NCBI GenBank assembly: GCA_964406185.1
Contig: CAYOQS010000003.1
Span: 48,249-112,248, forward strand
Direction of reading: 5' to 3'
DNA: 64,000 nt
Source: an uncultured Methanosarcinales archaeon
GTDB lineage: Archaea; Nanobdellota; Nanobdellia; Woesearchaeales; UBA11576
In this document: positions 1-64,000 of the stretch, piece by piece
How positions within the stretch are numbered: position 1 is the first letter of the stretch
Layout: each line of letters opens with the position of its first letter
Translations under genes and position numbers: made by a program
Notes under the pieces: generated by a model
The model's input: the letters and a program-made list of their open reading frames with translations, nothing else
Told to the model about the DNA's origin: nothing
Database searches by the model: none

Positions 1-212
1 GGCCTGTTCAGCGCGCGAGCCGAAACCCGGCAAATCACAGGCCTGCTGGGGAAAAAGAGGTGATAATTATCGGTCCGGAGCATGAAAGTCTCCAAACCAC
101 CCCCACAGATTACAAGTAAGGAGAGTAGCTACTACTATATAAAACTTTCGTTTATTGAGCATTCTCGAGTAGTAACAAATCTTATAAATAGGAAATAGAG
201 AGCCCAAATTAC

Positions 213-734
213 ATGAAAAACAAGCCCTCACGCTGCCACAAATGCATAAGAAAAGCAGCCCACAAGCTCATCGACAAATGGTACTGCAAGAGATGCTTCT
301 GCGGCCTTGTAGAGCAGAAGATAAGGCAGAACCTCAGAAATTACAAGATCAAGAGAGACAGCAAGCTGCTCGTGAACGATGCGGCAAGCGAATACGTGGT
401 CGGCAGGGTCGTGAAAATACCTGTCCAGACAGTACACGGCAGGAAGAAAGCAGACTACCTCGTGCTGCCCTGGACACTCGATGATGAGAACGAAGAGTTC
501 CTCAACACATTCTTCAAGAACAAGAAGATCGTCACGAAAGAGAACAGGAAAGTCATAAAGCTCTTCGCGCCGGTGTCAAAGAAAGACATGAAGACATACT
601 TCGACTCCAAAAAGATAAAGTACAGACCTGAAAAGACAGAGATCAACGCGATCATGGACAAGCTCGAAGCCAAACACCCCGGCACAAAGACATCATTGAG
701 AAAAAGCGAAGAAAGACTGAAAAAGATACTATGA
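213..734 (+). CDS. hypothetical Lys-rich protein with N-terminal C4 zinc-ribbon
   Basis: 173-aa ORF with CHKC-x17-CKRC near the N-terminus. TATA-like tatataaaa lies ~60 nt upstream. Its last 4 nt (ATGA) overlap the start of the downstream PLD gene. Confidence 0.5.
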   Translation: MKNKPSRCHKCIRKAAHKLIDKWYCKRCFCGLVEQKIRQNLRNYKIKRDSKLLVNDAASEYVVGRVVKIPVQTVHGRKKADYLVLPWTLDDENEEFLNTFFKNKKIVTKENRKVIKLFAPVSKKDMKTYFDSKKIKYRPEKTEINAIMDKLEAKHPGTKTSLRKSEERLKKIL

Positions 735-1768
735 AAGCAAAAAGCAAATGGAAGATAGTCGGAGCGGTGCTTTTCGTCATAATAGTCCTCAACTGGGCCA
801 CGTTCTCAGACCTCTGGAAGAACAACAAGGAAAAACTGACAGAAGATGTTGAAGAGCAGCAGATGGAAGAGAACACCGTTCCGCCAGAAGTCTACTTCTG
901 CCCGCAGGACGACTGCATGACAGAACTGCTGCTGTGGATGGACGCAGCAGAAGAATACATACACTGCGCCTTCTTCGAGGTCGGGCTTGAAGAGGTAAGG
1001 GAGAAGCTTGTCTCAAGAAGCCAGGAGATAGAGGTCGCGCTGATCGTCGATGACAGGTACTACGACGATGTCTCTGACCTGGATTTTGCGCGGCACGACA
1101 ACCGCTCAGGGCTCATGCACAACAAGTTCTGCGTGCTCGATGGAAAAGCAGTGTGGACAGGAAGCTTCAACCCAACACAGCGAGGGAACTTCCACAACAA
1201 TAACAACGTGGTATTCTACCAGTCATCGCTGCTAGCAGACAATTACGAAACAGAATTCCAGGAGATGTGGAACGGAGAGTCCGGAAAAGGCCAACGGAAT
1301 GATGTCACGTCTTTCCAGATCAACAACAAGACAGTCGAACAGTACTTCTGCCCGGAAGACTGGTGCGCCAACAAGGTGATATACGCACTGCAGGACGCTT
1401 CGTCATCAATATACTTCATGACCTTCTCATTCACGCATGACGAGGTGGGAAAGCAAGTACTTTTGAGCGCTGCTGACGGGGTGGAGGTGCGCGGAGTGTT
1501 CGAAAAGTCACAGAACAACCAATATAATGAGTTTGAAAAGCTAGCGCAAGCCGGACTAAACGTCAGATGGGATGGCAACAAGGCGAACATGCACCACAAA
1601 GTGTTCATCATCGACAATAAGACAGTCGTGACGGGCAGCTTCAACCCTTCACGCAACGGCGACGAGAGAAACGACGAGAACCTGATCATAATACACGATG
1701 AAGAAGTCGCTGCACGATACCTTGAAGAGTGGGAGAAGGTCTGGGGAGAGGCAGGCAGCAGGGAATAA
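731..1768 (+). CDS. phospholipase D / nuclease superfamily protein (two HKD motifs) with N-terminal TM anchor
   Basis: HNKFCVLDGKAVWTGSFNPT and HHKVFIIDNKTVVTGSFNPS are a duplicated HxK(x4)D...GSxN signature. Hydrophobic segment WKIVGAVLFVIIVLNWATF at residues 7-25. Confidence 0.8.
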   Translation: MKAKSKWKIVGAVLFVIIVLNWATFSDLWKNNKEKLTEDVEEQQMEENTVPPEVYFCPQDDCMTELLLWMDAAEEYIHCAFFEVGLEEVREKLVSRSQEIEVALIVDDRYYDDVSDLDFARHDNRSGLMHNKFCVLDGKAVWTGSFNPTQRGNFHNNNNVVFYQSSLLADNYETEFQEMWNGESGKGQRNDVTSFQINNKTVEQYFCPEDWCANKVIYALQDASSSIYFMTFSFTHDEVGKQVLLSAADGVEVRGVFEKSQNNQYNEFEKLAQAGLNVRWDGNKANMHHKVFIIDNKTVVTGSFNPSRNGDERNDENLIIIHDEEVAARYLEEWEKVWGEAGSRE

Positions 1769-1824
1769 TCCCAAAACACTTAAATAAACAGGAGAGCATG
1801 CTTGTTCTCAAGAGGTGATATCAT

Positions 1825-2238
1825 ATGGCAGCACTGTTCGGAAAGAAGAAATGGAAAAAGCCTTCTGCAGGGACGACCAAGAGACCACCCATAGTCCCTA
1901 AAGCTACAAAGCCCAAAGCAAGAGGCACGCTAAAACCAAGAGCCACGACCAGGCCAGCAACAAAAGCAAGAACCGCGGCGCCAAAGACAGGTACGAGAAA
2001 AGTCCCCGTGATACCGAAGACAAGAGCGACAAGGACACCAGTAAGAAAAACCTCAGCAGGCACAAGAGCCACGGCAGCGCCAAGAAAGACCGCAGCGACA
2101 AGCACTGCAGGACAGCAGAACGGGCTTTTCGTATCAGCAGACGGAAGGGTGTACCTGTACCACAAGACCATGGGCTGGAAGCTCATGACAAAAAAATCCA
2201 TGGACGCAGCAGTGAAAGCCCTGTTCGGAAGCAGATAA
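1825..2238 (+). CDS. very basic low-complexity K/R/T/P/A-rich protein with ~40-aa C-terminal globular tail; possible nucleic-acid binding
   Basis: SD GAGGTGAT is 6 nt before the ATG, and a T9 tract follows the stop. Composition resembles histone H1/Hc1-like tails. An antisense hydrophobic ORF 1821-2201 is judged a mirror artefact. Confidence 0.5.
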   Translation: MAALFGKKKWKKPSAGTTKRPPIVPKATKPKARGTLKPRATTRPATKARTAAPKTGTRKVPVIPKTRATRTPVRKTSAGTRATAAPRKTAATSTAGQQNGLFVSADGRVYLYHKTMGWKLMTKKSMDAAVKALFGSR

Positions 2239-2241
2239 ATC

Positions 2242-2250
2242 TTTTTTTTT
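2242..2250 (+). terminator. oligo-T (T9) archaeal-type terminator after basic-protein gene
   Basis: cttttttttt directly after the TAA stop at 2236-2238. Confidence 0.4.
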
Positions 2251-2276
2251 CAAACACCCCACAAACAAAACAACAA

Positions 2277-2996
2277 TCACTCCCCTCCGAGATACAATCT
2301 TGAGACACGCTTGTCCTTCAAAAGGTCCTTCCCCCTGCCTGTCAGCTTGTTGCGGCCGGACTCCAGGACATATGCACGGTCAGCTATCTTCAAGGCAGCC
2401 TTAGCGTTCTGCTCCACAAGGATTATGGTGGTGCCCGACCTCTTGATATCAATTATCTTCCTGAAAACATCCTTCATGGCATTAGGAGAAAGCCCGAGCG
2501 AGGGCTCATCAAGCAGCAGGATCCGCGGCTTGAGCATAAGCGCCCTGCCTATGGACAAAAGCTGCTGCTGGCCCCCGCTCAAAAACGTGGCTTTCTTATT
2601 GCGCCACCTCCTGAGTTCCGGGAGGAATGTGTATACTGACCCCTGCCTCTTCTTCATGGTCTTGCTGTCAAGTATGAAACCGCCCATCTCAAGATTCTCC
2701 TCGACAGTCATTGTAGGGAAGACCTGTCTGCCTTGCGGGACGAAGCTGATGCCGAGCCTTGTAATGTCGTGAGGCTGCTTCCGTGAGATGAGCTTCCTGT
2801 CAACACCTATCCTGCCGCGCTTCTCCTGAATGACACCGGCAATGCTCTTCAATGTGGTGGACTTGCCGCAGCCGTTCGGGCCTATTATCGCGACGAGCTC
2901 GCCTTCATAGACATCCATATCAATGCCGAACAGAACCTGGAGGGGACCGTACCAAGCCTCAAGATCCTTGACTTTAAGTATATGCCCCAGGTTCAT
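2277..2996 (-). CDS. livF: branched-chain amino acid ABC transporter ATP-binding protein (LivF-type)
   Basis: Walker A GPNGCGKST, signature LSGGQQQLLSIGRAL, Walker B LLLDEPSLGL. It is the last gene of the operon. Confidence 0.9.
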   Translation of the reverse strand: MNLGHILKVKDLEAWYGPLQVLFGIDMDVYEGELVAIIGPNGCGKSTTLKSIAGVIQEKRGRIGVDRKLISRKQPHDITRLGISFVPQGRQVFPTMTVEENLEMGGFILDSKTMKKRQGSVYTFLPELRRWRNKKATFLSGGQQQLLSIGRALMLKPRILLLDEPSLGLSPNAMKDVFRKIIDIKRSGTTIILVEQNAKAALKIADRAYVLESGRNKLTGRGKDLLKDKRVSRLYLGGE

Positions 2997-3766
2997 GCCA
3001 ACACCCCCTCACCGTTACCGAGATAAGCCTCTAGGACCTTCTTGTTGCGCATGACCTCTTTAGGAGTTCCTACAGCAATCTCCTTACAGTGGTCAAGCAC
3101 GATGACTTTCTCGCAGACATCCATGACAAAAGGCATGTCATGCTCTATGAGCAGTATCGTCTTGCCCTCTTTCTTCAGCCTCCTCAGCACCTCCTTGATA
3201 TGCTTCCTCATGGTCGGGTTCACACCAGCGACGGGCTCGTCAAGAAGAATTATGTCCGCGCCTGTCGCGAGAACCCTTGCTATCTCTACCAGCTTCTGCT
3301 GGCCGTACGAAAGGTTCTCTGCAAGAGCTTGCTCTTTCTTCTCTAATCCCACAAGCTTCAGGTACTTCACGCAACGCCTCTGCTTCTTCCGCTCCTCCCT
3401 CTTCACCATATGCGGCCTCAGGAAGATATTAAGGAGGCTCTCGCCAGAATGCCTCTCAGCGAGGAGAAGATTCTCCATCACGGTCAGCTTAGGGAAAAGC
3501 CTGATGAGCTGGAACGTCCTTGTCATGCCCAAGTTCGACACCTGGAAAGGCCTCATCCCGACAAGAGAGCGGTTCCTGTACCTGATCGTGCCGTTGTCCG
3601 GCCTGATGAAACCCGTGATGAGGTTGAAGACAGTTGTCTTGCCCGCACCATTAGGGCCTATCAATGCAGTGATGCTGTTCTTATCCACCGTGAAAGAACA
3701 GTCCTGGACTGCCTTGATGCCGCCGAAGCTCCGGGATAGGTTACACACCTTAAGCACCGCCATCAC
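2993..3766 (-). CDS. livG: branched-chain amino acid ABC transporter ATP-binding protein (LivG-type)
   Basis: GPNGAGKTT, LSYGQQKLVEIARVL, ILLDEP. 4-nt overlap with livF. Confidence 0.9.
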   Translation of the reverse strand: MMAVLKVCNLSRSFGGIKAVQDCSFTVDKNSITALIGPNGAGKTTVFNLITGFIRPDNGTIRYRNRSLVGMRPFQVSNLGMTRTFQLIRLFPKLTVMENLLLAERHSGESLLNIFLRPHMVKREERKKQRRCVKYLKLVGLEKKEQALAENLSYGQQKLVEIARVLATGADIILLDEPVAGVNPTMRKHIKEVLRRLKKEGKTILLIEHDMPFVMDVCEKVIVLDHCKEIAVGTPKEVMRNKKVLEAYLGNGEGVLA

Positions 3767-4643
3767 CCCTCCTGAACCTGTACCTCCCGAGCAGACCGTT
3801 CGGACGCACCATGAGTATCATCACGAGCAGAAACGCGAAAATGAACTGGCGCAGAGCACCCACAGCATAACTCGGAAGGGGAAGGAACCTTAACGGCTCG
3901 GGCAGGAGCAGGATGATGATAACACCCACAACCGAACCCCCCACACTGCCAAGCCCACCGACAATCACCATAGAGACTATCATTATGGACTCCAGCACAA
4001 CAAAAGAGGAAGGGTCGATGAACGTTATGTAATGCGCGTAAAGACTCCCCGCAATTCCTGCAAAGAAGGCAGATATAGCCAAGGCTATCGTCTTGTATCT
4101 TGTAGTGTCCTTGCCCAATGATTTCGCCACCAGCTCATCCTCCCGTATCGCCTGAAGGACACGGCCGAAAGGCGTGCCTGTGACATACCTTATGAAAAGA
4201 TATGTCAGTATCGCGAACAAGAACACCAACAGCATGTAAGAGAATGTTGAGCTGAACGAAAAACCGAACAGGACAGGCTTGGGTATGCCCGGAATGCCAA
4301 GCGGGCCGTTCGTCAAGGATATCCAGTTCCTCATCACTGCCTCTGCGATTATCGCAAAGCCCAGAGTGGCCAATGCCAAATAATCCCCTTTGAGTTTTAT
4401 CGTCGGTATCGCCAGCAGTACGCCGAACACTGCGGCCACAACACCCCCTATGAGCATCGCAGGCCAGAAAGACAATCCTATCTTGACCGCCAAGAGAGCT
4501 GAGGTGTAAGCGCCGATACCATAGAACGCAATATGACCTATGTTCAACAGTCCGGTAAAACCCAACGCAAGGTTCAAGCTAATCGCGAGTATGGCGTAGA
4601 TACCGATCAGCACAAGCAGATGCATCAAATAAGCCTCGATCAT
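3750..4643 (-). CDS. livM: branched-chain amino acid ABC transporter permease (LivM-type)
   Basis: 297-aa polytopic protein with 8-10 hydrophobic helices, positioned between the ATPase and LivH genes. Confidence 0.85.
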   Translation of the reverse strand: MIEAYLMHLLVLIGIYAILAISLNLALGFTGLLNIGHIAFYGIGAYTSALLAVKIGLSFWPAMLIGGVVAAVFGVLLAIPTIKLKGDYLALATLGFAIIAEAVMRNWISLTNGPLGIPGIPKPVLFGFSFSSTFSYMLLVFLFAILTYLFIRYVTGTPFGRVLQAIREDELVAKSLGKDTTRYKTIALAISAFFAGIAGSLYAHYITFIDPSSFVVLESIMIVSMVIVGGLGSVGGSVVGVIIILLLPEPLRFLPLPSYAVGALRQFIFAFLLVMILMVRPNGLLGRYRFRRGDGGA

Positions 4644-5527
4644 CCAGACACCTCCTCACGAGTCTTAGTGCCGAAGATGCCCTGCGGACGGAATAGCAGG
4701 AACAAGATAAGGAGGACAAAAGCGATAGCGTCTTTATAGCCTGAAGGCAGGAACCATATGCCTAAGTTCTCCACGATACCTATAAGGAACCCGCCAAGCA
4801 GAGCAGCAGGCACGTTGCCGATACCGCCGACAATGCTCGCAGTGATGCCCTTAAGTACTGCTCCGAAACCCATGTTATGGTCAAGGTTCTGCTCGAAAGC
4901 GACAAGGATGCCGCTCAGGCCAGCGATTACGCTGCTGAAAATGAATGTCAATCCTATCGTTCTCTCGACATCTATACCCAAAGTAGAAGCGACGCTCCTG
5001 TCGTCGGACACGGCGCGCATCGCCTTGCCCAGACGCACATACCTCATGATGACAAGCAGTATCACGAACATGACTGCAGAGCAGGCAACCAAAATCAGCT
5101 GCGTAGGAGTAATAAGCAACCCGAAAACCCCCCAGCCTTTAGCTATCGGCAGGCCGAACGTCTTGATGTCAGCACCAAAGAACAACAGCACAAGAGCAGT
5201 TATCGCAAGGAAGACGCCGAACGAAGCCAGCAGAAGAGTGAAATTGTCCGCTCCCCTGTCACGCAAAGGCCTGAATACAGCCATGTTTATAGCAAGACCC
5301 ATGATCCCCGAGACAACCAAAGCGAAAAGGATGGACAGCACCAAAGGAAGGCCAAGAACGTTATTGAAAGCATAAGCAACGAAAGCCCCGACTACAAAGA
5401 CAGCCCCAGGACTAAGGTCAAGGAACTTCACAATATTGAATATAAGCGAGAAGCTGGACGCCATAAGGGCGTAGATCGCTCCCGCGATGATTCCGTTCGT
5501 GAGTAGTTGGGGGAGTATCATCGTCAT
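4640..5527 (-). CDS. livH: branched-chain amino acid ABC transporter permease (LivH-type)
   Basis: Polytopic membrane protein. ATGA overlap with livM. The ATG at 5527 follows a GTG at 5530. Confidence 0.85.
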   Translation of the reverse strand: MTMILPQLLTNGIIAGAIYALMASSFSLIFNIVKFLDLSPGAVFVVGAFVAYAFNNVLGLPLVLSILFALVVSGIMGLAINMAVFRPLRDRGADNFTLLLASFGVFLAITALVLLFFGADIKTFGLPIAKGWGVFGLLITPTQLILVACSAVMFVILLVIMRYVRLGKAMRAVSDDRSVASTLGIDVERTIGLTFIFSSVIAGLSGILVAFEQNLDHNMGFGAVLKGITASIVGGIGNVPAALLGGFLIGIVENLGIWFLPSGYKDAIAFVLLILFLLFRPQGIFGTKTREEVSG

Positions 5528-5570
5528 CACTGTGGTGGCGCATAATCAAAAAAGAAAAAAAGAAAAAAAA

Positions 5571-6689
5571 TCAGCCTATTGTCACAGGCCTCCCGTCCTC
5601 AATCATGCGGACGACCGCTTCAGAATGGACAATACCCTTACTGTCTACCTCAAGCTCGCCAAGAGCGCCGTCGAACATATCAATCTTCTTGAGCTCTGCT
5701 ATTACATCATCTGTATCAGGCACTGACTTGCCGTCACCGGCCTTTTCGTATGCAGTGACCAGCAGGTTGAACACATCATAGGCGTTCGGAGAACCTATAG
5801 AGTATGCCTCACCAAACCTCTGCTCAAACGCTCTGCTGAATTCATCTGTAGGGTCAGCTGCCTGGACATACCACTGTCCTTCGAAAAGGCCCATCTGCTC
5901 TGTATACTCGAAGCATTCAATGCCCGAAAGGGGGGTATCAATTCCCAACTCCCTTGTCTGCTTGGTAAGGATCTCAAGCTCGGGTGATAAAGTCTGCATG
6001 AGGTAAACGTCAGGATCATGCTGGCGGAGCTTCATGATTATTGTCTTAAAATCCCTGGTGCCCAGGCCGAAAACCTCCTCATACACCTCAATGCCACGCA
6101 TCTCTAACTCCTCTTTCATCTTGTCATTTATAGCGATGGCTCCCTGCTGGTTCATCAGAAAAACACCGACCTTCTTTATGCCACGCCTCTCTGCCTCTTC
6201 AGCCCATTTTCTGGCCTCTTCATCGGGGGTTGTCCAATGTATGAAGTTATACTTCCCCTTGGCGATATTCTCATCTGAAGCAATACCGAAATGTATCACA
6301 TCATGCTGCGTAGCCAGGGGAGTGACGACATTGCCTGTGCCTGAAGTTATAGACATGATGGCATCCACGCCATCAACACTGATCAGCTTATTCGCAGCAG
6401 TAGATGTGACTTTCGGGTTAAGCTGGTCGTCCTCCAATAATATCCTATAATTATACTTTGTCTCACCCAACATCTCCTTCGCAAGAACAAGAGCATCGCT
6501 AGCCCCTTCGCCAATAAACGCACTCGAACCGCTAAGAGGCAATACCGCACCTATATTCACGACGGGCTTCTGCTTCTCAACAGCGACTGCCTTGCCTGTT
6601 ATGGTCTTCGCATCTGTGCCGCATCCTGAGATGAGCAGCAAAAGCACAAACAGCGATGCCGAAATGATCAAAACAATCCTGTTATCCAT
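5571..6689 (-). CDS. livK: ABC transporter substrate-binding lipoprotein (LivK/type-I periplasmic-binding fold)
   Basis: N-terminal signal with lipobox LISGC. Body is typical of Leu/Ile/Val-binding protein family SBPs. Confidence 0.85.
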   Translation of the reverse strand: MDNRIVLIISASLFVLLLLISGCGTDAKTITGKAVAVEKQKPVVNIGAVLPLSGSSAFIGEGASDALVLAKEMLGETKYNYRILLEDDQLNPKVTSTAANKLISVDGVDAIMSITSGTGNVVTPLATQHDVIHFGIASDENIAKGKYNFIHWTTPDEEARKWAEEAERRGIKKVGVFLMNQQGAIAINDKMKEELEMRGIEVYEEVFGLGTRDFKTIIMKLRQHDPDVYLMQTLSPELEILTKQTRELGIDTPLSGIECFEYTEQMGLFEGQWYVQAADPTDEFSRAFEQRFGEAYSIGSPNAYDVFNLLVTAYEKAGDGKSVPDTDDVIAELKKIDMFDGALGELEVDSKGIVHSEAVVRMIEDGRPVTIG

Positions 6690-6724
6690 TTTCCATACCT
6701 CACATAATCATATCTCAACAAAAA

Positions 6725-7882
6725 TCAGCCGTCCAACGGGACAGACTCTGAATCTTCGACAACCATCACGCTGAACTCTGCGGTGGCGAGGTCGCCCCTG
6801 CTGTCAAACTCCACGAGCGGAAGCGCGACAGCTTCTGTATAGTGCAGATCCTGAAGAGCGTCCCTTATCGCCTCCTTGTCAGTCCCGACCTCCTCTATGA
6901 CTGAAGCGAAAATATGCACCGAGTCATATCCCGTCGAAGTGAATGCGTTGGTGCTCTTTCCCGTAACCTGCGTGACCCTCTCCTTGAAATCATCAGGATT
7001 GCTTATCTCTGCGATGGTGAACATAACACCCTCAGCAACACCTGACTTGAAGAACTCATCAGACTCGAAAGCATCGCCGCCGATCATAAGGACATCCAGA
7101 CCTGACTCCTTGACCTGCCTCACAGCGTTTATCCCCGTAGCAGGATACAGAGGCACGTAGATCATATCAGGGTCCGCAGCCTTGAGCTTCGCTATGACGC
7201 TCCTGAAATCCTTAGCATCCTGGGCCACACCCTCGTCGAAGACAACCTCACCACCAAGTTCCTCGAACCGCTGGACAAACACCTCTTCAAGGCCCTGCCC
7301 CCAGTCATTCTGGACATACAGGACAGCAGCCTTCCGCTTGCCGAGCTCATCAAAAACGAATTCCGCAGCAAAACTTCCCTGGAAAGAATCAGAAGGATAA
7401 GTTCTGAAAACATAATCTCCGATGCCAGTCAGTCGCGGAGCAGAACCCCAGAATATGACCGGCGTGCCGCTCTGTTGGGCAACAGGAAGCGAAGCGCTGC
7501 ACACACCTGAACAGATAGAGCCGACAACAACATCAACACCGTCAACATTCACCAGCTTGTTCATCGCAGTCACGCCTTCCTTGGCAGTGCACTTGTCATC
7601 CTCAACAAAAAGGACAAGCTCCCTTCCGTCTACGCCGCCAGCGTCATTGATCTCCTTCACAGCAAGCTCAATGCCCGCAGTTATGCTCTCACCATAACTC
7701 GCACCCTCACCTGTCAGCGGCAAGGATACACCTATCTTTATAGGACCTTTCTCCTGAACCTTTACTGCGTGACCTGTGACTTTCTTCACAGTCTGATCAT
7801 CTGGCATGAATACCAGAACCGCGCCAACGATGACTATCAGCACCACGATAACGCCCAATAGTATCTGAACTGCTTTCTCCAT
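6725..7882 (-). CDS. second ABC transporter substrate-binding protein (LivK family), N-terminal TM anchor
   Basis: Signal-anchor VQILLGVIVVLIVIVGAVLVF, then a type-I PBP fold similar to the neighbouring SBP. First gene of the operon. Confidence 0.85.
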   Translation of the reverse strand: MEKAVQILLGVIVVLIVIVGAVLVFMPDDQTVKKVTGHAVKVQEKGPIKIGVSLPLTGEGASYGESITAGIELAVKEINDAGGVDGRELVLFVEDDKCTAKEGVTAMNKLVNVDGVDVVVGSICSGVCSASLPVAQQSGTPVIFWGSAPRLTGIGDYVFRTYPSDSFQGSFAAEFVFDELGKRKAAVLYVQNDWGQGLEEVFVQRFEELGGEVVFDEGVAQDAKDFRSVIAKLKAADPDMIYVPLYPATGINAVRQVKESGLDVLMIGGDAFESDEFFKSGVAEGVMFTIAEISNPDDFKERVTQVTGKSTNAFTSTGYDSVHIFASVIEEVGTDKEAIRDALQDLHYTEAVALPLVEFDSRGDLATAEFSVMVVEDSESVPLDG

Positions 7883-7920
7883 GTTTTCACCACCCTCCTC
7901 GGATGAATTCTTTACGAATT

Positions 7921-8035
7921 TAATTACTGATTAGTTACGAAAGAGGCGGGCGGGAATATATATAAATTTTTATTATAATTTATAAATATATTAGATATTT
8001 CGAAAAATTTAAATAAAAGGTTGTATTAGTGCTAA
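7921..8035. promoter_or_regulatory. AT-rich divergent promoter region with several TATA-like boxes
   Basis: atatatataaatttttattataatttataaatatattagatatttcg lies between the SBP gene start (7882, -) and the AbrB-PhoU gene (+). Confidence 0.45.
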
Positions 8036-8039
8036 ATAA

Positions 8040-8180
8040 AGAGCAGAAGCCGCGCAGCCAAGCCCTACTCCGCTTTACTGCGTAAAGCTCCGCCTGGCCC
8101 CGCCTGCTCCGAGAGCACTTCGCGTGTGCAAAAGCAGGCAATGCAGGCGCAGACGGTCTTGGCTGCGCTCGGAGAGCAAC
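8040..8180 (+). other. GC-rich, highly self-complementary 5' leader / candidate structured RNA upstream of AbrB-PhoU gene
   Basis: An abrupt GC island follows the AT-rich promoter. gcgcagccaagcc (8052-8064) pairs with ggcttggctgcgc (~8157-8169). Hairpin gctttac-tgc-gtaaagc at 8072-8088. Repeated ctccg(a/g)gagc. ORFs in this region are R/S/P/A-rich artefacts. Confidence 0.3.
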
Positions 8181-8183
8181 AAT

Positions 8184-9068
8184 ATGAAAAGACGCGTCGT
8201 AGAGCAGGGTGGGCTGACCCTGATGATAAGCCTGCCAAGGAAATGGGCAAAAAAGCACGGCCTGTCCAAAGGGGACGAGCTGGAGCTCACAGAGAGAGGG
8301 AAAGAGCTAGTGCTGGCCACCTCAAAAGGGCTTGAAGAAGAGTCCAGGACAACCGTAGAGATAGACCCTGCGAAGTTCATGGGCAGGCTGATACACGCAC
8401 CATACAGGTTCGGATACAAAGAGCTCGAGATAAAATACCCAGACCCATCTGTCGTGCCAGAGATAGAACATTACCTGGACCAGACACTAGGATACGAGAT
8501 AGTCGAGCAAGGCACAAACCACATGAAAATAGAGATGGTCGCGAGCGAAGCAGAAGGGGACTTCGACAAGATGCTCCGCAGGATAATGCTGCTGGCACTT
8601 GACATGGTAAAGGACCTGACTACTGCAGCAGAAGAAGGCGACACTGAAAAGCTCAAAGAGATCGCAGGGCGGGAGAAAACAAGCAACAAGCTCACCAACT
8701 ACTGCGAAAGGATACTCAACAAGCACGGATACACAGACATCAAGAAGACAAGCTTCATGTACTGCACAGTCTGGGCCATGGAGCAGGTGGTGGACGATAT
8801 AAGCGACATGTGCGAGATACTGGCAGGATGCGGAAAAAAAGAAATGATGTGCGATATCCTCAACGCGTTCTCAGGATACATCCGCAAGTTCAACAGCGTA
8901 TTCTACAAGCACCCATACGAAGAACTCTGGAAATTCCGCAGCGAATACGACAAGTTCATGAAGAATATAGAAAAGACGAAAGCGAAAACACCTGAAGAAT
9001 ACAAGGTACTCGCGCTCATGACGAGCGCAACAGAAAAGATGAGGCATGTGACGATATCACTGCTATGA
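8184..9068 (+). CDS. AbrB/SpoVT-type swapped-hairpin DNA-binding domain fused to PhoU-like helical domain (archaeal 'phosphate uptake regulator'-type)
   Basis: ATG at 8184 preceded by GGAGAG. N-terminal LTLMISLPRKWAKKHGLSKGDELEL matches the AbrB-N fold. Confidence 0.75.
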   Translation: MKRRVVEQGGLTLMISLPRKWAKKHGLSKGDELELTERGKELVLATSKGLEEESRTTVEIDPAKFMGRLIHAPYRFGYKELEIKYPDPSVVPEIEHYLDQTLGYEIVEQGTNHMKIEMVASEAEGDFDKMLRRIMLLALDMVKDLTTAAEEGDTEKLKEIAGREKTSNKLTNYCERILNKHGYTDIKKTSFMYCTVWAMEQVVDDISDMCEILAGCGKKEMMCDILNAFSGYIRKFNSVFYKHPYEELWKFRSEYDKFMKNIEKTKAKTPEEYKVLALMTSATEKMRHVTISLL

Positions 9069-9069
9069 A

Positions 9070-11400
9070 TCAAGGCCAATGAAGCTCATTCTCGCCCATG
9101 ATGGCCGAATAACTATTCGGATTATCCTGCTGGCAGTACTCTGTAATATCTCTCAATCCTGAACTTAGCCTGGAACACCTCTCACGCATACGCTCTTCAG
9201 GAGTGCTGGAAATATAATCATCCAATTCTTCCTCAACAGCATCATCCGCCCTGTCAAGCCCGTCGATACGCATCCAGTTATCAGTCAGACCTCTCGCTTC
9301 GTTCACCGCAGACCAAGTGTGCAAATCAATATCATACAACGCCTGGGATATCCGGGCATACGGAACAGGAGGGTGATCCATGTGCGATGCTCTCGGGTGA
9401 TCAGCGGCAGATCCTCTCAAAAGATCCATATCTATATCAACACCAGACTCCCTTGCCGCGTCTATCACAGAACCAAGGTTAAGGCATGCAGCAGCAGCAG
9501 TCTCAGGATCGTGGAAAGTCTGGTAATACCTGCTGTAGATGAAAGTCATGTTGGTCCGCTCAAGACCTCCGCGAGTGCCTCCCAGCTCTGCGGTAAGTAC
9601 AGGCATCCACCGTTCGACCTCTGACTGCGCCTCAAGTTCATTGACCTTGTCATTAAGGTGCGAGAAACCATAAGCAGCAATACCTGACCCTATCGCGACC
9701 GCAAATGCCGCGGCAGGAATCCCATAACGCAACAAGCGTCTCTTGATCTTCTCTTTCTTCTGCACCTCATCGTGTCTTCCTATCAGCTCATCGTTCTTTC
9801 TGCGCATGTTGATGACATCATAAGGGCTGACCTCCTCATTGGTCTCAAAAGAAGGGTTGAAGCGCTCAGCGATTTCAGCCATATCACCCTCTTCGAGAGG
9901 AGTGTCGAAAAGGCTGTTCAGGTAATCCAGCTTCGGGTCTTCAAGACCCTCTATCTTACCATCCTTGACGAGCTCCTGGGCGAACAAGGTGTAGAAGTAA
10001 CGCCTGGATGACTCCATACGGTCAGCATCATGCCCTCTCTTCTTCTCAAGAGAGAGATACCTGCGGGCTATCCGCAGAAGCTGCTTCCTCTTGTTCATCC
10101 TGAAAGATGAGTCAAACTCCTCACGTGAAGGCGTATCTTTACCATCCTGCGTGAAAAGCTCTGTCACAGTATGATACGCATCATCCAGCAGAGCCTGCTC
10201 TGCAGGCGTGCCGTCCTCAAGCACGTGCGAGCCGCCCCTGTGATCATAGATACCGGACTGCGCCCAGCGCTTGAAAAGCAATGACTCAAGAGTCTCAAGC
10301 CGGGAACGCTCAAAATCGATATGGGTATACCTCCTGTCATCACCCTCACCAGTGACCATCACATTCCCAAGGTTCAGGTCCCAAGGGGTGAAGTACACCT
10401 GCTCAGGCGTCGAGTCGCCGTCAATGCCTATAAGATCAAGCACTGCAGACCTCTCATCACCCGCGTCATAGAACACTGCGAAAGCCTTCTCGTCGTGCAG
10501 AACACCCGAGGTCGTGATGACGCCCTTGTCTATAAGATGCTGCCTGAACTCAGGATCGCACTTTAAAAGGATATCCTCGAACACCTCACGCCTGTAATCC
10601 TTTGCCATGAAGACAGGCTTCCTGAAAACCCTGCCTTTGTTAGACAGGCGCCTGCCCTGCCTTGTCCTCATGAAATCCCTCGAACGGTAGCTCGTGACAA
10701 GGTCTATGCCCGTCACTTCAGAGAGGACCTGTACCCTGTCGTCTATAGTGATGGAGTCATCAGAGAATGCCTCCTGCAGGTCCTTCCCGTTCACGAACAC
10801 GTTATGCAGGACGTTGTTCCCGCTATGAAGCGGCCGGATAGGAGCAGCACGGCGCAACTTAGCGGCGATACCAGAAGACATTTCCACCTGCCCATCCCTG
10901 ATGAAATCAACAAGGGAACGGTAGAACTGCTGACCGCGAGTCGCGAGCTCCCAATCTTCAGCATCATCAAATACGCTGTGGAAAGTCCTCACCACAGTGC
11001 CGCCAGGGTAGAACCTCGCTGCCTCGATCAGCATGCCGTCATCATTATAGTTCTTGGCAGTGCTCTTATCGGTCTTTATCCTTGAGAAGCGGGGAGCCCC
11101 GCCGTTGAGTTCCTGTATCTCATTCACGACAACAGGATCAAGACCTTCATCAATCATCTGGTCCAGATACTTCAATATGTTCAGCCTGTCGTCCTCGCCC
11201 ACCACCTCGTTCAAAACGTCAAGCACAAGGTGCTGTGAGTGAGCCCTCTTCCCATCAGGAGTCTTTGAGCCGGTGTAGGCGTCCAGCTCTTCCTTGTGAA
11301 GCGTCTTGATATCATCGAAAGGCAGCTCGAAGATCTCATTCCAGCTGTAGTTCCCGGTACAGATATTTTCCAGATTCCCTGCGGCATCGTCAGAACTCAT
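9070..11400 (-). CDS. single-pass membrane protein with cytoplasmic atypical protein-kinase-like (APH/ELK-type) domain and ~200-aa extracytoplasmic C-terminal domain
   Basis: Brenner-type catalytic motif PWDLNLGN followed by IDFE, with an upstream VFMAK lysine strand. One TM helix GIPAAAFAVAIGSGIAAYGF. The start codon overlaps the stop of the upstream RHH ORF (ATGA). Confidence 0.6.
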   Translation of the reverse strand: MSSDDAAGNLENICTGNYSWNEIFELPFDDIKTLHKEELDAYTGSKTPDGKRAHSQHLVLDVLNEVVGEDDRLNILKYLDQMIDEGLDPVVVNEIQELNGGAPRFSRIKTDKSTAKNYNDDGMLIEAARFYPGGTVVRTFHSVFDDAEDWELATRGQQFYRSLVDFIRDGQVEMSSGIAAKLRRAAPIRPLHSGNNVLHNVFVNGKDLQEAFSDDSITIDDRVQVLSEVTGIDLVTSYRSRDFMRTRQGRRLSNKGRVFRKPVFMAKDYRREVFEDILLKCDPEFRQHLIDKGVITTSGVLHDEKAFAVFYDAGDERSAVLDLIGIDGDSTPEQVYFTPWDLNLGNVMVTGEGDDRRYTHIDFERSRLETLESLLFKRWAQSGIYDHRGGSHVLEDGTPAEQALLDDAYHTVTELFTQDGKDTPSREEFDSSFRMNKRKQLLRIARRYLSLEKKRGHDADRMESSRRYFYTLFAQELVKDGKIEGLEDPKLDYLNSLFDTPLEEGDMAEIAERFNPSFETNEEVSPYDVINMRRKNDELIGRHDEVQKKEKIKRRLLRYGIPAAAFAVAIGSGIAAYGFSHLNDKVNELEAQSEVERWMPVLTAELGGTRGGLERTNMTFIYSRYYQTFHDPETAAAACLNLGSVIDAARESGVDIDMDLLRGSAADHPRASHMDHPPVPYARISQALYDIDLHTWSAVNEARGLTDNWMRIDGLDRADDAVEEELDDYISSTPEERMRERCSRLSSGLRDITEYCQQDNPNSYSAIMGENELHWP

Positions 11401-11531
11401 CTTTCCCCAAGCACCTCCTTTACCGCGTACTCAAAGGCGTGGGACTTGTTGCGGAAACGGCCTTCTCGCATGGCTTCGCGTATCATCAGGATAGTGTCCT
11501 CGTCCACAGAAATACTTACCTTATGCTTCAT
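11397..11531 (-). CDS. small ribbon-helix-helix (CopG/Arc/MetJ-like) DNA-binding protein, unlisted in ORF track
   Basis: 44 aa, MKHKVSISVDEDTILMIREAMREGRFRNKSHAFEYAVKEVLGER, with a beta-strand then two helices as in RHH. Its TGA overlaps the ATG of the 776-aa kinase-like gene. Confidence 0.55.
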   Translation of the reverse strand: MKHKVSISVDEDTILMIREAMREGRFRNKSHAFEYAVKEVLGER

Positions 11532-11688
11532 CCTGAGTGGGAAGGAATACCACTCATATATAAAGGTTTCGTTTTGTTGTCTCTGTTAAGTGGTTACAGA
11601 TAGGAAGTTTTAAATACAGGTCCCTGATTTATGTATAAAAGCTACATAACATATGGTGTTTAGGCTGCTAATGTGTTGAGGGAACCAG
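11532..11688. promoter_or_regulatory. divergent promoter region between RHH-kinase and AbrB-kinase operons
   Basis: Contains catatataaagg, ttttaaat and tttatgtataaaagc TATA-like boxes. GAGGGAA SD precedes the ATG at 11689. Confidence 0.45.
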
Positions 11689-11838
11689 ATGCAGCAATTC
11701 GTGATAACAAAGAAAGTGGCAAAGCACGGCAGCCAGGCCATCATAGTAGTACCCCGAGTTCTGGAGAAACATCTCAAGCCAAAGACAGTAGTGAAACTGA
11801 CGATCGATGTCATAGAGCAGCCGGAGGGTGATGAGTGA
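11689..11838 (+). CDS. small AbrB/MazE-like swapped-hairpin DNA-binding protein, unlisted in ORF track
   Basis: 49 aa, MQQFVITKKVAKHGSQAIIVVPRVLEKHLKPKTVVKLTIDVIEQPEGDE. It resembles the N-termini of the two flanking AbrB-PhoU proteins. Its TGA overlaps the kinase ATG (gTGATGg). Confidence 0.55.
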   Translation: MQQFVITKKVAKHGSQAIIVVPRVLEKHLKPKTVVKLTIDVIEQPEGDE

Positions 11839-13604
11839 TGGGAGCCGCAGAAGACCTCGCACCAGAGAACCAAATTGACGAGATCGAACATATCGACAGG
11901 CAGCTCGGAGAAGGCAAGTACAAGAACATAAGGAAGTTCACAGAAGGGGGTACGCGAACACTATACAAAGCAGAATGGGGCCCTGCAGAAGAGACAGTCA
12001 TAATCAAGGCAGACAAAGACGATACGCAACTCACGTCGCCACGCGCGCAGAGACATGCAGAGAGAGGGTATATAACCAGCAACGAGATAAGCGTTCTCGC
12101 GCTCATCCGCAAGCTGGAGGGACCTGAAAGGTACCACATCCAGCGGATATACGACTTCAACGCAGACTGCACCATATCAGTCGAGCCAGAGTTCGAATCA
12201 CAGACACTCGAGGAGATGGTCGACAATGAAGGTCCACTGACATCCGGGGATTTCAGAACAGCATTCACACAACTCATGGAATTCAGCCAGTATCTGATCA
12301 ACGAGGCAGGATTGTTCCACAGGGACCTGAAACCCTCAAACATCCTCGTCGGAAAAGACAAGCAAGAAGAACTGGAGATAAGAGTGGTGGATTTCGCGAA
12401 CGGATGCAGGAAAGACAAGACAGAAGCAAAGATGATGCCTACCGCAGGAGGACATCTGGTCATGGATCCCCTTATAATCGGAAAGTTCAATGCTGCAGCG
12501 GAAGGAAAGTACGACGAGAAAAGCGAGATATACGCCATAGGCACAGACATGGCATTCGCACTGACAGGAGAATACCCTGTAGAGTACGAAGCAGACAAGG
12601 GATTCGGGATATGCAAATTCACAGGAGAGTCACTTCTCGATGAAGAAGGGAATCTCGACCCTGCCGCGCACGACAGAGCTATAGACGCATTCCTCGCAAA
12701 GGAACTTCCGAGACACGCTCGCAGATACAGGAAAATAATCAAGAACTGCCTCACGCTTGACGAGAAAAAAAGATACAAGTCGATAGACAAACTGGCAAGA
12801 GAGTTCGATAGAGCAAACACATCAAAAAAGCCATTCATCATGAGCATCGCGACAGGCCTCCTGATAGGCGCGGCAGCCGTGGGAGGTTTCGGACTTGCAT
12901 ACCACCAGAACATACAGGCTGATGAACACGCGCAGGAACTCAGACAGTTCACAAGAGATGAAGAGACACGGAGAAAATATGAGGACATGTTCAAATCAGC
13001 GTATTCATTCGTCGAACAGAGCATAATAGACGGCAAAGTAAAGAACGATCTCGTGTTTGAACACCCTTACTTCATGCTGTACGAACAAGAAGAGATAGTC
13101 GGTATCGCAAAAAGACACGACCTTGAACCAGGACTCATCGCACGAATCCTGCTGGTAAACAAGCTATACTCAAGAAGGTCAGGATCAGACCTGGGGCAGT
13201 CACCAGTATACCTATTCGATCCCATAGAGACAAGAAAAAACATGTATCGCGTAGAATCAATCTCCAGATGGGACTCAAGCAAAAGAGAACCTTCAAACAG
13301 CCCTGCAAAGATACTGGACGAAGGAGCCGAAAGGCTAGCAGGACTTATACGCGAGAATGACGGCGACATCGAGAAAGCACTGACCGGGTTCTACAGTCCG
13401 GTATACCCTCAAAAGGAGGGCGCCCACAGCAGATGGTGGCTACATGGGACATACACCGACGACATAGCCGAAGTTATAGACCAGGAGATAGAGATTATAG
13501 TCCATAATGTCATCAACGGACCGGGTGCAGGAATGGGCGGATACCACATAAATACGCTGGTAGGAGATTATATACAGAAAAGATATGCGCCGCTACAAAG
13601 ATGA
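11838..13604 (+). CDS. eukaryotic-like Ser/Thr protein kinase, single TM, ~240-aa extracytoplasmic C-terminal domain
   Basis: VIIKAD (beta3 Lys), HRDLKPSNILV catalytic loop, DFANG (DFG-like). TM helix PFIMSIATGLLIGAAAVGGFGLAY. Confidence 0.85.
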   Translation: MGAAEDLAPENQIDEIEHIDRQLGEGKYKNIRKFTEGGTRTLYKAEWGPAEETVIIKADKDDTQLTSPRAQRHAERGYITSNEISVLALIRKLEGPERYHIQRIYDFNADCTISVEPEFESQTLEEMVDNEGPLTSGDFRTAFTQLMEFSQYLINEAGLFHRDLKPSNILVGKDKQEELEIRVVDFANGCRKDKTEAKMMPTAGGHLVMDPLIIGKFNAAAEGKYDEKSEIYAIGTDMAFALTGEYPVEYEADKGFGICKFTGESLLDEEGNLDPAAHDRAIDAFLAKELPRHARRYRKIIKNCLTLDEKKRYKSIDKLAREFDRANTSKKPFIMSIATGLLIGAAAVGGFGLAYHQNIQADEHAQELRQFTRDEETRRKYEDMFKSAYSFVEQSIIDGKVKNDLVFEHPYFMLYEQEEIVGIAKRHDLEPGLIARILLVNKLYSRRSGSDLGQSPVYLFDPIETRKNMYRVESISRWDSSKREPSNSPAKILDEGAERLAGLIRENDGDIEKALTGFYSPVYPQKEGAHSRWWLHGTYTDDIAEVIDQEIEIIVHNVINGPGAGMGGYHINTLVGDYIQKRYAPLQR

Positions 13605-14489
13605 GCCCATCAACGGGCTTGTAGCGAGATAGAAATTCCTTACGGCAGACATCAGGTGGTATACGATCACCCTGTCGCTGCTCTTCTGGAGAAGCGCGTA
13701 ACCTTTCTCATGGATAATTTTCTTCTCTGCATCGTGGACTTGCTCCATGATGACAATATCCTTCTTCATATATGCCCGCTTGAGGTTCTCGAAGAGAGCC
13801 GCGCAATCCTTTGCAAAAGACTTCAGCGACCTGTCTATCCTAACACTGCCAGACCTGAAGCGCAGGAGGATGAAGTATATTTCGCGCTGAGCGTGGATCA
13901 CATGTGTCTGGTATGCCCAGAAAAGCTGCGGATTCTTAATGTCAACAAGCCGCTTCGAGACGATACGGAAGCAGAAATTATTGTACTGCTGGATCTTCGC
14001 TTCCACCTCCTCGATGTCTATCAATGGTTTCTTCTTATCAAAAATTTCCAGGAGAGCCTCAAAAAGCTCGGATATGTTGTAGAGCATCTTCTTGCTCAAT
14101 ACCTCGAACTGCTCAGGGGAAGGCTCTGTTATGCTCTCTACCACACAGGACCTCTTCGACCGCTTTATCACCTCAAAACCCAGAAGTCTTGTCTTTACCA
14201 CTTTGTTGAGTATACTGAACTGCTTCTCGGAATGGAACGAGACATCAATAGAATCATACCCTATCCTGTAAGCGTTCGTTATCATCGTACGGACAGCAGA
14301 CTCTGTAAGACTTGTTATATTAAGCGATGTTGCCCTCTTCTTTACCTTTGTCTCAGCAGATACCAGAAGACCTTCAGGAAGCTCACGCACATCCACCTCA
14401 TCGCCTGCATCGAGATTCTTCTCTGAAGCCCACTTCTTAGGCAATGTGATGGTGACAGAGTCCTTCTGCCCTATTATCTTACGTCTCAT
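13593..14489 (-). CDS. second AbrB-domain + PhoU-like regulator (paralog of 8184-9068)
   Basis: Likely start MRRKIIGQKDSVTITLPKKWASEKNLDAGDEVDV (ATG 14489), a parallel AbrB N-domain. The 3' end overlaps the kinase gene by 12 nt. Confidence 0.7.
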   Translation of the reverse strand: MRRKIIGQKDSVTITLPKKWASEKNLDAGDEVDVRELPEGLLVSAETKVKKRATSLNITSLTESAVRTMITNAYRIGYDSIDVSFHSEKQFSILNKVVKTRLLGFEVIKRSKRSCVVESITEPSPEQFEVLSKKMLYNISELFEALLEIFDKKKPLIDIEEVEAKIQQYNNFCFRIVSKRLVDIKNPQLFWAYQTHVIHAQREIYFILLRFRSGSVRIDRSLKSFAKDCAALFENLKRAYMKKDIVIMEQVHDAEKKIIHEKGYALLQKSSDRVIVYHLMSAVRNFYLATSPLMGSSL

Positions 14490-14676
14490 AAAGGCTATTA
14501 AAAGCCCCACATATTTAAGATTTTCTAAAAATATACGAAACCTACGAATTATATGGAAAACATATATATTTGGACATTTGTTGTCATGTGATGGTGTAAG
14601 GCGGCTTCTGAAAAAAGAGCGTGTGATACTGAACAGGCATATTGCGCCACAATAGCCTAAACAAAGGTGTCGGGAG

Positions 14677-15756
14677 ATGAACATACTGAACAGGATAAAG
14701 AACTACGCAGCAGCAGGGCTCGCGGCTGCGACAATAGCATTGAGTCCAGGTGTGAAGGCAGAAGAGGCAACACCAAGCACGATCAGCGCAGAGGAATTCG
14801 TCACATCAGACTTCAGCACAGACACGAGGATTGAACTGGAGCATTCAGGACTGGAAGCGGCAGTGGAGCACTTCACAGGCCCTGACTTCGACGACCACTC
14901 AACAGCGATAGGCGTCAGGACACCGGAACTACACGGATTCCAGCTCAGGCAGACAGGCATAATGTCATACGGAGCAGATACAGAAGAGAACGGAGGGTTC
15001 GCAAGTAACCTTGTATATGCAATACCCGGAACAGACCTGCGGATAGGAGCAGGAGGAGGAGCGCACTTCCCAGATCAGGACTGGCTCGCGCACGGGACAT
15101 TCGGGTACTTCGGTGACGTGCTGCACACCAACCTGGGCGTGTTCCATCATGAAGGCGGAGAATGGCCTGTAGACGGCCGCGGGTACGCATCGATACTCGT
15201 GCCTGGCGGTTTCTACATGAGTGCGGGAAAGTGCGAAGGGCCAAACCTGTTCGCGATGCTCGGATACATAGAAGGAGAAGGCGGGTTCAACGTCAGGAAC
15301 AGGAACTGGCTAGACCTTGAATCGCTGGGAAGCAGGCATGACGTGATGCTGACATGGAACAGCTCAAGAGACAGACGAAGTTATGAGTTCCAGAACCGGT
15401 TCTGGACGAACGTAGAAGGAGAATGGGACATGCTCGACGGGCACTACGACCCAACCATAGGATTCGCGCCACTGCTGGGCATGTACGGAGAGTATGATGT
15501 CGAACTGAGATTCAACCAAGACCAGTCAGGCATGGGAGGTGGAGCGTCATTCGCATACAACCCGGGCAACAGGAACAGCATGGTACAGTTTGGGATAGAC
15601 TACAGGCACAACTTCCATGATGAAGACTGCCTTACCATGGATCTTATCGCAGGAGTAAACCTCGACGGATGGCTGGTCTTCGCAGGCGCGACAGCAGACA
15701 TCCTCAACCAGGACATAGCAGGACTGGTATATGTCGGGAAGTGGTTCGACCTGTGA
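14677..15756 (+). CDS. secreted hypothetical protein (signal peptide), Gly/aromatic-rich, possible beta-rich fold
   Basis: MNILNRIKNYAAAGLAAATIALSPGVKA signal. SD GGGAG. Ends ...VGKWFDL. Confidence 0.65.
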   Translation: MNILNRIKNYAAAGLAAATIALSPGVKAEEATPSTISAEEFVTSDFSTDTRIELEHSGLEAAVEHFTGPDFDDHSTAIGVRTPELHGFQLRQTGIMSYGADTEENGGFASNLVYAIPGTDLRIGAGGGAHFPDQDWLAHGTFGYFGDVLHTNLGVFHHEGGEWPVDGRGYASILVPGGFYMSAGKCEGPNLFAMLGYIEGEGGFNVRNRNWLDLESLGSRHDVMLTWNSSRDRRSYEFQNRFWTNVEGEWDMLDGHYDPTIGFAPLLGMYGEYDVELRFNQDQSGMGGGASFAYNPGNRNSMVQFGIDYRHNFHDEDCLTMDLIAGVNLDGWLVFAGATADILNQDIAGLVYVGKWFDL

Positions 15757-15799
15757 ATAACCCATAATTTTTTATACCCTTTTTCTTTTGATCGTTTTT

Positions 15800-16654
15800 A
15801 TGGTGCGGAGTCCTATCGTCGCGGGACAGTTCTACCCTGCAGGGAAAGAAGAGCTTGAAGAAGAGATAAGGAAGAGCTTCAATCACAAGTTCGGGCCCGG
15901 CTCGCTGCCCGGGAAGCGGCAGAGCGACAAGAAAGTGTATGGGGTGATAGCGCCGCACGCAGGATACGCATTCTCAGGAGCGGGCGCTGCGTGGTGCTAC
16001 AAGGAAATAGGAGAGGCAAAGTTTCCTGATACTTACGTAATTCTGGGCGTCAACCATCCAGGGACGTCCACGTGCGCAAGCGACGAGGACTGGGAAACCC
16101 CACTAGGCACGGTAAAGTGCGACAACGAGCTCGTCAGCGCGATGGAAAAGAAAGGCCTGCCCGTGGATAACGGCCAGCACAGCCAAGAGCACAGCATCGA
16201 GGCGCAACTGCCCTTCCTGCAGTTCGTGAGCGGAAACAAGAAAGATGATCTTCAGATAGCCTGCATAATGATCGCTGATGATGCGCATGAAAAATGGGCA
16301 GACATCATATCATCTGCTGTTGAAGCGCTCGGCAGGAATGTAGTGTACATCTGCTCATCTGACTTCACGCACTACGGATACAGCTACGGCTACGTTCCAT
16401 TCGAGGACAATGTCAAAGAGAACATGGAAAAGCTCGACAGAGAAGCCATAAAGCTGATAGAAAAAAGCGATGCAGAAGGATTCCTCCAACACTGCAGCAA
16501 GACAGGAGCGACGATCTGCGGAAAGCACAGCATAGCCGCACTCATACAGCTCATGGAAGGAAAGAAAGCAGAACTTCTGAAGTATTACACATCCGGAGAC
16601 GTGCTGGGAGACTACGGCAACGCAGTAGGGTACGCGTCCATAGTGTTCAGGTAA
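15800..16654 (+). CDS. MEMO1-family protein (AmmeMemoRadiSam system protein B-like)
   Basis: VAGQFYP...APHAGYAFSG signature. ATG at 15800; the ORF track started at an upstream TTG. Confidence 0.8.
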   Translation: MVRSPIVAGQFYPAGKEELEEEIRKSFNHKFGPGSLPGKRQSDKKVYGVIAPHAGYAFSGAGAAWCYKEIGEAKFPDTYVILGVNHPGTSTCASDEDWETPLGTVKCDNELVSAMEKKGLPVDNGQHSQEHSIEAQLPFLQFVSGNKKDDLQIACIMIADDAHEKWADIISSAVEALGRNVVYICSSDFTHYGYSYGYVPFEDNVKENMEKLDREAIKLIEKSDAEGFLQHCSKTGATICGKHSIAALIQLMEGKKAELLKYYTSGDVLGDYGNAVGYASIVFR

Positions 16655-16773
16655 AGTTGAATTCGGAAAATCCTGTCAATCACAACATCAATAAAACATC
16701 CAGGCTTCGCCCAAAAAAAACACGAGAATCCCCGCGGCCTGAAAGAGAGAAACAGCAATGCAAGTGAGGCAGA

Positions 16774-19700
16774 TCAATCTTTTTCTGCACCTTTTTCCTG
16801 AGATCCAGCAGACTTGCCTTTCCTGCCCGTGAATACCTGCATCACAAGGAACACCACAACGATAAGTCCGACAACAGCACCAAGATACATGAGAAGCCTC
16901 TTGTTCTTCGCAAAGAAAGAAGTCTCAGGAGCCGGCTCAGGCTCCACTTCCTGCACAACAGCAAGCTCAGGAGGAGCGGCCTGCCCGACAGGCTCCTCCA
17001 CTTCAGCTACAGGCTCAAGCTCCTCACGAGGCTCGGGCTTCGCAGGAGGAAGAAGAGGAATCGGCTCAGGCTTCTGGACAAGATAGAAGACAAGCAGAGC
17101 CTGGTTGTCATAACTGCCTGAATACACGATCTGGATATCATCCCTGCCGTCACTGTCAAGATCAAAGTTCTTGGTAAGGCCGTTCGCAAGAGTGTGTGAC
17201 TGGACCCCATCATACAGGGAGTCAAGCTCCAGGACTGAGCCTGTGAAAGAGTCCACCTTGAAAAGATAAGAAGCGCCATCATAAGACACGCTGATCTCCT
17301 GGCTCTTAGGAGCCTCCACGATCGTGGACGTATAAGTCGGGACAACACCAATAGGCTCGCTGGACGCGGAAGCTCCACCGCCACCTCCTCCTCCACCACC
17401 GCCAGAACCGCCGCTCTCCTGAGAGCCGCCGGCAGAGAAGACAGAGAAATGGGAGACGTTGGCCCAAACGCGATTGGCATCAGTATCGACCCCAGAATCC
17501 GGCTCCTGCTCCCACTCACCTGAAGATGTGTTAAAGTAATAGATCCGCAGCGAGGATTCAACGATGTTTGAAGGAAGAGAAGCATCAGAATAGTAGATGC
17601 TCAAGATATACCAAGAAAGGTTTCCCTCCACCTCTGCAGAGGCGTTGACAGCGACAAAAGTGCCGAGCCCAAGCGCAGCGAAGCCGTTTGCGGAAGAGGC
17701 CTCGACATTCTCAGGATTGGTATTGTACTGCGCGACAGCGACAGAACCAGTGGTGTTCTGCACTGTAGACAGGTTTATGTCAACACCAGCCGTCGCGTTG
17801 ATATTGAAAGTCGCGTTCGCCGTGGTGTTAACGCCTGTCGTGGCGTTCTGCTGAGGCACGATGATCGTCCTCGACAAGGAAAGCCCGCTGTTAGAAGCGG
17901 GATCCGTGCAGTTGACATACCATGACAAAGAGCCTGCAGCCAGCTGAACAGAGCTGAACGTCGTGACTGTGGAGTCGGCCACAGACGAATTCGACGCAGA
18001 TGCTGAACCGCCAGCGTACAAAGTGCAGGCCAATGTCGAAAATAGGTTATCCGAAGCGTTGAAGACAAAATCAGAAGAGTTGGTCATCAGAGCAGTCCTG
18101 TTGGAAGGAGAAGACAGACAGACAGAAGGAGCTGCGGAGTCGTAAGTCATGATCATCACAGCAGACACGTTCGTGTTCTGGCCGTCAGAACATGATATGT
18201 TCCAAAGATAAGTACCCTGCGAAGGGATTGAGTAGCTAAGGTTATTCTCTCCGAAATTGCTGAACACACTATAGTTCACCATAGAACCATCGAAGATGAG
18301 CGAGCAGTTGACTGTCGTCGCTGATTCATCACTGACATTGAACACGAACACCTGCAGGGAAGAGGAGACATTGGCGTTGTCAGCAGGGCCGGAAAGGTTC
18401 AGGGAAGGAGCCAGGTTATCAGACACGTTAGGCGCGTAGACTAATGACGTCGAAGTCATATTGAACGGGTCGCTAGCATTGAAATAATAAGTATAATTGC
18501 CCTCGACAAGAGTTGTCTGGTAATAATAGACCTTGCCATCCACAACATCTGTGTCCCCTGCGTCAGCAGGGAGCATGGAATAGTTCGAGCTGTTTATCAC
18601 GACATACATGAACTCTGCAGTGTGGTTGTCAGCATCAGAATAATTCACAGTATAATTGAACATCGTCGTCGTATTGCCATCAACAGGACTCAAAGAGGCT
18701 GATGAAAGTACAGGCACATCGTTCATTATCGTGATGTTCAGCTTATCAGTGATGTTGCTCATGTAATCCGTCTCGAAAATCGTGAAGAACGTGTAGTTCC
18801 CGAAATCACCAGTCGCATTAACCATCCAGCTAACATTGCAGGAAGAGCCGTCCTGCATCACGTCAAGACATGAAGAGTCATGAGGGTTCGCAGTGGTGGT
18901 ATAGAAAGGAGTCGCCCCCACGGTCGTGGATACCGCGCCTTTGGAAGTGACAGCGGAATAGACATCGATGCGAGGATATGTGTAATCCGTCGTCGCATCA
19001 TAAAGATCGACACCATTGAACCCAAGAAGCCACTCCACCTGCTGCGGAGTAAGAGTGCGGCCGTGCTTCAACCTAAAGTACTGCTGTATGATGGCCGCGG
19101 CGCCCGCCACATGAGGAGTGGACATGGAAGTGCCTGACTTGGTCATGTGAGTACCATCATAATCAGTCGCCAAAATGCTGTTTCCAGGAGCCATAAGGTC
19201 CAGGGTGAAGCCGCGCTGACCCCAAGACACAATACCATCACCGTCATCTGTGATGCCTACAGATGTCGCGTTCCTTATACAGCCCGGAGAAGCTATACCC
19301 TTGTCACCGCTAGTCCACCTGTTGCCTGCCGCGATCGCGACGAAGATGTCATCAGCGACAGCATTGTTGACAGCCTCAGTCATGACCGGGTCGAAATCCT
19401 CACACCCAAAACCATTATTGTCATACACATACCACGTGCCTATGCTCATGCTGATCACAGATATGTTATAAGCCGCCGCGTTGCTCACGCACCAGTCAAC
19501 ACCCGCAGCTACATCAGACATCCAGCCAGAACCAGTCGAATCCAAAGCCTTGACCGCAACAAGACTGGCGCCAGGAGCCACACCAGTATAGGTCGAATCC
19601 TCAGAAGCAGCTATGCCTGCACAATGAGAACCGTGAGAGTGATCATCAAGAAAACCTGAAGAGCTCTCCTCATCACCGTCAGTGCAGCATCCCGTACTGT

Positions 19701-20796
19701 CATCAGGTACATAATCATCACAATAGCAATAACCATCCAAAACCTTCGCATTAGGGAAAGACGCGTAGCCGCCAAAGTCAGGATGTGAATAATTGATGCC
19801 CGTGTCGATCACGCAGATCGTCTGATCAGTGCCTGTGATGTTCTCACCACCAACCTGAATGTTCCAAGTGTCATACTTAGCATCGATAAGAGGGACAGAA
19901 ACATCCAGAGCAGCCTCCACACGCCTGTCAGGGTAGACGTAATCCACATCAGGGTCAGCAGCCAGCCTCTCCAAGCCCTTCGCAGTAACCGTGCCTGCGA
20001 AAGCGTTCATGTTCCTGAACCTATGGCGAAGCCTGAAATCCTCCCCCGAAGATGCACCTACCCTCACCCCCTGAGCCATCCTGACATTTCCCAAAACACG
20101 ATCCTGCTTCCTCTCAAACCCCTTGCCTGTCAGGGTCGACGAATCATCCTTCAGCTTCACCATCACCCTCGCAACACCATCATTCCCTATCTGAGCAACC
20201 ACATCACCATGAGCTTTCGCCAACTTCTGAGGCTCGGGATCGAGTATCGCCTGGACGTTGCGGCAGGGGCCTTCACCCACGCACGTGACGCCGGCAGTGA
20301 AGTTGAAAGTGCTGTGCTTCGTGGCGTTCATCCAGGAAGAAGGAGAGACAAGATAAGGCACGAGCTTGCCCTGCTGCTCGACAGAGATGTTGTAAGAGCC
20401 GCCCACATCATTGCCTGACTCGTTCAGCAGTAAATAATATGTCCCTGAACCGATAGCGCGCCAGACTATACGAGCAGAATGATAACCATCAACAGTCCCA
20501 GCCTCATCCGCAGAAAGCTTAGTCGAGCCATCAGTATCGTAAAGGAAAAGCCTGATATCTGTCAAGCCAGGAGCAGACAGGTTACGGGTCTGTATCAGAT
20601 AATACTCGCCAGCAGACGCGTTGAAGTTAAGCCAGTCGTCATCATCGCTACTTGAGAAGTTATGCGTCTGCCAGGTGCCGTTGACAGGGATATTAGTAGA
20701 GTTCAGATAGCTATCGTCAGGCTCGTACACATCATCAGCTGCAAATGCCACAGGCAGAAGCGAGAATAGGACAATCAGTATGACAATCTGTCTCAT
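16774..20796 (-). CDS. cell-surface subtilisin-like serine protease (peptidase S8), ~1340 aa, C-terminal TM anchor
   Basis: Signal MRQIVILIVLFSLLPVAFA. Triad motifs VIDTGI (D), HGSHCAG (H), GTSMSTPHVAG (S). Gly13 linker, Pro/Glu-rich stalk, C-terminal LLMYLGAVVGLIVVVFLVMQVF plus basic tail. SD AAGAGGT. Confidence 0.85.
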   Translation of the reverse strand: MRQIVILIVLFSLLPVAFAADDVYEPDDSYLNSTNIPVNGTWQTHNFSSSDDDDWLNFNASAGEYYLIQTRNLSAPGLTDIRLFLYDTDGSTKLSADEAGTVDGYHSARIVWRAIGSGTYYLLLNESGNDVGGSYNISVEQQGKLVPYLVSPSSWMNATKHSTFNFTAGVTCVGEGPCRNVQAILDPEPQKLAKAHGDVVAQIGNDGVARVMVKLKDDSSTLTGKGFERKQDRVLGNVRMAQGVRVGASSGEDFRLRHRFRNMNAFAGTVTAKGLERLAADPDVDYVYPDRRVEAALDVSVPLIDAKYDTWNIQVGGENITGTDQTICVIDTGINYSHPDFGGYASFPNAKVLDGYCYCDDYVPDDSTGCCTDGDEESSSGFLDDHSHGSHCAGIAASEDSTYTGVAPGASLVAVKALDSTGSGWMSDVAAGVDWCVSNAAAYNISVISMSIGTWYVYDNNGFGCEDFDPVMTEAVNNAVADDIFVAIAAGNRWTSGDKGIASPGCIRNATSVGITDDGDGIVSWGQRGFTLDLMAPGNSILATDYDGTHMTKSGTSMSTPHVAGAAAIIQQYFRLKHGRTLTPQQVEWLLGFNGVDLYDATTDYTYPRIDVYSAVTSKGAVSTTVGATPFYTTTANPHDSSCLDVMQDGSSCNVSWMVNATGDFGNYTFFTIFETDYMSNITDKLNITIMNDVPVLSSASLSPVDGNTTTMFNYTVNYSDADNHTAEFMYVVINSSNYSMLPADAGDTDVVDGKVYYYQTTLVEGNYTYYFNASDPFNMTSTSLVYAPNVSDNLAPSLNLSGPADNANVSSSLQVFVFNVSDESATTVNCSLIFDGSMVNYSVFSNFGENNLSYSIPSQGTYLWNISCSDGQNTNVSAVMIMTYDSAAPSVCLSSPSNRTALMTNSSDFVFNASDNLFSTLACTLYAGGSASASNSSVADSTVTTFSSVQLAAGSLSWYVNCTDPASNSGLSLSRTIIVPQQNATTGVNTTANATFNINATAGVDINLSTVQNTTGSVAVAQYNTNPENVEASSANGFAALGLGTFVAVNASAEVEGNLSWYILSIYYSDASLPSNIVESSLRIYYFNTSSGEWEQEPDSGVDTDANRVWANVSHFSVFSAGGSQESGGSGGGGGGGGGGASASSEPIGVVPTYTSTIVEAPKSQEISVSYDGASYLFKVDSFTGSVLELDSLYDGVQSHTLANGLTKNFDLDSDGRDDIQIVYSGSYDNQALLVFYLVQKPEPIPLLPPAKPEPREELEPVAEVEEPVGQAAPPELAVVQEVEPEPAPETSFFAKNKRLLMYLGAVVGLIVVVFLVMQVFTGRKGKSAGSQEKGAEKD

Positions 20797-20844
20797 GCAA
20801 TAACCTCTTTTCAAAAGAGAATATAAGAGAATGATATAAAAAGA

Positions 20845-22026
20845 TTACTTCTTCTTGGACTTAGAAGACTTCTTCCCGGCCTTCCCCTTATTCTTTTTCG
20901 AGACCTCTTTCTTCTGCTTCTCAGCCAAAGCCTTGGCCTCAGCCAACGACATGCTCTTACCAGAATCAAGCCCGGAAGACTTCTCAGGAGATTTAGCTGA
21001 AGGTTCCGCAGAAGTTTTAGAATGCCTTTTGTACTTCGCAAGCACCCTCTCGATACGGCCATGATGCCAGCCAACCTCAAGAAGACGCTCCTTGATCTCA
21101 TCCACAGACTTGCCGCGCTTGATACTCTCCCTGATGTAGCTGTCCAGCTCCTTATCCACACTGTAGCCGAGCCGCTTCCTGCCGAAAACCAGGTAAAGCA
21201 CGACGGCAATCACCACCAAGGCCAACAGTATCAATATGCCCAAAAGCCGGGACTCCTCATCAGGCTCCACACCAGTCACGTCAGGGCCAGTAGTGGCAGG
21301 GACTGTTGAAGGAACCTGCTCAGGTCCTGGCTGCTGCTTCTCAAGCTGAACAGGAGTCACACCAGTCTCAAGAGCCACGTCAGAAGGCTCCTCATCAATC
21401 TCTTCCTCAGGCACATCTTCCTCAAGAGGAGCTTCCTCGCTGACCTCTTCCACCTCCTCTGCAACCTCAGCATAAGCATCATAACCCTGCATCTTACCTA
21501 TGAACAGATGATGCACGCCACCGTCATCAGCAGCAGTGAAATACACAAAATCCTCATCATCACTCACCACATCAGTCGGAAGCGCCTCCCACTCCTCAAG
21601 AACACGGTCATAAGCATGGAGTGCCACAGCATTGCGGGGCACGCCCTTATCCTCAAGCCAGGACTTCTCAACCCTGAAATCATAAAGGAACTTCTTGGTA
21701 TCATGAGGCACAAAACCCGAATACTTGATCTCATTGAACTCATAAGAATCATTCTCAGGCACATCAGGAAGGAAATCAGGAATGCTCCTCAGATTATACA
21801 CGGTAAGGCCTGCATTCTTCGCATCACGCTCGATAGTGAAAGTGATCCTGGTCAAGGCGATCTCTTCATTATCTATCTCAAATACATAAGGAGTGTCAGC
21901 CAGGACCTTCTCAAAGATAAGACCGTCCTGCGGATTCCACGCAGGATTATAGAAAGTAACACCGTAAGCAGCCGCCAACGGCAGCAGGAACAGTAATGCA
22001 CACAAAAATGCCAGGATACGTCTCAT
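20845..22026 (-). CDS. type-I membrane protein: signal peptide, ~190-aa extracellular domain, acidic linker, TM, Lys-rich cytoplasmic tail
   Basis: MRRILAFLCALLFLLPLAAAYG signal. TM LLGILILLALVVIAVVLYLVF. Tail rich in K. Confidence 0.6.
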   Translation of the reverse strand: MRRILAFLCALLFLLPLAAAYGVTFYNPAWNPQDGLIFEKVLADTPYVFEIDNEEIALTRITFTIERDAKNAGLTVYNLRSIPDFLPDVPENDSYEFNEIKYSGFVPHDTKKFLYDFRVEKSWLEDKGVPRNAVALHAYDRVLEEWEALPTDVVSDDEDFVYFTAADDGGVHHLFIGKMQGYDAYAEVAEEVEEVSEEAPLEEDVPEEEIDEEPSDVALETGVTPVQLEKQQPGPEQVPSTVPATTGPDVTGVEPDEESRLLGILILLALVVIAVVLYLVFGRKRLGYSVDKELDSYIRESIKRGKSVDEIKERLLEVGWHHGRIERVLAKYKRHSKTSAEPSAKSPEKSSGLDSGKSMSLAEAKALAEKQKKEVSKKNKGKAGKKSSKSKKK

Positions 22027-22169
22027 CAACCTCACACCCCCTTTATTATAAGCTGAGGAAGGGTGTCGTATTTAAATGTTTTTTGGAAAAACAACAGAAC
22101 AGAGCACAAGCTGAAAGGTGAAAAGAATAAAGAAATGAGGAGGATGAAAAGAAAAAAATTTATCAGACC

Positions 22170-23516
22170 TTAATAGTAGGTCTGTCCGCTGATCTCGTCC
22201 TCAGCTTCCTCTTCCTCGTCGTCCTTCTTCCTCGTGAAGACCACGATAAGAGCGACAACGATAAGGATGACGACAAGCACTATCAGGCCGATCTCCAAAG
22301 CCTTCTTCAGGCCGGAACCGGACTCATCAGCACCATCGCCCTCGACAACGTTCGCAGACATAGGAATCTGCTTTACGACATTGCCGGAAGCGTCCTTGAC
22401 ATCAACGGTGAACATATGCTCAGCAGCCTCAGCAGTCTCCTTAGCTGAAACATAGACATACACTGACTTGGACTCACCACCACCGACAGTCACTGTCTGG
22501 AGAGGTGATATCTTGACAGTCGCCCAGTCATCAGCACCTGTGACCGCAACCACATAAGTCTTGGACTCTGCGCCGGAGTTCGTGAAAGTCACCGGATAGA
22601 TGGCTCCACCCTCACCCCTCACGAGGTCCTGGCTCTGAGCACCGACTGTTATGACAGTCTTCTGAGCAGGAGTCTGCTCCTCAGGCTCTTCAGTCTGCCC
22701 CTGTTCGTCTTCCTCAGGCTCTTCGGGAAGCTCAGGCTCACACACAGGGGAGTCGACAACATCAACATAGACGTTCTGTGTAGCGACCTCGTCGCCCTCG
22801 TCATAAGTGACCTTGACCTGTCCCGTATACTGGCCTGCATCTGTGCAGACAGGAATCCTGAGATAAAGCTCTTCACTTACCCTGGACTCACCAGCCTCTA
22901 TATCCATATAATCCGGAAGGGCCTTGAGACCAAGCTCTGGAATCGCGAACTCGACCTTAACATCATCCTCGTCCATCTGGCCGTAGTTCTTCAGGTCTAC
23001 AAGGACCCTCATGGACCTGCCAGCCTCGACCTCCAAAGCAGGATCAACATCAACATCCTTGATCTTGACGCTGTGCCTTGTCGTGTCGACGAAGATATAA
23101 TAGTCTGCCTGGAGTTCATCGCCAGCCCTGTCTCGGACATACACCCTCAACCTGTACTGGTCGACATCAATCCTTGACGGCAGAGTAAGCTCAATCTCTT
23201 TGGTGTAAGAAACATTAGCTCTCATGTCAAAGACGTCTGTGACGTCTGAAACCCTATCATCATGGTCATAACCGGACATCATGGCCTCGATCTCAACATC
23301 CTCAAGATCCTCAAAAGCCGTGACCCTGACCTTAACCTCGAAAGACTGATCCCTTTCAAGGCTCTGGACTTCATTCAGTCCCGGTGCCATCTCATCCCCA
23401 TCGACCTTGACCCAGTCAATGTCAGCATTAAGAGCGCTGACAACGCCGGAAAGGGCGAAAAGGCTTATCAAAAGCACCAAAAACCCTGTAATATGCTTCA
23501 TTTTGCCTCTATTCAT
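22170..23516 (-). CDS. cell-surface protein, signal peptide and C-terminal TM anchor + acidic tail
   Basis: Start MNRGKMKHITGFLVLLISLFALSGVVSA with GGAGGAT SD. C-terminal LIVLVVILIVVALIVVF, then KKDDEEEEAEDE. Confidence 0.6.
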   Translation of the reverse strand: MNRGKMKHITGFLVLLISLFALSGVVSALNADIDWVKVDGDEMAPGLNEVQSLERDQSFEVKVRVTAFEDLEDVEIEAMMSGYDHDDRVSDVTDVFDMRANVSYTKEIELTLPSRIDVDQYRLRVYVRDRAGDELQADYYIFVDTTRHSVKIKDVDVDPALEVEAGRSMRVLVDLKNYGQMDEDDVKVEFAIPELGLKALPDYMDIEAGESRVSEELYLRIPVCTDAGQYTGQVKVTYDEGDEVATQNVYVDVVDSPVCEPELPEEPEEDEQGQTEEPEEQTPAQKTVITVGAQSQDLVRGEGGAIYPVTFTNSGAESKTYVVAVTGADDWATVKISPLQTVTVGGGESKSVYVYVSAKETAEAAEHMFTVDVKDASGNVVKQIPMSANVVEGDGADESGSGLKKALEIGLIVLVVILIVVALIVVFTRKKDDEEEEAEDEISGQTYY

Positions 23517-23721
23517 CTTTCCATCCTCCAAATCAACTGATTTGAACATAAAAGAGTATAAAAACCCCCAACCGTAAAACGGCAATATACCCTCTGTATA
23601 ACAACCCCTCTTATATAAATGTTTCGCTTATTTTGTTATTTTATAGTGGTTAAAATGATTAACCTTTTTTGAGTGGTATGAGGCCTTGAAAGGCCGAAAT
23701 AAAAAAAAATTATGCAAAGCA

Positions 23722-26700
23722 TCAGGCCACTGTCACTACCCTGTACTTAACCCTGCGAACATCATCATTGCTGACAACAACCCTCAGGTCATACAGGCCG
23801 GGCTCCGCCCACTCCGGCACCCCGAGATTCAGCACCACAGTAGATGTCTCACCAGGCTCGAGCTCGCGGAGAAGGTCCATATTCCTTATGCCCAACTCCT
23901 GTATAGACATATCAACCCTGATATCCTCAAGAGAGTAGTCAAGATTGTTCTGCAGAGCCACACTCAACCTGTAATAGTTGCCAGGCTCTACAACCGCGGC
24001 CTCAACATCATGACCATTGATGTCAACCCTGTTGATGAGCAGCTCATCCTCATCCCTGAACGGCATGTCATCAGTAGAGACGTCAATCTCACCTTCAAGA
24101 TCATCATACGCATCAGCGCAGTGAGGATCCTCCTGCCAATCGACAAGACCATCACCATCATCATCCAGACCATTGTCGCACTGGGCAAGACCTGAAGAGA
24201 TGGTCACAGCGACAACCTCTGTGTCACCTGCACCCTCGCCATCCACGACAGTCAGCCTGAACTCATACAAGCCCTCCTCGAAAAACTGCACAGCAAAACC
24301 GCCCGGAAGACCAGGCACGTGCAGATCAGAGTAGGTATAATTACCAGGACCTGTTATGACCCAGGAATGCTCAGCGACAACACCATCAGGATCATAGCTT
24401 CCGGAACCATCAACATCTATGATCACACCCGGAGCACCATAAGCCCTTGACAGATCAATGACGGCGACAGGCGGCTGGTTGCCTGCAAAATCTGTCTCAT
24501 CGTCATCTGAAGCGTCAGTGCAGCCAGGATCAGCCAAGTCAACCAGGCCATCACCATCATTGTCCACACCATCCGCGCACTGAGGAACATGGGCCTCATT
24601 GTCATCTTCAGCAGACAGGCAGTCAGGATCCTCCATGTCTATGAGGCCATCACCATCATTATCGATACCGTCACTGCACTGAGGCAGTACCGGGTCGGTC
24701 TCATCATCATCAGCAGGATTGTCACAGCCAGGATCAGCCATGTCTATGAGTCCGTCACCATCATTATCGATACCGTCAGAGCACTGAGGCAGCACTACCG
24801 GATCGGTCTCATCATCATCACCAGGACCCTCACAGCCAGGATCAGCCATGTCTATGAGTCCGTCACCATCATTATCGACGCCGTCAGAGCACTGAGGCGG
24901 CGTGACCGGATCGGTCTCATCATCATCCTCAGGACTCTCGCAACCCGGATCAGCCATGTCAATCAACCCATCACCATCATTATCAATCCCATCAGAACAC
25001 TGTGGAAGAGATGAAGGATCATCAGACTCATCGTCGTCCATCGCGTCGCTGCAGCCCGGATCGGCAAGGTCAATCAACCCATCACCATCATTATCAATGC
25101 CGTCACTGCACTGAGGCAGGACAGGATCATCAGACTCATCATCATCCTCAGGACTCTCGCAACCCGGATCAGCCATGTCAATCAACCCATCACCATCATT
25201 ATCAATGCCATCCTCACACTGCGCAAGGGATGAACCGCCAGTGTTTACAGGAACATCTATAGTGTCGACGTCGCCGTCAAGATCGCTAAGCACAAGGGTT
25301 ATGATATCATAACCAGGCGCGAGCGGAGTCACTGTCAGGAAATCATCCATGTCAACAGAGACCTCAGCTACAGCATGGTCCACGCCGAGCACACTCCACT
25401 GAAGACCCCTACCTGAATCCTCGACATCAGACTCGTAAGGCGACAAACCTATGATCGTCGTATCGTCAAAAGTCCTGTCGAACTCATCCACAACAGCAGG
25501 GTCGATCACAGGAGGATTGTTCCTGATCACCACCTCAACCACCATCTGGGAGCCGCTACCATCACTGAAGTTGAAAGCGAAAGTAAACACCTGAGAGTCA
25601 CCCAGGAAGTCATGCGTCACAGGTATCCTCAGATCATACCAGTAATTGCCGTCGGTGTTAGGCGCGAACTCATCAAACCAGGCAACACCGCCAGGCGGGC
25701 TTACAAGAGCCACGCTCGTCACCAGGTCATCAGCAGGAGCGCCGGACTCGTCAAGCACCATGAAGTGCACGAACATATCCTCACCACGGAAGAAATCATA
25801 ATCCTCCTGGGTGAAGCCGGAATCATTGTACACAGCAAGATTGGAGATCACATACCTCCTGGCAAGGACCTGGAAAGAAGCTGTAGGATCAGCGTCAAGG
25901 TCCGGAGACCAGCCAGGCTTCTCAGCAGTAGCGTAGACAGTATAATTGCCAACAACATCAGTAGGGAAAGTGATCACACAGCTGCCCGTAAGAGAGTCTG
26001 TGATGCAGTTAGTTATCTCTGAACCGCCATCATAGAACAGAACAGCATTCGCTCCGCCCACAGAAGCGCCGTGAGACGACTCGACACGCACAGAACATGA
26101 CTGAAGACTGTCCTCGACAACAGGATCGAAGCAATCTATGCTGGTCACGTTGAGCTGGCCAAGGACATTCACGGTATGCGTGACAGAGTCAGAAAACTCA
26201 CCATCACTGACAGTCAAAGTGACCGGGTAGTCACCAGGCGCCTCGAAAGTCCAGACAGCAAAGCAGTCATCAGAGTCAGACCATCCGTCATCATCGAAAT
26301 CCCACCCGCATGTCAGAGAGTCACCGTCAGGATCGGTCGAAGTGGAGTTGAACATCACCTCTTCGCCGGCCTGAGGCGTCTCAGGAGACCATGTGAAGTT
26401 AGCCTCCGGAGCATGGTTGTCAGGCAGAGCAGGAAGCACCTCTATATTGATAGTTGTAGAATCTTCACAAACCCCATCAGTCACCCTGAACGTAGCAGAG
26501 TGATCGCCTATCTGGAGCTCGACAGGAGTCCAGCTGAAATGACCGTCTGCGGTCAGGAATGGTGTGAATGGCATGTCAGCCCAGAATGTAAGATCATCAC
26601 CATCAGCGTCGAGAGCTTCAAGGTCAAACTCAAGAGTCTCACCGACCCGGACAGTCATGTCATCATACCAACCAAGACTTGGACAGCGGTTCTCTGAGAC

Positions 26701-28146
26701 ATCGATACCGACAGTATCAGAACCGAGGTCGCCGTCTGTGTCCATGACAGTGCATGTAGCTACAAAGACACCCTCAGAAGTGTAAGTATGCGAAGCAGTA
26801 TCATCAGCCCCGCCAGGGCTTCCGTCGCCGAACTCTATCAGGTAAGCGAAAGGAGCGTTGCCACCGGCAACATCACAGGTAAAGTCTACTGCAAGAGGAG
26901 CCTCGCCGGACATCGGACTCGCGATGAGCTCCACGACAGGAGCGTTGTCATCGATAGTTATCTCTTCTGAATCAGAGCCGACATCACCGTCAGCGTCAGT
27001 CACTGTACAGGTAGCGTTGTAGATGCCTTCTGTGCTGTACGTGTGGTCTGCTACATCAGAAGCGACCGAACCTTCATCGCCAAAATCTATCACGTAAGAG
27101 AGCGGCTCGTCACCACCTGAAGCAGAACAGACGAAATGCACGGTCGTGCCCTCAGGACCTCCTGAAGGTAAAGCCACAAGATCCACAGAAGGTGCGCTGT
27201 CATCAGTGACAGTTATCCTTACAGTATCAGAATCCCAGCACTCCCCATCCTCGACATGGAACGTGACATCATAAACGCCCGCCTGGTCATAACCAGGAGT
27301 CCAGGAGAAAATCCTTGAAACAGTATCGAAACCAGCGCCAGCAGGAAGGTCTGAAGCAGAGAAGAAAAGCTCCTCCCCATCAGGATCTGAAGCGCCCACT
27401 GAAAAAGAAAGGGCCCGACCCTCCCTAACTTCCTGATCAGGAACGTCATCCATCACAGGACACCTGTTAGTATCACGCACATGGATGGTCATGGTCTGCG
27501 AATCAGTATCGCCATGCTCGTCAGTCACGATGAAAGTCACAGAGTAGTCACCAGCCTGGTCGAAATCAGGAGTCCAGCTGAACCTTCTTGAAGCAGGGCT
27601 GAAAGAAGCGCCTGAAGGAAGTCCCGCCGCTGAGAAAGTGATATCATCACCGTCAGGATCCGAACCAGACACATAGAACTGGAGCAAGTGGTCCTCATAG
27701 ACAGTCTTGTCAGCTATATGGTTAAGGACAGGTGGATTGTTAGCCGCTTCGGGCCCTACAACAAGACGCAACTGCTCACTTCTCGTGACCACAGAATCTG
27801 AAACTGTGAATCGCACCCAGTACTCGCCAGCTTCCACATAATCAGACTCTTCGATCTCAACAATATCCCAGCCGGTGAAGACAGATATATCTATATCGCG
27901 CTCCTCAAGGACTGTGACAAGAGAGCCATCTGCCCTTCTCAATTCCGCGCGATAATGCACTGTAGTGTCAAGCGAAGTGAAATCGCCTGAATGTGCTGTA
28001 GCTGTACTGCCGAAGCCTATGCTGTGCGGGTCAGAAGTGCCGATCGGAAGCCAGTAAGGCCCTGACCATGCCAGACCGAAAACAGCGGGGCTCAACAGCA
28101 AGAGCAGCAACGTAAAAATGACCGCTTTCATATTCTTCATTTTCAT
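23722..28146 (-). CDS. giant (1474-aa) secreted PKD-domain protein with 8 Cys-flanked DNDGDG (TSP3/dockerin-like Ca-binding) repeats and CARDB-like C-terminal domain
   Basis: Signal MKMKNMKAVIFTLLLLLLSPAVFG. Multiple Ig-like PKD-type segments. QCSDGIDNDGDGLIDMADPGCE repeated. No TM. Confidence 0.8.
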   Translation of the reverse strand: MKMKNMKAVIFTLLLLLLSPAVFGLAWSGPYWLPIGTSDPHSIGFGSTATAHSGDFTSLDTTVHYRAELRRADGSLVTVLEERDIDISVFTGWDIVEIEESDYVEAGEYWVRFTVSDSVVTRSEQLRLVVGPEAANNPPVLNHIADKTVYEDHLLQFYVSGSDPDGDDITFSAAGLPSGASFSPASRRFSWTPDFDQAGDYSVTFIVTDEHGDTDSQTMTIHVRDTNRCPVMDDVPDQEVREGRALSFSVGASDPDGEELFFSASDLPAGAGFDTVSRIFSWTPGYDQAGVYDVTFHVEDGECWDSDTVRITVTDDSAPSVDLVALPSGGPEGTTVHFVCSASGGDEPLSYVIDFGDEGSVASDVADHTYSTEGIYNATCTVTDADGDVGSDSEEITIDDNAPVVELIASPMSGEAPLAVDFTCDVAGGNAPFAYLIEFGDGSPGGADDTASHTYTSEGVFVATCTVMDTDGDLGSDTVGIDVSENRCPSLGWYDDMTVRVGETLEFDLEALDADGDDLTFWADMPFTPFLTADGHFSWTPVELQIGDHSATFRVTDGVCEDSTTINIEVLPALPDNHAPEANFTWSPETPQAGEEVMFNSTSTDPDGDSLTCGWDFDDDGWSDSDDCFAVWTFEAPGDYPVTLTVSDGEFSDSVTHTVNVLGQLNVTSIDCFDPVVEDSLQSCSVRVESSHGASVGGANAVLFYDGGSEITNCITDSLTGSCVITFPTDVVGNYTVYATAEKPGWSPDLDADPTASFQVLARRYVISNLAVYNDSGFTQEDYDFFRGEDMFVHFMVLDESGAPADDLVTSVALVSPPGGVAWFDEFAPNTDGNYWYDLRIPVTHDFLGDSQVFTFAFNFSDGSGSQMVVEVVIRNNPPVIDPAVVDEFDRTFDDTTIIGLSPYESDVEDSGRGLQWSVLGVDHAVAEVSVDMDDFLTVTPLAPGYDIITLVLSDLDGDVDTIDVPVNTGGSSLAQCEDGIDNDGDGLIDMADPGCESPEDDDESDDPVLPQCSDGIDNDGDGLIDLADPGCSDAMDDDESDDPSSLPQCSDGIDNDGDGLIDMADPGCESPEDDDETDPVTPPQCSDGVDNDGDGLIDMADPGCEGPGDDDETDPVVLPQCSDGIDNDGDGLIDMADPGCDNPADDDETDPVLPQCSDGIDNDGDGLIDMEDPDCLSAEDDNEAHVPQCADGVDNDGDGLVDLADPGCTDASDDDETDFAGNQPPVAVIDLSRAYGAPGVIIDVDGSGSYDPDGVVAEHSWVITGPGNYTYSDLHVPGLPGGFAVQFFEEGLYEFRLTVVDGEGAGDTEVVAVTISSGLAQCDNGLDDDGDGLVDWQEDPHCADAYDDLEGEIDVSTDDMPFRDEDELLINRVDINGHDVEAAVVEPGNYYRLSVALQNNLDYSLEDIRVDMSIQELGIRNMDLLRELEPGETSTVVLNLGVPEWAEPGLYDLRVVVSNDDVRRVKYRVVTVA
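24500..25235 (-). repeat. seven tandem ~105-nt in-frame coding repeats (Cys-x-DGxDNDGDGLxDxxDPxC + acidic linker); eighth diverged copy at ~24100-24190
   Basis: The periodicity shows in the protein, and antisense ORFs 24589-25262 repeat IIIDTV.. motifs. Confidence 0.75.
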
Positions 28147-28189
28147 TCCACCTGTCTCAAATTATGATCATAAAAAACAAAAGATTTGC

Positions 28190-30265
28190 TCACTCCTCAG
28201 GCTCGTCAGAAGAGTTGCCCCCTCCGAAGTAACCCTCAAGGCTGATACCAGCACCCCATTCCTGGAGACCGTCACCGTCAAAGCCGAAAAGGCCCCTCAA
28301 GCCGATGCCAAAGTTAGGATGCGGCCTGAACGTTACGCCCGGAGCTATAACACCAAGAACGTGCGTATCAAGATCTGAGGAGCTTTCGTGATACTCATCA
28401 GCAAGCTCGCCGTTCTGGTAGAACACCTGATCCAGCCTTTCGCTGTCCTGATCATTGAACACGACATTAACCCCGCCGGCAACAGCTACCTGCAGCCAGT
28501 CAAGCGGAGCATACCTCAACTCAAGCTCTGCGTCAAGCACATGTGTAGATGTATAGACACTTCCTTCTACAACTCCAGTAAGTCCGAAAGGATTATCAGG
28601 GTCAGGCAATGTAGTCCTGGAATCAGGATGTCTCACGCTCGAAGAGCCGCCATATCCATAGCCGACCAGGCCCACAAGATAGACCGGAGAGTCACCCAGC
28701 TGACCGCCAAGATAGAGCGAAGCGAGCGGGCCCGGATGCTGCAACGCAGCACCATCAACATAAAGCAGCCTGACACCCGCAAGCAGATTCGGCAAAGAAT
28801 CTTCCTGTCCTGAAACTTCTGGAGCCGGTGCGGGCTCTTCCTGTCCTGCAGTGCCTGACTCATCATCGTCAGACGCGTCAGCGCAGTCAGGATCAGCAAG
28901 GTCGATCAGACCATCACCATCATTGTCAATGCAGTCATTGCACTCTGTCGGAGGAACAATCTCCGGAACAGTCTCCGGAACTGTATCCTGTCCATCATCA
29001 GGAGCTGGTGTTGAAGGTGTGTAATCCCCTGAAGCATCAGTCGGGTCCGGCCCACCATGGTCAGGAGCAGGAGGTGTGGGCGGTGTAGGAGGAGTATCAT
29101 CCTGCTGGATTATAACATCAACACCTGTGTCTTCATCATCAGCTATCGGAGGAGCTGTATAGACCGGCGCCGAAACAGGCTCTCCATGCAGAGACCTTCT
29201 CACCCAAATGCCTCCAGCAACACCGCCAGGGCCATAGCTGCCGCAAGGCTCGATCTTCGCGTGAACGATCATATAAGGACCAGGCAGGTCGACGAACATG
29301 CTGTTCCTTGTGATATGCCTTATAGGAAGGCCATTAGTTCCCACGCAGGCATCAGGATCCGTCCGCACAGCATCAGGGCAGATATAGCCAACATCACCGA
29401 TCCTGTCACCACCATTAGGCGCGCTGGACAGGACAGGAGCAGTAGCGATCTGCTCATAATCACCTGAAAAATACCTCAGGACAACTATAAGGTTTGGATC
29501 AAGCGTGCCCTCACCCTCATGCCTGAAATTGTCCATAGCGAAAAGACGGACCTCATCATTGTTGAAAGGCTCTCCGCGCGCATCACCTATCTCGTTGATC
29601 ATACCTGCAAGATCTATGCTCATGTAAGCGTCAGCTCTCTGGTGGTCCAAAACCCACTCAAATGTAGCTCCATCTGCAACACCGGGAACACCGTGAAGTT
29701 CTGCAGTCACCTCCCTGGTGTCAGGACTGCCGCCGAAACTTGCGCCATTGAAAAGATATACATCGAATGACCTGTCAGCACGGTACTGGCCGTCAGTCAC
29801 GTTGATGAGGCTGCCACCAAGGTAAACCAATCCGGTAGGAGAATCACCGATACCTGAAAGCTGCCTCCGTATGTTCATGTCATGAAGAAGCTGTGCCTGC
29901 GGAACGACCTGCGCTTCAGGCACGTCACCGACCCAGCCTGCAGCCATTATATGCTCAGGAAGCAGGAACTGGTTCTCACCCTCCACAGAGACTGCAGGAT
30001 TATAATGCTGAATAAGAGATGCCAGGTCCTCTGCTGAAAAAGAAGGTGCGGCAGATGATGCTGCTGCAGAACCTGCAGGCACTGCGTCAGCAGAACCTGT
30101 GCCTGATACCGCGCCCTGCTGTAGTATAGCATCTGCGGATCCTGGTGAAAGAGTGACAGGCTCTGGTCCGGCCTGCTGTGCTTGAGCATCATCATCAGCC
30201 AGTGCAACCGTGCCTGCGGCCGCTACGGGCAGTAAAAATTTAATAACGCTGTTTGAAAGCTTCAT
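28190..30265 (-). CDS. secreted ~690-aa protein with one Cys-flanked DNDGDG motif and Pro/Thr-rich linker
   Basis: ATG 30265 with GGAGGT SD. Signal MKLSNSVIKFLLPVAAAGTVALA. Carries ECNDCIDNDGDGLIDLADPDC. Confidence 0.7.
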   Translation of the reverse strand: MKLSNSVIKFLLPVAAAGTVALADDDAQAQQAGPEPVTLSPGSADAILQQGAVSGTGSADAVPAGSAAASSAAPSFSAEDLASLIQHYNPAVSVEGENQFLLPEHIMAAGWVGDVPEAQVVPQAQLLHDMNIRRQLSGIGDSPTGLVYLGGSLINVTDGQYRADRSFDVYLFNGASFGGSPDTREVTAELHGVPGVADGATFEWVLDHQRADAYMSIDLAGMINEIGDARGEPFNNDEVRLFAMDNFRHEGEGTLDPNLIVVLRYFSGDYEQIATAPVLSSAPNGGDRIGDVGYICPDAVRTDPDACVGTNGLPIRHITRNSMFVDLPGPYMIVHAKIEPCGSYGPGGVAGGIWVRRSLHGEPVSAPVYTAPPIADDEDTGVDVIIQQDDTPPTPPTPPAPDHGGPDPTDASGDYTPSTPAPDDGQDTVPETVPEIVPPTECNDCIDNDGDGLIDLADPDCADASDDDESGTAGQEEPAPAPEVSGQEDSLPNLLAGVRLLYVDGAALQHPGPLASLYLGGQLGDSPVYLVGLVGYGYGGSSSVRHPDSRTTLPDPDNPFGLTGVVEGSVYTSTHVLDAELELRYAPLDWLQVAVAGGVNVVFNDQDSERLDQVFYQNGELADEYHESSSDLDTHVLGVIAPGVTFRPHPNFGIGLRGLFGFDGDGLQEWGAGISLEGYFGGGNSSDEPEE

Positions 30266-30550
30266 TTTGGGTATACCTCCGAAATACACGTGTAACTATG
30301 ATTTGCAAACTGGTCACCCTTTTTACCCCCTTTACAATACGAAAAATAGCCCGAAAAGACTTATTTAACACTCAAATATCATCAAATATTGGTTTAAGCA
30401 TTCCCTACTGATATGTAACAGTGCTCCGTATAGTAACACGCCATATTTAAATGTTTCTGTTTTGTTGTTATTCATCAGTCCTAACAACTTCGAAACATCG
30501 AATATAAAGAAAAAAAGACTTATAAAGGCTTCTGCAAGCGATTTTACAAA

Positions 30551-31651
30551 ATGATAAGCATAATCGGCGCAGGCCCTGCAGGAAGCCAAGCAGCAAAGCA
30601 CCTCGCAGAGAAAGGCGAGCAAGTAAAGGTCATCGAAGAGCACAGCAGCATAGGCAGACCAGTGCAATGCACAGGCATAGTAACTCAAAGCATAAAAGAA
30701 GAGGTCGGGCTGCGCAACAGCCTTGTCATCAACAAGCTCAGGAAAGTCCGGCTCCACGCACCAGACAGAAGCACAGCAGAAATCAAATTATCAGACATAG
30801 TCATAGACCGGACAAAATTCGACCAACACTTAGCAGAAGAAGCAAGGAAAAAAGGGGTGCGGATCCTGCTCAACAACAGAGTCACAGGAATAAAAAAAAG
30901 CAGGCTGAAGATAAAGAACACAAAGACAAAAAGAACAAGGACCGTCACAACAGACACCATCATCGGCGCTGACGGGCCAAACTCACTCGTGTCAAGATAT
31001 ATCGGAAACCAAACGCCAGCATACTGGACAGGAGTTCAGGCAGTCGCACAGATGCGCGTCGACAAGACTGCATACGACGTGTATTTCGGAAAAGAATTCC
31101 CAGGATTCTTCGGATGGGTCGTGCCTGAGAATGAGGGCAGAGCAAGGATAGGAACAGCAGTGCCAGCAGGGCACAACCCAAGAAAGACGTTCGACAGGTT
31201 CATCAAAAGATTTGAGAAATATAGGGTATTGGAGATGCAGGGCGGACTGATACCAAGATACGACCCAAAAATCAGAGTCAGCTCTGAAGGTGTTTATATC
31301 ATCGGGGACGCGGCAACACAGGTCAAAGCCACGACCGGCGGAGGACTCGTGCCAGGACTGAAAGCAGCAAGATGCCTCGCCAACGCGATAAGCAACAACA
31401 CAAGCTACCCTAAAGAGCTTCGCAAAGTCAACAAGGAACTAAGGACCAGCCTCATGCTCAGGAACGTGCTGGACAGGTTCACAGATGAAGACCACAACAG
31501 GCTCATAGAACTCGTCAACAACGAGAATATCAAGAGATTGCTCGACAAGGAAGACAGGGACAGGCCAACAAAGATAGTATTTAAATCAGTCATGAAAGAG
31601 CCAAGACTGCTTCTCTTCGCCAAGACTTTATTCAGAGCAAAATGTTTATAA
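30551..31651 (+). CDS. geranylgeranyl reductase family FAD-dependent oxidoreductase (archaeal lipid saturation-type)
   Basis: N-terminal IIGAGPAGSQAAKHLAEKGEQVKVIEE Rossmann motif. Overall length and pattern match the GGR family. Confidence 0.8.
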   Translation: MISIIGAGPAGSQAAKHLAEKGEQVKVIEEHSSIGRPVQCTGIVTQSIKEEVGLRNSLVINKLRKVRLHAPDRSTAEIKLSDIVIDRTKFDQHLAEEARKKGVRILLNNRVTGIKKSRLKIKNTKTKRTRTVTTDTIIGADGPNSLVSRYIGNQTPAYWTGVQAVAQMRVDKTAYDVYFGKEFPGFFGWVVPENEGRARIGTAVPAGHNPRKTFDRFIKRFEKYRVLEMQGGLIPRYDPKIRVSSEGVYIIGDAATQVKATTGGGLVPGLKAARCLANAISNNTSYPKELRKVNKELRTSLMLRNVLDRFTDEDHNRLIELVNNENIKRLLDKEDRDRPTKIVFKSVMKEPRLLLFAKTLFRAKCL

Positions 31652-31669
31652 ACAGAAGAAAATCCGCAG

Positions 31670-34600
31670 ATGCGGGGGCGTAAAATGGCAGACAAAGACA
31701 AACACAACGAAGATGAAGAAGCAATAATCGACTTCTCAAAGATAAAGGAATGGTTCAGGAAAGAGCCTGAAAAGAAGAAGCACAAAAGCAAGGAAGAGCA
31801 CAAGCATCAAGAACATGAAGTACACACCCCGCACGAACACAAACACGATACAGAACATAAGACAGAGCATGAAAAACACACGCACCATAAGAACAAAGAA
31901 GAAAAAGATGAATTCAAGCTCGACTACAAGGAGACGATCAATTTCTTCAAGAAGTACGGCACATACTTCCTCATACTCATACCCATAATACTCACGATAT
32001 ACCTAAGGCTGCAGCCGGCAGCCCTGCCCATGACAGACGACTGGGCGCAGAATACAGTCTATAATTTCTATAAAGGACAGGTGGCAGACCAGGTAAATGC
32101 CCAATACCCCAACCTGCCGGCAGCGAACAAACAGAAACTAATAGAAACAGAGTTCAACAGGTTCCTGCAGGAGAACCAACAGCTCGTACAACAACAGGTG
32201 GAAGGCACATCACAGCAGTTCAAAGAAAGGTTGATGTACGAATCAGGAGACAGCAAATACGTATATCTGGGGGATATCGACTCATACTACTGGCTCAGGG
32301 ACGCAAGGAAATACCTTGAGAAAGGCCACGTCTGCGACGAGATAGACCATGAAGAAGGGGTATGCTATAAGGATACGTACACAAGGGCACCTCTCAAGAG
32401 TCCCGGTCCTTTGGATAACGGAAAACCCACCCCTTACGTCTATGCAATCTCATACACCTACAAATTCCTCAAGATATTCAATGATGATATCACGATAATG
32501 CAGGCGTCATTCTACGTGCCGCTCATCTTCGGAGTGCTTTCCGCGATACTCGCTTTCCTGATCGGCAGACTGATAGCAGGAAACCTGGCCGGGCTTGTGG
32601 CTTCCATAGTGATTTCGGTAAATCCAATACACCTTTCAAGGACATTGGGTTCTGACAATGACCCGCAGAACATATTCTTCCCGCTCCTGATAGTCCTGTT
32701 CTTCCTATACACCTTCCAAGCAAGGGATATGAAGAAAAGACTCATATTCGGAGCATTGACAGGACTCGCGATAAGCTTCTTCGCCATGGCATGGCAGGGA
32801 TGGTGGTTCATGTTCAACGCAATACTCGCCACACTGATAATATACTTCGCATTCTACCTTGTGAGGCAGGCGATACACCACAAGAAGATAAGCACCGCCC
32901 TCAAGGCAAAAGAGACAAAGAACATCCTGGGAGTTATCGGGACGATAGTCCTTTCGTCCGCATTCTTCGTGACGATACTTTCAGGATTCAGCAACTTCAT
33001 GAAATTCATAACAGGACCGCTATGGTTCACGAAAACAAAAGAAGCAGCACTGGCAACTTTCTGGCCTAACGTCCTGGTAACCGTGGCTGAGTTCAACCCC
33101 GGCTCGATAGGCACGATAATATCACAGATGGGAGGAAAGCTGCTGTTCTTCCTAGGACTGATGGGCATACTCTTCGTCATGGTAAGCAAAGACAAGATCA
33201 GCAGAGAACAGAAATACCTGCTCGCATTCGGAGCCATAATATACCTGTTCCTATCCTCGACATATGGAAAAACACTGGGGCCCATAACATACATGTTCAT
33301 GGTGGCATTGCCTGTCATCGTCGGCATGATCCTCCTGCTGAAATCAAAAGAGGAAGTCGACGTAAAACTCGCGATACTACTCGTGATATGGTTCGTGGGA
33401 ACCACTTTCGCAGCACTGAAAGGAGTTCGTTTCACCCTGCTCATGGTATCAGCATTCGGAGTCGCGCTCGGAATAACGATATCCTCGCTCTACAGGATAG
33501 CATCAAAATGGATAAGCAAAGAGCTCAAGATAAACGAGCTGATGACAAAGACCGTCGTAGCGATCCTGCTATTGCTGGTGCTCATCGCACCCATAAAGAC
33601 AGGCTACGCGACAGCGACAAACTTCATGCCGTCAGTCAATGACGCCTGGTACAGCTCACTTACAAAGATAAGGGACAACTCGGAACCTGACGCGATAATA
33701 AACTCCTGGTGGGACTTCGGACACTGGTTCAAATACCTCGCAGACAGGAGAGTAACACTTGACGGTTCAAGTCAGGCAGGACCGCCGCTGCACTGGCTGG
33801 GCAAGCTCATGGTCACAGACGATGAAAAGCACTCAGTCGGCATACTGCGGATGCTGGACTGCGGAAGCAACAACGCATTCGACGAGCTGAATGGCGTGCT
33901 TAATGATACACCAAGGTCGATAGACATCCTCGACGAATTGGTCACTCTTGAAAAAGCTGAAGCAGGAAACCTGCTGGTGGATGAAGGGCTTACAAGAGAA
34001 GAAGCAGGAGACGTTCTCAAGTACACACACTGCGATCCGCCAGAAAACTTCTTTATCACAAGCGAAGACATGGTCGGCAAGGCAGGAGTCTGGGGACACT
34101 TCGGAAGCTGGGATTTCAGCAGGGCAGAGATGTACACCAAAGTGAAAGGCAAAAGCATCGAAGAAGGCAAAGAGATACTATCAGACCCGAAATACAACCT
34201 CAGCCCGGAACAGATAGACACATACTATTACGACATACAGACACAGGACGACAACACATGGATAACACCCTGGCCAGGATACCTATCAAGCGTGCAGCAG
34301 TGCGAGATGCCGAATGATGCAGGGATGATGCTCTGCAACCAAAGGATATCCAACGGTCAGCAGATACCGTTCGCGGTCAACCTCACGAATATGGATGTGA
34401 TCATAGCAGCGCAGGGCAACCCAAAACCGGACTCTATAGTATACGTCACAGAGAACGGGACAGAAGAGAATAAATTCAGCGGCAACACATTAGGATTCTC
34501 AGTAGTCCTCATACCGAAAGGAGAGCGGGGATATGCAGCACTGGCGACACACCCCTACCTCGCAAACAGCATGTTCACCAGGCTATTCTACCTGCAGGGA

Positions 34601-34906
34601 CACGGCCTCAAGTACTTCGACGAATTCGACGACCAGCACGGAGTCACAGGAGGAAGGATACTCGTATGGAAAGTAGACTGGGAAGGGACAGACATGAACA
34701 AAGTATACGGAGCTGTCGAACCAGGCGATGAAACATCAGAAGAAGAAATTGAAGCGGAAGATACTGCTGCAGAAGAAGAGCAGACAGAAGACAAAAATAC
34801 CGAGCCTGAAAGAGAAAGTATCGAAGAAGAGCAGGAAGAAACAGCGCCAGAAAGCAGCACAGCACTTGATGAAGATGATGTAGAAGTCGAATTCTCGATA
34901 GAATAG
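31670..34906 (+). CDS. aglB: oligosaccharyltransferase AglB (STT3 family), long form with His-rich N-terminal tail and acidic C-terminal tail
   Basis: WWDFGHW (WWDxG) motif. 13 or more TM helices followed by a large soluble domain. N-terminal HKHQEHEVHTPHEHKHDTEHKTEHEKHTHH. Confidence 0.9.
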   Translation: MRGRKMADKDKHNEDEEAIIDFSKIKEWFRKEPEKKKHKSKEEHKHQEHEVHTPHEHKHDTEHKTEHEKHTHHKNKEEKDEFKLDYKETINFFKKYGTYFLILIPIILTIYLRLQPAALPMTDDWAQNTVYNFYKGQVADQVNAQYPNLPAANKQKLIETEFNRFLQENQQLVQQQVEGTSQQFKERLMYESGDSKYVYLGDIDSYYWLRDARKYLEKGHVCDEIDHEEGVCYKDTYTRAPLKSPGPLDNGKPTPYVYAISYTYKFLKIFNDDITIMQASFYVPLIFGVLSAILAFLIGRLIAGNLAGLVASIVISVNPIHLSRTLGSDNDPQNIFFPLLIVLFFLYTFQARDMKKRLIFGALTGLAISFFAMAWQGWWFMFNAILATLIIYFAFYLVRQAIHHKKISTALKAKETKNILGVIGTIVLSSAFFVTILSGFSNFMKFITGPLWFTKTKEAALATFWPNVLVTVAEFNPGSIGTIISQMGGKLLFFLGLMGILFVMVSKDKISREQKYLLAFGAIIYLFLSSTYGKTLGPITYMFMVALPVIVGMILLLKSKEEVDVKLAILLVIWFVGTTFAALKGVRFTLLMVSAFGVALGITISSLYRIASKWISKELKINELMTKTVVAILLLLVLIAPIKTGYATATNFMPSVNDAWYSSLTKIRDNSEPDAIINSWWDFGHWFKYLADRRVTLDGSSQAGPPLHWLGKLMVTDDEKHSVGILRMLDCGSNNAFDELNGVLNDTPRSIDILDELVTLEKAEAGNLLVDEGLTREEAGDVLKYTHCDPPENFFITSEDMVGKAGVWGHFGSWDFSRAEMYTKVKGKSIEEGKEILSDPKYNLSPEQIDTYYYDIQTQDDNTWITPWPGYLSSVQQCEMPNDAGMMLCNQRISNGQQIPFAVNLTNMDVIIAAQGNPKPDSIVYVTENGTEENKFSGNTLGFSVVLIPKGERGYAALATHPYLANSMFTRLFYLQGHGLKYFDEFDDQHGVTGGRILVWKVDWEGTDMNKVYGAVEPGDETSEEEIEAEDTAAEEEQTEDKNTEPERESIEEEQEETAPESSTALDEDDVEVEFSIE

Positions 34907-34910
34907 GCCC

Positions 34911-35585
34911 ATGAAAACAGCAAAAAATGCATCCATAATAATACCCGCGCACAACGAGCAGATACACATAACTAAAGTCCTGAAAAAGACAAAGAAGTAC
35001 GCAAAAGCCAGCAACATCATAGTCGTCGATGACGGGTCAAAGGACAAGACCTATGATTTCGCGCTCCAGGAAGGCGTGACAGTCTTGAGGCACGTGATAA
35101 ACCTGGGAAAAGGAGCTGCACTGAAGACAGGAAGCGAATACGCGATCAGGCAGGGCGCGAAGATCCTTGTCTTCATGGACTCTGACGGGCAGCACAGGCC
35201 GGAAGACATACCCAAATTCCTCAAGGCACTCCAAGGCGCAAGCATCGTCTTCGGATCGAGAGTGCCCAGCAAAAAGATGCCCGCAATACTCAAGTTCGGA
35301 AACTGGTCCATAAACATGATCAACAGCCTGCTATTCGGGATAAAGTTAAGGGACACACAGTCAGGATACAGGGCGATGACAGCAAAAGCCTACAGGAAGA
35401 TAAGGTGGAAATCCACCAGCTACAGCGTCGAATCAGAGATGGTAGCCCTTGCGGGAAAGAAAAACTTAAAATACAAGGAAATACCGATCAAGACAATATA
35501 CTCAGACAAGTACAAAGGCACCACAGTCATAGACGGCATACGAATCGTGCTCAACATGATATGGTGGAAGCTCACAAGGTGGTAA
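34911..35585 (+). CDS. GT2 glycosyltransferase (dolichyl-phosphate sugar synthase-like)
   Basis: IIIPAHNE...VVDDGSKDKT with DxD-type motifs. Confidence 0.85.
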   Translation: MKTAKNASIIIPAHNEQIHITKVLKKTKKYAKASNIIVVDDGSKDKTYDFALQEGVTVLRHVINLGKGAALKTGSEYAIRQGAKILVFMDSDGQHRPEDIPKFLKALQGASIVFGSRVPSKKMPAILKFGNWSINMINSLLFGIKLRDTQSGYRAMTAKAYRKIRWKSTSYSVESEMVALAGKKNLKYKEIPIKTIYSDKYKGTTVIDGIRIVLNMIWWKLTRW

Positions 35586-35586
35586 G

Positions 35587-35943
35587 ATGATAGTCGGCGT
35601 GCAGATACTCATATTGCTTTTCGGTCTGGTCATGATATACTTCACATTCCTATACTACAAAAGAGCAAACTACGACAAGGTAGGCCTGGTATTCTGGCTG
35701 CTCGTCTGGCTCGGATTCATGTTCCTAGGGGTCTTCCCCCAGACCGTATACGGCATCATGGAAGCACTAGCCATAGAAAGGACAGCAGACTTCTTCTACG
35801 CAGGAGGGATGGTATTTTTCGCTGTGCTCCTGTTCTACATGTACAACATCACAAAGAAGAACCAGAAACAGGTCGAAGTGCTTGTGAGAAAACTCGCGTT
35901 CAAAAACGCCAAAAAAGGCGTAACAGAAAAGAAGAAAAAATGA
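35587..35943 (+). CDS. small 4-TM membrane protein (DUF2304-like GT2 partner)
   Basis: 118 aa immediately after the GT2 gene. Hydrophobic with a Lys-rich C-terminus. Confidence 0.5.
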   Translation: MIVGVQILILLFGLVMIYFTFLYYKRANYDKVGLVFWLLVWLGFMFLGVFPQTVYGIMEALAIERTADFFYAGGMVFFAVLLFYMYNITKKNQKQVEVLVRKLAFKNAKKGVTEKKKK

Positions 35944-36284
35944 AGGAAAAAGCCCTCCAGAGATTCTTCAGCTTCAGAAGGTTCATGATCTACAGCAAGG
36001 TCTGGGCGCAGAGGACCATGTCATGGATATCAGTAGCCAACTCAGGCATGATACTGTTCCTCGTCCTGGCCAGACTCCAGGAGTACGGCATAAACATCTC
36101 TGTCACCCACTGGTTCGTCCCGCTTTTTCTGGTTATGCTGTTAATGCTCATCCTCCTCGGCTACATAGAAGACAAAGCAGGATTCCACAGGGAAGAGCTA
36201 CACGAAGTCGCGAAGAAAAACCCCCTGCTGAACGACATAATCAAGAGACTCGACAGGATAGAGAAAAAGATGGACAGGAAATAG
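35940..36284 (+). CDS. small membrane protein, hypothetical
   Basis: ATGA overlap with the previous gene. Two TM helices. Confidence 0.45.
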   Translation: MKEKALQRFFSFRRFMIYSKVWAQRTMSWISVANSGMILFLVLARLQEYGINISVTHWFVPLFLVMLLMLILLGYIEDKAGFHREELHEVAKKNPLLNDIIKRLDRIEKKMDRK

Positions 36285-36303
36285 AAATACAAAACAAGAG
36301 TTC

Positions 36304-38172
36304 TTATGATCGCTTTAACAAGAAGAAACCCTTGTTAGAATTTGCGAGATAAAATTCATCCGAGTTTCCTATCTTAAATAAAAATTCATCTGTGGCATTG
36401 ATGCTGTGCTCCTTCAAGCAGTAAGTGTCCAAAGTCAGATATTCATATCCTCTAGACCTCATCCAGCTGCTTATCTCCTGGGGAGACTTCTCGAAAATAT
36501 CCTCCTTAAATTCCATATATGAAGGGTCCCAAGGTTCTGCCAGCTTATCAAAAGCAAGCACCTTGAACTCATCAGAGCAGACAGGAAAAACTTTTGTATT
36601 ATATGGCAAAGAGTCTACATAATCCATATAACCTCTTAATTCATCCATAGAACCCCAATTAACACCCGGAGGCCAAAAAGATGTCTCAACGATGTATTTC
36701 GGATAGCCTGAAGTAGCAAGAATGCCCAATATCATGACAGCATAAACTACAAACCTGTTTACGCGGATCCGTCTGAAAAACGAACCAAGAGCAAAAAAAC
36801 CCTCTACAGATAGAATGCAGACAGGAATCGCGAATATAGCCCACCACCTATGAGGCATCAACATAGGGAAGGGCAATCTGTTGCCGTGTATACCCATGAA
36901 AGCGATTAATAGCCATATAAATGATATGAGTTTCCAATCATCTGAAATCTCCAATATATTCCTGGGCCGCTTTATCCAACCGTAAATGATGATGAGCAAA
37001 GAGAATACCAGGAGGAAAAAAAGGAAAACACCCACACCTATAGGATTATCCATCTTGCTTGTCTTCTTTGCTATAATGAAATCATCCCAGGAGTATACCA
37101 GACCACCTCCTGAAGATTTGGTAGTGATGCTTCCTAAGTCATTAAGGTTTATCGAATTTTTAGAAGCAGTCCCGTCAAGCCCGAATTCGACTACTGCTGG
37201 TATCCAGAACAAGGAAAATGCAAAAATTGCAGCAACAAGGCCTGAAAGAAAAACCTCCCAGATGAACCGCCTTTTTGACAATGATCTGACAATCAGGTAC
37301 GCAACAAGCATAATACCAAAAATGAACGGGTTTGACATCTGCGTCATGATCATGCCCGCCATCACAACCACAGCAGGAACCATCCAGCGCCTGTCCCTTT
37401 GTATCCGCTCTACCGCATAAAGAGAAGGGAAGAAAAGCATAACCGCCAGGGATGAAGCCCATATGAAATGGCTCATGAAACAAGGAATCAGGAGAAGGAA
37501 AAAAGCGGCTGCAACTGCCTTCTTCCTGCTTCCAAGAAAAGTCACTCCAAAAAAATAAAAGAATATCCCTATCAAAGAGAGAATAACCACATTAAAGAAC
37601 TTAAGATTCCAAATGACGTCCTCATTGGTCTGGTGCAATACACCCATCAATATGTCATAACCAGGAGGATAAGGTTCTAAATACCTACCAAAATCTTTTG
37701 AAACTGTATTAACCTCAATAGTCTTCATCTCTTTTATGTACCTGACGCCCTCAGCATGAAGCCAAGGATCATCATCCTCTAGATAAGGATAAACGAAAGC
37801 ACCATGGTGATACACACCGAAGAAGACAGCAGACATCATAAGAACAATAATAAAATAAAGAGAAGATTTTTTCATCTTCATGGAAAACCTGTATTTCGCG
37901 ATCCTTTTTAGCGATTCGGTGAATCTGCCCCTGTAAAGAGCGTATGAAGGGACCAAAACGCTCAATACAACAAAAACAGGCCAATAAATCTGTACGTGCA
38001 GAAGGTTCAGCAAGACCCCAATAACAGGTATCACTCCCAAACCAAAACCTATTATCAAGAAAAACTTCTCATACCACTGAGAGTCCCATCTTATGAAGAA
38101 AGTCACTGAATAGCCAAAACCAAGAGTCAGAACCAAAAAAATGACAATAGTTAAAATCTCCATGCGCAACAC
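36304..38172 (-). CDS. large polytopic membrane protein, probable GT-C-type glycosyltransferase
   Basis: 622 aa with more than 12 TM helices. It directly abuts the upstream GT2 gene (stop at 38173, start at 38172). Confidence 0.55.
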   Translation of the reverse strand: MLRMEILTIVIFLVLTLGFGYSVTFFIRWDSQWYEKFFLIIGFGLGVIPVIGVLLNLLHVQIYWPVFVVLSVLVPSYALYRGRFTESLKRIAKYRFSMKMKKSSLYFIIVLMMSAVFFGVYHHGAFVYPYLEDDDPWLHAEGVRYIKEMKTIEVNTVSKDFGRYLEPYPPGYDILMGVLHQTNEDVIWNLKFFNVVILSLIGIFFYFFGVTFLGSRKKAVAAAFFLLLIPCFMSHFIWASSLAVMLFFPSLYAVERIQRDRRWMVPAVVVMAGMIMTQMSNPFIFGIMLVAYLIVRSLSKRRFIWEVFLSGLVAAIFAFSLFWIPAVVEFGLDGTASKNSINLNDLGSITTKSSGGGLVYSWDDFIIAKKTSKMDNPIGVGVFLFFLLVFSLLIIIYGWIKRPRNILEISDDWKLISFIWLLIAFMGIHGNRLPFPMLMPHRWWAIFAIPVCILSVEGFFALGSFFRRIRVNRFVVYAVMILGILATSGYPKYIVETSFWPPGVNWGSMDELRGYMDYVDSLPYNTKVFPVCSDEFKVLAFDKLAEPWDPSYMEFKEDIFEKSPQEISSWMRSRGYEYLTLDTYCLKEHSINATDEFLFKIGNSDEFYLANSNKGFFLLKRS

Positions 38173-38919
38173 CTAATCCACAAACCGATACTTGATCATA
38201 GTGATCAAAGCATCCACGCCATCCTTCCACCTTATCTTCTTGCCTTCCTCAGACGAGCGAGGATAATAGCGTATAGGGACTTCGTGTATCTTTATCCCCC
38301 TTTTCACGATCTTAGCAGTGACCTCTGGCTCCCAGTCAAACTTATCACCCTTGATATCTATGCTCTTAATCACATCAGAGCGGAAAGTCTTATAACATGT
38401 CGGCTCATCAGTCAGACGCGTCCAGAACAAAATATTGAATATCCATGTTATACCCATACCGCCGATGTAGAATGAAAGACCTGAATATTTCTTATTCTTC
38501 TTCTCGAGACGCCTGGAGCCGTACACAACCTTGGCTTTCCCCTTGATGATTGGCAGCACACACTTAAAATAATCCCCCGGGTCGTACTCCAAATCAGCGT
38601 CCTGCACTATCAAGACATGACCAGTTGCGTGCCTGATCGCTGTCTTGATCGCAGCACCCTTGCCCCTATTCCTCTTGTGACGTATAAACCTTATGTAACT
38701 GTATTTATCCATAAGCTTCTTGACAATCTCCACTGTCCTGTCCTTGGAACCGTCATCAACGATTATAAGCTCTCTTGAGATGCCTTTCTTCTCAAGAGGG
38801 ACATTGTGGATCTTCTTCACTATCTTCTCTATCGAATCCTCCTCATTGTAAGCAGGCATGAGGATGCTGAGCTTGGGATCCTTTATTTTATAATCAGTAC
38901 AATATTTTGATTTCAACAT
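38173..38919 (-). CDS. GT2 glycosyltransferase (Dpm1-like polyprenyl-phosphate sugar synthase)
   Basis: LSILMPAYNEEDSIEKIV...LIIVDDGSKDRT. Confidence 0.85.
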   Translation of the reverse strand: MLKSKYCTDYKIKDPKLSILMPAYNEEDSIEKIVKKIHNVPLEKKGISRELIIVDDGSKDRTVEIVKKLMDKYSYIRFIRHKRNRGKGAAIKTAIRHATGHVLIVQDADLEYDPGDYFKCVLPIIKGKAKVVYGSRRLEKKNKKYSGLSFYIGGMGITWIFNILFWTRLTDEPTCYKTFRSDVIKSIDIKGDKFDWEPEVTAKIVKRGIKIHEVPIRYYPRSSEEGKKIRWKDGVDALITMIKYRFVD

Positions 38920-39026
38920 CTAAATACCTCTAGAGAGCGTCAACTACGAGAAGCCAGCCATTTAAATAAGTTTCTTCACATTTAAAAACAAAAACTTTTT
39001 AACCCAGCAGATATGGTCTTGAGAAC

Positions 39027-40499
39027 ATGAAAATATGCCTTTTGATACCGCCGGCTCCAGGAGGCTTCAAGGTCCCTGAGAGGATATACGGCTGCAGCTA
39101 CAACATCTACCCGCAGCCAGACCTGCCATTGCTCTACACAGCAGCAGCGCTGGAAGAAAAAGGGCATGAAGTGGTGTACAAGGACTTTGTATCAGAAGAG
39201 AACGAATGGGAAGAGATGGAAGACTTTTTGAAGAAAGAGAAATTCGACGCGTTCGTCTTCCACACAGTGCTACTGTCACAGAAAGTAGACCTGAAGACAG
39301 CGCAGGTGATAAGAGAGAATCACAAGAAATCCCCCATCGTGTTCTTCGGACCGCAGCCGACATACGTGCAGAAGCCATTCATGCTGGACGAAAACACATA
39401 CGTGATAAGAGGGGAAGCGGAAGAGAGCATACAGGACCTGTTCGAAGAAATCCAGCACGAAAAGCCACAGCTGGAGAGGGTTAAGGGCCTCAGCTACAAG
39501 AGAGGCTACAAGACGATAAAGAACGAGAGCTTTGGGATCATAACAGACATCAACAAGATACCATACCCTGCAAGGCACCTCATAGACCACATAAAGCACA
39601 AGTTCTACAACCCAAAACTGGGAAAACGGCCCATGACAGTGATGCTCACGTCACGAGGATGTCCATACCGATGCTATTTCTGCGTCCCAAACTCCCTCAG
39701 CTGGGCAAGGGAGCTGGACTGGAAAGAAGGGCACGACGGAAAAAAACCACCCATAGGCATAAGGAGCGCGGAAAATATCATCGGCGAGTTCAAGCAGATA
39801 AAAGAGCTCGGATACAGGTCCGTGTCCATCATAGATGACATGTTCCTCGTAGGAGGAAAGCAGAGGATACTGGACATATGCAAAGGCATCGAGCCATTAG
39901 GAATAGAGTTCGGCGTGCTCGCTCGTGCTGACCATGCATATGACCTGGAGATGCTCAAGGCGCTGAAGAAAGCAGGATGCCAATACATCGACCTTGGCGT
40001 CGAGTCCTTCAACGAGAAGATACTCAAGTACATACGCAAAGACCTAGACCCGAAGATAATCAAGAAAAGCATAATCAACATAAGAAAAGCAGGCATGGAG
40101 CCCAAGATAAACATAATGTTCGGAACCTGCCCGCTAGACACGAAAGAAGAGATAAAGAAGACGATAAAGAAAGCATGCGAACTGCCGGTAGACTACTGCA
40201 TGTTCTCCATAACGACACCATTCCCAGGCACAGAATTCGAGAAAGTGGCGCTGGAGAAAGGATGGGTGCTCAAAGACAAGTACAGAAGGATGTTGCGGGA
40301 ACTCGACCCGTCAAAGAGCGCTTTGATCTCCTATCCCCATCTCACGAACAAGGACCTTGAAAGGCTCACAAAGATGGCAAACAGAAGATTCTACCTCAGA
40401 CCGAAAAGGGTTCTGAAGCAGCTCAAACGAATAAAATCCTTCAAAGACCTCCTCGACACCATAAAAGGAGGATACCAGCTCGTCAAAGGAAAGAACTGA
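39027..40499 (+). CDS. B12-binding-domain radical SAM protein
   Basis: N-terminal Rossmann-like B12-binding region. TSRGCPYRCYFC is the CxxxCxxC motif. 490 aa. Confidence 0.85.
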   Translation: MKICLLIPPAPGGFKVPERIYGCSYNIYPQPDLPLLYTAAALEEKGHEVVYKDFVSEENEWEEMEDFLKKEKFDAFVFHTVLLSQKVDLKTAQVIRENHKKSPIVFFGPQPTYVQKPFMLDENTYVIRGEAEESIQDLFEEIQHEKPQLERVKGLSYKRGYKTIKNESFGIITDINKIPYPARHLIDHIKHKFYNPKLGKRPMTVMLTSRGCPYRCYFCVPNSLSWARELDWKEGHDGKKPPIGIRSAENIIGEFKQIKELGYRSVSIIDDMFLVGGKQRILDICKGIEPLGIEFGVLARADHAYDLEMLKALKKAGCQYIDLGVESFNEKILKYIRKDLDPKIIKKSIINIRKAGMEPKINIMFGTCPLDTKEEIKKTIKKACELPVDYCMFSITTPFPGTEFEKVALEKGWVLKDKYRRMLRELDPSKSALISYPHLTNKDLERLTKMANRRFYLRPKRVLKQLKRIKSFKDLLDTIKGGYQLVKGKN

Positions 40500-40512
40500 T
40501 TTTCACAGGAAA

Positions 40513-41535
40513 ATGATCAGCGTCGTAATAGCGGCATACAACGCCGCAGAATATATCGAAGAAGTGCTGGATTCAGTGCTCAACCAGACACTGCTGCCGG
40601 ACGAGATAATAATAGTGGACGACGGAAGCAAAGACAAGACGCTTACCGTGATCAAGGAGTATCCAAAGAAGCTCAAGCCAGGCCTGAAGAAGAGATTCAA
40701 GAAAGTCAAGAGATACAAGATACTCAGCCAGAAGAACAAAGGTCCTGCAGGCGCGTCCAACACAGCGATAAAGGCTGCTCGGGGGGATGTGATATTATCT
40801 GTCGATTCCGACGCAGTGCTGGACAGGAAATTCATACGATCAGCAGTCAAAGAGCTCAAGAAAGACAAGAAACTCGGAGTGGTCGGAGGGTACATAAGGA
40901 CAGCAAACCCGGACAAGTTCTGGGCGCGCATGATGGGATACGACCTCGAGTACAGGTATGACCATATAGGATGGGTAGATGCTGACAGGGCCTATGTAGA
41001 GCACGTGAGCCCGAACAACACAGCATACAAATCAGAAGTGTTCAGGAAAGCAGGATACTTCGACCCAAAATACCACTACTGCCAGGACGTCGACCACAGC
41101 TACCGGGTCGTCGATGCGGGGTACAGGATAATGCTGCTGAAGAAAGTGGGCAGCAGGCATTACTGGAGAGAGACATTCCCCGGGTACACAAAGCAGCAGT
41201 TCAACGTATCATACTGGCGCATGAAACTTGTCCACAAGAAGCCAGGCAAGATAAGGGGAGACAAAGTGGCTGGGGCCCGTATGTTCATGCAGGTTCCTCT
41301 TACAGGCATCATAGGCCTGCTTTACATCACGACCATATTTCATACACCTATCTGGTGGGTGCCGACCATACTGCTCGGCCTGCTCCTGATCGAGAGATAT
41401 GAAGAGGCGTTGTATATCATGTGGAAGAAAAAGAGCGTGAGTGCATTGCTGATGCCGTTCGTGCACATATGGCGAAACATCGTGTGGGGCATAGCAGGCG
41501 TAAGCTACCTCGTAGGGAAGGCATTCGGAAGATGA
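40513..41535 (+). CDS. GT2 glycosyltransferase with C-terminal TM helices
   Basis: VVIAAYNAAEYIEEVLDSVLNQT...IIIVDDGSKDKT. Hydrophobic C-terminus. Confidence 0.85.
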   Translation: MISVVIAAYNAAEYIEEVLDSVLNQTLLPDEIIIVDDGSKDKTLTVIKEYPKKLKPGLKKRFKKVKRYKILSQKNKGPAGASNTAIKAARGDVILSVDSDAVLDRKFIRSAVKELKKDKKLGVVGGYIRTANPDKFWARMMGYDLEYRYDHIGWVDADRAYVEHVSPNNTAYKSEVFRKAGYFDPKYHYCQDVDHSYRVVDAGYRIMLLKKVGSRHYWRETFPGYTKQQFNVSYWRMKLVHKKPGKIRGDKVAGARMFMQVPLTGIIGLLYITTIFHTPIWWVPTILLGLLLIERYEEALYIMWKKKSVSALLMPFVHIWRNIVWGIAGVSYLVGKAFGR

Positions 41536-42551
41536 GCTACACAACAACAGGACTGGAAAAAAGAAAAAAGCAGAACATCGTACTGGAATTCCTGGGGAGG
41601 GTGTTCTTCATAGTGCCACGCATGCCGAAGTTCGCCCAGATAGAGATAACCAACTCCTGCAACCTCAACTGCAAGATGTGCCCGCGCGCCTTCCTGAAAG
41701 TGCCTTACAAGCACATGGACATGAAAGTATACAAGAAAGTGGTGGACAAGCTCGAAGGCATAAACACATTGACACTGACAGGATGGGGAGAGCCATTCTA
41801 CTACGAAAAGATATTCGACTGCATCAGGTACGCGAAGAAGAAAGGCATCAAGGTAAAGCTGACCACCAACGGCGTGCTGCTTAACGATGAGAAGATAAAG
41901 AAGATATTCTCATCAGGACTCGATGAGATAACATTCTCGCTGGACAACGTGAAAGGGGATCCTGACTTCGGGCATCCGAACAAAGCCGCTTTGAGAAACA
42001 TACAGAAGATAATCGAGATACGGGACGGGCAAGACCTTGAAAGGCCAAAAGTCGTGCTGCAATGCACGATGCACGCCCGGAAAGCGAAGAACGTGTTCGA
42101 CGTGATAAAATGGGGCGCTGACGTGGGCGCGGACAGGGTGAACATCGCCCGCCTGGACCTGCGGTTCGACCCCAACCTCAAAAGGGCGTCAGAGAAAGAA
42201 GAACAGAAGATATACAAGAAAGCAGACAGGCTCAGCAAAGAGAAAGGGATAAGAGTCGACATGGTGCAGTACGCCGTCTTCGACGGGTTCGCAAGATCCA
42301 TGTACAAGCTCCTGAGGAAGGTGCTCCACAGGTTCGACAAGAAATGCTCAAAAGGATACAACTACGTGTATGTGAATGTCGACGGGTTCGTCACACCATG
42401 CTGCTTCTACCCCCTCATGAAGATGGGAGACCTCAAGAAGCAAAGCCTGCGAAAGATATGGAAAGGCCCGCGGTACACAAAGTTCCGGCAGTTCAAGGTC
42501 AAAGGATGCATCAAATGCGATGTGATGAGGGTGAGGTATATAGGGAAATGA
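41532..42551 (+). CDS. radical SAM protein with SPASM-like C-terminal Cys cluster
   Basis: TNSCNLNCKMCPR is the CxxxCxxC motif. C-terminal CCFYP...GCIKCD. ATGA overlap at both ends. Confidence 0.8.
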   Translation: MSYTTTGLEKRKKQNIVLEFLGRVFFIVPRMPKFAQIEITNSCNLNCKMCPRAFLKVPYKHMDMKVYKKVVDKLEGINTLTLTGWGEPFYYEKIFDCIRYAKKKGIKVKLTTNGVLLNDEKIKKIFSSGLDEITFSLDNVKGDPDFGHPNKAALRNIQKIIEIRDGQDLERPKVVLQCTMHARKAKNVFDVIKWGADVGADRVNIARLDLRFDPNLKRASEKEEQKIYKKADRLSKEKGIRVDMVQYAVFDGFARSMYKLLRKVLHRFDKKCSKGYNYVYVNVDGFVTPCCFYPLMKMGDLKKQSLRKIWKGPRYTKFRQFKVKGCIKCDVMRVRYIGK

Positions 42552-43819
42552 AAAATAAAAAGAAAAACCTCATAATCCTGGGAGGTGGCCTTTCAGGCCT
42601 GGCCGCCGCAGACATTCTCTCAAATCACTTCAATGTCAATTTGATCGAAAAGCAAGACCATCTAGGCGGACTTGCTTCCAGTTTTGAACAGGACGGCGAG
42701 ATGATACCAAAATACTACCACCACGTCATACGACACAACAGCACCACACAGAAATACCTCCGCAGATTTGGCCTTATGGAAGGCAGCAGATGGAAAAAGA
42801 TAAACGTCGCTATCGGGGTGAAAGGCAAGCTCACAGACATAACAAAACCCCTGCAACTAATCCGTTTCGGATATCTTAGCCTGTGGGGAAGATTACGTTT
42901 CGGCATTTTCGGCCTGCACACCATATTTTTCATGAATCCTGAAAAAATACGGGAGGATGCCGACGCGCAGACCTGGCTCGAAAAAAAAGCAGGGAAAGAA
43001 GTTACAAAAAAAATATTCTACAACCTTTACGGAAGGAACAAGTTCAACATAAGCCTCGAGAGAATCTCGGCGAAACAGTTCGCATACCGGCTTAAAGAAA
43101 GGGAAGTCTATGATAAGTTCACATATCCGCCTGCAGGCCTCCATAAGCTCATAGACGGACTTGAAAAAAGCATAAAAAAGAAAAGAGGAAATATCATCAA
43201 ATCAGCAAAACTTGAAAAAGTAGATCTGAAAAAGAAAAAAGTATATGTAGACGGCAAAGTTCTCGATGCTGATGTAATCATAAGTTCAATACCTATACCA
43301 ACATTCCTGAAGATAAGTGAAGGCGTCCCTAAAAAATACAGAAAAAAACTGGCTAACATAAAATGGTGCCCCTGTGTAAATGTCACGTTCGGAACCGAAA
43401 CATTTCTGGACAAGAGGTATTACTGGACAAACCTTTTTGAGGAAAGGGCGCACGTCCTGATGCAGCATTCCATACTCGTAGACAAATACAGCTCAAAAAT
43501 AAACTGGATATTAAGATACGGCGGATCCGAGCAAGACATCGGACTTGATGACAAAAAGATCGCAGAAGAATACCTCAGAGTAGTTTCAAGATATTTCCCA
43601 AATATCAAAGTAAAGTGGGCCAAAGTCTTCAAAGAACGATATGCTGAGCCAGTATATGATAAAGACTACTCAAAGCACAAACCAGACTACACAACACCCA
43701 TAGATGGCTTATACATGACGGGCATCCAAGTCACCCATCCCAAGATAAGGAACATGAACACTGCGCTGGAAGCCGGAAGAAAAGTCGCGAAAATCATCTT
43801 AAAAAGGGATGCTGAATAG
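42548..43819 (+). CDS. FAD/NAD(P)-binding Rossmann oxidoreductase (amine-oxidase / UDP-galactopyranose-mutase-like)
   Basis: NLIILGGGLSGLAAADIL...IEKQDHLGGLASSF dinucleotide-binding motif. Confidence 0.7.
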   Translation: MKNKKKNLIILGGGLSGLAAADILSNHFNVNLIEKQDHLGGLASSFEQDGEMIPKYYHHVIRHNSTTQKYLRRFGLMEGSRWKKINVAIGVKGKLTDITKPLQLIRFGYLSLWGRLRFGIFGLHTIFFMNPEKIREDADAQTWLEKKAGKEVTKKIFYNLYGRNKFNISLERISAKQFAYRLKEREVYDKFTYPPAGLHKLIDGLEKSIKKKRGNIIKSAKLEKVDLKKKKVYVDGKVLDADVIISSIPIPTFLKISEGVPKKYRKKLANIKWCPCVNVTFGTETFLDKRYYWTNLFEERAHVLMQHSILVDKYSSKINWILRYGGSEQDIGLDDKKIAEEYLRVVSRYFPNIKVKWAKVFKERYAEPVYDKDYSKHKPDYTTPIDGLYMTGIQVTHPKIRNMNTALEAGRKVAKIILKRDAE

Positions 43820-43873
43820 TGGCAGCATAAGCTAAAACAATATAAATGACTCCTGTACCCTAAACTGCACAAA

Positions 43874-44944
43874 ATGACAAAACCAAAAATAGCTGTACTA
43901 AAGACGACACCCGACACAGTAGTGCCTGACTATTCAAAGCTTATGCACCTTGCTGAGTACGAGAAAGAGATAAAGAAAAGCCATGAGACTCTCCTGAAGA
44001 TAAACCTCTCATGGTCGATGTATTATCCTGCATGCTCTACAGAACCCTGGCAGCTTGAAGGTGTGCTAAGGACCCTGATAGAGGACGGCCACAAAAAAAT
44101 ACATCCTGTAGAGAACAAGACTGTGGTCACAGATCCCTGGAAAGGGGCAAAAGGAAACAAGTGGCTCCCAGTCCTAAAGAAGTATGGTCAGACCTATAAA
44201 CCCCTAACAGAAGTGAAATGGGTCAAATACCGGCCAAAACATGAGCTTATCGCTCTTGACAGCATATTCCCAAAAGGCCATAAGATACCAAAGATGTTCT
44301 ACGGGAAGAACGTTATACACCTACCTACAATAAAAACCCACGGACACACAGTCATGACGGGAACCATGAAAAATGCATTCGGCGGCCTGATTACCGAAAG
44401 AAGACATCACTGCCACAAGAAAATACACGAAGTGCTTGTAGACCTATTGACGATACAAAAAGAAATCCATCCCGGTATTTTCGCGGTCATGGACGGCACT
44501 GTCTGCGGAGATGGTGCGGGTCCCAGGACCATGTTCCCAAAAGTAAAAGACTATATCCTTGCAGGAGCTGACCAGGTCGCTATCGATGCGATAAGCGCGA
44601 AGATGATGGGCTATGACCCTATGAAAATCAAGTTCATCAAGCTTGCGCATGACAAAGGTCTGGGATGCGGAGATCCTGACCAGATAGATATCATCGGGGA
44701 AGACATTTCACGTGTCAATTTCAGGTTTCGGACAGCCAAATCACCGGTAATATTCTGGGACCAGATGTTCAGGAAAGGAGCATTGAGCTTTGTCGAACCT
44801 CTCCTGTTCCACACAGGTCTTTTCAATATGTGCATATTCGCGTCAGCATTCTACCACGACTACCTATGGTACAATACGGTCGGCAAGAGAAGGATCAACA
44901 GGTTCAACAGGACCAAGTGGGGAAAGCTCTTCAAGAACTACTAA
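43874..44944 (+). CDS. DUF362-family protein
   Basis: LPTIKTHGHTVMTGTMKNAFGG and MDGTVCGDGAGP...ADQVAIDAISAKMMGYDP resemble the conserved DUF362 core. Family recalled from memory. Confidence 0.55.
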   Translation: MTKPKIAVLKTTPDTVVPDYSKLMHLAEYEKEIKKSHETLLKINLSWSMYYPACSTEPWQLEGVLRTLIEDGHKKIHPVENKTVVTDPWKGAKGNKWLPVLKKYGQTYKPLTEVKWVKYRPKHELIALDSIFPKGHKIPKMFYGKNVIHLPTIKTHGHTVMTGTMKNAFGGLITERRHHCHKKIHEVLVDLLTIQKEIHPGIFAVMDGTVCGDGAGPRTMFPKVKDYILAGADQVAIDAISAKMMGYDPMKIKFIKLAHDKGLGCGDPDQIDIIGEDISRVNFRFRTAKSPVIFWDQMFRKGALSFVEPLLFHTGLFNMCIFASAFYHDYLWYNTVGKRRINRFNRTKWGKLFKNY

Positions 44945-44993
44945 ACATATGATACGTCATCATAACTGACAGGCATACATCTAAGGTGCGCAC

Positions 44994-45635
44994 ATGAAAA
45001 TAGACCTTCACGTACACACAAACTTATCCCGCTGCGGAACCACATCAATCGGCAGACTGAAGTCCGAATGCGACAAGAGAGGGATAATACCTGCCATAAC
45101 TGACCATAACACAATAAAAGGTGCCCTTGAGTACAGGAAAGAATGTGGAAAATGCATCATCGGCGAAGAGATACTCACGCGCGAAGGTGAGATAATAGGG
45201 CTATTTCTAAAGAAGGAGATACCCGCCAAGCTCAGCCTCGACAAGACAATAAGTCTCATAAGAAAACAGGGAGGACTGGTAATGCTCCCACATCCTTTCG
45301 ACAGAATGAGAACGTCAAGGCTTGACGATGAGAGCATCGAAAGAGTCAAGGACATGATAGATATCGTAGAAGTGTACAACTCAAGGACAATATTCCCTTC
45401 TGATAACAAGAAAGCGCAAAGATTCGCCAGAAAGAACGGAAAAGCCGCCTCCGCAGGAAGCGACAGCCATTTCTGGTTCACACCCGGAAAGAGCCATGTC
45501 GAAATTAAGCCGTTCACGAAGAATACATTCCTGAAAGAACTCGAAAAAGGCAGTCTGGTAATGAGAAGAAGCCCTCTGCTCGTTCACGCAATATCTAAAA
45601 TTTTAAAAACATACCGGAATTACGTGAAGAGATGA
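44994..45635 (+). CDS. PHP-domain metal-dependent phosphoesterase
   Basis: MKIDLHVHT...AITDHN His motifs typical of the PHP family. Confidence 0.8.
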   Translation: MKIDLHVHTNLSRCGTTSIGRLKSECDKRGIIPAITDHNTIKGALEYRKECGKCIIGEEILTREGEIIGLFLKKEIPAKLSLDKTISLIRKQGGLVMLPHPFDRMRTSRLDDESIERVKDMIDIVEVYNSRTIFPSDNKKAQRFARKNGKAASAGSDSHFWFTPGKSHVEIKPFTKNTFLKELEKGSLVMRRSPLLVHAISKILKTYRNYVKR

Positions 45636-46501
45636 ACATGATAAAAAAGATAATAGAAATCATCAGACTCATCAGGCCAGTACAATGGTACAAGAACCTT
45701 CTAATATTCTTACCCATATTCTTCATGGAACAGATACTCAGTCCAGAAAGCCTGCTGGTCACATTTTTAGGTTTCGCAGCATTATGCCTGATATCATCAG
45801 CGAACTACATCATAAATGATATCGTCGACCACAAGAAAGACCGGCTGCATCCCGAAAAGAAAGGGCGGCCAATCGCTTCAGGAAAGATCAAACCATATGA
45901 AGGAGCTATACTTACGGCATCGCTGATAGCAGCATCGGTGGCCATATCCTTGACATTGAACGCGCAGTTCCTCCTGATAGTCGCAACATTGTTCGTACTC
46001 ACACAGGCATACTCATTCTTCCTGAAGAAGATAGTCATAGCAGACATAATGATGATAAGCCTGAACTTCGTGATAAGAGCCGTCGCAGGCACAGTCATAC
46101 TGCAGGTAGAGACCACGCCCTGGCTCCTGATATGTCCTTTCTTCTTCGCAATGTTCCTAGCAACAGGAAAAAGGTACAGCGACCTGATACTATTAGGCAA
46201 GAAAGCCAAACGACACCGCAAAGCACTCGCACATTATTCTCCGGCAATTCTCCAGATGCTGATAATATCAAACACGACGCTCCTCCTGATATCATACGCA
46301 TTATTCTCATTCCAGAGGGAGCGGCAATCGCTCGTCCTCACACTTCCTTTTGTCATATACGCAACATATGAGTATGCCCGGCTCATATACTCCGGCTCGG
46401 ATATATCCCGTCAGCCGCACAAAGCTATCAAGAGCAGACGCCTGGTCATCACGGCTGCCGCCTGGCTGATAGTGACAACATCGCTAATCTACCTTACCTG
46501 A
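45632..46501 (+). CDS. UbiA-family prenyl-phosphate transferase, decaprenyl-phosphate phosphoribosyltransferase (DPPR synthase)-like
   Basis: NYIINDIVDHKKDRLHPEKKGRPIASG is an NDxxDxxxD motif close to the Rv3806c-type consensus. 8-9 TM helices. ATGA overlap with the PHP gene. Confidence 0.75.
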   Translation: MNMIKKIIEIIRLIRPVQWYKNLLIFLPIFFMEQILSPESLLVTFLGFAALCLISSANYIINDIVDHKKDRLHPEKKGRPIASGKIKPYEGAILTASLIAASVAISLTLNAQFLLIVATLFVLTQAYSFFLKKIVIADIMMISLNFVIRAVAGTVILQVETTPWLLICPFFFAMFLATGKRYSDLILLGKKAKRHRKALAHYSPAILQMLIISNTTLLLISYALFSFQRERQSLVLTLPFVIYATYEYARLIYSGSDISRQPHKAIKSRRLVITAAAWLIVTTSLIYLT

Positions 46502-46506
46502 AAAAA

Positions 46507-47157
46507 ATGGCATCAAAAAACGTCAAGAAGCATTATGAGAACATCTCTGACGACTACTATTCAAAAAGTAACAAGTACTGCGAAAGGAGATACGAAGAGA
46601 TAGTTAGGAAAGCCTCAAAAGGCAAGAAGGCTGTACTCGAGATAGGATGTGGAAACGCCGCCATGGCAGCACAGATGAAAGCACGCTACGTAGGTGTCGA
46701 CCTTTCTGAGGGGATGCTAAAGAACAACAAAAACCTCAAGAAAGGGGATCAGCTACTCTGTGCAGACGCTTCAGACCTCCCGTTCGAAGAAGGCATGTTC
46801 GACCTCATATACTCGATCAACCTGCTTGAACACGTAAAAAAACCAGACAAAGTGATAAAAGAAGCCACCAGAGTACTCAAACCAAACGGAACACTACTAA
46901 TGATAACACCGAACGGAAATCTGGGCTGGATACTCGAGATTGCAGAGATACTCAAGCTTAAACTCCCGGAAGGACCGCACAGGTTCCTGAAACGGGACGA
47001 GCTCAAGAGAACAATAAGGAAAAACGGTCTCAAGATAAAGAAATTCAAGGAATTCGTAACATTACCATTCGGACCTTACAGAATCGCGAAGAAACTCGAG
47101 TTCATGAGCTCATTCAATTTAGGGCTTTTTCATCTAGTGATAGCTAAAAAAAAATAA
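46507..47157 (+). CDS. class I SAM-dependent methyltransferase (type 11)
   Basis: VLEIGCGNAAMAAQ motif I. DLPFEEGMFDLIYS post-I/II. Confidence 0.85.
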   Translation: MASKNVKKHYENISDDYYSKSNKYCERRYEEIVRKASKGKKAVLEIGCGNAAMAAQMKARYVGVDLSEGMLKNNKNLKKGDQLLCADASDLPFEEGMFDLIYSINLLEHVKKPDKVIKEATRVLKPNGTLLMITPNGNLGWILEIAEILKLKLPEGPHRFLKRDELKRTIRKNGLKIKKFKEFVTLPFGPYRIAKKLEFMSSFNLGLFHLVIAKKK

Positions 47158-47188
47158 ACAAACCATCCCTAACCAAAATATTTATAAT

Positions 47189-48391
47189 ATGGATAAAATA
47201 TGTTCTGATGCTATGAAACATATAATCTCAAAAATAAAAAAAAGCCTCAAGAAAGCTTCTAAAGACGAATTATTAACTCCGCGCAATCTAATAATACTTC
47301 TATTGATAACGCTGCTCAATTCTTTTATGATACATCTTTATCTCAATCCTCTTTTTGTCATATTATTCCTGTTTGGAATTGTTTTTCTTACAGGATTGTA
47401 TTTATTCATCAAAATACCTGATAAGCATAAGAAAACCATATTTATCTCTTTGACAATCTCATTTTTAGCATATTATCTCATCATCATGACAGTATTCGCT
47501 CCTGCATTCACAGAACGCATGGATAGGGATGAACTGCTAACAGCCACTTCAACCATGATTCTTTCTGGAAAGTCACCATATGAAGCTCGCTGGGTTGTTG
47601 GCGAATATGTTGCGATAAACCGCGTCAATGTCCTTCCTTTCTCATTGATTTATTCCATACCATTCTATCTTTTTGGAAATGTCGCTTTTCAGGATTTAAT
47701 AGCCTATCTATTTATTGTGTATATCATATACATCAGATATACAGGGAAAACAATTTTTAGGAATAGCTTTTCGTTATACCTTCTCGTACTTTTTTCAGTC
47801 TCCCCCATTACCTGCTTTGAATTCATGGGACTCAGCGATCTCCTTACAGGTATCGCCTTATTCCTTGGGGCAGTACATTTTGCGACAAAAAAGAAGATAA
47901 TCCCTAGCACCATCTTTCTTTCATTATCTATGCTCACAAGATTGGTTCTATGGCCCCCTGCAGGACTGTTAGCGGGTTACTATTACAGAAGAGTAAGGAC
48001 AAAAAAATTTTTGACGATAGGCATTACAATTACAATAATAATAACTGCATTTATGATACCATTCTACTTATGGGATGGTGAAGGCTTCCTAAACAACACC
48101 CTAGGATCCAACCAAGGCAAATTAAACATAGAAGGTTCACAACTATTCAGATTAATACCTATAAAAGATATAAGCTTAATTTTTCCAGGAATATTGCTTC
48201 TTTATTCAATTATTGCGGGTTATTTTTCAAGGAACTTTCATGATCTCTCTCTTCATTTCGGAATTTTGATGATAATCTTATTTTCAACAATGCTGATGAT
48301 TGCGTTAGATTATTCACATCTCACATGGATGGCAGTACCTCTTTATTTTTCATTCAAAAGCAGAAAAATAAAAAATAATAAAATAAAATGA
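47189..48391 (+). CDS. polytopic membrane protein (Wzy-like polymerase / GT-C candidate), low-GC gene
   Basis: 400 aa, 10 or more TM helices, markedly AT-rich relative to its neighbours. Confidence 0.55.
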   Translation: MDKICSDAMKHIISKIKKSLKKASKDELLTPRNLIILLLITLLNSFMIHLYLNPLFVILFLFGIVFLTGLYLFIKIPDKHKKTIFISLTISFLAYYLIIMTVFAPAFTERMDRDELLTATSTMILSGKSPYEARWVVGEYVAINRVNVLPFSLIYSIPFYLFGNVAFQDLIAYLFIVYIIYIRYTGKTIFRNSFSLYLLVLFSVSPITCFEFMGLSDLLTGIALFLGAVHFATKKKIIPSTIFLSLSMLTRLVLWPPAGLLAGYYYRRVRTKKFLTIGITITIIITAFMIPFYLWDGEGFLNNTLGSNQGKLNIEGSQLFRLIPIKDISLIFPGILLLYSIIAGYFSRNFHDLSLHFGILMIILFSTMLMIALDYSHLTWMAVPLYFSFKSRKIKNNKIK

Positions 48392-49530
48392 AAAAAATAA
48401 ATATATTCAGAACCATAGAATCTTTCTACCCGTACATGAGCGGGCCGGCGAACCAGGCATTCAGGATAAGCAAAGAGCTGGAGAAGAGAGGGATAAGATC
48501 GCCCATATTCACTTCTGATTACAAGGCTGGCGGAAGGCCCAAGCATGAGAAGATGAAAGGGGTCGAGGTGTTCAGGTTCCCGATCAGATGCAATTTCATG
48601 AAGTATTTCTACACGCCAAGCATGAAGGAGAAGTTGAAGGGGTTTGATGTTTATGCTTCTCACAGTTACAGAAGCTACCAGACAGAACTCGCGTACAAGA
48701 TAGCCAGGAAGAAAGGCAAGCCTTTTGTCCTGCACAACCATGGCTCACTGATAGGATACAAGTCATTCGTCAAAGGATGGAAAAGGATTCCCTATATGGT
48801 GTATGACCTGTTCCACAAGGACGTGGCGCTGAAAGCGGACGCAGTCATAGTCAACACAAAACAAGAATACGGCGAGGTCGTCAGATTCGGCGTGGACAGG
48901 AAAAAGATACACATAATACCCTTCGGCATCGATGTTGAAAAGTACAAACCGCTGAAAAAAGAGAAAGAGGTGCTGAACCTGCTGTGGGTAGGGAGAGTCA
49001 CAAAGGACAGAAACATAGAGGTAATACTCAAAGCGGTGAAGCTGCTATCTGACAAGAAGGTCAAGCTCAGGATAGTCGGAAACGAGTACAAGAGAACATC
49101 AGGCGACAAGGAATCAGAACTGAAAAGGCTCAAAGTAATAGCAAGGAAACTGGGAATTGCGGACAAGGTTGATTTCATCCCCTGGACAGAAAAGAGAGCG
49201 AACAAGGAATTCCGCAAAGCAGACATATTCATCTACACATCACTATGGGAGAACCTCGGGCAGACAATACTCGAAGCAGCGGCTGCAGGGCTGCCGTTGA
49301 TATGTACAAGGGTCGGTGTAGCTCTTGACCTTGTCGAGAAGGAAAAGACCGGCGCGATTGTAGGCTTCAACAACCCATCAGGAATCGCTAACGCGGTCAG
49401 GCAGTTCTCCAGCGGCAAAAAGAGAAAAAAGGCTGCTGGGCTGTTGAGAAACAAAGTCATGAAAGAATACAGCTGGAAAGAAATTATTGAAAAGCATATA
49501 AGACTATGCAAGTCATTATCAAATATTTGA
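48388..49530 (+). CDS. GT4 (group 1) glycosyltransferase
   Basis: EAAAAGLPLICTRVGVALDLVEKEKTGAIV is an EX7E-type motif. GT-B architecture. Confidence 0.85.
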   Translation: MKKINIFRTIESFYPYMSGPANQAFRISKELEKRGIRSPIFTSDYKAGGRPKHEKMKGVEVFRFPIRCNFMKYFYTPSMKEKLKGFDVYASHSYRSYQTELAYKIARKKGKPFVLHNHGSLIGYKSFVKGWKRIPYMVYDLFHKDVALKADAVIVNTKQEYGEVVRFGVDRKKIHIIPFGIDVEKYKPLKKEKEVLNLLWVGRVTKDRNIEVILKAVKLLSDKKVKLRIVGNEYKRTSGDKESELKRLKVIARKLGIADKVDFIPWTEKRANKEFRKADIFIYTSLWENLGQTILEAAAAGLPLICTRVGVALDLVEKEKTGAIVGFNNPSGIANAVRQFSSGKKRKKAAGLLRNKVMKEYSWKEIIEKHIRLCKSLSNI

Positions 49531-49636
49531 TAAAAATTACATAAACTCAACAGAGAACAAGGGTCGATGAAGTAAATTAAGATCAGATATAATTCTTATA
49601 CAGAGGTAATAAGAGCTTCAACATATAATGAAAGCC

Positions 49637-51526
49637 TCACTTCGCAACATTCTTGATAAGATTATCCAAGACATTTAAATCAACACCAGAATAATACTTT
49701 TTATGATACTTCTTGCCAAGAGATTGCTTTGAGGCCTTCGACCCCTTATCTGCCAGCAGTCTATGTATCAACTTCTTATCAAACGCATCATAAGAATCCA
49801 GCCGCACAAAAAGGTCCATCTTCTCATCAAAAGGTATCTTACAGACGGAGTCCTCATTCAGCCTGTCAGGAGGATCCCATATTATGAGAGGGACACCGAA
49901 TATTATAGAATCAAGAGCTGTCCTGCAGGTGCTGTGGGATATCACAAGATCCGCCGCGCGCAGAAGCTTATAGAAAGGTATATCCCTTATAAAAATGATG
50001 CTCTTAGAAGAGAACCTTGACCGGAGATTATCCAGGCTGATGCTAACATCAGAAGGGTGGAGCTTTATTATGACCGTTATATCCTTCTCTTCCCTAAAAA
50101 GCTCATCAAGCCGGTTTATCTTAGGAAAATCCTTCTCGACAGGCACCTTGCAAGGGAACAGCACAATTCTCTTCTTCGAGGAGATTCCCAGCGATCTCAA
50201 AACATCTTCCCTCTTTATGCTGCCGAATCTTGAGAGTAGCCTGTTATAGGAGTCTGTCCCGAATATCTTTAACTTTTCAGGTCTGACACCAGAATCTATC
50301 TTCCTCTGCCTCTCAAGCTCACTGTAGACGAGCATGTAATCTGAATTTATCTGCGATGCTCCATAAATATCCGCAAGAGGACCATGTGCAAGCGTTATCG
50401 AGAGTATTCCCTTTTTCTTAAGGGCGTAAGCAGCAGTGAAGCCCCAAAATATCATATCATTCGTCATCAGCCCTGCTGAAGGCTTTAGCACACTGACCAG
50501 CCGTTCCATCGCGAACACAAGTCTTAAGTCGGTATAGAGCTCCTTGATGAACGCCATCTCCAGAGCAGGCAATATTGTATCCAGAAGATCATATCCTCTG
50601 AACATAAACTTATTATTGCAACTTTTGTTGAAAAGAGTATTCCATCTCTTCCTATATACCTGAGCAAGCCTGTTCGCATCAGAAGATATCTTACGGGTGA
50701 GGAAATTTTCTGAATATGCATATTCCATACCTTCTTTCGACACGTGCTCAAGCACTTTGTTCCTGCGGGGCCCATCACCGCATATATAGATTGGATGGTA
50801 TCCTTCCTCCTTCATCGACATGAAAGGCTTATCTGAAACCGCCATGTTCGAAACACCATAAGTGAAGAAAAGAATATTTTTTCTGTCTTGGTTCTCCACA
50901 CCATAATCAGATTCCTTGTCGAAATCTGAGAAGCGCCTCCTCTGCTCCTGACGGAAAATAGTGACCCAATAGATCATCCAAAGCAGGAAATTCTGAACAG
51001 ACTTCCTGATAACACCGGAAACACCTCTCTTGACTGTAAGCCGGATATTCCTCTTTCTACATATCTCCTCTAGAAGACCTGTAGAGAAATCAATGTCCTT
51101 CTCTACATAATACATATCCGCCGGATCGTAGAAGAAAACCTCATCAGGATTCTCCTCAGCAAGAATCTCATCGAATATTATAAGCTGCTTGACCACCTTG
51201 ATTAGCATTATGTACAATTTGAATCTGTTCGCTTCCCAAAAAGGAAATCCTTTGATTGTAAAATGCTCACTAACAGATCTTCCTTTAACCTTCTGGCAGC
51301 CCCAGGAATCAATCAGCTCCCAAGCATACTTACGGACAAGGCTAATGTCTATTCCATCGTAGTCCTCGATACGCCTGAAAGATATGCCTTTCGACTCAAG
51401 CATAGAATCAATAGCTGCTGAAAGCGATACATATATGCACTCGCCAGCCCTTTCTGTATCTATATCCAACTGCCTGTCCAGCTTCTCCTTAGATGACAAA
51501 AAGAACAGCGTCTTCATCATGACCAC
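49637..51526 (-). CDS. TagF/KpsC-like GT-B polyol-phosphate/Kdo transferase-like protein, hypothetical
   Basis: C-terminal KLHP...LLRAADLVISHSTCRTALDSIIFGVPLII parallels the CDP-glycerol glycerophosphotransferase KMHP...ITDYSS block. Own TATA (atttaaat 51553-51560) ~30 nt upstream. Confidence 0.5.
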   Translation of the reverse strand: MVMMKTLFFLSSKEKLDRQLDIDTERAGECIYVSLSAAIDSMLESKGISFRRIEDYDGIDISLVRKYAWELIDSWGCQKVKGRSVSEHFTIKGFPFWEANRFKLYIMLIKVVKQLIIFDEILAEENPDEVFFYDPADMYYVEKDIDFSTGLLEEICRKRNIRLTVKRGVSGVIRKSVQNFLLWMIYWVTIFRQEQRRRFSDFDKESDYGVENQDRKNILFFTYGVSNMAVSDKPFMSMKEEGYHPIYICGDGPRRNKVLEHVSKEGMEYAYSENFLTRKISSDANRLAQVYRKRWNTLFNKSCNNKFMFRGYDLLDTILPALEMAFIKELYTDLRLVFAMERLVSVLKPSAGLMTNDMIFWGFTAAYALKKKGILSITLAHGPLADIYGASQINSDYMLVYSELERQRKIDSGVRPEKLKIFGTDSYNRLLSRFGSIKREDVLRSLGISSKKRIVLFPCKVPVEKDFPKINRLDELFREEKDITVIIKLHPSDVSISLDNLRSRFSSKSIIFIRDIPFYKLLRAADLVISHSTCRTALDSIIFGVPLIIWDPPDRLNEDSVCKIPFDEKMDLFVRLDSYDAFDKKLIHRLLADKGSKASKQSLGKKYHKKYYSGVDLNVLDNLIKNVAK

Positions 51527-51607
51527 CCGACAGCACTTATCAGTTAATCATATTTAAATATAGCGGAACGGGAAGAAAACCATGGTTATTCCAATAAAAA
51601 CAGAATA

Positions 51608-52129
51608 TCAGCTCAGACAAAAATCATCATCAAAATCTTTGTCTAAAAGAGAAGACCTTATCTTAATTACTGCTTTTTTTATATCTGATCCCTGAGCGCC
51701 TGCCCCTCCGTCTACTAGGTGCAGACCAGGACGGTGCATGTCGGATGTCAAGAAAACTGCAAACATACCTTCCTTGAAAGGTACAAAAATCTCATCATTT
51801 ACGTGAGAGTAAAGCGCCCTATCTTTTTCAGCCACGTAATCATCTAGAACCACGTTACTGTCGTTCTTAGAGCCTAATCCTACAATCTCCTCACCAGATA
51901 TCATGAACTGAAGATCAACATAAGTCTTATGCACCTCTGCGGGCTTCTCGTTGATGCTCTTTGTCCTGTACTCGCTGATCATGAGGAAGATGTCTTCGCC
52001 AGATATATCGTACCGACCTGCAGCCATGGAAGAGAAATCTGTCCTAAAGATGAAAATAAAAGCTTTCTTCAGCACCGCAGGAAGAATATCAAACTCCTGC
52101 CCCTTCGTCTTCAGAAAACCGTATATCAT
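51608..52129 (-). CDS. YhcH/YjgK/YiaL (DUF386, EbgC-like) family protein
   Basis: Start MIYGF... (ATG 52129), compared with family N-terminus MIxG. HKTYVDLQFMISGEE resembles the family's conserved core. Confidence 0.6.
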   Translation of the reverse strand: MIYGFLKTKGQEFDILPAVLKKAFIFIFRTDFSSMAAGRYDISGEDIFLMISEYRTKSINEKPAEVHKTYVDLQFMISGEEIVGLGSKNDSNVVLDDYVAEKDRALYSHVNDEIFVPFKEGMFAVFLTSDMHRPGLHLVDGGAGAQGSDIKKAVIKIRSSLLDKDFDDDFCLS

Positions 52130-52157
52130 CTCATACCTCAAATACCTGTCAAGATAA

Positions 52158-52724
52158 TCATGGGAAAGGATGTACACCTTTAGCATACATTATAAGTTCG
52201 CACACTTCCCTGACAGCACCTGAACCGCCGGGTCTCCCCGTGATGTAATCAGCCGCTGCTGAAACCTGTTGGTATGCATCAGCAACAGCTATGCCAAGAC
52301 CTGCCATTTTGATGCAGCCAATATCATTCAAGTCGTTTCCCACGAAACACACCTGATCCTCTGATACTACCTTATCCTCAAGAAGCATCCTGAATTCGCT
52401 CTCCTTGTCATCCGCATCCTGCCTACACTCTATACCGAGCTTCTTAGCCCTTGCTGAAGTCACAGGATTCGTCTCTTTCGAAAGTATGAAAACACCTACA
52501 TCAGAATGCTTCCTCAAATACTCCAGACCCAGACCATCTCCCCTATCAGCCATAACGGTCTCTTTCCCTGACTGGTCCACATAAACCTTGTTGTCTGTCA
52601 GAGTGCCATCAAAGTCCAATACAAGAAACCTGATTCTCGCGAACTTTTCTTTCAGCCCATTAGAGAGACTATCATAAACATCTTTCATATTATCACCCAA
52701 AAATGAATGTAAAATCAAATCCAT
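52158..52724 (-). CDS. kdsC: KdsC-type HAD-IIIA phosphatase (Kdo-8-P / nonulosonate-9-P phosphatase)
   Basis: FLVLDFDGTLTD...GKETVMADRGDGLG matches the YrbI family. Confidence 0.8.
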   Translation of the reverse strand: MDLILHSFLGDNMKDVYDSLSNGLKEKFARIRFLVLDFDGTLTDNKVYVDQSGKETVMADRGDGLGLEYLRKHSDVGVFILSKETNPVTSARAKKLGIECRQDADDKESEFRMLLEDKVVSEDQVCFVGNDLNDIGCIKMAGLGIAVADAYQQVSAAADYITGRPGGSGAVREVCELIMYAKGVHPFP

Positions 52725-52750
52725 CTCAAATCAAAAGAATAAAAAAAAAA

Positions 52751-53584
52751 TCAAGCACTCACAGTCAGTTCTGGCGCTATCTTATCCCTGGCTGAAGTCT
52801 TTCCAGTCGCTGACAGGACTGCTGCCAGCTCATCGTGAAGCCGTAAGATGTTCTCGATCGCATCCATCCGTATCATACACATACCATCAGATACAGCATC
52901 TTCAGGCTTAGGATGTACTTCGGCAAAAACCCCTGTATAACCGAATACTGAAGAAGCTAGCAGATAACGTCCAGCCAGCTCCCTATTGCCTTTTGTAAAC
53001 CCTTCCTTGTTTATGTACTGGGTAGAGTGCGTACAGTCAAGAATCACCCTGTCGAAATGCTTCTTAAAAAGGTCTACCGAGCTGAAATCAACGATGAACC
53101 TATCGTAACCGAATGCTGTACCTCTCTCAGTAAGCCATACCTCAGCATCAGGGTTCTGACTCTTCACCTTGCTTATCGAATGCACTATGTTGTCAGGGCT
53201 CATCCACTGGCCTTTCTTTATGTTAATCTTGTCGAAATACTTCCCGCACTCGACAAGAAGATCGGTCTGCCTGCAGAGGAACGCCGGAATCTGGATACAA
53301 TCTACAAGTCCTGCCAGTTTCTTCACCTGATAGACCTCGTGCACATCAGTAATCAACCTTATGCCCGGAATCTCTTTCTTTACCCTGGCGAACATCTTCA
53401 GTGCCTTGTCCAGACCAGGACCCCTCTTGCCGTTCACAGAGCTCCTGTTCGCCTTGTCGAAAGAACCCTTGTAATACCAGTCTTTACCTTCCATTATCTT
53501 GCTAAGCCTCTTGGCAGTCTCGACATAGAATTCCTCCTCTTCCATAGAGCAAGGACCCACTAACCATATTTTTCCATCACTCAT
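52751..53584 (-). CDS. kdsA: 3-deoxy-8-phosphooctulonate synthase (KdsA) / DAHP-synthase-I family
   Basis: GPCSME...KGSFDKANRSS...VDCIQIPAFLCRQTDLL. Confidence 0.85.
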   Translation of the reverse strand: MSDGKIWLVGPCSMEEEEFYVETAKRLSKIMEGKDWYYKGSFDKANRSSVNGKRGPGLDKALKMFARVKKEIPGIRLITDVHEVYQVKKLAGLVDCIQIPAFLCRQTDLLVECGKYFDKINIKKGQWMSPDNIVHSISKVKSQNPDAEVWLTERGTAFGYDRFIVDFSSVDLFKKHFDRVILDCTHSTQYINKEGFTKGNRELAGRYLLASSVFGYTGVFAEVHPKPEDAVSDGMCMIRMDAIENILRLHDELAAVLSATGKTSARDKIAPELTVSA

Positions 53585-53596
53585 TTCAATAACCTC

Positions 53597-54553
53597 CTAT
53601 TTGGACAGTCCGATATTTGACAATACATCCCTTAGCTGGACCCGCTGGGTATCATCTGCCGGCCTTAAAGGCGCCCTTTCATCAGCACTCATCAGACCGA
53701 GCAAATCCATAGCCCCTTTCATCGCGATATGCCAGCCAATCGGCAGGGCCACATCAAAAAACGGCTCCTCATACACCTTCACTATCTTGAGGGAATTCCT
53801 GTAATCTCCCTCTGCAAAATACCTGTAAAAATCTTCTTCAATCTTAGGAGCGAAGCTTCCAACACCCACCAGATATGCCTGTACACCAAAACCTGCACAG
53901 GTCAAGAATTTCCACATTGAACCTCCCGCTACAACAAAAGTCATCCTGTCGGAAAGATTCGCTGCAAGCTTGTATCTCAGACCCTCATCTCCAAGTTCCT
54001 CCTTCATTCCAACAATGTTCTTAATCCCTGCGAGCCTCGTGCACAGATCAATAGAATATTTCTTTGTCGCTGAGCCTATTTTTGCATTCCTCAAGGGCAC
54101 AGCATGTATCATCACACCTATATCTACACTTTCCGCGACATTCTTAAAATACTCAAATATTGCGTCATCAGAATAGTATCTTTCAGGATAGTATAGCAGG
54201 ATACAGTCAGCACCAATCTCCTGGGCATGCTTCGCGAAATCTATCGCCCTGTCTGTAGAGCCGACAGGGGGGTTCGCAGCTATCACCAACGGACGGGATT
54301 CTCCTGAATCTGCAGCTTGGACAACAGTCCTATTCAGTTCCTTGACCTCCTCATCTGTCAGAAGATTGAAACGGCTAGTCCCTGCAGTGACCATCACCGT
54401 CCGGACTTTATAGCCTGTAAGGAATTTTACATAATCCCTGACCGCGTCAAAATCTATGGAACCATCTTTCCTAAAAGCAGGCGGTATAGGATAAACCGGT
54501 CCTACCATCCTCTTTCTCAAAACATCAAGCCTCTCAACAGCACTCGCTTTCAT
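53597..54553 (-). CDS. DapA/NanA-family class I aldolase (N-acetylneuraminate lyase-like)
   Basis: MVTAGTSRFNLLTDEE and the overall DHDPS/NAL TIM-barrel pattern. Confidence 0.7.
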   Translation of the reverse strand: MKASAVERLDVLRKRMVGPVYPIPPAFRKDGSIDFDAVRDYVKFLTGYKVRTVMVTAGTSRFNLLTDEEVKELNRTVVQAADSGESRPLVIAANPPVGSTDRAIDFAKHAQEIGADCILLYYPERYYSDDAIFEYFKNVAESVDIGVMIHAVPLRNAKIGSATKKYSIDLCTRLAGIKNIVGMKEELGDEGLRYKLAANLSDRMTFVVAGGSMWKFLTCAGFGVQAYLVGVGSFAPKIEEDFYRYFAEGDYRNSLKIVKVYEEPFFDVALPIGWHIAMKGAMDLLGLMSADERAPLRPADDTQRVQLRDVLSNIGLSK

Positions 54554-54563
54554 GATATTCTCC

Positions 54564-55295
54564 TCAATCTGTCTTAATCACACCTTCATCTATCAGGAAC
54601 TGAGCATATTTTAGATCAACCTTTTCGTCGATATCCACATACCGGGGCATGTGATATCCCTTCACCTTGCCCTTGAAGTAGTTCCTGTTCTTCACAAATG
54701 AATTCCACCAAGACATGTAAAAACCACCATTAGGTCTGTAAATGGGCTCTTGGTCTTGGGAACGCGTATCTCCTGTTATAAGCGGACAAGGATCAAAAAC
54801 CCCTTTCAAGAGGCCTGTCTCCTTGTCCTCCTTTATGCTCAACTGCGGCGGGAACTCAAAATCCATTATGCTTACTACAGAATCCACATCCTCTGTCAGA
54901 AGTTTGAATCCTTCTTTTATGTCTGAGGCATTCCTGAACGGACATGTGGGAAGTAGTAATGTAACAGTATCAAACTTATCTGGACCAATATCATCCACCA
55001 TATGGCATACCAAATCAAGCGCCTTTGCAGTATCTGCTGCAAATTTCGGATCCCTCCTTACCGCATCAATGCCATCGTACTTCTTTGCCAGATCCAGTAT
55101 TTCATCATCATCAGAAGAAAGGATTATCCTACTGAAACAACCGCTTTTTAGTGCTGCATCCATTGTCCAGCAAACTAAAGGCTTTCCTGCTAACCCTAAC
55201 ACATTCTTACGCGGCAATCGCTTTGACCCTCCGCGGGCAGGGATTATTGCCAGAGACTTTATCTTTATTTCGTCCATAAAACACCTTAAAAACAA
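54564..55295 (-). CDS. CMP-Kdo / CMP-N-acylneuraminate cytidylyltransferase (KdsB/NeuA family)
   Basis: LAIIPARGGSKRLPRKNVLGLAGKPLV. Confidence 0.85.
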   Translation of the reverse strand: MFLRCFMDEIKIKSLAIIPARGGSKRLPRKNVLGLAGKPLVCWTMDAALKSGCFSRIILSSDDDEILDLAKKYDGIDAVRRDPKFAADTAKALDLVCHMVDDIGPDKFDTVTLLLPTCPFRNASDIKEGFKLLTEDVDSVVSIMDFEFPPQLSIKEDKETGLLKGVFDPCPLITGDTRSQDQEPIYRPNGGFYMSWWNSFVKNRNYFKGKVKGYHMPRYVDIDEKVDLKYAQFLIDEGVIKTD

Positions 55296-55363
55296 TAATT
55301 TCTTAAGAAAACGAACCCAAAATATTTAAATCTTTCTAATTTTAAGGTAAAACAACAAAAACT

Positions 55364-55376
55364 CTTAAATTTTAAG
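55364..55376. promoter_or_regulatory. AT-rich near-palindromic 13-mer cttaaattttaag ~69 nt upstream of Kdo-operon start; candidate Lrp site
   Basis: It is the reverse complement of the 13-mer at 56486-56498. A palindromic TATA atttaaat lies at 55324-55331, ~30 nt from the start codon. Confidence 0.35.
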
Positions 55377-55474
55377 TTTTTTATTCGTATTTATCTTATT
55401 TATTTACGTATTTATTTGTCCTGATTCCTTAGCTATTTCAAAGACCCTAAAGAACGGCTTAATCAGGCCCACAA

Positions 55475-55919
55475 TCACTTCTTAGAACTGCTGATAACTC
55501 TTGCAGGATTTCCTGCGATTGTCACACCAGAAGGAAAAGATTTAGTGACCACCGATCCCGCACCTACAACAACATTGTCGCCAAGCTCAACACCAGGCAA
55601 AATAACTGCATTCATACCTATCCACACATTGTTGCCAATCTTGATGGGTCTCACCTTAATATGTTTCCGAAAATCTTTCTTATCATGATTGCTGCTGATA
55701 ATACCCACATTGCAAGCCCAGATAACATTCTTACCAAAATGAATACCATTCCTCCCCTGAATGAAACAACCAGGAGTCGTCAAGAAACATTTCGGTATCC
55801 CCCCCCCCGAACTTAATGTTCTCCGAAAAGGTGACCAAACTATTATGGTGTACCGGCCAAGGCACTTTCTTGTTGTGGCTCAGAAATCTTTGGTGTAATC
55901 TCTGAATGATCGATATAAT
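55475..55919 (-). pseudogene. hexapeptide-repeat sugar O-acetyltransferase (Mac/NeuD-like) interrupted by +1 frameshift at G10 homopolymer
   Basis: Hexapeptide body IKIGNNVWIGMNAVILPGVELGDNVVVGAGSVVTK in one frame. The N-terminal ~40 codons are in another frame (..SENIKFGGG). The two frames join if the G-run is 9 rather than 10. Confidence 0.6.
55799..55808. repeat. C10 homopolymer (G10 on coding strand) inside acetyltransferase gene
   Basis: tatcc-cccccccccc-gaac. Confidence 0.9.
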
Positions 55920-56423
55920 TCACACCCCCTTATAGTCGTTTGAATCAGACATCGCTATCAGCTTAACAACATCGTACGTCTCGAACTTATATACCCTAGA
56001 GGTCACTGTTTCTGACCAATCCTTTATAATCTCCCTGTATTTACCCCTGATTTCATTACCGATCCGAAGCATGTGCTTTGCGTTCTTCGAGACTATGACT
56101 ATTGACAAATCCCATTCGCCTGAAACTGAAAAGATCTCTGAAACAAAAGGATTTTCCTTCAGGAAATTGATAAAACCATCAAGATCCGAAGCAGAATAAT
56201 TGTGGAGTTTTATCTTCACTTCGACAATGTTATCAAATCCCATGTGCCTGAGCCTCAACTGTATCCGCGGGTAAAAAATCTTATTTCTAAGCATCTTCGA
56301 AATTCGCTTTTTAGTAGAATCAACAGAAAGTCCAACTTCAGCAGCAATGTTTGTAAGAGACATCCTGCAATCCTGCTGCAGCAGGTTCAAGATTATGCAA
56401 TCTTTCTTATCCATCCCAACCAT
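55920..56423 (-). CDS. Lrp/AsnC-family transcriptional regulator
   Basis: HTH DKKDCIILNLLQQDCRMSLTNIAAEVGLS plus a C-terminal RAM-like domain. Confidence 0.85.
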   Translation of the reverse strand: MVGMDKKDCIILNLLQQDCRMSLTNIAAEVGLSVDSTKKRISKMLRNKIFYPRIQLRLRHMGFDNIVEVKIKLHNYSASDLDGFINFLKENPFVSEIFSVSGEWDLSIVIVSKNAKHMLRIGNEIRGKYREIIKDWSETVTSRVYKFETYDVVKLIAMSDSNDYKGV

Positions 56424-56485
56424 TCTAGATATAACGTGAAAAGACTATTTAAATCTTTGTTTTTAGACATAATGGCCCGGAAAAT

Positions 56486-56498
56486 CTTAAAATTTAAG
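56486..56498. promoter_or_regulatory. 13-mer cttaaaatttaag ~63 nt upstream of the lrp start; candidate autoregulatory site
   Basis: Reverse complement of the 55364-55376 site. TATA atttaaat at 56448-56455 is ~28 nt upstream of the lrp ATG, giving a leaderless-type spacing. Confidence 0.35.
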
Positions 56499-56660
56499 TT
56501 TAAAAAATAAAGAGTGTCTTTGGATCTTCTTTGATTTGGGGGCGACACTATACTGCGATGGTTTTTTAAATGCAGTAGACAAACAACAAACATCCGTCAA
56601 TACATCATCAAACACAATATCAACAAATGTCAAATACATCCGAAGAAAAGAGCTGTGTAA

Positions 56661-58181
56661 ATGGACTACAAAAAACTCGCGAAGGATTCTGCATGGGTCT
56701 TCGCGATATCCTTCGCAATCATACCTCTCAACCTTCTCATACGTATGCTGTACGCGAGAAACCTGACTATCGAGGATTACGGAATATTCTACGGTCTCAT
56801 TGCGTTCTTTGGACTTTTCACATTCCTGAGTGATTTTGGGGTGAGGAGCGCCACACCATACATAGTGTCAAAATACGATGTAAAGAAGAATCACGGGAAG
56901 ATAAAAGCAATATATTTCGGTGGGCAAATATTCCAGCTTACAGCCTCATTGATCGTAGTTACGCTTATGATCATATTCAGAAGCGACATAATAACACAAG
57001 TCTTTAACAACTCCCAAAACGCCCCAATAATGCTCAACTTCTTCCTCCTATTCTGGATAATAAACACGATATTCAGAGCAAACCTGTCCTTCTTCATCGG
57101 CTATGCTGAGACAAGGACGTCCAAAATATTCGAGTTTGTGAATCTTCTGGCAGTATTGATAATATCATATGTACTGTTCTTCTTCTTCGAATCATACAAA
57201 GTACCTGTCATCGCTTATCTTCTCGCAATAATAATCTGCGCGCTCCTCACAACAGTGCTATTCTGGTACAGACACTATAATGTGTTCAACGCAAAGATGT
57301 CATATAACAGGACACTCTTCAAAGAAATCAAGAAATATTCGCTCGCAGTTGTACTCGCCTCTGCTTCACAACTCATAATGCCACAGATCGACACAGTAAT
57401 ACTCCAGACAATATCTGGTGCGGAAAGTGTTGCATACTACACAACAGGCGTATCTGCCGCATCACTTATTCTTGTTTTAGCAGCATCTGTACGAATAGTT
57501 CTCCTCCCCGCGTTTTCAAGACTTTGGCACAAGAAGGAAAAAGCCAGGTTATCAAAGCTGATAGAAGTAATAATGCACAACCTCATCATTATCGCATTGC
57601 CTATAAGCATGCTTTTCTCACTTTTCTCGCTACACATCATAATCTTGCTCTTCGGAGAAGGGCTTGCCCCCTCACAGATAGTCTTGCAGTTTTTCGCATT
57701 CGTCTTCATCATAAAGCTATACAACGAATTCCTATTTATGTGTCTCAAGTCCACAGGAAAACCCGGGAAGTTCAGCAAAGCAATGATTATCGGTCTCGTG
57801 ATAAACGTAGTCCTAGACCTGATACTAATACCACAGATCGGAATAAAGGGAGCTATAATAGCGACATCTGCAACATACCTGTTCATATTCATATATGCAA
57901 TAAACTACATCAAAAAGACGGTGAAAATAAGAATCCATAAGATGAAGCTGCTGAAGATAGGTGCGGCATCAGCAGGATTTGTCTTGACATCCCTCATTCT
58001 CTACACCCAATACGCTCCGATAACCATGTATAGCACAATGATAAACAGCATCGCAAACCACAGCATCGCATTCCTCGCCGGCCTAGCAGCTTACTCAATC
58101 CTGCTGATAGTGCTAAAGGCGATTGACATAACAACAATTCTATGGATGAAACAGCTCGTGATGACAAGGGAGAAAAAATAA
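56661..58181 (+). CDS. Wzx-type polysaccharide/oligosaccharide flippase (MOP superfamily)
   Basis: 506 aa with 12-14 TM helices. N-terminus typical of polysaccharide biosynthesis protein. Low GC. Confidence 0.8.
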   Translation: MDYKKLAKDSAWVFAISFAIIPLNLLIRMLYARNLTIEDYGIFYGLIAFFGLFTFLSDFGVRSATPYIVSKYDVKKNHGKIKAIYFGGQIFQLTASLIVVTLMIIFRSDIITQVFNNSQNAPIMLNFFLLFWIINTIFRANLSFFIGYAETRTSKIFEFVNLLAVLIISYVLFFFFESYKVPVIAYLLAIIICALLTTVLFWYRHYNVFNAKMSYNRTLFKEIKKYSLAVVLASASQLIMPQIDTVILQTISGAESVAYYTTGVSAASLILVLAASVRIVLLPAFSRLWHKKEKARLSKLIEVIMHNLIIIALPISMLFSLFSLHIIILLFGEGLAPSQIVLQFFAFVFIIKLYNEFLFMCLKSTGKPGKFSKAMIIGLVINVVLDLILIPQIGIKGAIIATSATYLFIFIYAINYIKKTVKIRIHKMKLLKIGAASAGFVLTSLILYTQYAPITMYSTMINSIANHSIAFLAGLAAYSILLIVLKAIDITTILWMKQLVMTREKK

Positions 58182-58282
58182 AAAGAAGAAAACAAGAAAA
58201 GAAAGGAAGAGTTACAACAGGAGTAAAAAAACAGGTGATCTTTATGATAGAATACTTATCATTATTGTGTCTGATAAAATAA

Positions 58283-58374
58283 CAAAACTTTTGACCATAA
58301 TATATACGCAAGGGCTATCCCCGACCTAAAGGTCGGGGTATTACGCCCTTGCAAATTGATAGTCAAAAGTTTTG
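58283..58374. other. 92-nt triple-nested perfect inverted-repeat hairpin element
   Basis: Outer caaaacttttgac/gtcaaaagttttg (13 bp). Middle gcaagggc/gcccttgc (8 bp). Inner ccccgacc-taaa-ggtcgggg (8 bp, tetraloop). Lies between convergent gene ends. Confidence 0.6.
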
Positions 58375-58377
58375 GGA

Positions 58378-58426
58378 TTAACGCTGACGGGCTAAAGCCA
58401 GGGGCATTAAACCCCGTCTGCGTTAA
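58378..58426. other. second nested inverted-repeat hairpin element
   Basis: ttaacgc/gcgttaa outer stem. gacggg/cccgtc inner stem. Small ggc-taaa-gcc hairpin inside. Confidence 0.55.
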
Positions 58427-58436
58427 TAAGCAAGCA

Positions 58437-60124
58437 CTAAAAATTCCTGTACACAAGTACTTTCTGTTCTATTTTCTTAGTCAGAAACATCCTATCAACC
58501 ATATCGATAAAACCATCCAGAATGTCTGAATCCATAACAGAATCAATCTTCATGATTGCAGATAACTCCGCCAAAGGTATGTGCCACACCCTTATCGTGA
58601 AATCAAAACTCTTAACAGGCTCCCCGTCTCTGTAAATACTCCAAACACAAGAATCCGTATCATAAGCTGAGAGTTTCCAAGTATCTATAACGATAAAATC
58701 ATGCCCCTCAGATCTCAAATCAGCCAAATCGTCGCAGGAATCAGGTAGGCCAGTTGATGGAGACTTTGTATAGAAACTCATTAAACTACCTACTGTAGAG
58801 ACTGTACCTGTCGATCCTTGCTCCCGGATATACTCCCCTGTTTCCCTAAATGCAAGATTGCTATAAGAGACTACTTCCGCTGACCAAATAGTGCTCCCTA
58901 ATACTGAAAAAAAGACCAATAAAATAAAACCAACCGACGCAACCTTTCTGCTCACACGTTTCCAACAAGATAACCTTAAACGTATAGAATCCATACCAAA
59001 GCCACCTATCAAAGCGATAATAAAGGGAAAGAACATCAAGGTCCTGGGTCGCCCATAAGCTATCTTCATGACAAAAAGAGCCAGAAGCACAAAAGTGCCT
59101 GCAAAAAGGATATCCTGGCGCTTCCTGCGCCTTAGCATGGCTATCAATCCCACGACAAGAAAGATGAATGTCGTGATAAAAAAGTACTTATACATGAAGA
59201 ATACATAAGCCAGGTTCTCTGAGAGGAAATTCCCTCCAGCTAACCAATCGTGATCCAGCCGAGGGATGCTGTCAAGAAAAGGTATCGCAGCCACTATACG
59301 GTGCCCTATGTCTATCTGATCCACCCTATGCATGAAATAGAACAGATAGCTCTCGTCAGCAAGGTAATAGAAGAACCATGTAGCGAAAAAAACCAATAAA
59401 AATCCTGCGGACATAACCATGCAATGCAGCACACCAGACTTTATCTCTGCCTTCCAAGCCTCCCTGCGTCTTGCCGATGCCAGCCAGCCTGTAAGCTCGA
59501 ACAGGCATAGTATGATCAGAAGCACAACCCCGAGAAACTTTGAGTCGTATGAAAGCCCTATGGATATACCTGCCAGAGCCAGAAACAGCCATTTGTAAGG
59601 CCTTTCGTGCTTTCGATGACTGTACTTATTATGGTTGTATCTTTTAGACAAAAGGTAGAAGAGAAAAGCGAGGCTGAAAAAAAACAGCATTGTCGACTCT
59701 GCATACGCGTTCCTGCTGAACTCTATGTGCAGCTTATTGAAAGTGATTATTATCGCGGCGAAAAGCCCGGCATAGTAATTGTAAGCCAAGCAACCAATAA
59801 AAAAAACAACAAGAACTGTCAGACTCCCGAAAAGAGCAGAAACCATAATGCCTGCATAGTCATGATGCCCGAAAAACCTGAGGGATAAAGAAATCAGATA
59901 GGAAAAAAGAGGTTTTGATGAAATGAGGGGGTATCTGAGATCTGCGTAATCATCCCCATTCATCCATGCTCCTTCATTCATATAAGTGGCTTCATCAACC
60001 TGGCTTATGCCTATTCCAGTAATACCATAGAACCTGATGAAAAAAGCAAATATCATAAGGACCGCCACTATTATAGGCTTATAGTTCCTATTAGCCCACC
60101 TGAAAAAGCCCTTCAACATACCCA
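58437..60124 (-). CDS. GT-C membrane glycosyltransferase (PMT/ArnT-like, GT39/GT83-type)
   Basis: Start MGMLKGFF (ATG 60124) avoids overlap with asnB. Polytopic N-terminal half, then a soluble C-terminal domain. Confidence 0.65.
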
Positions 60125-60206
60125 TAAATCCAGCACAAGGATATATAAAATTAACTATCCTTGTAAGTAATAAAGAATATAAACCAGGCAGGAATTTAAA
60201 AGCAAA

Positions 60207-62153
60207 ATGTGCGGAATATGCGGCGTATACGGCTTTGATGACCCGAAGCTGGTCAAGGAGATGACAAAGATACTCGAACATAGAGGACCGGATGATTATG
60301 GTCATCTGTTCGATGACAAAGTAGGTCTAGGCCACCGGCGCCTATCAATAATAGACCTCTCCACAGGAAGGCAGCCAATCTACAATGAAGATAAATCGAT
60401 AGGCATCGTATTCAACGGAGAGATATACAACTTCAAGGACCTGCGTGAAGGCCTGGAGAGAAAAGGACACAGGTTCAGCACCGAAACGGACACGGAGACC
60501 ATACTGCATCTTTATGAAGAGAAAGGCGTCCGATGCCTTGATGACCTCAACGGATTCTTCGCCTTTGCAATATGGGATTCTGAGAAAAAAAAACTGTTCA
60601 TAGCAAGAGACCGTGCTGGTATAAAGCAACTTTACTATACTCTCGTCGATGGCAAACTCCTTTTCGCGTCAGAGATCAAAGCACTTCTGCTGCATGAAAG
60701 CGTGAAGCGTGAGGTCAATATATCCTCGCTTGACAGCTACATAACATACAGATACATTCCCGGAAAAGGTACGCTTTTCGAGGGAATATACAAGCTAAGA
60801 CCTGGCGAGGCAATACTTGCTGATGGCCAAGGGATAAAGATAAAACGATACTGGCGTTTCCGCATAGATGAAGACATCTCGGTTACCCATGCAGCATATG
60901 CAAAACAGCTCCGGAAGCTGCTCAAAGACTCTGTCCAGAAACGGATGATAAGCGACGTCCCTGTCGGCGCATACCTTTCGGGCGGGCTAGACTCAAGCGC
61001 CATCGTCAACTACATGGTCCAGAACACTGACGAACAGGTCAAGACCTTTGCACTTGGATTTGAAGGAGGCAAGGATGTTGATGAGACAAAGAATGCGAGG
61101 CAGGTGGCTGAACACCTAGGAACTGACCACCATGAGATCAGCGTCCCAAAAGGCGCCGCCAAACTGCTGCCAAAAATAATATGGCATCTCGACGACCCCC
61201 TCGGGGACACAGCCATAGTTGCCAACTACCTGCTCGCGGAGCGCGCCAGGAAAGACGTAACTGTCGTGCTAAGTGGAGAGGGTGCTGACGAGCTGTTCGG
61301 TGGTTACATGCAGCACAAATACATGCTCCTGGCAGGTAAGATCAAGAAGCTGATGCCACGTTTCGCAGCAAGGACTATCACACCTGCCATCCTCAAGACA
61401 CTTCCTCCCAATGTGATCGACAAGTTTGTCCACTATCCCGCAAACATCGGAAAAAAAGGCAAGAAACGGTCCATAGAGCTCGTAAGATCAGTACATGATG
61501 ATCCAAAAACATACACCCAACTCATATCCTTCTTCACGGAGAGCGACAAGACGAAAGCTTACTCAGACAATCTTAAATCCAAAGTCAGCATCGGGCACGT
61601 ACGCAACGATATCAGGACAAGCTTCAGGGATTCCCACCAGCGAAACATACTCAACCAGGTGCTCCATCATGAATTCAACACCTGGCTCCCAGACGACATC
61701 CTGTTCAAGCTCGACAAGATATCGATGGCAAATTCCCTTGAAGGAAGAGTGCCGTTCCTCGACCACAGGATCATCAAGCTCTCAGCCAAGATGCCCGCCA
61801 GCATCAAGATAAAAGGGATGCAGGAGAAATACATACTCAGAAAAGCGATGATAAAAGACCTTCCCAAACAAGTATACCAGAGGAAGAAACACGCATTCTA
61901 CATGCCCGTGACTAATTGGTTCGACAAGGAGATATTAGATATATCTGAGGACCTGCTTGACCCGAAACAGATCAGGAAGAGGGGATATTTCAATAATTCT
62001 TATGTGAAGAAGATTGTGTCAGGCTACAACAAGGAATTCCTCTACGAGAAACAGCTGATATCACTCATCGTGCTGGAGATGTGGCACAGGATATTTATAG
62101 ATGGGAGTATTGAAAAAATAAGAAAATCACCAAAATACGCAGATATATTTTAA
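60207..62153 (+). CDS. asnB: asparagine synthase (glutamine-hydrolysing), AsnB family amidotransferase
   Basis: N-terminal MCGICG (Cys2 nucleophile). PP-loop SGGLDSS. Confidence 0.9.
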   Translation: MCGICGVYGFDDPKLVKEMTKILEHRGPDDYGHLFDDKVGLGHRRLSIIDLSTGRQPIYNEDKSIGIVFNGEIYNFKDLREGLERKGHRFSTETDTETILHLYEEKGVRCLDDLNGFFAFAIWDSEKKKLFIARDRAGIKQLYYTLVDGKLLFASEIKALLLHESVKREVNISSLDSYITYRYIPGKGTLFEGIYKLRPGEAILADGQGIKIKRYWRFRIDEDISVTHAAYAKQLRKLLKDSVQKRMISDVPVGAYLSGGLDSSAIVNYMVQNTDEQVKTFALGFEGGKDVDETKNARQVAEHLGTDHHEISVPKGAAKLLPKIIWHLDDPLGDTAIVANYLLAERARKDVTVVLSGEGADELFGGYMQHKYMLLAGKIKKLMPRFAARTITPAILKTLPPNVIDKFVHYPANIGKKGKKRSIELVRSVHDDPKTYTQLISFFTESDKTKAYSDNLKSKVSIGHVRNDIRTSFRDSHQRNILNQVLHHEFNTWLPDDILFKLDKISMANSLEGRVPFLDHRIIKLSAKMPASIKIKGMQEKYILRKAMIKDLPKQVYQRKKHAFYMPVTNWFDKEILDISEDLLDPKQIRKRGYFNNSYVKKIVSGYNKEFLYEKQLISLIVLEMWHRIFIDGSIEKIRKSPKYADIF

Positions 62154-62198
62154 CCCAAAAAAAACATGTTCTTTAAAGTGCAGATATCTTAGCCCGAT

Positions 62199-63149
62199 TC
62201 ATCTACTAATCTCTTTATTGTACTCCATATCAAACAACATTCCGAAAAACAGGAACTGAAAACCCATTATCAGCAGGAATACGCAGAGAACCACCGCGTT
62301 TATCGATAACAACTGGTAAACCAGCCGCGCATATAAAAGATATATCCCGTAAACCAGACCAAAAGGCACCAGAATAATACCAAAAATGTAAAAAAGCGCC
62401 AACGGATGAAAATCCCTCAACAGATACTTCTCCTTCAAACGCCAGAAAAAACGTTTTAAAAGAAGGAAAGAAACCTTCGGGATGTACTTATGAAGACGAA
62501 TACCTGAAACTTCATCCTTGTAAACAGGATTTATAATCACGTCCTTCACCCTGAAATTGTATACGTTGAGAATCGCAAGGATGTCATTAGGCACGCCGTA
62601 CCAAGGATATATATCATCCAGAGGTATAGTCTCCAAAACACTTCTTTTAATGACAGTATAGCCGCATTGCGGATCCATGATCTTCCAATATCCTGTCGAA
62701 ATCTTGTTCAGGACTGTCAGAAGGGAATTGCCAAAATACCTGAGTTGCGGCATATTCTTCTTCACGTCCCTGTGAAAAAGGCGGTTACCCTTTGAATAAT
62801 CAGCGCCTCCATCAATAACTTCGTCCATCAGAGCAGGAAGGTCTGCTGGATCCATCTGGGCATCACCAGCCATCACAGCGATAAGGTCCATCTTGAGCTT
62901 AACAGCAGCCTTGTAACCTGAAACTATGGCTCCCCCAACGCCCCTATTCTTTCTGTGGCGGATAACAATAAGACGCTTCTTTAGTTTTGGCTTGAATCGT
63001 TTGACTGCCTTCAAAGTGGAATCTGTGCTACAGTCGTCAACAACTATTATCTTATCCACGTATTTTGGCATCGTATTCAGAACTTTCCCTATCTGTTTTG
63101 CCTCATTATGCGCGGGAACTACAACCCCCATTCTTGCCTTTCCATACAT
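62199..63149 (-). CDS. GT2 glycosyltransferase with C-terminal TM helices
   Basis: VVVPAHNEAKQIGKVL...IIVVDDCSTDST. Confidence 0.85.
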   Translation of the reverse strand: MYGKARMGVVVPAHNEAKQIGKVLNTMPKYVDKIIVVDDCSTDSTLKAVKRFKPKLKKRLIVIRHRKNRGVGGAIVSGYKAAVKLKMDLIAVMAGDAQMDPADLPALMDEVIDGGADYSKGNRLFHRDVKKNMPQLRYFGNSLLTVLNKISTGYWKIMDPQCGYTVIKRSVLETIPLDDIYPWYGVPNDILAILNVYNFRVKDVIINPVYKDEVSGIRLHKYIPKVSFLLLKRFFWRLKEKYLLRDFHPLALFYIFGIILVPFGLVYGIYLLYARLVYQLLSINAVVLCVFLLIMGFQFLFFGMLFDMEYNKEISR

Positions 63150-63160
63150 AATACTAACCT

Positions 63161-64000
63161 TTATCTCTTTCCTGTAAAAAAGACAAAACCAAAACCTGCC
63201 TTTACATACCTGAAAAACTCACTGAATGACGATATAGAACATAATTTCCTAAACAAAAATTTTGGCCTGAAATAGAACTTCTTATGCGTCGAATAATAAA
63301 AATCTTCCAGGTATTCCGGAGATAAATCGCAAAAATTATGAGTCATTCCTGCTTTCACAAAACCTTTTTCAATATCAAAATCCGACATCTTACTTCCCGT
63401 CAGCTTCTGCTTAAACATATCAAACAATTCAGTTCCCGGATAAGGCATAGCAATATTCAAAGACATATAATCAGGATCAATTTCGAATATTAGATTTTTG
63501 GTTTCTCTCAGAGTTTCTTCATTCTCACCCGGCAGACCTATGATGAAATGTGCCACAGTACCAATCTTATATTTTTTAATAATTTTAAATGTCTTCTTTA
63601 TCTGATCAACTTTTATACCTTTCTTCATCACCTTAAGCATCTTATCTGAACCGGATTCGACACCAATCTTCAACAAATGACAACCTGCCTTCGCCATCAG
63701 TTCAAGCGTTTTATCATCAAGAGAATCAATCCGCGCATTACATATCCAGCCTATATTTATATTTCTCTCAAGCAAAATATTACATATATCCTCAACTCTC
63801 CTCTTGTCGATGGTAAATTCTTCATCCCTGAAAAAAACTTCTTTGATTCCGTACTTCTCCACACACATCTGGATTTCATCAACGACATTTTTTGCTGTCC
63901 GGGCCCGATACCTTTTCCCATAAGTCATCCCTGCTGCACAGTAGATGCATGGGAATGGGCAGCCCCTGCTGGTGTTCATAGTCGTGTAGGGTAACTTCTT
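63161..64000 (-). CDS. B12-binding radical SAM protein, C-terminal part (N-terminus beyond window end)
   Basis: The reading frame stays open to 64000 (..KKLPYTTMNTSRGCPFPCIYCAAG is the CxxxCxxC motif). Paralogous to 39027-40499. Confidence 0.75.
   Translation of the reverse strand, partial: KKLPYTTMNTSRGCPFPCIYCAAGMTYGKRYRARTAKNVVDEIQMCVEKYGIKEVFFRDEEFTIDKRRVEDICNILLERNINIGWICNARIDSLDDKTLELMAKAGCHLLKIGVESGSDKMLKVMKKGIKVDQIKKTFKIIKKYKIGTVAHFIIGLPGENEETLRETKNLIFEIDPDYMSLNIAMPYPGTELFDMFKQKLTGSKMSDFDIEKGFVKAGMTHNFCDLSPEYLEDFYYSTHKKFYFRPKFLFRKLCSISSFSEFFRYVKAGFGFVFFTGKR

Follow-up and report, generated by a model that had tools for sequence, protein, structure and literature searches.

The 64,000-nt stretch of DNA analysed here (the window) contains two operons, each made up of a small gene and a gene for a large single-pass membrane protein, that diverge from an intergenic region of 157 bp (11532-11688), close to the ~155-bp shared promoter region proposed in the initial annotation. 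The four open reading frames described there are all real and their positions exact. Together with their neighbours they are arranged as follows:

2277..7882, minus strand: Liv-type ABC transporter operon, with two Peripla_BP_6 proteins, two BPD_transp_2 permeases and two ABC ATPases (Pfam)
8184..9068, plus strand: AbrB-PhoU-like regulator 1, 294 aa from a conserved MKRR start, convergent with the 776-aa gene across a 1-nt gap
9070..11400, minus strand: 776-aa single-pass membrane protein with a cytoplasmic APH/choline-kinase-like domain, a transmembrane (TM) helix and an ectodomain
10309..10380, minus strand: catalytic core of the 776-aa protein, D341-L-N-L-G-N346 (nt 10363-10380) and I-D362-F-E364 (nt 10309-10317)
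11397..11531, minus strand: 44-aa RHH-like protein, coupled to the 776-aa gene by an ATGA overlap
11689..11838, plus strand: 49-aa small basic protein with an acidic tail, core ITKK[IV]AKHG[SK]QAIIVIPR..LE..LKP.T
11835..13604, plus strand: Hanks-type Ser/Thr receptor kinase, 589 aa from GTG 11835 or 588 aa from ATG 11838
13593..14489, minus strand: AbrB-PhoU-like regulator 2, 298 aa from a conserved MRRK start, convergent with the kinase gene with a 12-nt overlap
14677..15756, plus strand: 359-aa secreted-looking, beta-rich protein, divergent from regulator 2

The left cassette thus combines the RHH-like gene, the APH-like kinase and regulator 1 and adjoins the Liv-type operon, and the right cassette combines the 49-aa protein, the Hanks kinase and regulator 2 and adjoins the gene for the secreted 359-aa protein. 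Both stop-start overlaps reported earlier were borne out. The stop of the 44-aa gene and the start of the 776-aa gene have four nucleotides in common, while the TGA of the 49-aa gene (11836-11838) shares one nucleotide with the ATG at 11838, where the source annotation starts the kinase, or four with the GTG start at 11835. Each small gene is translationally coupled to its kinase gene.

The BRE/TATA consensus of this genome, GAAASNTTTAWATA, is matched nine times in the window against 0.29 matches expected, with one match for each of the divergent operons. The elements of the shared region are:

11534..11556, no strand: inverted repeat TGAGTGG-N9-CCACTCA, read from the sequence
11557..11570, minus strand: BRE/TATA element of the RHH-776 operon, GAAACCTTTATATA, an exact consensus match
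11603..11616, plus strand: BRE/TATA element of the 49-aa/Ser/Thr kinase operon, GGAAGTTTTAAATA, the consensus with one mismatch
11630..11648, no strand: palindrome TATGTA-N7-TACATA with the conserved heptamer ATGTATA, a candidate operator of the 49-aa gene

The BRE/TATA element of the RHH-776 operon recurs upstream in L001, L004 and L005, and many loci share the promoter architecture of the other operon ahead of their small gene. Between the TATA box of the RHH operon and its ATG lies the inverted repeat, a candidate operator that would cover the transcription start of a near-leaderless mRNA; the equivalent place in L004 holds a different inverted repeat, AAGTA-N11-TACTT. The heptamer ATGTATA or its complement was found at most 140 nt upstream of the small gene at 49 of 73 non-redundant loci, in at least two copies at 27 of them, compared with a background of 0.04 per 140 nt across whole loci and ~0.14 in intergenic controls. 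Its enrichment upstream of the regulator genes is weak. TATGTATA has a single occurrence in the 64-kb window.

Both small genes are under purifying selection and diverge mainly at third codon positions, with 16 synonymous and 7 non-synonymous codon changes between the 44-aa gene and its L004 copy, and 22 and 5, respectively, between the 49-aa gene and its L091 copy. Compared with its copies in L004 and L170, the 44-aa protein has identities of 84% and 50%, respectively, whereas the kinase reaches at most 47%. The RHH fold ascribed to the 44-aa protein is weakly supported, by sub-threshold matches to RHH_1 (E 0.05) and CdrS (E 0.004-0.04). Relatives of the 49-aa protein are encoded at 249 metagenomic loci, the best 80 of the 249 being 58-83% identical. 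Its proposed AbrB/MazE identity was not demonstrated, the hhalign probability being below 1% and Pfam MazE being matched by 3 of 25 relatives at E values of at least 0.005; a 65-aa type of small protein does match the AbrB domain (91%, E 1e-6). RHH, 65-aa AbrB and 49-aa types all occur upstream of 776-type kinases, and 49-aa and 65-aa types upstream of Hanks kinases. A kinase gene directly follows the small gene at 36 of 64 informative loci and stands one gene away at four more; a stop-start overlap between the two is very frequent. The other 24 copies (about a third) have no neighbouring kinase and retain the same promoter element. Because of these copies, and because the small gene is missing at four of ten kinase-seeded loci, the small protein is not obligatory.

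A small gene upstream, with its stop overlapping the kinase start, small-protein types that swap among kinase families as antitoxin DNA-binding domains shuffle, and palindromic candidate operators at both promoters recall a toxin-antitoxin, Hip-like or anti-phage module, in which the RHH or 49-aa protein would act as antitoxin and autorepressor neutralising a growth-arresting kinase. However, the absence of the small gene from kinase-seeded loci would be intolerable for a toxin.

The 589-aa protein is the canonical Ser/Thr kinase that had been proposed: its Pfam Pkinase match scores 57.1 bits against a cut-off of 31.7 (E 2e-15) and includes HRDLKPSN and DFANG, and across the family residues K58, H162, R163, D164, N169 and D186 are fully or almost fully conserved. 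The kinase domain (residues ~20-320) is followed by a TM helix (~334-352, nt ~12834-12890) and an ectodomain of ~235 aa that has no Pfam or PDB sequence match and belongs to no known family. One hydrophobic segment was found in each large protein, consistent with the single helix predicted earlier for both and with a receptor-like topology; the Lys/Arg-rich N-terminal flank places, by the positive-inside rule, the N-terminus of both kinases inside and the C-terminus outside. This kinase also matches defence-kinase models, for instance PD-T4-6 and PglW, a point in favour of a toxin-antitoxin or anti-phage module. Nevertheless, these matches are generic, with PADLOC scores no higher than that of Pfam Pkinase, the other six cassette proteins have no PADLOC match, and single-pass membrane proteins of 550-800 aa with ectodomains are poor candidates for such toxins.

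For the 776-aa protein no Pfam match was found at E<0.1. Its kinase-like domain (residues ~100-515), TM helix (~556-579, nt 9664-9735) and ectodomain (580-776) follow in this order, and the atypical kinase fold noticed before proved to be APH/ChoK-like, with invariant catalytic residues, and not HipA-like. APH, choline/ethanolamine kinase, MTR kinase and macrolide phosphotransferase are the best structural matches, and the peptide kinases LanKC, LxmK and TvaE and E. coli YihE (1zyl), a protein kinase, are also among the APH-fold matches. APH/ChoK-fold enzymes mostly phosphorylate small molecules, a counterpoint to a signalling role. The core motifs align with HxDLxPxN and DFG of Hanks kinases as well as with the catalytic loops of LanKC, ChoK and APH, and DLNLGN and IDFE represent the Brenner phosphotransferase motif and the 'IDFE' motif of choline kinases, respectively. 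In the 37-sequence family alignment, D341 (29/29), N346 (31/31) and D362 (30/30) are invariant and E364 nearly so (28/30). All motifs quoted in the initial annotation are present, but 'VFMAK' is not conserved (homologues have FNPN, FEGR or FTPK) and was rejected as an equivalent of VAIK. Unlike in Pfam APH and Choline_kinase, the alignments imply that the domain is enlarged by a sizeable helical insert and by ~100 extra residues at its N-terminus, and it is joined to a TM helix plus an ectodomain that Hanks receptor kinases share; to our knowledge, no receptor-type architecture has been described for the APH/choline kinase family. The 776-type ectodomain is homologous to those of canonical Pkinase receptors (hhalign 85%, E 6e-6), and 29 of the 35 proteins that match only its TM helix and ectodomain are Pkinase proteins.

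The 776-aa protein might instead be a small-molecule kinase anchored in the membrane, with a substrate such as a lipid head group, a sugar, an amino-alcohol or an antibiotic-like compound; the left half would then serve metabolism or resistance as an operon controlled by the RHH protein. We consider this improbable: the best structural matches are all small-molecule kinases, the DLNLGN and IDFE motifs are of the choline-kinase type and an uptake transporter adjoins the locus, whereas the ectodomain and cassette context are common to bona fide Hanks protein kinases, the fold matches extend to the peptide kinases and YihE, and a C-out ectodomain is hardly sensible for a purely metabolic cytoplasmic enzyme.

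Each half contains a third conserved gene, absent from the initial annotation, that encodes a convergent AbrB-domain regulator and comes with a conserved divergent candidate target gene. Regulator 1 matches Pfam MazE_antitoxin at 34.3 bits (cut-off 24.7) and PhoU at 18.3 bits, below the cut-off of 23.5; its paralogue (E 1e-11), regulator 2, matches MazE_antitoxin at 26.5 bits (cut-off 24.7) and is annotated in its 298-aa form in the source collection. The Pfam AbrB/MazE domain was passed by 21 of 21 regulators tested, five of which show sub-threshold similarity to PhoU (best E 9e-4). Linkage was counted over kinase-seeded and small-gene-seeded loci. The convergent regulator was present at all ten kinase-seeded loci (L001, L004, L005, L006, L007, L009, L170, L171, L173 and L175) and at 25 of 27 informative small-gene-seeded kinase loci (2 absent; 14 others undecidable), and each 776-family gene examined is followed by a convergent homologue of regulator 1. 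The divergently placed neighbours differ by cassette type, with a binding-protein gene divergent from the AbrB regulator of the cassette at ten loci (including L001, L004, L005, L096 and L175) and the 359-aa protein at six, homologues of the latter occupying the same position at L007, L009, L113, L118 and L161. No Pfam or PADLOC match was found for the 359-aa protein. The Liv-type operon, divergent from regulator 1, is a candidate regulated target of the 776-type cassette, and the 359-aa gene is a candidate target of the Ser/Thr kinase-type cassette.

As a four-gene unit, the 'twin divergent' arrangement is not conserved: the two kinase types are paired at none of the ten kinase-seeded loci, and the back-to-back placing of the cassettes seems peculiar to this genome. 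The conserved unit is each half, usually a small gene, a kinase and a convergent AbrB regulator, and it recurs in DPANN (Woesearchaeota/Nanoarchaeota-type) archaea. Its kinase head is exchangeable, being either Hanks-type or APH/choline-kinase-like, with ectodomains common to both. The neighbours of the 776 locus (Memo, AbrB regulator and Liv-type binding protein) are retained in genomes only 42-47% identical, and part of this synteny may reflect common descent alone. Such stability, as well as a third conserved gene with conserved candidate targets, is ill-suited to a two-gene addiction module. Since the fold is not HipA-like, the kinases are membrane receptors of 550-800 aa, synteny on the chromosome is stable and PADLOC matches are generic only, the toxin-antitoxin or Hip-like identity of which the arrangement had been considered a hallmark is very unlikely.

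The small proteins and AbrB regulators could also be ordinary transcription factors of their neighbours, with the kinase substrates elsewhere and the linkage reflecting co-regulation. This is a possibility we hold to be real but doubtful. It would account for the stand-alone small genes with their retained promoter element and for AbrB-domain paralogues away from kinases (L006, L108 and L168), and archaeal Hanks kinases have many substrates (PMC5007285). It accounts less well for the frequent stop-start overlap and for a convergent regulator that is almost constant, even across kinase heads without detectable sequence similarity; the exchange of Hanks and APH-like heads in an otherwise constant context argues for a shared local partner.

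A limited literature search found no described system with this architecture, as the initial annotation had supposed. HipBA likewise has a small DNA-binding-type gene upstream of and overlapping a gene of the protein-kinase-like superfamily, and a palindromic candidate operator is found here as well, but the present proteins are membrane receptors with ectodomains, their partners are RHH, 65-aa AbrB and 49-aa proteins rather than HTH proteins, some genomes do without the small gene, and a third, conserved regulator gene is present. As in two-component and binding-protein-dependent sensor kinase systems (LuxPQ, TorTS), a membrane sensor kinase and a DNA-binding regulator are encoded together, and one cassette type neighbours a periplasmic-type binding protein, a link of gene adjacency only; in contrast to two-component systems, the cassettes have no HisKA, HATPase or receiver domains and would operate by Ser/Thr (or other O-) phosphorylation. 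The regulators resemble archaeal AbrB-PhoU predicted transcription factors in that a helical PhoU-like region comes after an N-terminal AbrB/SpoVT domain, but are systematically convergent with a receptor kinase gene and their PhoU similarity is sub-threshold. Membrane-anchored Ser/Thr kinases (PrkC, PrkD, YabT) and an AbrB-domain DNA-binding protein also occur in B. subtilis, where we know of no side-by-side encoding of the kinase and AbrB genes; here the kinase, small partner and AbrB-domain regulator form a fixed cassette in a DPANN host, for which we infer phosphorylation. The PhoU family of Pyrococcus furiosus, with 7 proteins, ranks among its larger families of predicted transcription factors, with AbrB counted apart (3 proteins) (PMC6316755).

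Our preferred reading, to which we give about even credence, is a DPANN-specific receptor-kinase/transcription-factor signalling cassette with presumed phosphotransfer, present here in two head-to-head copies. A kinase acting on its own transcription factor, as first proposed from this locus, is plausible; in B. subtilis, phosphorylation of AbrB by the Hanks kinases PrkC, PrkD and YabT lowers its DNA binding (PMC4837961). In the proposed signalling cassette, the ectodomain would sense an external or host-derived cue, possibly via the neighbouring binding protein, and the cytoplasmic kinase would phosphorylate or bind either or both of the AbrB-type regulator and the small protein. Their DNA binding would then change at the operator of the operon itself (ATGTATA element or inverted repeat) and at the promoter of the divergent target. 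If this holds true, the cassette would stand in for a two-component system.

The genes on either side of the divergent promoter region are read here as two copies of a receptor-kinase/transcription-factor cassette of DPANN archaea, one with an APH-like kinase head and one with a Hanks head, in each of which the kinase would act on an AbrB-type regulator or a small partner protein. We hold the chances for and against this reading to be about even. The features concerned are as follows.

Genes and promoter elements of the two cassettes
8184-9068, plus strand: regulator 1, AbrB-type (Pfam MazE_antitoxin 34.3 bits, cut-off 24.7)
9070-11400, minus strand: 776-aa ORF, APH-like membrane kinase
11397-11531, minus strand: 44-aa ORF, RHH-like
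11534-11556: inverted repeat TGAGTGG-N9-CCACTCA, between the TATA and ATG of the RHH operon
11557-11570, minus strand: BRE/TATA match to the genome's own consensus GAAASNTTTAWATA, back-to-back with the next
11603-11616, plus strand: BRE/TATA match to the same consensus
11630-11648: palindrome TATGTA-N7-TACATA
11689-11838, plus strand: 49-aa ORF
11835-13604, plus strand: 589-aa ORF, Hanks-type kinase
13593-14489, minus strand: regulator 2, AbrB-type (Pfam MazE_antitoxin 26.5 bits, cut-off 24.7)
14677-15756, plus strand: 359-aa protein with a signal-peptide-like N-terminus, Gly- and aromatic-rich, beta-looking, ending ...YVGKWFDL

The four ORFs of the divergent pair lie where the initial annotation had placed them, with starts 157 bp apart (11532-11688). 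The overlaps that it described are real: an ATGA is common to the 44-aa stop and the 776-aa start, and the TGA of the 49-aa gene overlaps the kinase start, both at ATG 11838 (the start in the source annotation, giving 588 aa) and at GTG 11835. Each of the two large proteins has one hydrophobic segment with a Lys/Arg cluster N-terminal to it, which under the positive-inside rule predicts a cytoplasmic N-terminus and an external C-terminus. The promoter consensus, a BRE plus TATA, has nine matches in the window versus 0.29 expected; other sites are found at 136-149, 8002-8015, 23612-23625, 30444-30457 and 55323-55336, among others. An upstream element, ACT..AGTRGTWAC, is common to many promoters of small genes and 776-type operons in other loci. 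Rfam and tRNA scans of the window were empty.

A third conserved gene in each half had been missed in the initial annotation. Convergent with the kinase gene, it encodes a protein of some 300 aa in which a helical region follows an AbrB/MazE domain. The two regulators are paralogues (E 1e-11), and the AbrB/MazE domain was matched in all 21 regulator homologues. The helical region bears a weak resemblance to PhoU in 5 of these 21 (best E 9e-4); Pfam PhoU reaches a sub-threshold 18.3 bits on regulator 1 (cut-off 23.5) and has no match on regulator 2. Two-component systems are built of HisKA/HATPase_c and receiver domains, whereas Pfam detects none of these in any cassette protein, and few or no two-component genes were found among the loci studied.

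The 776-aa protein has no match to any Pfam or NCBIfam family at E<0.1, APH and Choline_kinase included, nor to PADLOC, and its family is small: a search of 1.84 billion proteins yields 79 representatives with E no higher than 0.001. Nevertheless, the kinase fold proposed for it earlier was borne out by profile alignments and a confident AlphaFold model. The profile of the N-terminal 555 residues aligns with Hanks kinase domains (hhalign 89%, E 2e-6), placing D341-N346 on the catalytic loop and IDFE on the DFG position, and the family profile retrieves the LanKC kinase domain, choline kinases and APH enzymes from the PDB (E 4e-4 to 0.5). An alignment of five sequences gave an unusable AlphaFold model (pLDDT 44), whereas 37 sequences gave pLDDT 80.4, with most of the cytoplasmic domain above 90; a further word-indexed homologue search with the 37-sequence alignment returned six proteins only. 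By these profiles and the model, the cytoplasmic domain is assigned to the protein-kinase-like superfamily, with the bilobal fold of the APH/ChoK type, and by its profile matches it is classed as a fold-level relative of APH/Choline_kinase outside the curated families. The protein has the Brenner motif HxDxxxxN and the metal-binding Asp (IDFE, or DxE), with the His position, two residues before D341, occupied by Thr and in homologues by Ala or Ser. Since D341 (29/29), N346 (31/31) and D362 (30/30) are invariant in the family alignment and E364 (28/30) is nearly so, the domain looks catalytically competent. The proposed kinase motif VFMAK, on the other hand, is not conserved in homologues. Every top structural match of the APH-like domain suggests a small molecule as its substrate; the ectodomain and gene context are nevertheless common to true protein kinases, and we regard such a substrate as unlikely.

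The 589-aa protein is a Hanks-type Ser/Thr kinase, as had been claimed: Pfam Pkinase scores 57.1 bits (cut-off 31.7, E 2.3e-15) over residues 81-315, and the catalytic residues are kept. Among the 11 family members K58, R163, D164, N169 and D186 are invariant and H162 is nearly invariant. The catalytic loop reads HRDLKPSN, the DFG position is DFA, and the glycine-rich loop has the form EGGTRxxY rather than GxGxxG, with G39 invariant and T40 nearly so. A scan of genome contigs with the alignment of this family, based on the generic motif HRDLKPSN, returned unrelated bacterial kinases only. A lytic-transglycosylase-like ectodomain was considered for this kinase and is not supported, Pfam and PDB sequence searches being without a match. 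Compared directly, the 776-aa and 589-aa proteins show no similarity (best E 0.7), and their own ectodomains are also unrelated; the two families are linked only via other family members.

Both small ORFs are real genes, judging from differences that fall mainly at third codon positions: compared with a homologue, the 49-aa gene has 22 synonymous and 5 non-synonymous codons, and the RHH gene 16 and 7, respectively. Both proteins are far better conserved than the adjoining kinases. The earlier assignment of the 44-aa protein to the RHH fold is weakly supported. A strand-helix-turn-helix pattern typical of that fold is seen by eye, the RHH_1 match is sub-threshold (14 bits, E 0.05, cut-off 20.5), and CdrS, a haloarchaeal RHH regulator, matches two of three homologues, also below threshold (E 0.036 and 0.004); PDB profile searches with the RHH alignment, as with the 49-aa alignment, gave chance-level matches only, and no RHH structure. 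The AbrB/MazE assignment of the 49-aa protein is at most putative: 3 of 25 relatives match Pfam MazE_antitoxin weakly (E 0.005 or worse), but the window protein does not, and hhalign comparisons of the family with the AbrB domains of the neighbouring regulators (probability below 1%) and with a third, 65-aa type of small protein were not significant. The 65-aa type, found upstream of other kinases (L006 and L171, two of the L-numbered loci that carry homologues of the kinases or small genes), for its part gives a match to the AbrB domain with both hhalign (91%, E 1e-6) and Pfam (E 0.009). One protein of L127 (108 aa; 4992-5318, plus strand) consists of two 49-aa units joined in tandem, and in L096 a 49-aa gene lies between two tandem 776-type kinase genes (3-4197, plus strand).

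The four-gene twin arrangement, thought earlier to be a candidate module, was not seen in any of the relatives examined. Homologues of the 776-aa gene (L001-L005) are flanked by Memo and an AbrB-domain gene, and no Ser/Thr kinase is encoded in the vicinity; homologues of the 589-aa gene (L006-L009) have quite different neighbourhoods. The unit that recurs is the single cassette. All ten loci found with the kinases (L001, L004, L005, L006, L007, L009, L170, L171, L173 and L175) have the regulator, and six have a small upstream gene. With the 49-aa gene as seed, 249 loci were found; the best 80 of these were kept, and removal of 6 duplicates left 74 non-redundant loci, which contain the small gene by design and in which the regulator is present in 25, absent in 2 and undecidable in 14 because of a contig end. 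Of 64 informative loci, 36 have a kinase gene directly beside the 49-aa-type gene and 4 have it one gene away; in the remaining 24 the small gene has unrelated genes downstream.

The small partner varies. The 776-type kinase is preceded by an RHH gene in the window, L004 and L170, by the 65-aa AbrB type in L171, by the 49-aa type in L096, L094, L160 and L145, and by no small gene in L001, L005 and L173; for Hanks kinases the upstream gene is of the 49-aa or 65-aa type. The 776-family ectodomain, with the motif FGDxxTAxAAYL...YEA...G...DNW, is found again on receptors with a canonical Pkinase domain (hhalign 85%, E 6e-6); 29 of the 35 proteins whose match is confined to the 776 transmembrane segment and ectodomain are Pkinase. 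Varied partners together with an ectodomain common to both head types indicate that head, ectodomain and small partner have been exchanged while the frame of the cassette stayed constant. In L173, a kinase gene of the 776 family is separated from its AbrB regulator gene by two additional genes (224 and 188 aa; 6103-7347, plus strand), the first of which contains a 776-type ectodomain by itself (E 2e-11). In L005, a gene at 2061-3068 (minus strand) encodes a fusion of an RHH-like N-terminus (MMQSIQIRLTKKLIEKAQKLV...SEVIRDALRRL) with a Metallophos phosphoesterase. This gene diverges from that of a 776-family kinase without its own small RHH gene, and the fusion might serve as the kinase's phosphatase counterpart.

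The distribution of the small genes also bears on the idea of a toxin-antitoxin or Hip-like module, raised in the initial annotation, and on that of a defence function. In HipBA the toxin is a HipA-family kinase and the antitoxin gene is obligatory, whereas the window kinases are not of the HipA family and a small upstream gene is missing from L001-L003, L005, L173 and L175. The receptor architecture of the kinases and the stable synteny also count against this explanation, as do the PADLOC-DB results: the Hanks kinase has generic kinase-domain matches only (55 bits or less, similar to its score with Pfam Pkinase), and none were obtained for the six remaining cassette proteins. We therefore consider a toxin-antitoxin or defence role very improbable.

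The regulator gene is divergent from a neighbour that is specific to the cassette type. In 776-type and related Hanks (kin4-type) cassettes this is a gene for a Liv-type binding protein (10 loci), which in the window heads a complete ABC operon (2277-7882, minus strand). In cassettes of the 589-aa kinase type (kin2-type) it encodes a secreted-looking protein (6 loci), in the window the 359-aa protein. Pfam and PADLOC searches with the latter were without a match, and its homologues keep their position beside such cassettes in L007, L009, L113, L118 and L161. Its aromatic C-terminal end is reminiscent of outer-membrane proteins of bacteria, an unusual feature in an archaeon. Farther downstream, Memo (15788-16654) and a 1346-aa S8 subtilase with an I9 inhibitor domain (16774-20814) occur in the same order beside the 776-type cassette in L001 and L004. 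In the window, the Hanks cassette and the 359-aa gene look as if they had been inserted between Memo and the RHH gene.

The DNA ahead of genes of the 49-aa family is strongly enriched in the heptamer ATGTATA/TATACAT, which was found in 49 of 73 loci, with at least two copies in 27. Its density is about 1 per 140 nt in this upstream DNA, compared with 0.04 over whole loci and about 0.14 in intergenic controls, with a peak 10-40 nt before the ATG. The palindrome at 11630-11648 is its window form, and the 64 kb contain no second copy of TATGTATA. Because some loci have direct repeats and others inverted ones, the arrangement speaks for a protein-binding site more than for an RNA hairpin. We do not claim ATGTATA as an operator common to the AbrB regulator genes, where it is only about 3.5-fold above a mostly coding background. 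In L004, a different inverted repeat occupies the same place between TATA and ATG as the one in the RHH operon.

In the proposed mechanism, the ectodomain would sense a cue and the kinase would have as its target the AbrB-type regulator or the small partner, or the two together; these in turn would govern the promoter of the cassette and the neighbouring divergent gene. The interchange of Hanks and APH-like heads in one context argues for a common local partner. Kinase action on the regulator is also supported by a precedent in B. subtilis, where AbrB is phosphorylated by PrkC, PrkD and YabT and afterwards binds DNA less well (PMC4837961). That the genes are simply located together, with no phosphotransfer involved, seems doubtful to us. 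The cassette parts belong to known superfamilies and their logic resembles known kinase-regulator signalling. As the initial annotation had suspected, the cassette was not found described in the searchable literature, nor were receptor-type APH-fold kinases or the 49-aa family.

DPANN archaea are tiny, mostly host-dependent cells. The organism is placed among them by the names that its homologues bear, Woesearchaeota and Nanoarchaeota. To our knowledge, their sensing of hosts and surroundings is essentially unknown, and archaeal Ser/Thr kinase signalling is poorly mapped. We tentatively put forward a wider possibility: a lineage-specific three-part cassette of receptor kinase, co-translated tiny DNA-binding partner and AbrB-PhoU-type factor may be the main means by which these archaea sense the outside or a host, with an APH/choline-kinase-fold domain that has become a receptor protein kinase and can be exchanged for Hanks domains, and with the 49-aa proteins as new, extremely conserved, kinase-controlled mini transcription factors recognising ATGTATA repeats. 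Part of the regulatory repertoire of these genomes has been missed: the source gene calls of L170 and L174 do not include the RHH gene, and the only 49-aa homologue with a source name is a 'hypothetical protein'. The uncalled RHH genes are as follows.

Uncalled RHH genes, each in a region left unannotated between neighbours
Window, 11397-11531, minus strand
L170, 3841-4014
L174

The occurrence of an APH/choline-kinase-fold domain in receptor architecture, swapped with Hanks heads, bears on changes of substrate class in protein-kinase-like folds. For archaeal and DPANN signalling, the interest of the cassette, which is found again across hundreds of metagenomic loci, is that it offers concrete wiring: a receptor kinase, a specific small protein, an AbrB-type regulator, a cis element and target operons, the candidates for the last being an amino-acid-type ABC transporter or a secreted protein.

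Follow-up and report, generated by a model that had tools for sequence, protein, structure and literature searches.

Two short conserved genes for putative DNA-binding proteins precede kinase and kinase-like genes in predicted divergent operons of a DPANN archaeon

The locus lies in a window of 64,000 nucleotides, the whole stretch of DNA that was analysed, and comprises two cassettes in mirror image, each formed by a mini-gene, a kinase or kinase-like gene and a gene for an AbrB-PhoU protein. The leftward operon begins with mini-gene 1 (11397-11531, minus strand), encoding an RHH protein of 44 aa (MKHKVSISVDEDTILMIREAMREGRFRNKSHAFEYAVKEVLGER), and continues with the gene of an atypical kinase-like membrane protein of 776 aa (9070-11400, minus strand). 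The rightward operon begins with mini-gene 2 (11689-11838, plus strand), encoding an AbrB-like or cradle-loop-barrel-like protein of 49 aa, basic with an acidic tail (MQQFVITKKVAKHGSQAIIVVPRVLEKHLKPKTVVKLTIDVIEQPEGDE), and continues with the gene of a membrane Hanks-type Ser/Thr kinase of 588 aa (11838-13604, plus strand). Both mini-ORFs were found where the initial annotation had placed them, and their absence from the ORF track is, as it had said, an effect of the 60-aa cut-off. Its description of the two as unannotated held for the RHH product, for which no gene is on record for the window sequence in the collection searched, and failed for the 49-aa protein, which is on record from NCBI and Logan for the same sequence (P0037).

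Each mini-gene overlaps the large gene downstream in the configuration already described for it. ATGA at 11397-11400 provides 4 nt common to the RHH ORF and the 776-aa ORF, and in TGATG the last nucleotide of the AbrB-like stop codon TGA (11836-11838) is also the first of the ATG (11838) that opens the 588-aa kinase gene, which could alternatively start from the GTG at 11835. The same-strand ORF downstream overlaps or abuts the mini-gene stop in 68 of 80 and 48 of 59 related loci, and does so in all cases where it has at least 400 aa (42 and 33). The left AbrB-PhoU gene (8184-9068, plus strand) is convergent with the 776-aa gene and abuts it, its product matching MazE_antitoxin (2.3e-8) and PhoU (0.003). 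The right one (13593-14489, minus strand; MazE_antitoxin 6e-6) is convergent with the kinase gene and their 3' ends overlap by 12 nt. In the ORF list these genes start at 8124 and 14684; homologues of the left protein align from residue 21, and the gene call for the right one in locus L001 is of 298 aa.

An ORF of 44-49 aa is not unusual by itself, 69 ORFs of at least 25 aa overlapping positions 9000-14500; the two mini-ORFs stand above chance because they are conserved. Their frames are open, with conserved start and stop, in 57-80 related loci, and the other forward frames contain stops in nearly all loci. Identity at the three codon positions is 0.74/0.89/0.37 for the AbrB-like gene and 0.68/0.80/0.41 for the RHH gene, with pS of about 0.82 (saturated) against pN of 0.18 and 0.26, respectively. 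Only the nearest relatives are covered by these loci (80 of 297 in the AbrB-like case), some of them near-duplicates such as L120/L121, L108/L110 and L095/L106. The pattern is that of coding sequence, so that the claim of the two genes passed the test of frame conservation across homologous loci by which it could have fallen. The tblastn search proposed for the AbrB-like peptide confirmed 297 loci in species-representative genomes, and homologues of the mini-genes are called as genes in many assemblies. Judged from these substitution patterns, both mini-ORFs are genuine conserved protein-coding genes under purifying selection.

The RHH family comprises 36 homologues in the protein-cluster search, with 59-90% identity and an invariant FRNKSHAFE motif. 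RHH_1 (Pfam PF01402) matches 18 of 37 members (best E 7.4e-5), the window protein itself staying below the curated cut-off of 20.5 bits with a score of 14.0 (E 0.05). In the AF2 model (pLDDT 92.6) residues 1-10 are extended and are followed by helices at 11-22 and 29-41; K2/K4/S6/S8 alternate with V5/I7/V9 in the strand, and the turn G24...N28-K29-S30 is conserved across the family. This is the RHH topology of N-terminal alternating strand, helix, G-x-(S/T/N)-type turn and helix. Similarity to solved RHH domains was also found, the top three PDB matches of the model being the ParD RHH domains 7b22, 7r5a and 7ycw (TM 0.79-0.84, rmsd 1.5-2.2 A), with Foldseek E values of 1.5-7.6 that are not significant at such length. 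The RHH assignment of the initial annotation is well supported by the model and the family profile. The nearest curated NCBIfam model is CdrS (NF058555), matched weakly by 9 of 37 family members (best E 0.004); orthology with CdrS was rejected, the score being 14.1 bits against an equivalog cut-off of 100.

The AbrB-like family comprises 158 homologues in the protein-cluster search, among which T7, K8, A11, K12, H13, G14, Q16 and P22 are invariant. The window protein had zero Pfam or NCBIfam matches, and its PDB profile search gave no relevant match. Within the family, the Pfam model MazE_antitoxin/SpoVT-AbrB (PF04014) matches one of 49 members at E 0.019 and an NCBIfam MazE model one of 49 at 0.062, with nothing consistent otherwise; a match to PF04014 or TIGR01439 that would define an AbrB protein was not obtained for the 49-aa product. 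In hhalign, alignment with eight known AbrB domains gave P 0.0013 and a probability of 18%, with Pro22 at the invariant Pro, and alignment with 87 AbrB-PhoU N-terminal domains gave P 0.023 and a probability of 2% in the same register. In both alignments, weak as they are, the invariant Pro and the position of the GD box fall in the expected register. The fold models are confident for both mini-proteins, and the best structural neighbours of the AbrB-like one are dimeric RIFT-fold designs of 40-44 aa (TM 0.52-0.55, E 4.6, not significant).

Of the AbrB-like assignment made earlier, the register was recovered and the Pfam, profile and structure matches fell short; the fold is plausible, on evidence that is weak but consistent, and unproven. 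The likeness to AbrB/SpoVT/MazE swapped-hairpin and cradle-loop barrels (RIFT designs 8jvq and 8jvr) consists of a strand-turn-strand-Pro-helix arrangement, a GD-box-like LKP(G/K)T and a further strand, together with the profile register and the small dimeric RIFT-fold neighbours in PDB. The differences are that the mini-protein belongs to no Pfam or NCBIfam family, all matches being below significance, and that it has apparently three strands only, where AbrB has two hairpins. On a speculative reading, it would be a naturally occurring homodimer of about 45 aa per chain that binds DNA and is built as a barrel of RIFT or swapped-hairpin type. The family fits no Pfam or NCBIfam model and yet is present in about 300 species-level genomes. 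Members of both mini-families are mostly of 42-50 aa and end a few residues past the last helix or strand.

The 588-aa product matches Pkinase (Pfam PF00069) at E 2.3e-15 and 57.1 bits, against a gathering score of 31.7, and carries the catalytic Lys (VIIKADK, 54-60), HRD...N (HRDLKPSN, 161-168) and DFG-type (DFA, 185-187) motifs of a Hanks-type kinase. A hydrophobic segment at 333-355 is followed by a C-terminal domain of 233 aa with zero Pfam matches. The 776-aa protein, also with zero Pfam matches, shows D341...N346 and D362 (WDLNLGNVMV...IDFERS), invariant in its family, and a hydrophobic segment at 560-579. A distant full-length homologue (P0178) matches APH at the catalytic-loop region with 26.3 bits (cut-off 23.2), and P0168 and P0193 have weak APH/Choline_kinase matches there. 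The C-terminal part of the 776-aa protein is common to proteins of about 500 aa, all with an N-terminal kinase-type Pfam match (Pkinase above the gathering score in nine of ten, sub-threshold APH/Pkinase in P0194). In hhalign the catalytic loops of the 776-aa protein align at a low probability of 5%.

Across DPANN archaea a mini-gene of either type usually overlaps the gene of a membrane Ser/Thr kinase or kinase-like protein with 500-800 aa. Pkinase matches 32 of 72 and 24 of 49 downstream proteins, and an iterative HMM identified 59 of 119 as kinases. A group of 15 proteins encoded downstream of mini-genes resembles the 776-aa protein and clusters with it; two of the 15 are already among the 59. 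At least one hydrophobic segment is present in 33 of the 59 kinases, located at about 300-430 in 31 and at 497 and 752 in the other two. The kinase link is dominant, not universal, because about a third of the mini-genes stand ahead of small genes from many families that do not encode kinases. Among loci with enough sequence, 28 of 36 and 21 of 24 have a convergent AbrB-PhoU gene after the large partner, whereas 0 of 29 small partners are followed by one. The link of the mini-genes to kinases and AbrB-PhoU recurs across DPANN archaea. This conserved cassette of a small regulator with its operator, a membrane kinase and a convergent AbrB-PhoU gene had escaped the initial annotation and seems undescribed. 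Among full-length kinases, 20 of 70 nearest neighbours differ in mini-gene type, as in L069 and L118, whose related kinases share 40% identity over 543 aa. Homologues of the 776-aa protein with the D...N...D motif exist also without a mini-gene.

The intergenic region contains one putative promoter for each operon, read from the sequence. The BRE/TATA element of the RHH operon (11557-11571, minus strand, CGAAACCTTTATATA) recurs as cGAAAGcTTTATAAA, in the corresponding place, in most RHH loci. The RHH start codon is about 26 nt downstream of it, and the mRNA is therefore predicted to be leaderless or nearly so. The element of the AbrB-like operon (11603-11616, plus strand, GGAAGTTTTAAATA) has an equivalent gaaagcTTTATAAA in most AbrB-like loci. 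The Shine-Dalgarno-like GAGGGAA reported before the plus-strand ORF is present at 11678-11684 (plus strand), 4 nt ahead of the ATG, and is putative; in many related loci a G-rich GGGG or GAGGTG occupies this place, and other loci look leaderless.

Directly 3' of each conserved BRE/TATA element is a palindrome. The putative operator palR (11535-11555, family consensus AGTRGTA-N3-9-TACYACT) was identified, with at most two mismatches and within 120 nt upstream of the mini-gene, in 23 of 60 RHH loci and 3 of 80 AbrB-like loci, against a background of 22 sites in 339 kb. The inverted repeat palA (11629-11649, TTATGTA-N7-TACATAA, core ATGTATAAAAGCTACAT) is centred about 27 bp past the TATA box and is the putative operator of the AbrB-like protein. 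Under the same limits the pattern ATGTATA-N3-TATACAT was identified upstream of the AbrB-like gene in 45 of 80 loci and in 1 of 60 RHH loci, against 16 sites in 761 kb, mostly at the promoter of the gene preceding the AbrB-like gene on the same strand. Per 120 bp, the two backgrounds amount to about 0.003-0.008 sites. The operator type follows the mini-family, the strict pattern being unmatched in about 44% of AbrB-like and 62% of RHH loci. In one locus (L026) palA lies directly ahead of a kinase gene that lacks a mini-gene, and palR is degenerate or absent in three loci (L146-L148) with a 776-aa homologue that is not accompanied by an RHH gene. The palindromes could also be bound by another factor.

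The mini-genes are probably operon-embedded autorepressors, each the leading cistron of one of two bicistronic operons that diverge. The product of each would be a DNA-binding core alone of about 5 kDa, either RHH or a basic AbrB-like/cradle-loop-type beta protein, binding its family-specific palindrome (palR or palA), presumably as a dimer or higher oligomer. With the palindrome occupied, the transcription machinery would assemble less easily and the operon would repress itself; DNA binding and repression are here predicted from sequence features. The overlap of start and stop codons suggests that mini-gene and large cistron are translated together, the second cistron being the single-pass membrane Ser/Thr kinase (588 aa) or the atypical kinase-like protein (776 aa), and the convergent AbrB-PhoU DNA-binding protein would complete each cassette. 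It is possible, if doubtful, that the receptor-like kinase phosphorylates its own mini-protein, or AbrB-PhoU, and so releases repression; the cassette would then act as a signalling device with a single step. A wider version, rather unlikely at present, is that DPANN archaea (Woesearchaeota, Pacearchaeota and Nanoarchaeota lineages) hold a widespread undescribed one-step cassette where the kinase would phosphorylate a 5-kDa RHH or cradle-loop mini-protein off its operator, with AbrB-PhoU as second partner, replacing classical two-component systems.

The mini-proteins might instead be plain local transcription factors, autoregulating and co-transcribed with the next gene, on which the kinases do not act and to which AbrB-PhoU is unrelated. 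What sets this reading apart from autorepression within a kinase cassette is only that it allows no functional tie to the kinase. Archaea have many small regulators of the RHH and AbrB kinds, and the reading accommodates the third of mini-genes that precede non-kinase genes, an AbrB-like gene that is sometimes second in its operon, and the loss of mini-genes upstream of kinase-like genes. It is somewhat unlikely, however, given that virtually every large partner, and over half of the partners overall, is a kinase or kinase-like protein, a share judged to be far above any plausible genomic frequency of kinases, that the convergent AbrB-PhoU gene occurs with large partners only (49 of 60 against 0 of 29), and that two unrelated folds converge on the same type of partner.

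A toxin-antitoxin-like arrangement, with the mini-protein as type II antitoxin and autorepressor and the kinase as growth-arresting toxin, as in HipBA or kinase-based abortive infection, is improbable. The gene order and 4-nt overlap, the classic antitoxin DNA-binding folds with ParD antitoxins as best structural matches of the RHH, the swapping of RHH and AbrB-like genes between related partners, the palindromes at the promoter and generic matches of the kinase to kinases of defence systems (PD-T4-6 and PglW among them) would all agree with it. The mini-proteins, however, are DNA-binding cores of 44-49 aa with no toxin-neutralising C-terminal extension, and their partners are membrane-anchored Hanks-type or kinase-like proteins with large C-terminal domains, not a known toxin family in obligatory pairing: 776-aa homologues keep D...N...D with no mini-gene, and the L026 kinase has palA and no adjacent one. 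Mini-proteins retain 60-90% identity where partners often have less than 35%, the reverse of typical toxin-antitoxin co-evolution. PADLOC gave no match for the mini-proteins or the 776-aa protein, zero relatives were found on viral contigs, and synteny with housekeeping-type neighbours is conserved. That the ORFs are spurious, the conserved stretch being instead non-coding and serving the kinase genes as leader or promoter, is hardly credible. Short ORFs are indeed common by chance and the RHH ORF lacks a called-gene record, but the codon-position and pN/pS result already refutes this, and the confident fold models and the called homologues also oppose it.

In isolation the two ORFs are small regulators of an ordinary kind that a length cut-off had hidden, and it is their context that makes them more useful. 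Two unrelated DNA-binding folds of 5 kDa, each with a recognisable operator, are repeatedly joined to kinases and AbrB-PhoU, and the RHH gene marks a gap in the annotation of the window sequence. The locus offers a tractable unit of defined protein, DNA site and kinase in DPANN archaea, a hard-to-grow group with almost unknown signalling. Should the mini-proteins be controlled by the kinases, the arrangement would match the recently described aCcr2-aCcrK switch and suggest kinase-controlled mini-repressors as a general archaeal theme.

Several known systems resemble parts of this cassette. CdrS is a small haloarchaeal RHH regulator encoded just upstream of ftsZ2 and co-transcribed with it; it shares with mini-gene 1 the position ahead of a larger gene, besides providing the nearest curated model, and differs in that the downstream gene of the window is kinase-like and not ftsZ2. 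Type II antitoxins (ParD/CopG with RHH, MazE/VapB with AbrB) share the fold (ParD2, TM 0.81, rmsd 1.6 A), the small first gene with 4-nt overlap, the palindromic operator at the own promoter and the interchangeable RHH and AbrB types; the mini-proteins lack a toxin-binding tail, are more conserved than their partners and have as partner a receptor-like membrane kinase, which can also occur with no mini-gene beside it. In Mycobacterium tuberculosis, PknH, a Hanks-type kinase that crosses the membrane once and has an extracytoplasmic domain, is encoded beside the DNA-binding regulator EmbR, which is large and multidomain and docks to the phosphorylated kinase by its FHA domain. The adjacency of membrane Hanks-type kinase and DNA-binding regulator is the same, whereas the mini-proteins have no docking domain and their genes appear translationally coupled to that of the kinase.

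In Sulfolobales (PMC9976878, PMC13199686), aCcr1, aCcr2 and aCcr3 are very small archaeal RHH proteins with a repressor role, as proposed for mini-gene 1, and aCcrK (ePK2) is the kinase of that system. DNA binding by aCcr2 is impaired once it is phosphorylated by a Hanks-type kinase (PMC13199686). The kinase is not reported to share an operon with the aCcr genes, and the aCcr targets are cell-division genes. In the window, the regulator gene overlaps that of a kinase predicted to span the membrane, and the regulator can be replaced by one of a second fold other than RHH.

Both mini-ORFs are where the initial annotation had placed them. The RHH (ribbon-helix-helix) mini occupies positions 11397..11531 of the minus strand (44 aa, MKHKVSISVDEDTILMIREAMREGRFRNKSHAFEYAVKEVLGER); its stop codon and the start codon of a 776-aa ORF (9070..11400, minus strand) overlap in the sequence ATGA. 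The AbrB-like mini occupies positions 11689..11838 of the plus strand (49 aa, MQQFVITKKVAKHGSQAIIVVPRVLEKHLKPKTVVKLTIDVIEQPEGDE); its TGA and the ATG (11838) of a 588-aa Hanks-type Ser/Thr kinase (11838..13604) have one base in common (TGATG), and the SD-like GAGGGAA lies at 11678-11684, 4 nt 5' of the mini ATG. Since short ORFs are common in this region (69 of at least 25 aa overlap positions 9000-14500), the existence of the mini-ORFs alone is no proof. The RHH mini has 36 cluster-level homologues (identity 59-90%) and the AbrB-like mini 158. Species-representative genomes were scanned with degenerate patterns and yielded 297 tblastn-confirmed AbrB-like loci (80 retained for analysis); metagenomes yielded 63 RHH loci in the same way. 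By record title these loci belong to Woesearchaeota, Pacearchaeota, Nanoarchaeota and Nanoarchaeia, all of them DPANN archaea. The analysis is confined to the closest relatives, with a small number of near-duplicate loci among them. Over 80 (AbrB-like) and 57 (RHH) ungapped codon alignments divergence at synonymous sites has reached saturation (mean pS 0.82), against a pN of 0.18 and 0.26, respectively; identity per codon position is 0.74/0.89/0.37 and 0.68/0.80/0.41; and nearly all aligned sequences contain stops in the remaining forward frames. The frame is conserved, and from this pN/pS asymmetry, the codon-position pattern and the closed other frames it follows that both mini-ORFs are coding.

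The description of both genes as unannotated stands for the RHH mini, which is not on record, and falls for the AbrB-like mini, whose exact sequence is present in NCBI and Logan (protein record P0037). The latter is called as a gene on a 6.2-kb Logan contig where the place of the RHH is an uncalled gap; RHH homologues are called as genes elsewhere, several being named Arc/MetJ-type RHH regulators by JGI. No further copies of either mini, of the kinase or of the AbrB-PhoU genes were identified in the 64-kb window. Positions 21109-21180 (minus strand), within the ORF 20811..21209 of the same strand, weakly resemble the N-terminus of the RHH in tblastn (29% over 24 aa, E 0.3), which is probably noise. 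Many genome records with these DPANN-type loci (L002, L003, L005-L008, L018 and others) bear the title uncultured Methanosarcinales archaeon. As Woesearchaeota or Nanoarchaeota is the label on their nearest relatives, the taxonomy given for these assemblies seems unreliable.

The RHH assignment holds. The window protein scores 14 bits against Pfam RHH_1, under threshold, and RHH_1 matches 18 of 37 family members (best E 7.4e-5). In the AF2 model (pLDDT 92.6) the N-terminus is extended and residues 11-22 and 29-41 form helices; the three top PDB matches of this model are ParD RHH domains (TM 0.79-0.84, rmsd 1.5-2.2 A). The nearest curated NCBIfam model is the haloarchaeal CdrS, with a score far under the cut-off. 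From the alternating residue pattern, K2, K4, S6 and S8 would be the DNA-facing residues. The AbrB-like name is retained in part: membership in the AbrB/SpoVT family is not supported, the family being unrecognised by Pfam and NCBIfam with a MazE_antitoxin match in 1 of 49 members (E 0.019), and two profile-profile comparisons weakly recovered the expected register (P 0.0013, 18% probability; P 0.023, 2% probability), with TKKVAKHGSQAIIVVPR on the strand-turn-strand-Pro and LKPKT at the GD-box position. The AF2 monomer model (pLDDT 79) consists of one hairpin and a short helix, and its best PDB neighbours are dimeric RIFT-fold designs of 40-44 aa (TM 0.52-0.55, E 4.6). This mini is probably a cradle-loop-type barrel, formed as a swapped-hairpin or RIFT-like dimer. 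Searching the PDB with the profile of either family returned nothing relevant.

Downstream, the mini stop codon is overlapped or directly adjoined by an ORF of the same strand in 68 of 80 AbrB-like loci and in 48 of 59 RHH loci, and this holds for all downstream ORFs of at least 400 aa (42 and 33, respectively); the four-base overlap NTGA is the most frequent junction. Pfam Pkinase was identified in 32 of 72 (AbrB-like) and 24 of 49 (RHH) downstream proteins, and an iterative HMM recognised kinases in 59 of 119. At least one hydrophobic segment is present in 33 of these 59, located at about residue 300-430 in 31 and at 497 and 752 in the two others. A further cluster comprises 15 proteins, mostly of 650-830 aa and two of them already among the 59, where some members match the 776-aa family and some carry APH-like HxDLxxxN motifs. 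The remaining partners, about a third, are small and belong to many unrelated families.

The window 776-aa protein has no Pfam match, and its close homologues number only four; 79 relatives were retrieved by a profile search against 1.8 billion representative proteins. Proteins of ~500 aa share the C-terminal part of the 776-aa protein (profile positions ~545-730), and an N-terminal Pkinase above the gathering score was identified in nine of ten of them tested, the exception being P0194 with sub-threshold APH/Pkinase matches only. In distant full-length homologues the catalytic-loop region matches APH or Choline_kinase (for P0178, 26.3 bits vs a cut-off of 23.2), and D341, N346 and D362 (WDLNLGNVMV...IDFERS) are invariant across the family. 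From the shared C-terminal part, these matches and the invariant residues, the 776-aa protein is read as an atypical kinase-like membrane protein. Close paralogy of the two large window proteins is ruled out by hhalign, which aligned the catalytic loops of the 776-aa family and the kinases at only 5% probability, and by the HMM of the 776-aa family, to which the window kinase gave no match. Pfam matches are absent from the C-terminal domains of the two large proteins and from the 359-aa neighbour.

The third element of each cassette is a convergent AbrB (MazE_antitoxin)-PhoU gene, located at 8184-9068 (plus strand) 3' of the 776-aa gene and at 13593-14489 (minus strand) 3' of the kinase gene. 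Between the left-hand genes lies a gap of 1 nt (9068-9070), and the 3' ends of the right-hand pair overlap by 12 nt (13593-13604). The mechanical ORF list over-extends both 5' ends (8124 vs 8184 and 14684 vs 14489); homologues align only from residue 21 (left-hand) and residue 66 (right-hand) onward, and the right-hand gene is called with 298 aa on the Logan contig. Counting gene ends within -80 to +510 nt of the stop of the large partner (mostly within ~30 nt), a convergent AbrB-PhoU gene was identified in 28 of 36 AbrB-like and 21 of 24 RHH loci with enough sequence, and beside none of 29 partners under 400 aa. The window thus contains two mirror-image cassettes in the order AbrB-PhoU> <776 <RHH, AbrB-like> kinase> <AbrB-PhoU, which are independent of each other. 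In four loci (L145-L148) the 776-aa homologue also has its AbrB-PhoU partner, and the place of the AbrB-like cassette is taken by a Memo gene or, in L148, by a metallophosphoesterase gene. An RHH gene lies within 6 kb in 7 of 80 AbrB-like loci, being divergent within ~150 nt, as in the window, in two of them (L003 and L075). Among related full-length kinases the nearest neighbour carries the other mini type in 20 of 70, so that the RHH and AbrB-like folds look functionally equivalent and exchangeable. The L148 gene (2061-3068, minus strand), a divergent neighbour of a 776-aa homologue without mini RHH, encodes an RHH-metallophosphoesterase fusion (N-terminal RHH_1 E 0.0014, 18.9 bits, slightly under the cut-off; calcineurin-like metallophosphoesterase E 1.4e-14); an RHH and a possible phosphatase beside a kinase-like gene hint at a wider link between RHH proteins and phospho-signalling.

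When upstream regions are aligned at the start codon, a BRE/TATA element (cGAAAGcTTTATAAA) stands out as conserved, and after it comes a palindrome specific to each family. Strict patterns, which miss about half of the loci, identified ATGTATA-N3-TATACAT (up to 2 mismatches, within 120 nt upstream) before 45 of 80 AbrB-like and 1 of 60 RHH genes (background 16 sites in 761 kb), and AGTRGTA-N3-9-TACYACT before 23 of 60 RHH and 3 of 80 AbrB-like genes (background 22 sites in 339 kb). In the window the putative AbrB-like operator, palA, lies at 11629-11649, centred ~27 bp after TTTTAAATA (11608-11616); that of the RHH, palR (GAGTGGGAAGGAATACCACTC, 11535-11555), immediately follows the minus-strand TTTATATA (11557-11564), with the ATG of the RHH gene 4 nt further on. 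From this placement the RHH operon looks leaderless; that of the AbrB-like gene appears to have a leader of ~40-50 nt with the SD-like GAGGGAA. Both operators became evident only through comparison of many loci, the repeat finder reporting no strong repeat, palA as an imperfect 14-nt palindrome (I2) and palR not at all. A sigma-70 and terminator scan of the window, not applicable to archaea, found nothing.

The palA background sites are mostly at the promoter of a same-strand gene preceding the AbrB-like gene. Several loci have another, unrelated gene ahead of the AbrB-like gene in the operon, with palA at the promoter of that gene, 300-1400 nt upstream of the AbrB-like gene (L021, L042, L050, L052, L063, L002 and L072; a PALP enzyme in L063). 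In locus L026 (2764-2801) palA directly precedes a kinase gene without mini, the AbrB-like gene being 3 kb off, which suggests regulation in trans. Where 776-aa homologues have no RHH gene, palR is degenerate or absent. A second palA-like site in the window (GTGTATATCATATACAT, 2 mismatches, 47717-47733), inside the ORF 47189..48391 of the plus strand, is probably due to chance. The fetched loci (L002-L148) contain 109 strict matches to the BRE/TATA consensus, and for 36 of them another short palindromic element, YACT-N3-6-AGTR, was identified no more than 35 nt upstream (0.7% in random 37-nt windows). Most of these 36 (26) lie away from mini-gene promoters, so the element seems to be a general feature upstream of promoters in these DPANN genomes. 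Its half-sites are similar to palR half-sites but arranged the opposite way; an exact match to CACT-N3-6-AGTRG is absent from the window, and a weak counterpart of the element (ctctgttaagtgg, ~11581-11593) lies upstream of the RHH-operon BRE.

The best explanation, which we consider reasonably likely, is that the minis are sequence-specific autorepressors: each would bind its own palindrome at the core promoter, repress its own operon and set the level of the co-translated membrane kinase. The strongest indirect evidence for autorepression comes from the operators, each type of which accompanies its own mini family. A further step is proposed tentatively, in which the kinase, with a C-terminal domain that is presumably extracytoplasmic, might phosphorylate the mini or the AbrB-PhoU protein and so release repression. 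A less probable alternative, in which the minis are simple local regulators functionally unconnected to the kinase, differs from the best explanation solely in that step. Gene order, gene overlap, fold types and the likeness of the RHH to ParD suggest a toxin-antitoxin module, but this reading is improbable, as the minis lack a neutralising tail, have no match in PADLOC and are conserved much better than their partners, which are receptor-like membrane proteins that occur without mini with their catalytic motifs intact; no relatives were identified on viral contigs. That the mini-ORFs are non-coding is refuted by their substitution pattern and closed alternative frames.

No description of the mini, kinase and AbrB-PhoU association was found in the searchable literature, whose coverage is incomplete. 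A precedent for a mini repressor controlled by a kinase exists in Sulfolobales, and the system is rated as a combination of known kinds: the pairing of a kinase with a transcription factor, and an operon layout like that of toxin-antitoxin modules in regulatory use.

Follow-up and report, generated by a model that had tools for sequence, protein, structure and literature searches.

A ten-gene archaeal operon built around a UbiA-fold phosphoribosyltransferase: a probable PRPP-dependent pathway for a lipid-linked pentofuranose donor

The mycobacterial DPA pathway comprises the DPPRS enzyme Rv3806c, the PAP2 phosphatase Rv3807c, the DprE1/DprE2 epimerase, and GT-C arabinosyltransferases of the Emb/Aft type. 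Three-component extracytoplasmic pentofuranosylation, relying on PPPRS with a phosphatase, a flippase, and a GT-C enzyme and featuring epimerases as auxiliaries, was experimentally established (PMC11127046). In its Gram-negative form, polyprenyl-P-ribofuranose is made from PRPP, dephosphorylated in the cytoplasm, optionally epimerised, flipped, and transferred by the GT-C enzyme to the finished glycan (PMC11127046). The corresponding genes of Citrobacter youngae O1/O2 are ORF15 (PPPRS-PRP), ORF14 (MATE flippase), ORF12 (GT136 GT-C), and ORF13 (SDR epimerase) (Kelly et al. 2024, PMC11127046).

The operon described here, located within a stretch of 64,000 nucleotides (the window), consists of ten co-directional genes (39027-49530; Table 1), the gene on the far side being encoded on the opposite strand. 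It probably specifies an archaeal PRPP-dependent pathway for a lipid-linked pentofuranose donor, including remodelling and export of the sugar, and thus follows the same proposed pathway logic as the C. youngae system. The pathway core, the PPPRS module, is well supported, and the sugar-remodelling steps are proposed with more reserve. The pathway is already known from mycobacteria and Gram-negative bacteria; the new elements are the archaeal host and the different helper proteins, including DUF362. If this reading is true, a lipid-carried five-carbon sugar derived from PRPP would decorate cell-surface glycans.

Table 1. Features of the operon and its surroundings (positions refer to the window).
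Feature	Coordinates	Strand	Basis
AglB/STT3 oligosaccharyltransferase	31670..34906	+	Pfam STT3, STT3-PglB_core
GT-C-like membrane protein (DUF6541)	36304..38172	-	Pfam DUF6541, 32 bits; 11 hydrophobic segments
Candidate promoter upstream of g1	38960..39026	+	two A/T-rich TATA-like boxes, read from sequence
g1, B12-binding radical SAM enzyme, first operon gene	39027..40499	+	Pfam B12-binding, Radical_SAM
g2, GT2 glycosyltransferase, C-terminal hydrophobic region	40513..41535	+	Pfam Glycos_transf_2, 116 bits
g3, radical SAM enzyme with SPASM domain	41532..42551	+	Pfam Radical_SAM, SPASM
g4, FAD oxidoreductase, amine-oxidase/phytoene-desaturase/PPOX fold	42548..43819	+	Pfam Amino_oxidase/NAD_binding_8
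g5, DUF362 protein, LarA-like fold	43874..44944	+	Pfam DUF362
g6, small soluble PHP-family metal phosphoesterase	44994..45635	+	Pfam PHP and PHP_C, both above cut-off
g7, UbiA-superfamily polyprenyl-phosphate 5-phosphoribosyltransferase (PPPRS/DPPRS-like)	45632..46501	+	Pfam UbiA, 98 bits
g8, class I SAM methyltransferase	46507..47157	+	Pfam Methyltransf_11, 91 bits
g9, polytopic membrane protein, 400 aa	47189..48391	+	about 9 hydrophobic segments
g10, GT4 glycosyltransferase, last operon gene	48388..49530	+	Pfam Glycos_transf_1, Glyco_transf_4
MOP-superfamily flippase	56661..58181	+	Pfam Polysacc_synt; MatE, MurJ matches
PMT/PMT_2-type GT-C glycosyltransferase	58437..60305	-	Pfam PMT, PMT_2; 11 hydrophobic segments

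The initial annotation had placed the end of the operon behind g8; its eight domain assignments were all recovered by Pfam and the operon does cover its range, but g9 and g10 follow. The ATGA start/stop overlaps that it described at 41532, 42548, and 45632 are present in the sequence, and a fourth one at 48388 joins g9 to g10. Intergenic gaps among the ten genes range between 5 and 54 bp, and g3 is translationally coupled with g4, as is g9 with g10. Longer start options exist in the mechanical ORF list for g3 (GTG 41421) and g4 (ATG 42344); the ATGA start is used by the identical public protein in the case of g4 (P0242, 423 aa) and by a sister-contig gene call in the case of g3 (339 aa). Upstream of g1, the TATA-like boxes read tttaaata (38961-38968) and tttaaaaa (38981-38988). 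Since ATGA overlaps are commonplace in prokaryotic operons, they carry no weight beyond chance; the beyond-chance evidence is the conserved gene neighbourhood, which was evaluated in 84 UbiA-centred related loci and a reciprocal set of 35 DUF362-centred metagenome loci.

The UbiA signature previously noted for g7 (N62-D63-x-x-D66-x-x-x-D70 ... G-R79-P-I-A-S-G) was found, and the top NCBIfam models were those for DPPRS (216.7, 174.6, and 143.5 bits), the best score narrowly missing the equivalog cut-off (216.7 vs. 234), whereas all other UbiA subfamily models, those of the quinone and haem types included, reached at most 48.6 bits. All 28 of 28 archaeal homologs featured the same pattern. The HAD-UbiA fusion model NF006088 also matched g7, with 182.9 bits over its UbiA half. 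Among PDB entries, Rv3806c (8j8j, E 1.8e-32) was the closest match, followed by the next UbiA enzyme at 2.5e-7. Compared with Rv3806c, 10-11 of 12 PRPP/Mg contact residues are kept: R22, K28, Y70, N73, D77, K87, R90, Y138, K143, and K208 of the mycobacterial enzyme are conserved, Y157 being replaced by Phe and Q135 by Thr. According to the Rv3806c structure paper, the phosphoribose contacts are absent from ordinary UbiA enzymes. Model scores, PDB match, and PRPP contacts place g7, as had been suspected, on the DPPR-synthase branch and not among quinone/haem prenyltransferases, and on sequence grounds it is very likely a PRPP-dependent member of the PPPRS/DPPRS branch, homologous to the mycobacterial phosphoribosyltransferase and sharing its Mg/PRPP-binding residues. 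Quinone or aromatic prenylation, in which the UbiA protein would work alongside a methyltransferase resembling UbiE/UbiG, a flavoprotein, and tailoring enzymes of the radical SAM type, draws on weak UbiG and UbiE model matches of g8 and on the JGI auto-annotation of UbiA homologs as 4-hydroxybenzoate polyprenyltransferase; it is effectively refuted by the DPPRS scores, the preserved contacts to the 5'-phosphate of PRPP, and neighbours that are glycosylation and not quinone genes. In the first step of the proposed pathway, g7 would thus be strongly expected to move 5-phosphoribose from PRPP to a polyprenyl phosphate, probably dolichyl phosphate, on the cytoplasmic side of the membrane.

As in the mycobacterial pathway, a phosphoesterase gene lies directly beside g7; it differs from Rv3807c in encoding a PHP enzyme without TM segments in a hydrophobic-segment scan and not a PAP2 protein, and from the C. 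youngae arrangement in being a separate gene, no HAD domain being fused to g7. The PHP active site of g6 is intact, and its residues H6, H8, H38, E59, H100, D157, and H159 are kept in 14 UbiA-linked homologs. Of the 84 related loci, 15 contain a small PHP homolog close to the UbiA gene and about six contain PAP2, the two never occurring in one locus (0/84). The UbiA-PAP2 gene pair itself was found in some DPANN relatives, whose clusters contain DUF6541/PMT_2 proteins. Linkage to UbiA, mutual exclusion with PAP2, and the conserved active site indicate, in agreement with the initial annotation, a system-linked phosphoesterase and not one of the histidinol-phosphatase type. Judged from its gene neighbourhood, g6 is a candidate 5'-phosphatase for lipid-linked phosphoribose, which in a second step would strip off the 5-phosphate and so fill the role that falls to Rv3807c in mycobacteria and to the HAD domain in Gram-negative bacteria.

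Of all partners of the UbiA gene, DUF362 is the most tightly linked and the best conserved, a standing that had been overlooked when it was first listed as an operon member. It was detected in 26 of the 84 UbiA-centred loci; conversely, a UbiA gene lies no more than 1.5 kb away in 20 of the 35 DUF362-centred loci, a UbiA or PHP gene is present in 25, and ten have no UbiA gene nearby. DPANN archaeal homologs are 70-82% identical to g5. The lactate racemase LarA, a nickel-pincer nucleotide enzyme, transiently abstracts a hydride from a secondary alcohol, which is the chemistry that a sugar epimerase requires. For the AF2 model of g5 (pLDDT 84), the only significant PDB fold matches were LarA-like (9q3j, 9q3k, and 4nar; E 4e-5 to 5e-4), although with TM-scores of only 0.39-0.44, and Pfam clan CL0471 takes in both DUF362 and the DUF2088 family of the LarA superfamily (PMC11770544). 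The residues H156/K166/H181 of g5 correspond to H174/K184/H200 of LarA in a by-eye spacing match, not a superposition. No sequence-level similarity between DUF362 and LarA was detected, and the locus differs from LarA systems in having no 2-hydroxy-acid context. Based on the fold model, g5 may act as a redox epimerase or isomerase on the ribosyl group.

Its presumed partner g4 is a system-linked flavoprotein like DprE1, differing from the VAO-type fold of that enzyme. NCBIfam NF005560 matched g4 above its cut-off, HpnE and phytoene desaturase models gave weak full-length matches, and the AF2 model (pLDDT 95) most resembled phytoene desaturase (TM 0.80), PPOX, and eukaryotic UGM (TM 0.79). Because the best structural matches use polyisoprenoid or tetrapyrrole substrates, the FAD enzyme could act on the lipid carrier and not on the sugar. 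A donor restricted to ribofuranose, the product of g7 and g6 being used unaltered while the FAD enzyme with its SDR or DUF362-type partners, e.g., saturates or desaturates isoprene units to give a dedicated dolichol-type carrier and DUF362 is unrelated to epimerisation, would be in line with these matches, with the absence of a recognisable epimerase partner from the window, and with the ribofuranose side chains of C. youngae O1, which are made without an epimerase (PMC11127046). We consider it unlikely. The eukaryotic UGM fold match is nearly as good, and a separate geranylgeranyl-reductase-like gene already adjoins AglB. Furthermore, the FAD enzyme was found in 12 of the 84 UbiA-centred loci, where an SDR or a DUF362 paralog is usually coupled to it. 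In related loci, the genes abutting or overlapping the FAD gene encode an SDR (8), a DUF362 paralog (6), the UbiA protein (6), or a GT-C-like protein of about 600 aa (4), one such protein showing a weak AftA_N match. Translational coupling thereby links the FAD gene to extended-SDR epimerase-type genes and to the PPPRS gene itself, the arrangement that one would expect of enzymes remodelling a sugar, DprE1/E2 and ORF13 being examples. In the window, the upstream neighbour of g4 is the radical SAM/SPASM gene g3 in place of the SDR or DUF362 paralog. In the preferred pathway, g4 and g5 may remodel the ribosyl group before export in a third, less certain step, most likely by oxidising C2 or C3 and then reducing it again; the outcome would be a keto-sugar or an epimer, for instance arabino- or xylofuranose.

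Conservation with the PPPRS module does not extend to the two radical SAM genes, the GT2 gene, or the methyltransferase gene. Low-similarity B12-radical SAM relatives of g1 occurred in 9 of the 84 loci, and g1 is a putative accessory tailoring enzyme. The protein g3, carrying its CxxxCxxC motif at residues 43-50, reached no NCBIfam cut-off and had no homologs in the related loci (0/84 at 1e-8); it is a lineage-specific accessory. Participation of the two radical SAM enzymes in the pathway, as first suggested, is accordingly unproven. For g2, with two hydrophobic segments at 258-293, the related loci offered generic GT2 relatives only; methyltransferases resembling g8 were scattered there at low similarity, and g10 had low-similarity relatives only. 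The membrane protein g9 has no Pfam match, no homologs in the 84 loci, and belongs to a rare family (77 matches in 1.8 billion representatives). Its distant relatives match ALG3, GT87, PMT_2, DUF2142, and EpsG weakly, and the loop motif D104...G119-x-x-P122-Y123 is conserved, making g9 a candidate GT-C-type glycosyltransferase using a lipid-linked sugar.

This uneven conservation, together with a mixed glycosylation island around the operon, would also suit a composite origin, with g4-g7 as a transplanted PPPRS module and the other six genes serving unrelated steps of glycan assembly from the same promoter, in which case no single pathway logic would unite the operon. The tight packing, with its four overlaps and the coupling of g3-g4 and g9-g10, argues against this quite improbable scenario, which agrees with the preferred pathway on g4-g7 and differs for the accessory genes only. 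The best NCBIfam model of g1, HpnJ (174 bits, E 5e-51), the weak HpnE match of g4, and the GT2 gene directly after g1 recall a modified lipid head group: HpnJ-like g1, HpnI-like g2, and HpnE-like g4 would build a cyclitol-type or rearranged sugar on a membrane lipid, and ribosylation by the UbiA enzyme would target a membrane-lipid phosphate, e.g., an archaeol precursor, and not a glycan carrier. This is very improbable: the scores are far under the family cut-offs (174 vs. 578 and 73 vs. 283), neither g1 nor g2 is conserved along with the UbiA module, and the genes accompanying UbiA across the 84 loci encode GT-C transferases and flippases rather than enzymes of lipid synthesis. Within the preferred pathway, g1, g2, g8, and g10 would belong to the same glycan island as lineage-specific genes for tailoring and glycosyl transfer.

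AglB/STT3 marks the region as an N-glycosylation island, and the wider region also holds several GT2s and an ulosonic-acid gene set. As previously claimed, GT-C-type enzymes share the locus with the UbiA module, namely the DUF6541 and PMT proteins and, as a candidate, g9, which is a further likeness to mycobacteria. The DUF6541 protein is a possible user of lipid-linked sugars; a homolog (31% identical) lies about 6 kb downstream of the PPPRS gene in related locus L025. No homologs of SDR, DprE1, DprE2, PAP2, EamA, or LPG_synthase_TM proteins were detected in the window, and homology thus singles out neither an epimerase pair nor a flippase. The MOP-family gene, 7 kb away from the operon, is a candidate exporter of the lipid-linked sugar or glycan; this family adjoins FAD-SDR-UbiA clusters in related loci. 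In a fourth step, the donor would be flipped and used extracellularly by the GT-C transferases g9, DUF6541, and PMT, with N-glycans or other surface glycans as potential targets. Because UbiA branch, PHP linkage, and GT-C context all hold, the locus is best read as an archaeal counterpart of the DPR donor pathway; the arabinose (DPA) product included in the initial annotation is unproven, since the window lacks DprE1, DprE2, and any SDR. The archaeal host, DUF362 as a core member, and the missing DprE2-like SDR separate the locus from the mycobacterial pathway, and the archaeal FAD, DUF362, and radical SAM auxiliaries have no counterpart in the Gram-negative systems.

Across the related loci, the UbiA neighbours include GT-C proteins and, as flippase candidates differing from that of C. 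youngae, EamA pairs or LPG_synthase_TM flippase-like proteins. In locus L121, PRPP-synthetase-like and PRT-like ORFs, recognised by eye from the translations, adjoin UbiA and DUF362.

The ten co-directional plus-strand genes g1 to g10, spanning 39027-49530, form an operon located within an archaeal glycosylation island (see table). Sequence and neighbourhood give good support to its core being a predicted PRPP-dependent pathway for a lipid-linked pentofuranose donor feeding GT-C enzymes, and the operon represents an archaeal variant of a known bacterial pathway. All eight domain names given to g1 to g8 in the initial annotation were reproduced by Pfam, and the ATGA overlaps at 41532, 42548, and 45632 were confirmed. 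The operon extends beyond 47157, the end assumed before, to g9 and g10, which share a fourth ATGA overlap; the gene after g10 is encoded on the other strand. Such overlaps are commonplace in operons and, taken alone, prove nothing.

Coordinates of the operon genes and of further features in the window
Feature	Position	Strand	Basis
g1, B12-binding/radical SAM	39027-40499	+	Pfam
g2, GT2	40513-41535	+	Pfam
g3, radical SAM/SPASM	41532-42551	+	Pfam
g4, Amino_oxidase-type FAD protein	42548-43819	+	Pfam
g5, DUF362	43874-44944	+	Pfam
g6, PHP	44994-45635	+	Pfam
g7, UbiA	45632-46501	+	Pfam
g8, class I methyltransferase	46507-47157	+	Pfam
g9, polytopic membrane protein (400 aa)	47189-48391	+	
g10, GT4	48388-49530	+	
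Branched-chain amino-acid-type ABC transporter (two ATPases, two permeases, two binding proteins) and PLD-like protein	1-9068		
Surface set: subtilase with I9 propeptide (1346 aa), Ig-like protein (471 aa), protein with PKD, He_PIG, and Big_9 repeats (1474 aa)	16774-28146	-	
Geranylgeranyl-reductase-like FAD protein	30551-31651	+	FAD_binding_3, Lycopene_cycl, GGR_cat
AglB/STT3 (1078 aa), in island			
GT2 genes and DUF2304 protein, in island			
Short GT2 (224 aa), DUF2304 (118 aa), two-TM protein (114 aa)	34911-36284	+	
GT-C-like DUF6541 protein	36304-38172	-	
Soluble protein (629 aa)	49637-51526	-	no Pfam match
Ulosonic set: DUF386/YhcH, HAD phosphatase, DAHP_synth_1 (KdsA-like), DHDPS/NanA-like, CTP_transf_3 cytidylyltransferase	51608-55295	-	
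MOP-family flippase (Polysacc_synt/MatE/MurJ-type)	56661-58181		
PMT-type GT-C	58437-60305	-	
GT2	62199-63149		
Second radical SAM protein, cut by window end	63161-63979	-	

The UbiA-fold protein g7 (PF01040, 98 bits against a cut-off of 34.2; at least seven hydrophobic segments) was assigned to the DPPRS/PPPRS branch of the UbiA superfamily, a well-supported assignment predicting a polyprenyl-phosphate 5-phosphoribosyltransferase. Scores of 216.7, 174.6, and 143.5 bits were obtained with three NCBIfam DPPRS models and of 182.9 bits with the NCBIfam HAD-UbiA fusion model, compared to a top score of 48.6 bits among the models of other UbiA subfamilies. Every DPPRS score lies below its equivalog cut-off (234, 207, and 474 bits, respectively), and, because the highest falls just under 234, g7 is regarded as a divergent archaeal relative and not as an equivalog. 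The best match in the PDB was the mycobacterial DPPRS Rv3806c (8j8j; E 1.8e-32), the next UbiA enzyme following at 2.5e-7. Likewise, the DPPRS models scored best for 28 out of 28 archaeal homologs of g7.

From the cryo-EM analysis of Rv3806c, the residues contacting Mg as well as the ribose, 5'-phosphate, and pyrophosphate of PRPP have been listed, and its phosphoribose contacts are absent from ordinary UbiA enzymes (PMC10994848). These residues were mapped onto g7 by way of the printed alignment. Residues R15, K21, Y59, N62, D66, K76, R79, Y127, K132, and K197 of g7 correspond to R22, K28, Y70, N73, D77, K87, R90, Y138, K143, and K208 of Rv3806c, respectively, and the N-D-x-x-D-x-x-x-D loop is present. 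Replacements were noted at two positions, namely F146 for Y157, a variant also known in mycobacteria, and T124 for Q135, and most of the PRPP/Mg contact positions are invariant among the 28 homologs. A reading of g7 as a quinone prenyltransferase was rejected on account of the DPPRS model scores, the retained PRPP contacts, and the uniform result for the homologs. The DPPRS type proposed in the initial annotation is thus borne out, and neither NCBIfam, the PDB search, nor the PRPP contacts placed g7 with quinone or haem prenyltransferases. An exact look-up of the g7 sequence returned no identical entry; public copies differ in their start, which lies two residues later (P0001) or corresponds to a 289-aa NCBI version.

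The PHP protein g6, whose gene overlaps that of g7, was recognised by the Pfam models PHP (27.3 bits, cut-off 26.4) and PHP_C (35.2 bits, cut-off 21.3). In the PHP proteins linked to UbiA, all of the metal-binding residues (H6, H8, H38, E59, H100, D157, and H159) are retained, and membrane segments are lacking. The NCBIfam models gave no histidinol-phosphatase (HisJ/HisK) signal for g6, the only matches being CehA/McbA, RNase RNM, and nucleoside-bisphosphate phosphatase, all under cut-off. PHP genes of this type were found in a UbiA/DUF362 context in 15 out of 84 related loci, and the model results together with this context argue against a housekeeping enzyme of the histidinol-phosphatase type. 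Furthermore, PHP and PAP2 never occurred in one locus among these 84, which fits two unrelated enzymes performing one job. The role of g6 as the 5'-phosphatase of lipid-linked phosphoribose, as suggested in the initial annotation, is a good inference.

The 84 loci comprise 80 obtained from an alignment-based scan (one genome per species) and four from exact look-ups; a scan of genome contigs with a single protein recovered no relatives, whereas the alignment-based scan did. Neighbours were counted within +/-10 kb by means of tblastn with the window proteins and clustering of all ORFs. Near the UbiA gene, DUF362 was detected in 26 out of 84 loci, PHP in 15, the FAD enzyme in 12, a B12-rSAM-like gene of low similarity in 9, and PAP2 in about 6, and none of the 84 contained g2, g3, or g9. 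The closest public homolog of g7 outside the same strain shares 52% identity, and named g7 homologs belong mostly to DPANN archaea; the nearest homologs are from DPANN (Woesearchaeota), with identities of 52-82%.

Three layouts recurred. DPANN type A features the order GT-C, GT-C, GT2, thioredoxin-like protein, PMT, UbiA, and PAP2, and thus contains the mycobacterial-style Rv3806c-Rv3807c gene pair. DPANN type B consists of a GT-C-like gene of ~600 aa, FAD, SDR, sometimes DUF362, UbiA, and a pair of small EamA proteins similar to flippases of the ArnE/F type. In the Asgard type (Thor- and Hermodarchaeota), a calcineurin-like metallophosphatase, DUF362, UbiA, PHP, and an LPG_synthase_TM flippase-like protein follow in fixed order, placing two phosphoesterases within one module; this five-gene block was seen in loci L043, L045, L047, L051, L052, L058, L064, and L074. 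In the metagenome locus L121 (3474-7068), the genes for DUF362, a WecA/AglH-like phosphotransferase, and a divergent 338-aa UbiA adjoin ORFs that, judged by eye from translations, resemble type I phosphoribosyltransferase and PRPP synthetase genes, an arrangement consistent with PRPP as donor. Locus L168 (Woesearchaeota GCA_018221105.1; 12242-17287) continues right after DUF362-UbiA with GT9 heptosyltransferase-like genes and genes for SIS (GmhA-like), SDR, and PfkB+cytidylyltransferase (HldE-like), which together make up a pathway of the ADP-heptose type in this DPANN archaeon.

The FAD protein g4 exceeded the cut-off of the uncharacterised NCBIfam model NF005560 and showed weak likeness to HpnE and phytoene desaturases. 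The best fold matches of its structural model (pLDDT 95) were plant phytoene desaturase (TM 0.80), protoporphyrinogen/coproporphyrinogen oxidases, amine oxidases, and eukaryotic UDP-galactopyranose mutase (TM 0.79); these matches being mixed, the fold alone does not decide between a sugar and a lipid as substrate. Membership of the UGM family was rejected, as the UGM model covers the N-terminal Rossmann part only, and the good fold match persists. The neighbourhood tells more about the role of g4 than its fold. Among 22 occurrences of the g4-type FAD gene, an abutting or overlapping neighbour was an extended-SDR epimerase-type gene in eight, a divergent DUF362 paralog in six, the UbiA gene in six, and the ~600-aa GT-C-like gene in four, one copy of the latter (in locus L169) showing a weak AftA_N match. 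Within the 64-kb window, no homolog of this GT-C-like family, no SDR (tblastn with the SDR from related loci), and no DUF362 paralog were detected; here, the 5' end of g4 is overlapped by g3, and g4 is followed by the DUF362 gene of the main type. Remodelling of the sugar by the FAD enzyme and DUF362 is plausible.

Two relatives of the system have been established by experiment, namely the mycobacterial decaprenyl-phosphoarabinose (DPA) pathway and the three-component pentofuranosylation systems of Gram-negative bacteria. In the latter, a PPPRS carrying a fused HAD phosphatase works together with a flippase of the MATE family and a GT-C of family GT136, epimerases being optional (PMC11127046). 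Both share the first enzyme and the overall logic with the archaeal system, which stands apart by its archaeal host, its PHP phosphatase, and the fold of its flavoprotein, as well as by containing DUF362 and lacking DprE1/DprE2 and SDR. With regard to the DPA pathway, no FAD_binding_4 (DprE1, VAO-type) and no adh_short/Epimerase (DprE2, SDR) domain was found in the ten operon proteins, and no PAP2 homolog of the Rv3807c type within the 64-kb window, where the PHP gene stands in that place; in other archaeal loci, PAP2 is present beside UbiA. The coupling of a flavoprotein oxidase to a reductase in archaeal loci follows the DprE1/DprE2 logic with unrelated folds. With regard to Emb/Aft-type transferases, GT-C-like proteins are encoded in the window, the AftA_N match in L169 being the sole Aft-like signal. 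The PPPRS and phosphatase of the three-component system are matched by g7 and the overlapping g6, which, as a PHP protein, is analogous and not homologous to the HAD phosphatase. For the dedicated MATE-family flippase of the prototype, the Polysacc_synt/MatE/MurJ-type protein 7 kb from the operon is a possible counterpart; in related loci, the adjoining genes encode paired EamA proteins, LPG_synthase_TM, or members of this MOP family. Of the archaeal DPR/DPA analogue put forward in the initial annotation, the core stands on the UbiA identity and the neighbourhood; arabinose as the product is unproven, DprE1/DprE2 and SDR being absent.

PRPP-derived, lipid-linked pentofuranose donors had been regarded as peculiar to mycobacteria until 2024, when they proved widespread in Gram-negative bacteria (PMC11127046). 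The literature library searched yielded no description of such donor systems in archaea. Judging from this locus and about 160 related ones, the same core enzyme occurs in DPANN, Asgard, and further archaea. The helper enzymes differ and comprise DUF362, a flavoprotein with a phytoene-desaturase fold that is paired with an SDR, and phosphatases of either the PHP or the PAP2 type. The pathway predicts surface glycans decorated with pentofuranose in lineages of uncharted glycobiology, points to a specific substrate on which DUF362 can be tested, and provides new enzymes to glycoengineering.

The link to DUF362, for which the initial annotation had proposed no role, is the most interesting and most testable element of the system. 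The DUF362 protein g5 is 70-82% identical to its DPANN homologs, as compared to ~50% for the adjacent UbiA, a difference that points to an unusually strong constraint on g5. When metagenome contigs were scanned with DUF362 at the centre (35 loci with at least 1.5 kb on both sides), UbiA was located within 1.5 kb in 20 loci, PHP in 10, and one or the other in 25. The AlphaFold2 model of g5 (mean pLDDT 84) predicts a LarA-like two-domain fold: all six Foldseek matches to the PDB at E <= 0.001 were LarA-like nickel-pincer-nucleotide enzymes (9q3j, 9q3k, and 4nar; E from 4e-5, probability 1.00, TM 0.39-0.44). DUF362 and the LarA N-terminal domain belong to one Pfam clan (PMC11770544), and LarA enzymes epimerise secondary alcohols through transient hydride transfer.

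At the sequence level, the only Pfam match of g5 was PF04015 (DUF362), with no DUF2088/LarA_N. LarA was not detected by phmmer or by two profiles searched against PDB sequences; hhalign was negative against LarA alone and reached a probability of 0.2% against a three-sequence LarA alignment, and the Smith-Waterman score lay below the shuffle mean. Residues H156, T162, K166, G170, R177, H181, and D207, among others, are invariant in four DUF362 subgroups. The spacing of H156/K166/H181 (10, 15) is close to that of LarA H174/K184/H200 (10, 16), as judged from spacing and not from superposition. In LarA1, H174 and H108 are catalytic, K184 tethers the cofactor, and H200 is a nickel ligand, the LarA numbering having been confirmed on the 5HUQ sequence. 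Since every sequence-level comparison of DUF362 with LarA was negative, this correspondence serves as a lead only. An Fe-S cysteine motif is absent from g5, and its conserved, aromatic and hydrophobic C-terminal helices, outside the Pfam domain, could constitute a membrane-interface element.

As a tentative and rather unlikely proposal, DUF362 might act as a cofactor-dependent, LarA-like hydride-transfer epimerase/isomerase on lipid-linked (phospho)ribose, a single-protein stand-in for DprE1/DprE2. If so, a large family of unknown function would gain its first assigned activity, and sugars bound to the membrane would join the 2-hydroxy acids as targets of LarA-type chemistry, in a pathway common to DPANN and Asgard archaea. 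The divergent DUF362 paralog (~346 aa, 28% identical to g5) was observed in related loci L010, L016, L024 (5982-7022), L098, L104, and L168; it keeps K-T-H...K-N...H without the His cluster and is encoded immediately upstream of the FAD gene, in translational coupling with it, where other loci carry an SDR.

The two radical SAM enzymes of the operon had been given an epimerising or methylating role, for which no link could be demonstrated: g1 resembles HpnJ only distantly (174 bits, cut-off 578), g3 reached no NCBIfam family cut-off, and neither is conserved with the UbiA module across the 84 loci. A hopanoid-like HpnI/J/E reading was likewise rejected, its three matches being far under the cut-offs and the genes not conserved with the module. 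The family of g9 is rare (77 matches among 1.8 billion representatives); since distant members weakly match ALG3, GT87, PMT_2, DUF2142, and EpsG, g9 is a plausible candidate GT-C-type transferase, which places it, together with the DUF6541 and PMT proteins, among the GT-C-like candidates of the window for the part played by GT136 in the three-component systems.

Directly upstream of AglB, the geranylgeranyl-reductase-like protein could be a polyprenol/dolichol reductase acting on the glycan carrier lipid. The three small genes after AglB seem to encode a lipid-phosphate-hexose synthase of their own along with its small membrane partners, and the order AglB-GT2-DUF2304-GT4 was also seen in DPANN loci L005, L008, L011, L013, L034, and L168. 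A five-gene set resembling an ulosonic/nonulosonic acid (KDO/sialic-acid-like) pathway is adjoined by the 629-aa protein. Upstream of the island, large secreted or surface proteins are possible glycoprotein substrates. No RNA families were found in the window (Rfam). The radical SAM protein at the window end, adjoining a GT2 gene, shares 27% identity with the C-terminal part of g1 (tblastn). The ABC transporter genes and the PLD-like protein at the window start suggest a genome less reduced than typical for DPANN; nevertheless, the glycosylation genes of the window are closest to DPANN homologs.
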